A stretch of 17,178 nt of DNA from an uncultured Prolixibacteraceae bacterium (GTDB lineage Bacteria > Bacteroidota > Bacteroidia > Bacteroidales > Prolixibacteraceae), in the NCBI GenBank assembly GCA_964611525.1, contig CAZTAL010000160.1, positions 1 through 17,178 of the forward strand, given 5' to 3'. Below are positions 1 to 17,178 of the stretch, one piece after another. How positions within the stretch are numbered: position 1 is the first letter of the stretch; every line of letters starts with the position of its first letter. The notes under the pieces are model-generated. The model saw only the letters and a list, made by a program, of their open reading frames with translations, ran no database searches and was not told the origin of the DNA. Position numbers and translations under genes: made by a program.

Positions 1-1
1 C

Positions 2-538
2 CTATATTCTAGGTCTTCTTTTTTCAAGTTCCCTATCTAATAACATATTTAAAAAAGCTGTTGGTTGTAAAAAATAGTTTGCGTTATCATCAAGTTTCTC
101 TTTAATTAGAGTCAAGCCACCATTAGTATATGACTCCATGGTATTAATAAGCTGTTTTACTACTTCATCTTCTGACAACTCGCCTTTTTCAAGTGCAATT
201 AAATCAATATCAGTTTTCGCTATTAATGCACTAAAAATATATTCTTGTAGGTGAGTAAAATCTTTTCTGTCTAACCTGTTTTTACTCCCCCAATATTGAA
301 TATGATGACTAAAGTCTGTTTTCTTTTCACCCTGAGGAATTGGCGAAAACTCATCATTATATAGACCAAGAAAAAAAGCAAACATATATAGTTCGTAATT
401 TGTACTAAAATGTTTACCTAAACTAATTTTCTTTTCACCTTCAGCCCCATACTTTTGTGATAATGATTCAAATAAATCTTTGAATCTCTCACTGTATCGA
501 GGAATACGTGTTTTCCATTTATCAAACAAACTATTCAT
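2..538 (-). CDS. Hypothetical protein, N-terminal 178 aa only; the C-terminus lies beyond the left edge of the window. It is the last visible gene of the putative defence operon.
   Basis: ORF with ATG at 538..536, starting 2 nt after the stop of the upstream ATPase gene (541..543) on the same strand. No motif recognised. One R-x4-H (RKDFTH) is present, but that is not significant alone. Confidence 0.5.
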   Translation of the reverse strand: MNSLFDKWKTRIPRYSERFKDLFESLSQKYGAEGEKKISLGKHFSTNYELYMFAFFLGLYNDEFSPIPQGEKKTDFSHHIQYWGSKNRLDRKDFTHLQEYIFSALIAKTDIDLIALEKGELSEDEVVKQLINTMESYTNGGLTLIKEKLDDNANYFLQPTAFLNMLLDRELEKRRPRI

Positions 539-540
539 AG

Positions 541-2682
541 CTAAAGCCTGATTACATTAGTATTAATTGTACTTAATTTATTTTTATCGAATGGTCTTTC
601 TCTTTTTATCCAGAAAGCTTGATGTCTCTTGACATCATTAAATTCTGGTTTAATTGCCTGATTACCATCTTTATCTTTTACAATAAAATCATAAAATAGA
701 ATTATTCTTTGTTTACCGGTTTCATAAACCAAATTAAGGAAGTCTTTTGTTTTGGTTTCTCCAAATGATGATGTTGGTGCATCGAAAATCATAGGATAGT
801 TTTCATCATCTCTATTCTCAGAAGCTAATTCTGATATCGCAAACAATATAGCCATATGCATAGATGTTTCTAAAGATTGGTTTGGACTTGAAAACAGTTT
901 ATTATCCTCATGTAATTCAATATCAACATAAAACTGTTCACTCATTTTCTTTTTAATGAATACTATTTCACCAGTAAAATCATCTATATTTATCTTTTGG
1001 AATATAATATTTGATTTCTTTTGCAATTGATCTATAAATTCATTGTACTTCTTTTCTTTGGTATCTTTAAAAACTATTTCTATATCGCGTAATATTCTTC
1101 TTGTATTGATCAGAAAATTATTTGCGCTATTAATATCAATTTTATCTTTCTCATCATTTAGATTTTTAAGTATCTGTTCAATTTTCAGTAATTTAACTTT
1201 ATTCTCGTTTAATTCTCTGTTTATATTCTTACTATCTTTCTGCCAACCATTATAATTTTTTAATACATTAGAAAGTTTATCAGCACCGAGGGAAGAAGTT
1301 CCAATTATTCTATTTAGATCATTTTGTTCTTTTTCAAGTTTCTCATCCATTTCTTTTAATTCCTGTTTTCTTTTAGCTATAAAATCAAAAAAATCCGATA
1401 TCTCCTTTTTTTTTGATTTTAAACTTCCCAAGTTATCTTCATGAATAATACTTAAGTTGATTAATCGACTTAAATAGTCGTTTTCAAACAGTACTTTTTT
1501 CTGAGTTTCTTCTTTCAAATTAGGATTTTGGCTTTCAAGATATTGCGTTAATCTTTCTTCCATAAATTTCAGAGATTTCTCATCTAAATCCCTACCACAT
1601 ACTTTACAGAAGTTATCTTTTATCATTTCCTCCATATAGACTTTTGAAGGAACTCCGACCGGCAAAGGTATATAATCCTTTAGCTGTTCTTTAAGTTTTC
1701 TTTTCCCTTCCGCAATACCCGCCTGTTTATCAAATTCTTTTTGCAACTCTCTTTTCGTACTACTTAAATTTTCTATTTTTCCTGCAAATTCATTATGAAT
1801 GTTTTCAAAATTTAATAAGATCCATGATTCATCAAATAAATTTGTAGTATAATTCTCTACTACTCGCCTTTCAGTTATGGATATTTCTTCTTCAATTTTT
1901 TTAATTCTTCCTTTTACGGTATCAAATGCTTCTGCATTGTCAACAAATTTCTCAGCCTCTTGCAGATGCCTCTCGATTTTTCTCAAATGTTGTTCTGACG
2001 AATCAATAAAAATTTGAATCTTATTTTTTTGTTCTAATTGATATTTGATTTCTGCTTCAAGTCGGTTATATTCTCTTTGATTTTTTTGATTGTTTCGTGA
2101 ATCCTTATCTACTGCCTTCTCTGCTTCCGTTCTAAGATATTCCCCTTTCTTTGCGTACTTTTCGTAATATTTAGCGCTGGAAAATGAGTTTATCAAATTA
2201 CTTAAAGCGTCAACATTTTCAAAGATATTAAGTTCTGCTTCTCCTTTAAACATCGAATATCGCCTAATTTCATATGGGAAAATTCTATCTAAAAGCATGT
2301 AGCCATCAACTTGATCCCTCTCTCCGTCTTTGTTTTCCTCAATCCCTTCAACACTATAGTTTCTCGTCGAAATTTCACTATCGCTTTCTTTTGTTACAAG
2401 GAAGTATTTCGTAATAGTGATGTTTTCACCATACTGCTCTGCACTAATTAATACTCTCACTCTAAATTGACCACCGCTATAGCTTTCTTTTATCTTTTTT
2501 GCTGAAACTAAGGCTTCTAAGTTTTTATCATTTCCATTAAAAAGCCAAAATATTGCTTCAAAAAATTTTGTTTTCCCTTCGCCATTATCGCCTAATATGA
2601 TATTTAAACCGAGTTTCAAATCAAATTCATTAATATCATAGTAACATTGAAAATTTTCTAGAATTATCTTTTTAATAATCAT
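541..2682 (-). CDS. Coiled-coil ABC/SMC-type ATPase (RecF/SbcC/DndD-like, AAA_23-type N-terminus), 713 aa
   Basis: N-terminal Walker A GDNGEGKT (nt 2592..2569). There is a long K/E/L-rich central region typical of a coiled coil. At the C-terminus an ABC-like Walker-B/D-loop reads YPMIFDAPTSSFG (nt 792..760); compare the canonical hhhhDEPTSALD. The start ATG overlaps the stop of the upstream 76-aa gene (ATGA at 2679..2682). Confidence 0.8.
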   Translation of the reverse strand: MIIKKIILENFQCYYDINEFDLKLGLNIILGDNGEGKTKFFEAIFWLFNGNDKNLEALVSAKKIKESYSGGQFRVRVLISAEQYGENITITKYFLVTKESDSEISTRNYSVEGIEENKDGERDQVDGYMLLDRIFPYEIRRYSMFKGEAELNIFENVDALSNLINSFSSAKYYEKYAKKGEYLRTEAEKAVDKDSRNNQKNQREYNRLEAEIKYQLEQKNKIQIFIDSSEQHLRKIERHLQEAEKFVDNAEAFDTVKGRIKKIEEEISITERRVVENYTTNLFDESWILLNFENIHNEFAGKIENLSSTKRELQKEFDKQAGIAEGKRKLKEQLKDYIPLPVGVPSKVYMEEMIKDNFCKVCGRDLDEKSLKFMEERLTQYLESQNPNLKEETQKKVLFENDYLSRLINLSIIHEDNLGSLKSKKKEISDFFDFIAKRKQELKEMDEKLEKEQNDLNRIIGTSSLGADKLSNVLKNYNGWQKDSKNINRELNENKVKLLKIEQILKNLNDEKDKIDINSANNFLINTRRILRDIEIVFKDTKEKKYNEFIDQLQKKSNIIFQKINIDDFTGEIVFIKKKMSEQFYVDIELHEDNKLFSSPNQSLETSMHMAILFAISELASENRDDENYPMIFDAPTSSFGETKTKDFLNLVYETGKQRIILFYDFIVKDKDGNQAIKPEFNDVKRHQAFWIKRERPFDKNKLSTINTNVIRL

Positions 2683-2909
2683 ATGGCTGCTTCATTTAGA
2701 TACTGATTAATTATATTTCTTAAACCTGAGTCAGTAACTGAATTAGGTCCTTCCAAATTGTCCACAATCAGGGCTATGGCTTTAACGATAGGAATGTCAC
2801 TTATTAATGCATCATGAACAGTTTTCGGTAATAACTCCTTATCTAACTTATAATTACTTGCCAGTATTTCATGAGACAAAAAACTACATAAAATTTTATC
2901 CTTTCTCAT
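2679..2909 (-). CDS. Small hypothetical protein, 76 aa, sandwiched between the helicase and ATPase genes
   Basis: ATG at 2909..2907, 11 nt after the helicase stop. Its stop overlaps the ATPase start. No recognisable motif. The position is analogous to the small middle components of SMC-like defence systems, but that is inference. Confidence 0.5.
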   Translation of the reverse strand: MRKDKILCSFLSHEILASNYKLDKELLPKTVHDALISDIPIVKAIALIVDNLEGPNSVTDSGLRNIINQYLNEAAI

Positions 2910-2920
2910 AATACCTATAT

Positions 2921-5143
2921 TTATTGTTCTTCAAAATCATAAAGATTTAAATTATAATATTCTAAGATATTCTTTAATTCTTCATAAGTATCAATTTTAT
3001 TCATTGATAATGACGAGAAATCAACTATTCGTTCTAATTCTTTCTTAAATAGATTTCGTTCCATTTCAAAATTCTCTTGCTCCTTATCAATTTTAGGTAC
3101 TACAACTAAATCATGTATCGTAGAATGAACTTTATTTTTATGGAGTCTCAATACTCTGCCTCGTCTTTGAATAAATTGGCGTGGATTACCAGTACTAGCA
3201 CAAAAAATAGCTAATTCTGATCGTGGAACATCAACACCTTCATCCAAACATTTCATAGATGTAAGGACATGAATCTTTCCATGCTCAAAATCTTTTATAA
3301 CTTCACTTCTATTCTTAGTTCTTGCGGTATACTGTTTAACGAGAATGGATAAATCAATATCTCTTACTATTTTTGTGTACTCTCGGATCAGTTTTTCCTC
3401 ATTATCCTCTTCAATATATTCATCAGTCTTGGAATAATCAGGATCCTTACCCTCTGGTACGTAAATGAGCGTATATTTAATATTTCCTTTTCCCCTAAAT
3501 TCATTATTTAGGATTTCATTAAATATTGACTTTTTATTTCGTGCTTTGTGTATTATTCTTTTCCTCGCCAATAAAAGTGTTTCAACCTCCGGGCAGTCTT
3601 TATATTTACCAGTAGTTGAATCAATAAATTTCAGCAATTGGAAGGACTTTTGAATGTATTCATTAAGCTCATCATCATCTAAAGTAACAGTATGTGGAAA
3701 ATACTTGTATTTGCATAACCATCCCATTTTAAGAGCTTGTTTCATAGAGAAATTAAAAATATATGGTGCTTTATCATTGAAAAATTGATCAATTTTTATG
3801 TTACCTTCAATATCATATTTTCTTTCAGGAGTGGCTGACAAACCAATTCTTTTGTTCAAGTGTATTTTAGCAAGGAGTTTACTTATGCATGGTGCACCCA
3901 TGTTATGTAATTCATCAGCTATGAGGATTGTTTCTCTTGAGAACTGTTTAAAATGATTTTGAAATTTCTTTCGTACAAAAGAGGCATAAGTAATAATTAC
4001 AATGAAAGAAGCATTCACTAATTTATTTGCTGTATTAAAGAAGGATAACTCATCATTCCAATTCTCCTTTGAACTTATTTGGATAATATTTTTGAAATTA
4101 AATTTATAGCATTCCTTTTTCCATTGGTCAACTAAAGCTATAGTTGGAACCAGTATTACAGCTTTGTAATAATTTTGATCTTTGTACTCATTTAATAAAC
4201 AATTTAAAGATGTGATTGTCTTTCCTGTTCCTGTAGCCATTGCAAAAATGCCTCTTCTCCCGTTTTTCAACCATTTTTGATAAGCTTCTATTTGGTAGGG
4301 TCTTGGTCCATTCGGATATGGAAATTTTGGTTTCTGTTTCTCTTCTTTAACTTTTTTCTGAAAATCAGAGGCATATTTGAAAAAAATTTTTTTTATATAT
4401 GGAAGTCGGGAAAGTTTTTCATAAACATTTTTTTCATCTTCTACTAATTCATCTAACTGTTTATCTTTTCCGTTTTCTTCTATAACAGCAATAATTTGGT
4501 CCGGATTTAAATATACAAATCCTTCATCTTCCTTTGAGCATATTTTTTCAATGATTTTAGTATTATCTTTAACTTTTATCTTTTCAGAATTTTCTCCCCA
4601 GGAACGGGCTATTGAAAGACTTTCGCCATTATCAACCAATCCACGATAAGTAAAGTTACAACTTCCATTGAAATATACCTGATTGATTCCATCATTTAAA
4701 ATGCCCTGTTTGAAATGTGCTAAACGGTGTGGTTTAAGTTTTACTGGAATAATTATCAATCTGTTATGCCGTAATAAGTATTTTAAGCAATCAAAAAAAT
4801 GTTGATCACCTCTTTCAAGAATTTTTGCGAGTTCTTCTAACTCATTATTAATTATATATTTTATCTCCTCGTCCTGAACGTATGATTCTATTATGTCATC
4901 CGAAATCAGAAGTTTGTCTTTAATAGATAAGAAATGATTTGTGATAATTCTTAGAATACCACCATTTTGAATAAACTGTGCGAAACCGTAAGCCAGAGTT
5001 CTAATAGCATTTGAACTAAAATATCCAAGTTTTAAATCAATTTTTTTACATTCAGGTATCGTAAGCATAAAAAACTCTATCGGAAGATGGTTCCCGTCAG
5101 AACTATATTCTAAAGATTCAGAATATTTAATATTTGTAAGCAT
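2921..5143 (-). CDS. PLD-family (HKD) nuclease domain fused to an SF2 DExH/ResIII-type helicase, 740 aa
   Basis: N-terminal HKD motif HFKQGILNDGINQVYFNGSCN (nt 4717..4655), matching HxK(x)4D/N(x)6GSxN. Helicase motif I is AMATGTGKT (nt 4240..4217), motif Ia VLVPTIALVDQW, motif II ILIADELH, motif III GLSATP and motif VI QRRGRVLR. ATG at 5143..5141. Confidence 0.85.
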   Translation of the reverse strand: MLTNIKYSESLEYSSDGNHLPIEFFMLTIPECKKIDLKLGYFSSNAIRTLAYGFAQFIQNGGILRIITNHFLSIKDKLLISDDIIESYVQDEEIKYIINNELEELAKILERGDQHFFDCLKYLLRHNRLIIIPVKLKPHRLAHFKQGILNDGINQVYFNGSCNFTYRGLVDNGESLSIARSWGENSEKIKVKDNTKIIEKICSKEDEGFVYLNPDQIIAVIEENGKDKQLDELVEDEKNVYEKLSRLPYIKKIFFKYASDFQKKVKEEKQKPKFPYPNGPRPYQIEAYQKWLKNGRRGIFAMATGTGKTITSLNCLLNEYKDQNYYKAVILVPTIALVDQWKKECYKFNFKNIIQISSKENWNDELSFFNTANKLVNASFIVIITYASFVRKKFQNHFKQFSRETILIADELHNMGAPCISKLLAKIHLNKRIGLSATPERKYDIEGNIKIDQFFNDKAPYIFNFSMKQALKMGWLCKYKYFPHTVTLDDDELNEYIQKSFQLLKFIDSTTGKYKDCPEVETLLLARKRIIHKARNKKSIFNEILNNEFRGKGNIKYTLIYVPEGKDPDYSKTDEYIEEDNEEKLIREYTKIVRDIDLSILVKQYTARTKNRSEVIKDFEHGKIHVLTSMKCLDEGVDVPRSELAIFCASTGNPRQFIQRRGRVLRLHKNKVHSTIHDLVVVPKIDKEQENFEMERNLFKKELERIVDFSSLSMNKIDTYEELKNILEYYNLNLYDFEEQ

Positions 5144-5699
5144 TAATTCATTTAGTTTTATTTTTTGTTAAAAAAAGTATTCATTGGTGATGATAAAGTT
5201 AAAAATAAAAAACTGGAAGTGAAAATGACTTATTTACATAAATTTTACCTATAAATCTGATCTAGCAATTTAGGGTGCTATAACATTCACAACAACTAAT
5301 CACCCGGAAAACTTGTTATAAACAACCAGCAAAGACAATATTGGAACTTTAAAAGCAACATTCTTTGGTATTTAACGTTTACTATCACTGATAATCCCTT
5401 TCTTTAAAAAAGTAAAATATTAAAAGCTCTTTCTTTAATATTAGCTGCAACTTGTGGTTATATTCCGTTATTAAATAACTTGGTCATCCATTTATTTTAC
5501 TGTCGGTTGAAATTAATACCCCAGTCTTCGTTTTTCTCAAATAATCATCACTGAATTAATTCTCTATTGATTCACACTATTGTCACAGCTATTATTCAAT
5601 AAATCTAGGTTTCTTCGGATTGCCATTTGAAATTTTTCCACAATATATATAAAACGCATATTAAAAAGGACAAATTAAAAGTGGATACATAGAGACAAT

Positions 5700-6030
5700 T
5701 ACAGTTAGATAGCGACCCAAAAAAGGAACCGTCTCAGACAGCCCTTTTGGGGGTTAATCATCGAAGCTGATCTGCTGTTCGCATTCACGGATCCTGTCAT
5801 TGACCACGTTCTGCAAAGTATCCAAAACAGTGTTTATAACCAGTGAATGACTTGTCTTGAATTCCTGTCCGGTTAAGTCCTGGCACGCCGGTTAAATTTT
5901 GGTGGCCACCATTTGAGCCACGACGGATACGCGCAAGGGTGGATTCAGCCGTGATAACTAATTAATAGAGTTCATATATCCTTGCGCATTCCGGAGGGCG
6001 ATTAATAACTTTGCCGTGGTTTAAACGGAT
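5700..6030. other. GC-rich non-coding island inside an AT-rich intergenic region. It is either a degraded gene or mobile-element remnant, or a structured RNA.
   Basis: Composition jumps relative to the flanks. Short stop-bounded open frames lacking start codons occur on both strands, for example a 55-codon minus-strand frame of roughly 5790..5955. There is an 8-bp GC-rich inverted repeat, gcgcaagg at 5931..5938 and ccttgcgc at 5980..5987. A weak hairpin plus T-run lies at about 6013..6040, just before the promoter region of the 6109 gene. Confidence 0.3.
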
Positions 6031-6108
6031 TTTTCTTTTAAATAAAATATAAAAGCAATTATTCCACTTTAACAATTACCTTTAGAAAAGTTTTAATAAA
6101 AAAGATAA

Positions 6109-7590
6109 ATGCAGGTAAAAGTAAACAGAAAGGATGTCAAATTTTGTCCGGATGCATCCAGGATAATAGCGCGGTTTCTTTACACGGGAGATGAAAAAGC
6201 GCTTAATACCATCCGCTTGGTACTTGGCATGTCCAATAATATGGTATTACAAGCTTTAAGCCCCTTGCTGAGAGACTACTCGCTTCGTCACAGAAATATC
6301 TCAAAGATTTTTGAAAGGCATTTTAATAAAATCGCATATCTTTTAAAACAGTTAAATGTTGAACCCGAGTCACTCGACATATCCCAAAAAATACTTATCG
6401 GCTCTTATTTTACCATGGAGTATTCGATTGAATCAGCCGCTTTTTTTAACCCCTCGATTGTTGAACACCCTGATCAGGCGGAGATAGGTGCGGATGAAAA
6501 AAGAGTTATATTAAGTTTCAGAGCTACCGGTGAAGGACATATTTCATCCATAATTTTCAGAACAGGGGTATTGGATAAAAACAATAATCTTTCTATAGAA
6601 CCTGTCGGGAAGATGCTCGAAGAAGCAGTGCATATCCGTCGGCACTTATATGATAAATCATCCTTTAAAAGTAAGCTTAATGAAATGAAGGATATTCATC
6701 CAATTATCCCTTACGGTTTAATTATGGATAAGTTAAAAGATACATTTACTTATGGCGAACTTCGGGATTGTATTAAAGAAGCAAGAAAGTCATTGCATCT
6801 TACTGACGAGAAAGAAGTTTTGTTTAATCAGATTACCTGGCTGGCTTCGTCGCATTACGAACTTGAATTTTCTCTGGATACCAACATTTCTGAACGGGTA
6901 ATTTTTCCTGTATCAGCAAACGAAAAAAATGGAATTGAGGATGCCCGTTTCGTAAGATTCGTTGATGATAACGGGAAAATTAGATATTATGCAACCTATA
7001 CAGCATATGACGGTACCACTATATTACCAAAGATGCTTGATACTCCGGATTTTTATCATTTTCGGATATTGCCTATTCATGGTGAAATTGCTCAAAACAA
7101 AGGGATGGCACTTTTCCCGCGTAAAGTGAACAGAAAATACGCAATGCTATGCAGATTGGATGGCTTCAATAATTACATTGCTTATTCTGATAATATTTCG
7201 ATTTGGCGCAGAGCTACATTACTGCAACAACCAAAGTTTCCGTGGGAATTTATTCAAATCGGTAATTGTGGTTCTCCTATCGAAACGCCTGAAGGCTGGT
7301 TAGTTATAACCCACGGGGTTGGTCCGATGCGTGAATATAGTCTCGGGGCATCATTGTTTGACCTCCAAAATCCCGAAAAAGAGATCGGCAGGTTGAAATC
7401 ACCCTTATTATTCCCTAATACCAAAGAGAGGGAAGGTTATGTTCCCAACGTGGTTTATTCCTGCGGCTCCATGATTCATAATGGCGATTTAATAATTCCC
7501 TACGCCATGTCTGATTATGCATCAACTTATGCAACAGTTGATTTACGAGAACTATTGAATGAGTTGAAAAACTCTAAATATGAAAAATGA
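6109..7590 (+). CDS. GH130-family protein (beta-mannoside phosphorylase/hydrolase-like, DUF377 fold) with N-terminal extension and internal insertion, 493 aa
   Basis: The C-terminal two thirds match the GH130 pattern: FFNPSIVEH, GIEDARF (EDPRI-like), RYYATYTAYDG, NKGMALFPRKVNRKYAMLCR, NYIAYSDNISIW, IGNCGSPIETPEGWLVITHGV, SLFDLQNPEKEI, GYVPNVVYSCG, and the C-terminal motif PYAMSD, which corresponds to the YGAAD motif of characterised GH130 proteins. ATG at 6109 sits in an A-rich context. Confidence 0.75.
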   Translation: MQVKVNRKDVKFCPDASRIIARFLYTGDEKALNTIRLVLGMSNNMVLQALSPLLRDYSLRHRNISKIFERHFNKIAYLLKQLNVEPESLDISQKILIGSYFTMEYSIESAAFFNPSIVEHPDQAEIGADEKRVILSFRATGEGHISSIIFRTGVLDKNNNLSIEPVGKMLEEAVHIRRHLYDKSSFKSKLNEMKDIHPIIPYGLIMDKLKDTFTYGELRDCIKEARKSLHLTDEKEVLFNQITWLASSHYELEFSLDTNISERVIFPVSANEKNGIEDARFVRFVDDNGKIRYYATYTAYDGTTILPKMLDTPDFYHFRILPIHGEIAQNKGMALFPRKVNRKYAMLCRLDGFNNYIAYSDNISIWRRATLLQQPKFPWEFIQIGNCGSPIETPEGWLVITHGVGPMREYSLGASLFDLQNPEKEIGRLKSPLLFPNTKEREGYVPNVVYSCGSMIHNGDLIIPYAMSDYASTYATVDLRELLNELKNSKYEK

Positions 7591-8231
7591 GGAATCGTAT
7601 AGAAACAGAAAAGCGACAGTGGCTTGAAATTGGAGCAGTTATTTTAACTGGTTTAATGAAATATGTTTTTATGGACTGGCTGGAACTGCGCATTTTTTAT
7701 ATTGGTGTTGCCTGTTTATTCTGGACGATTTACATTTATAAAAGTTATCAGGATAATAAGCTGATTCTGCAACATTGGGGATTTCGAAAAGATTATTTTA
7801 AGAATGTTTTCCTGTTTCTCATGCCTTTTGCTCTGGTGATTATAGCAGCAATTCTTTGGTATGGTATTTCAATCAAAAAAATCACCCTTAACTGGCATTT
7901 AATTCCTGTATTTGTTTTTTATCCGCTATGGGGAATCATTCAGCAATTTTTAATAATGGCACTTGTTGCCGGAAATTTGCAGTCATTATCAGCAGTAAAA
8001 CTCAGGAAATACCAAATTATCCTGTTGATTTCAGTGTTATTTGCACTGGTTCACTATCCAAGTTTACCATTAATGTTATTTGTTTTTTTAATGGAGTTTT
8101 TATTTACCAGCGCTTATTTTAGATGGAGAAACCTTTGGCCTTTGGGCCTTTACCATGGGTGGGTGGCCAGTTTGCTTTTGTTTTTTGTGCTGGGTCGTGA
8201 TTTATGGAATGAACTATGGAAGGTATTCTAA
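7587..8231 (+). CDS. Polytopic membrane protein, 214 aa, with weak CPBP/Abi-like (CAAX-protease-fold) resemblance. It is translationally coupled to the GH130-like gene.
   Basis: ATGA overlap with the upstream stop (7587..7590). There are at least 6 hydrophobic helices. FALVH (FxxxH-like, H at 8052..8054) and LYHGW are present. The position where CPBP motif 1 (EExxxR) would lie reads IIQQF (7941..7946). The family assignment is tentative. Confidence 0.55.
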   Translation: MRNRIETEKRQWLEIGAVILTGLMKYVFMDWLELRIFYIGVACLFWTIYIYKSYQDNKLILQHWGFRKDYFKNVFLFLMPFALVIIAAILWYGISIKKITLNWHLIPVFVFYPLWGIIQQFLIMALVAGNLQSLSAVKLRKYQIILLISVLFALVHYPSLPLMLFVFLMEFLFTSAYFRWRNLWPLGLYHGWVASLLLFFVLGRDLWNELWKVF

Positions 8232-8294
8232 GAGATTTACCCTATTATAAGGTCGAATTCATATGTAGTTAATTCACTCAAATATGCTATAAGA

Positions 8295-9020
8295 TTAAAT
8301 ATGAAAAAACCGTTTCAGGTCGGTAGCTTTTTTCAATCGGTAATGAATATAAAATAAAACTATGGAGATAAATACAACAGAAACAATCACAATCAGACTC
8401 CATCCAAATTTAAGGGTGTTGCCGGAATAAAGTGCAATTATTCCATCGGCGCAAATGCTTAACAAACCCGCAGCAATAAGCGAATAGGCGATAATATTCA
8501 ACCCTTTTTGTTTTGATCTTCTTATCATAAAAGAGAGAATAAAAACAGTTACATACGCTGCCAATAACATTGGCAAACCCAGGTTCAGCTCGAAACTAGT
8601 TGCTTTGGTATAAATATCTAACAGGATTAAAAGAACAGCAGTTGATAGAAAACTAATAGCCGTAAACAGTATAACTCTTTTGTGTGAGAAAGTGTACAGA
8701 GTAATATTAATAAATATAATCAACCCGACTGTTGCCGGATACTTTGACCATAGGATGGTCTGATTTTCAACCAGATTGATTACCAAAGTCATAATTATAC
8801 CTGAGATAAGGATTATACCCGAGATTTTCCAGAAAATCTTTCTTTTCTGCAGCCCTGTTAGTTTTTGAAAATCTGTTAGCAGTTTTTCTTCCTGCTGTAG
8901 TTTTCGGGATTTTAGATAGGCTAAATTATTAATGTTCTCATTTATCAGGGGTTCACCGCATAGAGAACAAAAATTAGCATTTTCTTCCAATTCTACACCG
9001 CAATGTGGACATTGTCTCAT
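8295..9020 (-). CDS. Membrane protein with N-terminal zinc-ribbon (CPHCG...CSLCG), 241 aa
   Basis: ATG at 9020..9018, 6 nt downstream of the acyltransferase stop. A CxxC-x13-CxxC motif is followed by 5 or 6 hydrophobic helices. Confidence 0.65.
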   Translation of the reverse strand: MRQCPHCGVELEENANFCSLCGEPLINENINNLAYLKSRKLQQEEKLLTDFQKLTGLQKRKIFWKISGIILISGIIMTLVINLVENQTILWSKYPATVGLIIFINITLYTFSHKRVILFTAISFLSTAVLLILLDIYTKATSFELNLGLPMLLAAYVTVFILSFMIRRSKQKGLNIIAYSLIAAGLLSICADGIIALYSGNTLKFGWSLIVIVSVVFISIVLFYIHYRLKKATDLKRFFHI

Positions 9021-9026
9021 TTTTCT

Positions 9027-10376
9027 TTATTTATTTGTTTCCAATTCAACAGCAATGTTCTGATCATTCATAAATTGAAGGAATTTTTCTTCAAATTTTC
9101 TCGAACTGGTTATATTGGCAAAACTTAGCACCAATTTATCTCCAAAACCAATTACACCACAACTTATTTTCAACATTTTATTGGGGGGTGGTGGCGTCAT
9201 AATAAAATGATCAACGAATTTTCCTGTTTCAGCCGGCAGTTCTATTTTCCCCAGGTTCGTAATAACCCCGCTGTATTGGTTTGTGCCTAAGGAATAGTAT
9301 TTCAACCGCAGAATTAAACTTTTCAGGAATAGCGGTATTCCACGGACATATAGTTTTTTTTCACTGCCGACGTTTCTTGAAATATTCTTATTGATCAACT
9401 TTTTATCTGTTTCTAGTTTTATCTGATGATAAACTGTTTTGATTATTTCATCAAAAGTATAATATCCGAGCCGCAGATCAATTTCAGGCATAACGAATAA
9501 TGAAAAATTGCGCATGGTTTTCGACGGAAAAATTTGTCGTAAATTAATGGGGACCTGAATACGAAGTATTTTATTCTTTTTGTATTTGCTCAAATTATTC
9601 AGATTTTTATATATTTCCTGCAAGGCATACAGGTAAACCGATACAAGATAAATAGTGAGGCTTACCCCTTTCCCGTTGGCAACCTTTTTCATTTGTTTCA
9701 ACGAAATGATAACGTTCATCAATGTCAGGCGGGGCTTGGCTTTTAGGGGATAAGGAAGGTGGAACGCTTTCGATCTTTTCACTATTGGAGGAATCTCTTC
9801 CTTGAAATAACGTTTATAAGCATCCTCATACTCCTCTTCTGAAACAGGGCCAATCGGATCGTTCAAATGATATTCGTGGGGAACTTCAGCCCCACATTCC
9901 AAAGAATATCTTACCAGAATAGATTTGAAAAACTCAAATGCTCCGCTGCCATCGGTTAAAATATGGGAAAATTCAACGCTTATGCTGTTGTTCTTCAGCA
10001 GGATTCGTATTAACAATCCTCCTTTGGAAAATTTCCTACAGCACTGTTTATCATCCACTTCAATGGAAATGTGCTTCGGCAGATATTCAAGGTAATACCA
10101 GAAAAACCCTTCTAAGAGTTGTACCCGGTAATAGGGAAACTGTTTTTCTGCAAACAAAACAGCTTTTCTTAAAGGTTTTATTTTAACGGGTTGTTTTAAT
10201 ATCGCCGACAATCTGAATACAGCTGTAACCTCTTTCGTGATAATGGCTGGAAATATTTTTGCTGCATTATCAAGAGTTATCCAAAATTTTTCGGGTTCTG
10301 ATGTAATATGGCTGCTTTTATTATACAAAGAAATATGCTTTTGTTGATGTAAAGAAATACAAATTTTAAAATACAA
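9027..10376 (-). CDS. HxxxDG-motif acyltransferase (WS/DGAT-, PapA5- and condensation-domain-like), about 449 aa
   Basis: FSHILTDGSGAF, with HILTDG at nt 9965..9948, lies about 138 aa from the start. That is the same position as HHAMVDGVAG in WS/DGAT enzymes. The only in-frame start after the upstream stop is TTG at 10376, and there is no ATG in the first 200 codons, so the exact start is uncertain. Confidence 0.7.
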   Translation of the reverse strand: MYFKICISLHQQKHISLYNKSSHITSEPEKFWITLDNAAKIFPAIITKEVTAVFRLSAILKQPVKIKPLRKAVLFAEKQFPYYRVQLLEGFFWYYLEYLPKHISIEVDDKQCCRKFSKGGLLIRILLKNNSISVEFSHILTDGSGAFEFFKSILVRYSLECGAEVPHEYHLNDPIGPVSEEEYEDAYKRYFKEEIPPIVKRSKAFHLPYPLKAKPRLTLMNVIISLKQMKKVANGKGVSLTIYLVSVYLYALQEIYKNLNNLSKYKKNKILRIQVPINLRQIFPSKTMRNFSLFVMPEIDLRLGYYTFDEIIKTVYHQIKLETDKKLINKNISRNVGSEKKLYVRGIPLFLKSLILRLKYYSLGTNQYSGVITNLGKIELPAETGKFVDHFIMTPPPPNKMLKISCGVIGFGDKLVLSFANITSSRKFEEKFLQFMNDQNIAVELETNK

Positions 10377-10508
10377 ATTTATTAATTATCATGGAATTAT
10401 ACGCTTCTGGTCTAACTGGTTTTAAAACTAAATGTGTGAATTATGTAACTCTTATTCGGAATTGTGAAAAATATGCGTAACTTGCACGGAATTAATAAAT
10501 TTATTACA

Positions 10509-10700
10509 ATGAACAAAGGAACAGTAAAATTTTACAATGAAACCAAAGAGTTTGGATTCATTAAAGACAACAATTCATCTAAAGAGTATTTTGTGCATTC
10601 ATCTGGTTTAAAAGATAATATCAGGGAAAATGATGAAGTAACTTTTGATCTGGAAGAAGGGAAAAAGGGATTAAATGCAGTGAATGTTAAACTTGCATAG
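10509..10700 (+). CDS. Cold-shock protein (CspA family), 63 aa
   Basis: MNKGTVKFYNETKEFGFIKD is the classic RNP1/RNP2 cold-shock domain. ATG is at 10509. The ORF-track TTG at 10464 would add 15 non-conserved residues and is less likely. A strong terminator follows. Confidence 0.9.
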   Translation: MNKGTVKFYNETKEFGFIKDNNSSKEYFVHSSGLKDNIRENDEVTFDLEEGKKGLNAVNVKLA

Positions 10701-10730
10701 TTTTGAGAAAATAATCAATTATAATATTGT

Positions 10731-10753
10731 CCCGCTGTTGGCGGGATTTTTTT
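10731..10753 (+). terminator. Rho-independent terminator of csp. Its T-run overlaps the stop codon of the convergent GT4 gene.
   Basis: Stem cccgc (10731..10735), loop tgttg, stem gcggg (10741..10745), then a ttttttt (10747..10753). Confidence 0.7.
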
Positions 10754-12998
10754 ATACTATTTTTAAGTCCGATTCATGATATTCTTCGTAAGCCTGCAGC
10801 ACCGTTAAATGAGAAATTAAGTAGGCCAGCGAACTTTCAGCCCCCTGGTTTCGGTTTACACCATAACTTTCGAATCCATCACAACATCCTTTAGTTTCAA
10901 AATCATACAAACTCATCCGCAAATCATTTTCACCCAGAAACCACAAAAAAGAGGTGTATAGTTTATTGAGGTAATCCTTGTCTTTGGTTACATGAAATGC
11001 CTGATGATACATTAACACCATAGCCATTGCATCAATAGGTTGCTGTGCAAAAACAGATCGTTCACCCTCTTTTTTATACCATTTTTCATTTCCAATAATC
11101 GAAAGGTAATTATCAATTAAAGTATGGTTTGTCAAAAAATTCATCGATTCGATTGCCGTTTTTGTAATTTTATTGTCGTTCAGTATTTCTGCTGAATGTA
11201 AAAGTGCCAGAGGTAAAATGCCATTATCATAAGCCAGTAAAGATTCGAACCATTTCCAATCAGTTGTCAGGTTTTCCATATATTGTTTTATTAATACATT
11301 CGCGAGATTTCTCAATCTTTCAGTCATGGAATCGTCTGACGGATTGCTTTTCAGATAGTAACAAATCCCAATCATTGTATTGGCAATCCCCCGGATAGAT
11401 TTCAATTTTTCAAAATTGGGAGCTGCATTAAAGAATACAAGTTTACCGGTTTGATAATAAGCATCATTTGGAGCATTTCCCAATAAATAGCCCAGAGCCC
11501 AAATCGTCCGGCCAAACGAATCTTCAGAGCCAATATCATCCAAAAAATTGCGGCTAAAACTCAGAAAATTACGGAAAGTCCCGTCTGCATTTTGCATGTA
11601 ATGAATATAGCTTAAATATATAGGAGACAATTCAAGAGCCCGTCTGTCTTTCATCTGCCGGAAAGCCATTAAAACCATCAGTAAAGCCCGCGAATTATCA
11701 TCCAGGCAATATCCTTCTTTTAAATTGGGGATACCAAATTTTGCATGTTGTATAATACCGGTGTCATCAGTCAAACGATTAATGTGTGCAAGCGAAAAGG
11801 GAGGAAGGATGAGTAAATCAGGTTCCGTTTCTTTCCGGAAAATAACCGGACTTTCTTCCTTCACTATTTTTTCGGCAAGTGTAACGTATTTTTCACCGGT
11901 TTTTGGCCAGGTAATTTTTCCCCCATATTCACCGGCTTTATTTTTTAGCTTATTGAGTTCTTCAGGTTTATCCAGGAGTTCAGTTAATATTTTCGCCAGC
12001 TCCGCGAAATCCTTAAAATTAAAGAGCCTACCCCTTCCTTTAGCCAGTAGCTCTGCGGCATGCCAGTAAGGTGTTGAAAGAACAGCCGCACCCACTCCAA
12101 CGGCATACGAAAGGGTTCCGCTGGTAATCTGGGCTTCATTCAAATAAGGTGTGATGTAAATATCACAGGCATATAGATATTTGAACAAATCCTGTTCGTC
12201 AATAAATTCGTTAAGAAATATTACATGATTTTCAAGCTGAAGATTTTTTACCAAACGCCATAAGAAAATTCGGTATTCTTCGCCGGAATGCCGTAACACA
12301 TTTGGGTGGGTTTTCCCCAGAACAATATAAATAACTTCGGGATATTTTTTCACTACTTCGGGCAATGCTTTTATAACTGTTTCAATACCCTTGTTGCGAC
12401 CAACAAAACCAAAAGTTAATAATACTTTTTTGTTTTGGAGTTTAAACTCTTTTTTTGATTTTTCGGGACTAAAATGAATATCCGGAACGCCATGTTCAAT
12501 CAGGACAATTTTTTCTCTTTGCACATCGTAAATACTTACCAAAAACTCAATCGCTTTATGGCTCATCACAACAATTTTATGGGCCATTTTACAAATTTCT
12601 TTCAAAATTGCTTTTTCGTTGTACGAAGGTGTTTTGAGAATTGTATGAAGTGTAACAATGAATGGAATTTCAAGCCGGTGAAGCAAAGGAAGTATATATA
12701 TCCCGCTTTGTCCCCCAAATATGCCAAATTCGTGCTGAAGGATACAAACATCGGCACCGCTAAGATTAATGTATTTCACCGCTTTTAAATAATCTTCCTG
12801 ATAATCTTGTCTGATGGTTAATTTAACTTCTTGCGGGTATTTATAAGTAAGATCGTTGTCATTTATTCCAACCACAAAACCTTCATGCTTGTGTTCATTT
12901 CGTTCGTTGGGCGTTAACATCGACCTGAACAGGTTGTTTGTAAAGGTTCCAATGCCGCATTCGCGGGGTGGATATGTAGCGATATAAGTGATTTTCAC
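10752..12998 (-). CDS. GT4 glycosyltransferase fused to a C-terminal (alpha/alpha)6-barrel glycoside-hydrolase-like domain, 748 aa
   Basis: The N-terminus MKITYIATYPPRECGIGTFT and the block GFVGRNKGIETVIKAL...LGKTHPN...ITPYLNEAQITSGTLSYAVGVGAAVLSTP are GT4/GT-B-like. The C-terminal roughly 370 aa is rich in aromatic residues and contains QGAESSLAY. It resembles six-hairpin glycosidases (GH63/GDE-like), but I am not certain of that. GTG at 12998 is the first start after an in-frame stop. Confidence 0.75.
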   Translation of the reverse strand: MKITYIATYPPRECGIGTFTNNLFRSMLTPNERNEHKHEGFVVGINDNDLTYKYPQEVKLTIRQDYQEDYLKAVKYINLSGADVCILQHEFGIFGGQSGIYILPLLHRLEIPFIVTLHTILKTPSYNEKAILKEICKMAHKIVVMSHKAIEFLVSIYDVQREKIVLIEHGVPDIHFSPEKSKKEFKLQNKKVLLTFGFVGRNKGIETVIKALPEVVKKYPEVIYIVLGKTHPNVLRHSGEEYRIFLWRLVKNLQLENHVIFLNEFIDEQDLFKYLYACDIYITPYLNEAQITSGTLSYAVGVGAAVLSTPYWHAAELLAKGRGRLFNFKDFAELAKILTELLDKPEELNKLKNKAGEYGGKITWPKTGEKYVTLAEKIVKEESPVIFRKETEPDLLILPPFSLAHINRLTDDTGIIQHAKFGIPNLKEGYCLDDNSRALLMVLMAFRQMKDRRALELSPIYLSYIHYMQNADGTFRNFLSFSRNFLDDIGSEDSFGRTIWALGYLLGNAPNDAYYQTGKLVFFNAAPNFEKLKSIRGIANTMIGICYYLKSNPSDDSMTERLRNLANVLIKQYMENLTTDWKWFESLLAYDNGILPLALLHSAEILNDNKITKTAIESMNFLTNHTLIDNYLSIIGNEKWYKKEGERSVFAQQPIDAMAMVLMYHQAFHVTKDKDYLNKLYTSFLWFLGENDLRMSLYDFETKGCCDGFESYGVNRNQGAESSLAYLISHLTVLQAYEEYHESDLKIV

Positions 12999-13059
12999 CT
13001 TTTGGTTATTGTGTTTTAGAAAGTAACTTTACTCTCAGAAATTCTCGTTAAATCAGGAA

Positions 13060-13194
13060 TTATATTAAACTTGAATTACTTTTACGGGACTTTTTTGCAG
13101 CTTTATCGAATCTTTTTTCTTTCAGGCTCCTTACTGCTTCCTTTTTCGTGTTCTTCCTCTTTTTCCCTTCTTTTTTTTCTTTCCCTTTTGTCAT
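13060..13194 (-). CDS. Possible 44-aa lysine-rich small protein, 24 nt downstream of floA. It is not in the supplied ORF track.
   Basis: The reading runs ATG at 13194..13192, then MTKGKEKKEGKKRKNTKKEAVRSLKEKRFDKAAKKSRKSNSSLI, then TAA. On the plus strand this is an extreme polypyrimidine tract. The frame could be open by chance through low complexity. Confidence 0.25.
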   Translation of the reverse strand: MTKGKEKKEGKKRKNTKKEAVRSLKEKRFDKAAKKSRKSNSSLI

Positions 13195-13218
13195 GATATT
13201 TGTTTTAAAAGTTAAGTA

Positions 13219-14178
13219 TTATTCTCCCGCTATGGAATCACGCATAGAGGTATCTGCCATTATGTTTTTATATTTCATATAATCCATTACGCCGAGGTTG
13301 CCTTTATCTAAAGCTTCAGCAATGGCTAGCGGCACTTTTACCTCAGCTTCAATGACCTTGGCCCTGGCTTCCTGTGCCTTAGCTTTCATCTCCTGTTCCA
13401 TGGCTATAGCCATAGCACGGCGCTCTTCAGCTTTGGCCTGAGCAATATTTTTATCAGCTTCGGCCTGATCCATTTGCAATGCGGCTCCAATATTTTTCCC
13501 TATGTCTATATCGGCAATATCGATCGAAAGTATTTCAAAAGCAGTGCCTGCATCAAGTCCTTTTTCAAGCACTACACGTGAAATAAAATCAGGATTTTCC
13601 AACACGGTTTTATGCGAGTGGGATGATCCTATTGATGAAACAATACCTTCACCAACGCGTGCAAGAACGGTTTCTTCACCTGCTCCGCCAACAAGTTGCT
13701 TAATATTTGCCCTTACAGTAACTCTTGCTTTTGCAATCAACTGTATGCCGTCTTTTGAAACAGCGGTAACAGGCGGTGTATTGATCACTTTTGGGTTTAC
13801 CGACATTTGAACAGCTTCAAATACATTGCGCCCCGCCAGATCAATGGCTGTGCTCACCTTAAATGATAGATCGATGTTCGCTTTTGATGCTGATACCAGA
13901 GCATGAACAACACTTGCAACATGTCCCCCCGCAAGATAGTGCGCTTCAAGATCGTCGCGATTAAGATGGACCCCAGCTTTCGTGCCTTCTATGAGGGCAC
14001 GGACGATAACTCCCGGAGGAACTTTACGGAAACGCATCAGGAATAGTTGCAGAAGAGATATTCTGACACCTGAAACAAGAGCTGAAAACCATAATCCAAT
14101 TGGGATTAAATAAAGGATGATAAAAAATAATACAATTATCGCTATTATTAATCCCCATGTACCGATTGATTCAATCAT
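13219..14178 (-). CDS. floA: Flotillin-like protein FloA (SPFH/band-7 family, YqfA-type), 319 aa
   Basis: An N-terminal transmembrane helix is followed by [61 protein letters not shown] and [42 protein letters not shown]. These are collinear with Bacillus FloA. The local GC content is visibly higher than in the rest of the window. Confidence 0.9.
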
Positions 14179-14676
14179 TTTTTATTTATTTATAGGTTCT
14201 ACAATTATTCATTTGATAATCTTTAAGTATTTTATTTTGGCATTATGATCTATGAAACCACCAGTTGATTGGGTCTTTCAGTATTATCTGTTTCTAAATA
14301 ATCTTCCGTCATAGTCAAATTTCCATTAAATATTTTAGTATAAAAAATTTGATTATCTCTTTGACCTCGTTCGACTGGACTAACAAATCGTGGCCTATGG
14401 AAAACTTTTTTTGATTCAATTGCTATTATAATATTCCTTGTGTTATTAATAACGATTTAACTTAAAAGATGCATAGGAAATGTTTCTGTCAGTCCATCAT
14501 TTTCCGAGAATAAGTTAAACAATCCAATAAGGATTTAATTTAAAGATTTCGTATTTTTTTTAAATTTTATAATTGATAATCAAAGATATTGAAAGTATTC
14601 AATTTGTAACCACAAAAATAAAGCAATTTGTATTTTTTATTTATTTTATTTTTAAATGTTGCTAGTTCTCTGATGT

Positions 14677-15447
14677 TTATAACTTTTTTAATACATAGCT
14701 AAAATAAATATATTTATGTGATACAAATCGATTATATGTTTCAGAACCAATTGTTCCGGCAAAATTCAGGGCAATTTTACAGAAAAATTTTGGAATTAAT
14801 TTTTTTACAAGTATGCGCTTGCGTTGATCATCCAGCTTCAGGGCAGCTACAACTTCCTTATTAATGAATCTTTCTTTAAGAACAGACATCCCACTTAACT
14901 CCAGTTCCTTCCTCATGTCTTCCATTTCATAATCGTATCGAAAATCTGTAAATAAAAAATATCCATTAGGACGCAAGATACGAGATACTTCTACCAGAAA
15001 TGCTTTTATATCAGGGTAACGGTGCGATGATTCAACATTTATAACCACATCACAGCAATTATTCTTGAGATTTAAATTCTGTGCATCGCCGTGTAGAAAC
15101 ATTAAACCATTCGACGAATAATGGCGGTTACAAAATGCTACAGCCTGTTTATTCAGTTCTACCCCTTTAGCCGAGGCAGGTGAAAAATTCCTGGCGATAT
15201 AGAACAATCCTCCTCCCCGACCACAACCTATTTCTACAATATCTTTATTTTTTATCTCTGCAGCACTTACCAAATGATGATATAACTGGATAGGGTATCG
15301 ATCATGCTCATTTTGTTCATCCAGTGGGATTTCCTGATTACCATTACTATATCCGTAGTTCATAAATAAAATCTCTGCATTTTTATCAATCTTATTCAAA
15401 TACCAATACCAAATTTTAAACATAATTTCACGAAAACTGAACTTCAT
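14677..15447 (-). CDS. Class I SAM-dependent methyltransferase, about 256 aa
   Basis: Motif I is VEIGCGRGGG. The region LNYGY-like (FMNYGYSNG) precedes it, and the acidic post-I motif is GDAQNL. The start is placed at ATG 15447..15445, 7 nt after the upstream stop. The ORF-track TTG at 15522 and the ATGs at 15495 and 15489 would overlap the upstream gene by 35 to 68 nt. The start is uncertain. Confidence 0.75.
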   Translation of the reverse strand: MKFSFREIMFKIWYWYLNKIDKNAEILFMNYGYSNGNQEIPLDEQNEHDRYPIQLYHHLVSAAEIKNKDIVEIGCGRGGGLFYIARNFSPASAKGVELNKQAVAFCNRHYSSNGLMFLHGDAQNLNLKNNCCDVVINVESSHRYPDIKAFLVEVSRILRPNGYFLFTDFRYDYEMEDMRKELELSGMSVLKERFINKEVVAALKLDDQRKRILVKKLIPKFFCKIALNFAGTIGSETYNRFVSHKYIYFSYVLKKL

Positions 15448-15454
15448 AGTAATA

Positions 15455-16168
15455 TTAAAAATTATTTGACTTATTGTTTTCCAGATCATATACATGAAAG
15501 CGCACCTTTTGAGCCCAATCAAAGTAAGATAAAAATTTAGTAAATATGTGATATGATATAGGCTTCCCTATTTTAACTTTTATGGTTTTATTTCTCTTTT
15601 TAAACATCTCACGAGGCAAGAGCAATAACTCAATATTAACCTTGATCCCAAACCATTTCCTTATCATATATACCATATAAAATAAATTGGAATTTCTGCC
15701 ATAAAAATAGAAGGGGACTATATCTCTTTTACTTGAAGTAGCTTTTGCTATAAAACTTTTTTGCCACGCTGAATCCTGCACTTTTCCATTATTTAGTCTT
15801 GATACTATACCTGCAGGAAAGTGTGTAATGGGAATTTCTGAATTATATGTATCATTCAGCGCTTTTACATACTCTTTTGAAGAACGTCCGAAAACATTTA
15901 CCGCTGCAATCAATGGGCGCAATTGAGGCACAAACATAAAAGCATCATTAGCTATTGCTTTCAGGGTGCCATATTTTTTAAATACAATGAAGGTCAATAC
16001 TAATCCATCTATCACACCAAAAGGATGGTTTGCGACAAAAAAGCACTTTGCATTTTCCGGAAGGTTTTCTTCTCCTTCAATTTCCAACTTTAAATTAAAC
16101 TCTTCGATTATATTAATAAGAAAATTTAATCCACCACAATCTGAATACTTATCAAGAATACGGTTCAT
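15455..16168 (-). CDS. PlsC/LPLAT-family (lysophospholipid-type) acyltransferase, 237 aa from the first ATG
   Basis: NHPFGVIDG is an NHxxxxD block-I variant (H at 16027..16025). HFPAGIVSR is an FPEG-like block III. The upstream in-frame extension EIIKFNKDIKYIDIAKIINESNSKLLNKLPGFAVKWIAKIIREDE looks protein-like but contains no ATG, GTG or TTG, so the true N-terminus may differ. Confidence 0.75.
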   Translation of the reverse strand: MNRILDKYSDCGGLNFLINIIEEFNLKLEIEGEENLPENAKCFFVANHPFGVIDGLVLTFIVFKKYGTLKAIANDAFMFVPQLRPLIAAVNVFGRSSKEYVKALNDTYNSEIPITHFPAGIVSRLNNGKVQDSAWQKSFIAKATSSKRDIVPFYFYGRNSNLFYMVYMIRKWFGIKVNIELLLLPREMFKKRNKTIKVKIGKPISYHIFTKFLSYFDWAQKVRFHVYDLENNKSNNF

Positions 16169-16494
16169 TTCGTCTTCCCTGATAATTTTTGCAATCCATT
16201 TGACGGCAAATCCAGGTAGTTTATTTAGTAATTTTGAATTACTTTCGTTAATAATCTTTGCAATGTCGATATACTTTATGTCTTTGTTAAATTTTATGAT
16301 TTCTTACAATTTATCATTAACCTTTTTTTATTGATTTATCTTTAAAAATTGATGTCAAATTTAATCTTTGAACGAGTTCTTGTTTCACTTCATCAATGTG
16401 ACTTCTTTTAAAGGCAGACAAATTTAAGTTTTTAATTTGGATTTTGTCCACCATACAATCTTTAAACAAACAAATAAAAATAAAATATCCCCAA

Positions 16495-16719
16495 ATGGTA
16501 AATATTGATTTATCTTTGTATATTGCACCACCTGACCCGATTGATGCGATTAAATTCCGCATGGAGCAAATGGGAATGACTAAAGCTGACGTGGTTCAAT
16601 ATTTTGGTAGCCAAAGTAGAGTAAGTGAGATTCTTAATAGAAAAAGAAGTTTGACTTTGGGAATGATAAAATCACTATACAAAAGATTAAATATACCTGC
16701 AGAGATTCTATTAGCTTGA
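16495..16719 (+). CDS. HigA-type antitoxin HTH (XRE) domain protein, N-terminally short
   Basis: PPDPIDAIKFRMEQMGMTKADVVQYFGSQSRVSEILNRKRSLTLGMIKSLYKRLNIPAEILL matches the C-terminal HTH of long HigA antitoxins. The start is placed at the first ATG, 16495. The ORF track uses TTG at 16444, and another ATG lies at 16561. The frame is open back to a TGA at 16399..16401. Confidence 0.65.
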   Translation: MVNIDLSLYIAPPDPIDAIKFRMEQMGMTKADVVQYFGSQSRVSEILNRKRSLTLGMIKSLYKRLNIPAEILLA

Positions 16720-16731
16720 TTGACTTGAATA

Positions 16732-17073
16732 TCAACGTACCACAACAATCGCGGATAGTGCTAATTTCGAGAGTGTTACATCTAATAAGCTATGTAGCGG
16801 TTTGACTGATTCATGCTTCGAATTTCCAAACGACACCATACACGTAACCATAAGGGGCAAGGCCAAAAACGCTTCTAAGTACAACACTGTAGCTTGAAAT
16901 CCTACAGAATCTAAAACAGGCAATGCCACATCAAGATGCACATTTAAAGCATCGACATATCTAAGAGCAACAGCACATTTTTTACTCTTCCAGACTGTCT
17001 CCTCATATATTTGTCCATACAAGATATTTAAAGAAACTATGAACACAATAGACAATGCTTTTACCTTTATCAC
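16732..17073 (-). CDS. Hypothetical 113-aa protein with a signal-peptide-like N-terminus and a GTG start
   Basis: MIKVKALSIVFIVSLNILYG is followed by an unrecognised sequence. The start is GTG. The opposite strand is also open for about 57 codons over the same GC-richer patch, so the coding status is uncertain. Confidence 0.3.
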   Translation of the reverse strand: MIKVKALSIVFIVSLNILYGQIYEETVWKSKKCAVALRYVDALNVHLDVALPVLDSVGFQATVLYLEAFLALPLMVTCMVSFGNSKHESVKPLHSLLDVTLSKLALSAIVVVR

Positions 17074-17178
17074 AGACCTAATTTAAAAGTAGATCAATCA
17101 CTGTTATAATTTGTCTAAAAAGTTTGCTTGGTAAGTTATTCTTTTGAAAAATAATTATTTATCCTCAATAAGCTTTTG

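What the first reader, a model, noticed from the sequence alone, without database searches (positions are those of the whole stretch)
2..5143. Candidate undescribed defence operon: PLD-nuclease/SF2-helicase fusion, 76-aa protein, coiled-coil ABC/SMC-like ATPase and a fourth, partial gene
Four co-directional genes are packed with an 11-nt gap, a 4-nt ATGA overlap and a 2-nt gap, which implies one transcript. The content is a nuclease domain (HKD motif intact), a translocase with all SF2 motifs intact, and an SMC/RecF-like ATPase with a long coiled coil. That combination is typical of anti-phage systems such as Lamassu (LmuA-LmuC-LmuB), ABC-three-component systems and Dnd/Dpt restriction modules. 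The order here, effector then small protein then SMC-like ATPase, echoes Lamassu. I do not recognise a full ResIII helicase fused to a PLD domain as the effector, followed by a fourth gene, in any named system. The 76-aa and 178+-aa proteins have no motif I can identify. The block is also the most AT-rich part of the window, which is consistent with horizontal acquisition.
Basis: partly seen in the sequence, partly recalled or inferred. Interest (0 to 1): 0.8.

Follow-up and report, generated by a model that had tools for sequence, protein, structure and literature searches.

The report
Known PbeABCD phosphorothioate defence operon
The four genes are real and form one operon, but they are a member of the already named PbeABCD anti-virus system, here from a Bacteroidota lineage in which the system sits beside Ssp-type rather than Dnd-type DNA-sulfur-modification genes.

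Summary
Four co-directional minus-strand genes (740, 76, 713 and 178 aa) are packed with an 11-nt gap, an ATGA overlap and a 2-nt gap. One correction: the fourth gene is complete, with its stop at 2-4.

Two things are less ordinary. PbeB, PbeC and PbeD are very divergent from the canonical proteins, and the Cys motif is CxxC rather than CxC. Contigs that continue past the window's end carry sspD/sspC where they reach far enough. So do ten of eleven related loci with enough flank, with a swappable 2-5-gene cassette in between. No dndCDEA is present. I found no paper describing this Ssp-Pbe pairing.

Verdict: new member of a known kind, low-to-moderate interest.

The parts
2921..5143 (-). pbeA: N-terminal single-HKD (PLD-type) nuclease domain fused to an SF2 (ResIII/DEAD + Helicase_C) translocase, 740 aa
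   Evidence: PADLOC PbeA PDLC02706: E 2.5e-291, residues 12-730 against model positions 2-722 of 722. NCBIfam TIGR04095 dnd_restrict_1: E 4.9e-119, 398 bits, below the 600-bit cut-off and covering only 280-732. Pfam ResIII, DEAD and Helicase_C hit; PLDc_2 is weak at E 3.8e-4. HKD and helicase motifs are conserved in 11 homologues, including canonical Ruegeria and Halobaculum PbeA. BLASTP to Ruegeria PbeA: 30% identity, E 2.5e-94.
2679..2909 (-). pbeB: 76-aa small protein in the PbeB position, function unknown
   Evidence: No hit in PADLOC, Pfam or NCBIfam. Assigned by position and size only: canonical loci carry 63- and 64-aa genes in the same slot. hhalign finds no similarity to those. Within this clade it is conserved at 58-82% identity.
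541..2682 (-). [quoted passage not shown]
2..538 (-). pbeD: DndE-like tandem ribbon-helix-helix DNA-binding protein with a C-terminal helical extension, 178 aa, complete
5144..6108 (.). 965-bp non-coding spacer upstream of pbeA; presumably holds the operon promoter, which was not identified
   Evidence: No ORF of 50 aa or more. Promoter-like matches are no more frequent than in shuffled sequence. No Rfam match. The GC-richer island at 5720-6030 is not more structured than shuffles, z -0.97.

Best explanation
The block is a pbeABCD-type restriction module, also known as the CxC ABC ATPase-DndE-anchored conflict system. It belongs to a Bacteroidota subclade.

Proposed working:
- PbeC is a Rad50-like ABC ATPase, thought to dimerise through a zinc-hook Cys pair at the tip of its coiled coil. 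Together with PbeD, a DndE-like tandem-RHH DNA binder, it forms the DNA-scanning and site-recognition unit.
- PbeA is the effector. Its SF2 motor translocates on DNA. Its single HKD half-site would need two PbeA copies to meet before it could cut.
- PbeB is a small adaptor or brake.
- In this lineage the self-mark is most likely the single-strand phosphorothioate written by an adjacent SspABCD module, not by DndCDEA. DNA lacking the mark is blocked or cut.

What is shown here: gene identities, folds, motifs, operon structure and the Ssp neighbourhood.
What is taken from the haloarchaeal system (Xiong 2019): all four genes are needed, protection depends on phosphorothioate (PT), and viral replication halts.
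What is inferred: coupling to Ssp, the division of labour among the four proteins, and whether DNA is actually cut.

My confidence is about 0.9 that this is a Pbe-type module, about 0.6 that it is functionally coupled to Ssp phosphorothioation, and about 0.4 for the detailed mechanism.
For: Identity of the four genes:
- PbeA matches the PADLOC model full length, E 2.5e-291, and TIGR04095 dnd_restrict_1 at E 4.9e-119.
- PbeC hits PbeC models, has a Rad50-like head and a helical insert of about 400 residues with invariant C359/C362 at its midpoint.
- Canonical loci share the architecture: 694-63-683-143 aa beside dndCDEA on a Ruegeria plasmid, and 683-64-656-142 aa on a Halobaculum plasmid.
- The literature definition is HKD-SF2, then a small protein, then a CxC ABC ATPase, then a DndE cognate (PMC10853773). 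Genetics come from PMC6459918.

Ssp link:
- Contigs that continue past the window's end and are 99.9-100% identical to it continue into sspD, and one into sspC (PADLOC SspD 3.6e-91, SspC 3.2e-100).
- Ten further loci with close homologues also carry ssp genes: L009, L011, L013, L014/15, L016, L017, L018, L019, L020 and L026. These hold sspD or fuller sets up to sspB/C/D with or without sspA.
- PADLOC confirms them in L017 and L019: SspB 1.3e-113, SspC 1524 bits, SspD 3.7e-95, SspA 3.5e-161.
Against: - Sequence support is weak or absent for three of the four genes. PbeB has no hit anywhere. PbeD reaches only E 0.066 against PADLOC PbeD. PbeC's best single hit is an LmuB model.
- The Cys motif is C-K-V-C, not the literal C-x-C seen in the canonical PbeC proteins (CIC).
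- No ssp or dnd gene lies inside the window. The Ssp link rests on other contigs, and adjacency does not prove coupling.
- In L027 the Ssp module is decayed while pbeABCD looks intact.
- Xiong 2019 saw no DNA cleavage, which sits uneasily with an intact HKD site.
- Aravind's group questions whether Pbe is PT-dependent in general.
Confidence: 0.8

Rival explanations
1. A Pbe-type module that acts independently of any DNA modification, as an abortive-infection or suicide device. PbeCD senses an invader feature, or PbeB is removed by a viral factor, and this unleashes the PbeA HKD nuclease on any DNA, including the host's. This is the alternative model in PMC10853773. The neighbouring Ssp genes would then simply share a defence island.
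For: - 320 of 553 PbeAC pairs had no dndCD within 10 kb (PMC6459918).
- PMC10853773 argues for decoupling and for a regulatory small protein.
- L027 keeps pbeABCD beside a decayed ssp module.
- The HKD catalytic residues are conserved in all homologues examined.
Against: - Ten of eleven related loci with enough flank, plus the window strain's own continuations where they reach far enough, keep ssp genes within about 1-5 kb of pbe, despite changes in orientation and in the intervening cassette.
- sspA sits immediately upstream of pbeA on the same strand in L014, L016, L017 and L026.
- The characterised archaeal system lost protection when PT was abolished.
Confidence: 0.15
2. A Lamassu-family system (LmuA effector, LmuC, LmuB SMC-like ATPase), with an extra gene.
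For: - The best PADLOC hit of the 713-aa protein is an LmuB model, E 1.4e-25, covering 1-661.
- LmuB proteins can carry CxxC zinc hooks (PMC12663957).
- The order effector, small protein, ATPase resembles lmuA-lmuC-lmuB.
Against: - PbeA has no LmuA hit and PbeB has no LmuC hit.
- PbeA is a full-length PbeA match.
- The fourth gene has the DndE fold, which is not a Lamassu component.
- Walker B is hhhhDA, not the hhhhDD or hhhhD[QSTE] reported for LmuB.
Confidence: 0.03
3. A genuinely undescribed four-gene defence system.
For: - PbeB, PbeC and PbeD are too divergent for confident automatic naming.
- NCBIfam scores fall below the curated cut-offs, so standard annotation would call the genes helicase, hypothetical, AAA ATPase and hypothetical.
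Against: - The architecture, the PbeA identity, the DndE fold of the fourth gene and the PT-gene neighbourhood all match the published system.
Confidence: 0.02

Closest known systems
DndCDEA-PbeABCD of Haloterrigena jeotgali A29 (Xiong et al. 2019, PMC6459918)
   Same: Four co-transcribed genes in the same order and size classes: a helicase-fusion protein of about 700 aa, a tiny protein, a coiled-coil ATPase of about 650-710 aa, and a small protein of about 150-180 aa. PbeA is homologous (about 29-30% identity to the canonical Ruegeria and Halobaculum PbeA used here as stand-ins; the H. jeotgali sequences were not compared). The system lies next to phosphorothioate-modification genes.
   Different: The partner modification genes are sspBCD(A), which write single-strand PT using an ORC/Cdc6-type ATPase (SspC) and a DUF4007 protein (SspB), rather than dndCDEA. 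PbeB, PbeC and PbeD are barely or not at all recognisable by sequence. PbeD is about 30 residues longer. No experiments exist for this clade.
CxC ABC ATPase-DndE-anchored conflict systems (described in Rakesh et al. 2024, PMC10853773, which cites Krishnan et al. 2020; the 2020 paper was not held and was not read)
   Same: [quoted passage not shown] All four parts are found here.
   Different: The Cys motif is C-x-x-C (CKVC), conserved throughout this clade, rather than C-x-C (CIC in the two canonical PbeC proteins checked). The small protein looks conserved here, at 58-82% identity within the clade, whereas that family's small protein is described as rapidly evolving and mostly disordered. That paper lists DndDE-type PT modules or cytosine methylases as partners. 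I found no mention of Ssp partners in the sections read.
Lamassu (LmuA-LmuC-LmuB / DdmABC)
   Same: A coiled-coil Rad50/SbcC-like ATPase, sometimes with a CxxC hook, working with a small protein and a nuclease effector. The gene order is similar.
   Different: There is no LmuA C-terminal domain and no LmuC homology. The effector carries its own SF2 motor. There is an extra DndE-like DNA binder. The system is linked to DNA-modification genes.
SspABCD-SspE and SspABCD-SspFGH
   Same: The same modification module is present in related loci (SspA/B/C/D confirmed by PADLOC). A restriction partner sits next to sspD.
   Different: The partner here is pbeABCD, plus a variable DUF262-kinase, DUF262-SIR2 or other cassette. 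Neither SspE (DUF262-DUF1524) nor SspFGH is found: none of the proteins scanned against PADLOC, including several cassette proteins, hit SspE/F/G/H.

Membership tests
PbeABCD / CxC ABC ATPase-DndE system | PbeA: an HKD (PLD-superfamily) nuclease domain fused to an SF2 helicase | tested here: met
   PADLOC PbeA E 2.5e-291, full length. Motifs HxK-x5-D...GSxN, GTGKT, DELH, SAT and QRRGRxxR are present and conserved. TIGR04095 E 4.9e-119, though below the curated cut-off.
PbeABCD / CxC ABC ATPase-DndE system | A small-protein gene (about 60-80 aa) between pbeA and pbeC | tested here: met
   A 76-aa ORF lies 11 nt after pbeA and overlaps pbeC by ATGA. Canonical loci have 63- and 64-aa genes in the same slot. 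The feature is met by position and size only, with no sequence similarity. That lack of similarity is expected for a fast-evolving protein.
PbeABCD / CxC ABC ATPase-DndE system | PbeC: an ABC ATPase of the DndD-sister clade with a coiled-coil insert of about 400 residues | tested here: met
PbeABCD / CxC ABC ATPase-DndE system | [quoted passage not shown] | tested here: inconclusive
   A two-Cys motif is present exactly mid-protein (C359, C362 of 713). It is invariant in 30 homologues and lies in the connector between the two helical arms. However, its spacing is CxxC (CKVC), whereas canonical PbeC has CIC. Zinc binding and the apex geometry were not tested.
PbeABCD / CxC ABC ATPase-DndE system | PbeD: a DndE cognate (two RHH units) encoded directly after the ATPase | tested here: met
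PbeABCD / CxC ABC ATPase-DndE system | Adjacent DNA-modification module (dndCDEA in the type system; methylases in others) | tested here: inconclusive
   No dnd genes and no DNA methylase were identified among the genes scanned in the window. Contigs that continue past the window's end and are 99.9-100% identical to it reach sspD, and one reaches sspC. Ten of eleven related loci with enough flank carry ssp genes. A PT module is therefore adjacent, but it is of the Ssp type, not the Dnd type.
PbeABCD / CxC ABC ATPase-DndE system | PT-dependent antiviral activity requiring all four genes | not testable with these tools
   This needs cloning, plaque assays and PT analytics. It is known only for H. 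jeotgali (PMC6459918).
Lamassu | LmuA effector with an LmuA C-terminal domain, and an LmuC partner | tested here: not met
   The 740-aa protein has no LmuA hit and the 76-aa protein has no LmuC hit in PADLOC, even at E up to 10 for the small protein.
Lamassu | LmuB SMC-like ATPase | tested here: inconclusive
DndFGH / SspFGH / SspE restriction modules | Homologues of DndF/G/H, SspF/G/H or SspE | tested here: not met
   None of the four window proteins hits these PADLOC models.
Type I / Type III restriction-modification | A Res/HsdR-like motor-nuclease together with Mod/HsdM (and HsdS) genes | tested here: not met
   Only weak ResIII-domain-level hits to REase_I, mREase_IV and type IIG models, E 1e-9 to 1e-13. 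No DNA methyltransferase or specificity gene lies next to the operon; the only methyltransferase-domain ORF in the window, at 14677-15522, is 9.5 kb away.

The most novel reading that the evidence does not exclude
In Bacteroidota, Pbe-type restriction modules are the missing partners of 'orphan' SspBCD single-strand phosphorothioation systems. About 84% of sspBCD modules lack sspE or sspFGH (PMC8092258), and 58% of pbeAC pairs lack dndCD (PMC6459918). An Ssp-Pbe supersystem would therefore be a previously unreported PT defence pairing. It also carries, in the sspE position, a hot-swappable sensor-effector cassette: a DUF262 protein with a Ser/Thr kinase, a DUF262 protein with SIR2, a deoxyribosyltransferase-like protein with an unknown partner, or others. 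Two cassette variants already coexist behind identical pbeCD sequence in the sampled population.
Probability: 0.35. Interest if true: 0.55.

Novelty: new member of a known kind. Interest (0 to 1): 0.3.

Why it matters
For the window itself, the main value is correct annotation. Standard pipelines would label these genes helicase, hypothetical, AAA ATPase and hypothetical, because the NCBIfam scores fall below the curated cut-offs and PbeB and PbeD miss the PADLOC models. A divergent Pbe clade of this kind is therefore easy to mistake for something new.

The wider point is the consistent Ssp-Pbe adjacency in Bacteroidota. If it is functional, it would do three things:
- Extend Pbe restriction from double-strand Dnd marks to single-strand Ssp marks.
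- Help explain why most sspBCD and most pbeAC loci look orphaned.
- Offer isolates (Aquirufa regiilacus, Confluentibacter flavum) in which to test the disputed question of whether Pbe reads phosphorothioate and whether its HKD nuclease cuts DNA.

Tried and rejected
- PbeB has no hit in PADLOC at E up to 10, nor in Pfam or NCBIfam at the thresholds used (E up to 0.01 and 1). hhalign to the canonical small proteins found nothing. The word-index search returned only 10 close homologues.
- Rfam found nothing at gathering threshold over the whole window, nor at E up to 1 over 5100-6150. The GC-richer island upstream of pbeA folds no better than shuffled sequence (z -0.97). The promoter scan is below shuffle expectation. 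I found no regulatory element.
- The genome-contig scan with PbeA returned only 6 loci, two of which are cut at contig ends. Wider context came from exact look-ups of PbeD and PbeC homologues instead.
- Krishnan et al. 2020, the original CxC ABC description, is not held in the library. The definition of the CxC clade was therefore taken second-hand from PMC10853773.
- Literature searches for an Ssp-Pbe pairing found no description. This is absence from the searched library, not proof of absence.
- The right flank of the window (GH130, CAAX protease, glycosyltransferase, FloA and others) contains no dnd, ssp or DNA-methylase gene among those scanned, so I rejected the idea that the modification partner lies in the window.
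Full report
OBSERVATION

The four minus-strand ORFs exist exactly as described: 2921-5143 (740 aa), 2679-2909 (76 aa), 541-2682 (713 aa) and 2-538 (178 aa). The junctions were read from the sequence:
- TAA, 11 nt, then ATG.
- An ATGA stop/start overlap.
- TAG, 2 nt, then ATG.

One correction is needed. The fourth gene is complete, because its TAG stop lies at positions 2-4. The window ends one base after that stop.

The block has 29.6% GC, against 36.7% for 6109-14200 and 31.1% for 14201-17178. It is therefore the most AT-rich part of the window, though not by much at the right-hand end. The window corresponds to JGI metagenome contig MLSed_10002610.

WHAT THE GENES ARE

Gene 1 (740 aa)
- It matches PADLOC's PbeA model PDLC02706 from end to end (E 2.5e-291, model positions 2-722 of 722).
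- It matches NCBIfam TIGR04095, 'DNA phosphorothioation system restriction enzyme', at E 4.9e-119. The score of 398 bits is below the 600-bit cut-off and covers only the helicase part.
- Its N-terminus carries a single HKD motif, H143-x-K145-x5-D151 followed by G160-S-x-N163.
- Its C-terminal two thirds carry a full set of SF2 motifs.
- All of these motifs are conserved in 11 homologues, including canonical PbeA from a Ruegeria and a Halobaculum plasmid.

Gene 4 (178 aa)
- Sequence hits are only marginal: TIGR04062 dnd_assoc_4 at E 8.8e-4, PADLOC PbeD at E 0.066, and faint Pfam PF27807.
- An AlphaFold2 (AF2) model built on 39 homologues (pLDDT 80.8, pTM 0.80) shows two strand-helix-helix units followed by C-terminal helices.
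- Gene 4 is therefore a DndE cognate.

Gene 3 (713 aa)
- It has Walker A (GDNGEGKT, K37) and a Walker B of the form hhhhDAP (D634).
- It hits seven PADLOC PbeC models (E 1.2e-16 to 8.8e-5), although one LmuB model scores better at 1.4e-25.
- Its AF2 model (pLDDT 77.7) has split ABC half-heads at 1-146 and 572-712. Two helical arms span 157-332 and 403-564.
- A connector between the arms holds C359-K-V-C362. Both cysteines are invariant in 30 homologues.
- The helical insert of about 400 residues fits what PMC10853773 gives for the DndD/CxC clade, and not the 800-1000 residues of SMC proteins.

Gene 2 (76 aa)
- It has no detectable relatives outside its own clade.
- It sits in the slot where canonical loci have a 63- or 64-aa gene.

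COMPARISON WITH THE NAMED SYSTEM

Xiong et al. 2019 (PMC6459918) defined pbeABCD as follows:
- It is a co-transcribed four-gene cassette next to dndCDEA.
- All four genes are needed for about 10^4-fold protection against virus SNJ1.
- Protection depends on phosphorothioate (PT).
- Viral replication halts without visible DNA degradation.

Rakesh et al. 2024 (PMC10853773) re-annotated the same system:
- PbeA is an HKD endoDNase fused to an SF2 helicase.
- PbeB is a fast-evolving small protein.
- PbeC is a CxC-type ABC ATPase with a zinc hook at the coiled-coil apex.
- PbeD is a DndE cognate.

That is the architecture found here, part for part. I fetched two canonical loci for direct comparison:
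- Ruegeria plasmid NZ_CP045388 carries dndC-dndD-dndE-dndA, two intervening genes, and then genes of 694, 63, 683 and 143 aa. The first is annotated 'DNA phosphorothioation system restriction enzyme' and the last 'DNA phosphorothioation-associated protein 4'.
- A Halobaculum plasmid carries genes of 683, 64, 656 and 142 aa, with two hypothetical genes and then methyltransferases downstream.

That condition is met.

HOW THIS COPY DIFFERS

1. Divergence
- PbeA is 30% identical to Ruegeria PbeA (E 2.5e-94).
- PbeC is barely detectable by BLASTP (E 4.6e-4).
- PbeD is detectable only by profile or fold comparison, and PbeB not at all.

2. The Cys motif
- It is CxxC (CKVC) throughout this clade. The two canonical PbeC proteins have a literal CxC (CIC).
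- I score that defining feature as inconclusive rather than met.

3. The modification partner
- The window holds no dnd or ssp gene, and no DNA methylase was identified among the genes scanned.
- Other contigs are 99.9-100% identical to the window over the shared sequence and continue beyond its end.
- L002 continues into a Ser/Thr kinase, a DUF262/GmrSD_N protein and sspD.
- L003 continues into three unknown genes, then sspD and sspC (PADLOC SspD 3.6e-91, SspC 3.2e-100).
- I looked up close PbeD or PbeC homologues with long contigs and found nine loci: L013, L014/15, L016, L017, L018, L019, L020, L026 and L027. Eight of them carry ssp genes within a few kb (sspD alone in L016, up to sspB-sspC-sspD with or without sspA in others), in varying orientation.
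- PADLOC confirms SspB, SspC and SspD in L019 and SspA in L017.
- The ninth, L027, carries a decayed ssp remnant.
- Two Prolixibacteraceae MAG loci (L009, L011) also have sspD convergent with pbe.
- None of these loci has dndCDEA.

4. The operon is a mosaic
- PbeA is closest to Prolixibacteraceae MAGs (60-76% identity).
- PbeB, PbeC and PbeD are only 34-39% identical to the Draconibacterium MAG operon (L007), the one with all four genes intact. They are 50-75% identical to another set of Bacteroidota loci.

LITERATURE ON THE Ssp LINK

Searches found 12 papers that hold 'PbeABCD' and 12 that hold both 'SspABCD' and 'PbeA'. Those I opened list dndFGH, pbeABCD, sspE and sspFGH as separate partners, and none describes Ssp paired with Pbe.

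Two published 'orphan' statistics are relevant:
- 83.9% of 2,678 sspBCD modules have neither sspE nor sspFGH (PMC8092258).
- 320 of 553 pbeAC pairs have no dndCD within 10 kb (PMC6459918).

The loci seen here would account for some of both groups. This is a lead, not a demonstrated novelty. The original 2020 ABC-ATPase survey could not be read.

MECHANISM

The explanation I commit to:
- SspABCD marks host DNA with single-strand PT.
- PbeC, presumably dimerised through its Cys-pair hook, works with the DndE-like PbeD to load on and scan DNA, and reads whether the mark is present.
- On unmarked DNA they license PbeA.
- PbeA's SF2 motor translocates. Its single HKD half-site would require two PbeA molecules to come together before cutting, as in other single-HKD nucleases (general knowledge of the PLD superfamily).
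- PbeB acts as an adaptor or brake.

The basis for each step:
- Shown here: identities, folds, motif integrity, operon packing and the neighbourhood.
- Borrowed from the archaeal system: the four-gene requirement, PT dependence and the replication block.
- Inferred: coupling to Ssp, the division of labour, and cleavage. Xiong saw no cleavage, whereas the conserved HKD site argues that cleavage occurs.

RIVALS

- A modification-independent suicide mode, as Aravind's group proposes, remains possible (about 0.15). L027, with decayed ssp but intact pbe, favours it. The persistent adjacency to ssp, and sspA lying immediately upstream of pbeA in four loci, argue against it.
- A wholly new system is refuted (about 0.02).

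VERDICT

The block is a new and divergent member of a known kind, the PbeABCD / CxC-ABC-DndE system.

Interest is low to moderate (0.3). It rests almost entirely on the Ssp-Pbe adjacency outside the window and on the variable cassette, which deserve a systematic count and one cloning experiment.

Noticed in passing
L002 6139-8196; L003 1875-4795; also L013, L014, L016-L020 and L026, between sspD and the pbe operon: A variable 2-5-gene cassette occupies the 'sspE position'. The variants seen are: (a) a DUF262/GmrSD_N protein (NsnA-like) plus a Ser/Thr kinase, in L002, L018, L019, L020 and L026; (b) a DUF262 protein plus a ThsA-like SIR2, in L013; (c) a nucleoside-deoxyribosyltransferase-like protein plus an unknown protein of about 220 aa, in L014, L017 and L026; (d) three unannotated genes, in L003 and L016. 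These look like SspE-type sensors split from alternative effectors.
   Followed up: partly
window position 1; L002 vs L003; L004, L005, L006 and L025: The window's contig ends one base after the pbeD stop. At exactly that point, two population variants diverge, although they are 100% identical through pbeC and pbeD. The kinase/DUF262 cassette is in L002, L004, L005 and L006. The three-gene cassette is in L003 and L025. The two variants meet again at sspD, at 93.5% nucleotide identity. The assembly break therefore marks a cassette-swap junction.
   Followed up: yes
window 2-5143 compared with L007, L008 and L013-L016: The operon is a mosaic. PbeA is 60% identical to the Draconibacterium and Mariniphaga MAG proteins, while PbeB, PbeC and PbeD are only 34-39% identical to the Draconibacterium MAG operon (L007). 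Against another Bacteroidota set the pattern reverses: PbeA 52-55%, PbeB 58-61%, PbeC 50-57% and PbeD 74-75%. This suggests recombination between pbeA and pbeBCD. PbeD is unusually conserved, at 72-87% identity across the 120 listed hits (728 in all).
   Followed up: partly
L009 10001-12253: In a Prolixibacteraceae MAG, pbeA is cut off at about residue 367 and directly abuts a convergent sspD (85% identical to L003 SspD). This looks like a deletion that removed the rest of pbeA, pbeBCD and the cassette.
   Followed up: no
L027 1-12674 (Chryseobacterium sp. R2A-55): pbeABCD appears intact, but the neighbouring ssp module is decayed. sspB is followed by a 224-aa sspC fragment and no sspD. Unrelated genes (an AAA_18 kinase-like protein, HNH_4, a methyltransferase/HIT fusion) are inserted. 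This could be a Pbe module that has lost, or changed, its modification partner.
   Followed up: no
window 5720-6030, minus strand: The 965-bp spacer upstream of pbeA contains a GC-richer island. It holds an ORF remnant ending in ...RIRECEQQISFDD*, followed by a terminator-like hairpin at 5744-5726. There is no Rfam match, and the folding z-score is -0.97. It is probably a decayed gene end and marks the boundary of the inserted block.
   Followed up: partly
L016 10549-16762 (Confluentibacter flavum): Immediately downstream of pbeD lie a hipBA-like toxin-antitoxin set, HTH regulators and a tyrosine integrase. This is consistent with the Ssp-Pbe block travelling on an integrative element or defence island.
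   Followed up: no

Follow-up and report, generated by a model that had tools for sequence, protein, structure and literature searches.

The locus described here raises the question of whether an ABC-type ATPase without the catalytic glutamate of its Walker B motif is a damaged copy, a protein reduced to nucleotide binding, or an ordinary member of a family that is built in this way. The stretch of DNA analysed (the window, 17,178 nt) carries on its minus strand an uninterrupted ORF (541..2682) predicted to encode a PbeC-like coiled-coil ABC ATPase of 713 aa with a CxxC zinc hook. Codons 792..760 of this strand read ATG (M631), ATT, TTC, GAT (783..781, D634) and GCA (780..778, A635), followed by CCA, ACA, TCA, TCA, TTT and GGA (762..760, G641). 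The resulting peptide MIFDAPTSSFG (M631–G641; 760..792) was assigned as the equivalent of the Walker B strand and D-loop from the sequence, the modelled strand 632–634 and hhalign. The segment QRIILFYDF is encoded by 711..685 of the same strand (CAA 711..709, Q658; TAT 693..691, Y664; GAT 690..688, D665; TTT 687..685), and hhalign against Rad50 identified QRIILFYD (Q658–D665; 688..711) as the H-loop equivalent, with Y664 at the His position. The Walker A motif or P-loop (GDNGEGKT, G31–T38; 2569..2592, minus strand) aligned with the P-loops of Rad50 and SMC3. An earlier note on this DNA had read these segments as an ABC-type Walker B with Ala in place of the catalytic Glu, a Gly at the D-loop Asp, an H-loop without its His and an intact Walker A; re-reading of the sequence and alignment with Rad50 and DndD bore out all of these readings.

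The register of the C-terminal motifs was taken from hhalign against the Rad50 C-terminal chain, because HMMER searches of the PDB, whether with the protein or with a 26-sequence profile, gave alignments confined to the N-terminal lobe. The sequence of this chain was first verified to be identical to residues 57–148 of 1F2T_B. With the C-terminal profile of the family aligned to Pyrococcus furiosus Rad50 (1F2T_B), D634 corresponded to D822, A635 to E823, G641 to D829, Q658 to Q849, Y664 to H855, D665 to D856 and N601 to S793. Taken alone, this match of a profile to one Rad50 sequence is weak (E about 1e-3, probability 6–20%). The DndD profile likewise placed the Walker B Asp at D634, and set N601 opposite the Ser of DndD LSAGE. 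The order of elements in the AlphaFold model agrees, being that of ABC proteins: strand, strand, signature helix (602–623), Walker B strand (632–634), helix (645–655) and strand (661–662). From the alignments and the model, the catalytic Glu, the D-loop Asp and the H-loop His of canonical ABC proteins have A635, G641 and Y664 as their respective counterparts.

In the AlphaFold model, helices 174–333 and 403–564 form an antiparallel coiled coil that is inserted between the halves of the head and flanks a Rad50/SbcC-type CxxC hook at its apex (C359-K-V-C362; 1597..1608, minus strand), a putative metal site; pLDDT was below 50 in the Q-loop (146–153) and in the D-loop (638–641). The best Foldseek matches were to Rad50 (7zr1, 4.9e-19) and also to SMC, MukB, JetC and LmuB (9hqx, 9hqu). 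Matches to the Pfam models SMC_N and AAA_15 were sub-threshold, and PADLOC returned LmuB (PDLC03859, 1.4e-25) as the best match, together with PbeC (1.2e-16, over the N-terminal half). Walker A, a Walker B Asp after the signature helix, the long antiparallel coiled coil and the overall fold are features of the ABC superfamily that the protein possesses; the catalytic Glu, the LSGG[QE] signature and the H-loop His are canonical features that it lacks. According to hhalign, LSGG is replaced by P600-N601-Q602-S603 (874..885, minus strand) at the N-terminus of helix 602–623.

Conservation was followed in two samples, one of 120 close homologues and one of 116 representatives at <=50% mutual identity that extended down to about 21–27% identity. 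At position 635, all of the close homologues (120/120) and 114/115 representatives had Ala. Its column ranked within the top 10 of 713 by conservation, level with the Walker A Lys, and belonged to the 13 that were invariant across a 48-sequence alignment whose mean column identity was 33%. D634 and Q658 were each found in 115/115 representatives, and the Walker A residues N33, G36 and K37 in 115, 114 and 114 of the 116. The D-loop Asp position (641) was variable (D42/G37/T13/S12/A7), and position 664 was mainly Lys, both in the representatives (K95/Y12/L3/F2/M1) and in the close homologues (Lys in 111 and Tyr in 8 of 120). At the signature Ser position (601) there were 90 Asn and 21 Ser among the 116, with S72/A43 at position 603, whilst both hook cysteines, C359 and C362, were kept in 115/116. 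The Q-loop region F145-K146-G147-E148 (2239..2250, minus strand), defined by conservation and by its alignment to F-D-G-E of DndD, had E148 in 115, G147 in 112 and F145 in 110 of the 116, with variation at K146 (K79, Q21, E8); E148 was the only acidic residue besides D634 that was conserved at >=90%. Both HMMER and hhalign placed E148 opposite Q140 of Rad50, subject to a possible shift of two residues, since K146 is favoured as the equivalent of the Rad50 Gln by secondary structure and by the occurrence of Gln at that position in 21/116. Read from these alignments, the Ala next to the Walker B Asp is a character that the family strictly keeps and no lesion of this copy. It is accompanied in the family by a missing H-loop His (mostly Lys, Tyr here) and by P-N-x-[SA] in place of LSGGQ.

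These counts bear on two rival explanations. One holds that the register has been mis-assigned and that YVDIE (Y585–E589; 916..930, minus strand), about 50 residues upstream in beta-strand 583–592, is the real Walker B, DAPTSSFG being something else. YVDIE does superficially match hhhDxE, but D587 was kept in only 12/116 representatives and E589 in 18/116, the modelled segment is one arm of a beta-hairpin that precedes the signature helix, and both the Rad50 and the DndD profile alignments have D634 as the Walker B Asp; YVDIE was rejected, and we see next to no chance that it is the motif. The ABC register proposed in the earlier note was upheld in this way. The other explanation is degeneration special to this ATPase, either by decay or inactivation of the gene or through a sequencing error at 778..780. 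The sole motif argument for it is that the segment departs from the hhhhDE of textbooks, and this copy also has Tyr at 664 where most relatives have Lys. That Tyr was nevertheless found again in 12 separate representatives, the ATPase ORF is unbroken and coupled in translation to the adjoining genes, and all four genes of the operon are intact, with the other three products 55–72% identical to their counterparts in a related locus (L001). A sequencing error is excluded because the identical protein came from 4 contigs in three sources and Ala was universal in the close homologues. Copy-specific degeneration can hence be given practically no weight. The earlier note had held that an Ala conserved family-wide would be a normal feature of the family, and with the conservation found here that is what it is.

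The gene lies in what is, by its composition and order, a PbeABCD-like four-gene defence operon, predicted to encode a PLD-nuclease/SF2-helicase, a small protein, the ATPase and a DndE-like protein; the association with defence made in the earlier note was therefore correct. The genes for the A (740 aa), small B (76 aa), C (713 aa) and D (178 aa) products overlap or abut on one strand, and the same order was found in every related locus. The 740-aa product (2921..5143, minus strand) is a PbeA-like effector with an N-terminal PLD/HKD nuclease and an SF2 (DExH) helicase, as judged by PADLOC (PbeA PDLC02706, 2.5e-291, residues 12–730) and Pfam (ResIII, DEAD, Helicase_C and a weak PLDc_2); it also matched TIGR04095 dnd_restrict_1 (4.9e-119, under the cut-off), and its translation shows HFKQGILND, GSCN, ATGTGKT and DELH. 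The 76-aa ORF at the PbeB position (2679..2909, minus strand), which at its stop shares 4 nt with the start of the ATPase gene, had no family match in searches with Pfam, PADLOC or TIGR/NCBIfam models; its product was 57% identical to the L001 counterpart, and an ORF of 66–95 aa occupied this position in every related locus. The 178-aa product (2..538, minus strand) was assigned to the PbeD (DndE-like, dnd_assoc_4) position from its location and a match to TIGR04062 dnd_assoc_4 (8.8e-4) that lies below the 74-bit cut-off, as do those of its positional counterparts (6.4e-9, 1e-5, 3.9e-3 and 0.044). Precomputed PF27807 matches were present at this position in loci L005, L011 and L133, a gene of 160–198 aa always followed the ATPase gene in related loci, and identity to the L001 counterpart was 72%. 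In the archaeal system, defence requires each of pbeB, pbeC and pbeD (PMC6459918).

In all eight related contexts with enough flank, DUF4007, a protein of 690–1080 aa and an SspD-like PAPS reductase adjoined the module (8/8), so that the neighbouring modification genes of the relatives are, as predicted from these families, SspBCD-like and not dndCDEA. No modification genes were found in the 17,178-nt window, which ends 1 nt beyond the stop of the PbeD-like gene; the partner modification genes would sit past the end of the contig. No desulfurase remnant was found upstream of pbeA, no tRNA gene anywhere in the window, no match to the ATPase among PLSDB plasmids (tblastn), and no match to LmuA or LmuC among the neighbours in the window with Pfam, PADLOC or NCBIfam models. 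SspFGH was considered as the identity of this module and rejected, SspFGH being DndFGH-like. The companionship with SspBCD instead of DndCDE suggests that this subfamily is a restriction partner for single-strand phosphorothioation, one without a name in the literature covered.

Profile comparison by hhalign revealed full-length homology to DndD (TIGR03185; probability 99.8%, E 8e-30, residues 1–706 against 1–653), in which A635 and Y664 each stand opposite Thr and FKGE opposite FDGE; the window protein by itself gave no match to TIGR03185 at E <= 0.01. DndD has Thr at the catalytic-Glu position (IDTPLGRLD), lacks the H-loop His (LSTD) and has the Glu of F-D-G-E, the equivalent of E148, in 79/79 sequences. 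The DNA pattern for IDTPLGRLD was matched at a minimum of 120 genome loci (>= 120), 118 of them in DndD-like proteins or fragments (LSAGE...IDTPLGRLD...LSTD), and 6/6 tested proteins with this motif were TIGR03185 DndD above the cut-off; because the set was chosen with that motif, it shows the Thr to be widespread, universality being beyond its reach. Unlike the clade of the window protein with its PNxS, DndD retains LSAGE as its signature and also the D-loop Asp, which a conserved His-Arg closely follows, and its role is in modification, within the DndABCDE phosphorothioation machinery, and not in restriction. DndD has no zinc hook and is paired with a DndE-type partner (PMC10853773). A review states that DndD of Pseudomonas fluorescens, likewise a protein without the Glu, has ATPase activity (PMC6435447, citing Yao 2009), which argues against assuming that the window protein cannot hydrolyse ATP.

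PbeC is closer in its operon grammar, which is the same as here: PLD/HKD-SF2 helicase, small protein, coiled-coil ABC ATPase and DndE-like protein (PMC10853773). It is described as a CxC-type ABC ATPase, in a clade named after the CxC hook, with a DndE cognate as partner (PMC10853773; PbeABCD of Xiong et al. 2019), and coevolution between the DndD/CxC ATPases and the DndE proteins paired with them has been reported (PMC10853773). Five Dnd-adjacent proteins recognized as PbeC by PADLOC (E from 0 to 5e-52), encoded by stop-to-stop ORFs of 680–711 aa and so close in size to the window protein, had DAP, DAP, DSP, DTP and DSV from the Walker B Asp onwards and an F-x-[GA]-E-type Q-loop motif (DGLE in one). 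Their hook was CxC (CMC, CVC or CIC, n=5), whereas it was CxxC (CKVC) throughout the clade of the window protein; their signature was [LS][ST]GE, against PNxS; and they adjoin dndCDEA, whereas the relatives of the window locus adjoin SspBCD-like genes. At the sequence level, DndD and Dnd-adjacent PbeC thus have in common with the window protein that the Walker B Asp is followed by a small residue (Thr, Ala or Ser) and that the Q-loop carries F-x-[GA]-E, and the missing Glu is ordinary for a family whose DndD and PbeC relatives were already known.

A similar comparison can be made with LmuB, another ATPase of the Rad50/SbcC type from a defence system, which also has a CxxC hook and in which Walker B is divergent by nature, reading hhhhDD or hhhhD[Q/S/T/E]. 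Its authors suggest that ATP hydrolysis is likely to be slow; they interpreted LmuB as gating a nuclease through slow ATP turnover and, as ATPgammaS blocked activation, took hydrolysis to matter (bioRxiv 10.1101/2025.04.02.646746). The residue after the Walker B Asp varies in LmuB, whereas Ala is near-invariant in the present clade, and Lamassu has LmuA and usually LmuC as partners, against PbeA-, PbeB- and PbeD-like neighbours here; the match to the LmuB model is also weak. In Rad50 and SMC proteins, change of the catalytic Glu to Gln traps the ATP-engaged state (bioRxiv 10.1101/2025.04.02.646746). The window protein resembles Rad50/SbcC in its fold, its split head with an antiparallel coiled coil, its CxxC zinc hook and the registers of Walker A, the Walker B Asp, the D-loop (PT) and the Q-x-I-x-I strand, and differs in having Ala, Asn and Tyr/Lys where Rad50 has E823 (DEPTPYLD), the signature S793 (LSGGE) and H855. 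Heterodimeric ABC transporters (such as CFTR NBD1, TAP1) have degenerate sites in which the residue following the Walker B Asp is not Glu and the H-loop residue is not His; such a site binds ATP stably and hydrolyses it poorly, and its dimer also contains a further site of the consensus type. A hook-joined homodimer of the window protein would differ from these in carrying two identical non-canonical sites.

The reading that we favour, with a probability of roughly 0.7, is that this conserved-Ala ATPase of a PbeC-like operon is an ATP-binding DNA clamp or sensor with slow or non-canonical hydrolysis. The Walker A Lys, the Walker B Asp, Q658 and the Q-loop Glu E148 make up the invariant set. 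The protein would still bind ATP-Mg and use nucleotide-dependent engagement of its heads, although the ATP-sandwich type of engagement may be weakened because the signature motif, unlike that of DndD, is degenerate in this clade. Turnover would be slow or non-canonical, with E148 as the likeliest stand-in for the missing base, and the ATPase would therefore act with its DndE-like partner as a long-lived ATP-gated clamp or sensor that reads whether DNA carries phosphorothioates, and the separate SF2 helicase/PLD nuclease would provide motor and cutting. A more specific version, which we put forward tentatively and with the odds against it, is that in the whole DndD/PbeC/PbeC-like assemblage the role of general base has passed from the Walker B strand to the invariant Glu of the Q-loop (E148 here), which the invariant small residue after the Walker B Asp would allow to reach the attacking water. 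If true, this would define a natural class of ABC ATPases with a relocated catalytic glutamate and slow, DNA- or partner-gated turnover, and would account for ATP hydrolysis by DndD without the canonical Glu-His pair.

Against slow turnover stands the view that hydrolysis has been lost family-wide and that ATP or another NTP is purely a structural or allosteric ligand which keeps the heads or the complex in one state. The near-complete replacement of Glu by Ala, the unconserved His position, the exchange of LSGGQ for PNxS and the invariance of the nucleotide-binding residues K37 and D634 are all compatible with such a switch, and the operon has a motor ATPase of its own in PbeA, an intact DExH SF2 helicase. 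That E148 and Q658 are invariant, however, seems to exceed the needs of simple binding, and an Ala that is held near-invariant, with no drift among many residues, suggests constraint at an active site. DndD, which also lacks Glu and His, is reported to hydrolyse ATP (PMC6435447, citing Yao 2009), and activation of LmuB, which has a divergent Walker B, was blocked by ATPgammaS (bioRxiv 10.1101/2025.04.02.646746), so that we consider a pure switch unlikely. Less likely still is a catalytic residue supplied in trans, in which case an acidic or basic finger of a partner, be it the 76-aa protein, the DndE-like protein, PbeA or the other head, would fit into the space left by the small, invariant Ala, and hydrolysis would be licensed solely in the assembled, DNA-bound complex. 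To our knowledge, trans-acting fingers are no established feature of the Rad50/SMC class, and the 76-aa candidate is fast-evolving and without a family signature. In favour of a finger, position 635 is invariant and strictly limited to a small residue, the same three partners accompany the ATPase throughout, of which pbeB and pbeD are each indispensable in the archaeal system (PMC6459918), and coevolution links DndD/CxC ATPases with DndE partners (PMC10853773); yet the ATPase activity of DndD is attributed to the protein in its own right (PMC6435447).

With slow or non-canonical turnover as the preferred reading, the choice between a slow hydrolase with a relocated base and a pure ATP-gated switch is a mechanistic question common to DndD, PbeC and, similarly, LmuB. 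For annotation, the absent Glu is no sign of a pseudo-ATPase or a broken copy and is diagnostic of the DndD/PbeC assemblage. DAP[TV]S, F-x-G-E and CKVC together mark the subfamily, which is missed by the current PADLOC PbeC and NCBIfam DndD models: Dnd-adjacent PbeC proteins scored 175–1030 bits on the PADLOC PbeC models against 58 bits for the window protein, and the best of 48 members of its clade reached 9e-37.

The 713-aa ATPase (541..2682, minus strand) has Ala in place of the catalytic Glu; the missing Glu is a conserved trait of the known DndD / PbeC assemblage, to which the gene belongs as a divergent member linked to Ssp genes. The ATPase gene is the third of four abutting genes that share the same direction on the minus strand, the others encoding a PLD/HKD and SF2 helicase protein of 740 aa (2921..5143), a small protein of 76 aa without a family match (2679..2909) and a protein of 178 aa (2..538) with a weak match to TIGR04062 dnd_assoc_4. 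PbeABCD has the same gene order (PMC6459918); Aravind and colleagues re-described that system as a core of 'CxC-type ABC ATPase + DndE cognate' accompanied by an HKD-SF2 nuclease and a small protein that evolves rapidly (PMC10853773). The 740-aa protein, which also matched ResIII, DEAD and Helicase_C, hit one PADLOC PbeA model at 2.5e-291. The ATPase had matches to SMC_N and AAA_15, both below threshold, and against PADLOC it reached 1.4e-25 with LmuB and only 1.2e-16 with PbeC; its 58 bits on PbeC, the lack of a DndD match and the 19 bits of the 178-aa protein on dnd_assoc_4 are all far sub-threshold. Automated defence finders would probably call the window's system incomplete or miss it.

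Reading of the reverse strand of 1..2400 gave, at 792..760, the codons ATG ATT TTC GAT GCA CCA ACA TCA TCA TTT GGA (MIFDAPTSSFG), with the Walker B Asp D634 encoded by 783..781 and A635, at the catalytic-Glu position, by GCA at 780..778. At 711..685, CAA AGA ATA ATT CTA TTT TAT GAT TTT (QRIILFYDF) places Y664, at the position of the H-loop His, at 693..691. Both segments lie within one unbroken ORF of 713 aa, in which the Walker A motif GDNGEGKT is N-terminal (residues 31-38), and an identical protein is recorded on four contigs from three sources; the residues reported in an earlier note on this DNA are thereby borne out.

An AlphaFold model of the ATPase (26 homologues as input, mean pLDDT 74.6) had a split head, long helices at 174-333 and 403-564 and CKVC at the apex, and a Foldseek search of the PDB with this model retrieved Rad50 (7zr1, 4.9e-19), SMC, MukB, JetC and Lamassu LmuB. 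In the C-terminal lobe the model contains a strand at 572-580, a strand at 583-592 (which holds YVDIE), a helix at 602-623, a strand at 632-634 (IFD), a helix at 645-655 and a strand at 661-662; as modelled, this is the ABC order of signature helix, Walker B strand, D-loop, helix and H-loop strand. The family C-terminal profile was aligned by hhalign with the C-terminal sequence of P. furiosus Rad50, which was verified to agree exactly with residues 57-148 of 1F2T chain B. This alignment, which alone is statistically weak (E about 1e-3), paired YPLIFDAPTSSF[DG] with SLLILDEPTPYLD and set D634 opposite Rad50 D822, A635 opposite E823, G641 opposite D829, Q658 opposite Q849, Y664 opposite H855 and N601 opposite S793; the same register was reproduced by full-length profile-profile alignment with DndD (probability 99.8 %, E 8e-30). 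YVDIE, which the earlier note had named as an alternative Walker B, was rejected, as D587 was found in 12/116 and E589 in 18/116 sequences and the segment sits before the signature helix. Because YVDIE is unconserved and misplaced in this way, and given the Rad50/DndD register, the residue-by-residue ABC assignment of DAPTSSFG made from the sequence was correct.

Among the best 120 homologues of the ATPase (54-66 % identity), D634, A635 and the P, T, S, S and F that follow were each present in 120/120. When 1.84 billion cluster representatives were searched exhaustively, there were 565 matches. In a representative alignment of 116 full-length proteins from the best 150 of these, extending down to about 21-27 % identity, D634 was found in 115/115, A635 in 114/115 (one Gly), Q658 in 115/115, and E148 of the Q-loop motif FKGE, C359 and C362 each in 115/116, with K37 in 114, S638 in 112, P636 in 110 and F640 in 109 of the 116. 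A635 was among just 13 invariant columns in a 48-sequence alignment with a mean column identity of 33 %, and by conservation it was one of the ten highest-ranking columns out of 713, equal to the Walker A Lys; among acidic residues, only D634 and E148 reached ≥90 % conservation. The representatives varied at the D-loop position 641 (D42, G37, T13, S12, A7), at the signature Ser position 601 (N90, S21) and at the H-loop position 664 (K95, Y12, L3, F2, M1). Throughout the family the canonical Glu-His pair and LSGGQ are missing, and Walker A, the Walker B Asp, Q658 and E148 are invariant. The suggestion that the Ala is a degeneration special to this ATPase is therefore not supported, since the residue is conserved family-wide, which the earlier note itself had said would make it a normal feature; on these alignments A635 is a normal, strongly selected family character. 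The window copy has Tyr at 664 (window 688-693, Y664/D665), where Lys occupies 111/120 close homologues (Tyr in 8/120) and 95/116 representatives. Tyr recurs in 12 scattered representatives, and Lys and Tyr therefore appear to have been repeatedly interchanged.

In species-representative genomes, at least 120 loci matched a degenerate DNA pattern for the DndD motif IDTPLGRLD, including Streptomyces, cyanobacteria, Vibrio, Halorubrum, Priestia and Flavobacterium. Among the matches listed, 118 fall in DndD-like proteins or contig-end fragments (LSAGE[KR]Q ... IDTPLGRLD-x-x-HR ... QV[IL]LLSTD), and 6/6 proteins from six phyla exceeded the TIGR03185 DndD cut-off. Profile-profile alignment with DndD placed A635 opposite the Thr of IDTPLGRLD, Y664 opposite the Thr of LSTD and F-K-G-E148 opposite F-D-G-E, the Glu of which was present in 79/79 DndD sequences. 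As the DndD set was picked by the IDTPLGRLD motif itself, it establishes a widespread Thr but not a universal one. Two DndD loci (L054 and L105) have stop-to-stop frames of about 1160-1185 aa with Walker A near residue 550, which suggests either DndD with an N-terminal fusion of ~500 aa or stop-to-stop read-through of an upstream gene.

Further proteins matching the family profile were present at the IDTPLGRLD loci, and 5/5 examined were strong matches to PADLOC PbeC models (E between 0 and 5e-52). From the Walker B Asp onwards these five Dnd-adjacent proteins read DAP (two), DSP, DTP and DSV; they possess Q-loop motifs of the F-x-[GA]-E type (DGLE in one of them) and CxC hooks (CMC, CVC, CIC), the form after which the 'CxC ABC ATPase' clade is named. 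Canonical PbeC proteins differ considerably from one another in their active-site motifs. Some Dnd-adjacent PADLOC-PbeC proteins have a CxC hook together with DndD-like motifs, as at locus L016 (4615-6732, minus; LSAGEKE ... MDTPFGHLDTRHR), and others have a strongly eroded D-loop, as at L122 (4323-6455, minus; FLDSVFAPTD). Four features set the window clade apart from Dnd-linked PbeC: its hook is CxxC instead of CxC, its signature motif is degenerate, its neighbours are Ssp and not Dnd genes, and it scores poorly on the PADLOC PbeC models (9e-37 at best across 48 members). Its Rad50-like apex hook, C359-K-V-C362 at 1597-1608 in the window, is conserved across the clade.

No Glu followed the Walker B Asp in the sampled members of the window clade, DndD or Dnd-adjacent PbeC, an absence that matters because ATPase activity is reported for P. 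fluorescens DndD in a passage of PMC6435447 citing Yao 2009. Lamassu LmuB, a Rad50-like ATPase of defence, has a Walker B of hhhhDD or hhhhD[Q/S/T/E], and slow ATP hydrolysis is suggested as likely by the authors who described it (bioRxiv 10.1101/2025.04.02.646746). How, or whether, Glu-less ABC heads hydrolyse ATP is a question for the whole assemblage, not for the window locus. Apart from the ATPase, the operon encodes an intact DExH motor and an HKD nuclease in its PbeA-like protein. We infer that the ATPase would bind ATP-Mg and dimerise via the zinc hook, with turnover that is slow or follows a non-canonical route, and that with its DndE-like partner it may act as an ATP-gated DNA clamp or sensor, licensing the PbeA-like helicase-nuclease on DNA without host phosphorothioate marks. 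As a substitute base, E148 is the best candidate; HMMER and hhalign place it opposite the Rad50 Q-loop Gln140, and its invariance coincides, in each of the three families, with a small residue just after the Walker B Asp. The Q-loop has pLDDT <50 in the model, a caveat on this placement, and a register with K146 as the Gln equivalent is allowed by the secondary structure and by Gln at 146 in 21/116 sequences. Two other explanations are live: the ATPase may be a hydrolysis-dead switch, or the catalytic residue of its site may be provided in trans.

Eight related contexts had enough flank for comparison (L001, L004, L005, L007, L010, L011, L133 and L135/L136). Beside the four-gene module, all eight carried a DUF4007 protein (SspB-like), all eight a protein of about 690-1080 aa (SspC-like) and all eight an SspD-like protein of 367-374 aa, with a PAPS-reductase domain match in 7/8; the adjoining genes are SspBCD-like, not dndCDEA. 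A cysteine desulfurase was often found upstream and a DndB-domain protein was sometimes present. In the closest relative (66 % identical), one of the eight, the Ssp genes begin some 2.5 kb beyond the PbeD-like gene. The window contig ends 1 nt after the stop of its PbeD-like gene, and its modification genes, if any, therefore lie beyond the end. SspFGH was ruled out as a match for the window module, being a different, DndFGH-like module, and no description or name for the pairing of Ssp with PbeABCD-like genes was found in the literature searched. Between the pbeA-like start and a divergently transcribed GH130 gene, 5144-6108 comprises ~960 nt devoid of ORFs of ≥40 aa; relatives carry the cysteine desulfurase and a 55-62-aa ORF at this place, and tblastn detected no remnant of either within it. 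There was no tRNA gene within the window. The rest of the contig encodes a GH130 phosphorylase, membrane proteins, a glycosyltransferase and an SPFH/flotillin-like gene. The G+C content of the module (1-5143) was 29.6 %, compared with 35.2 % in the rest of the contig (6109-17178), a difference compatible with an island gained by horizontal transfer.
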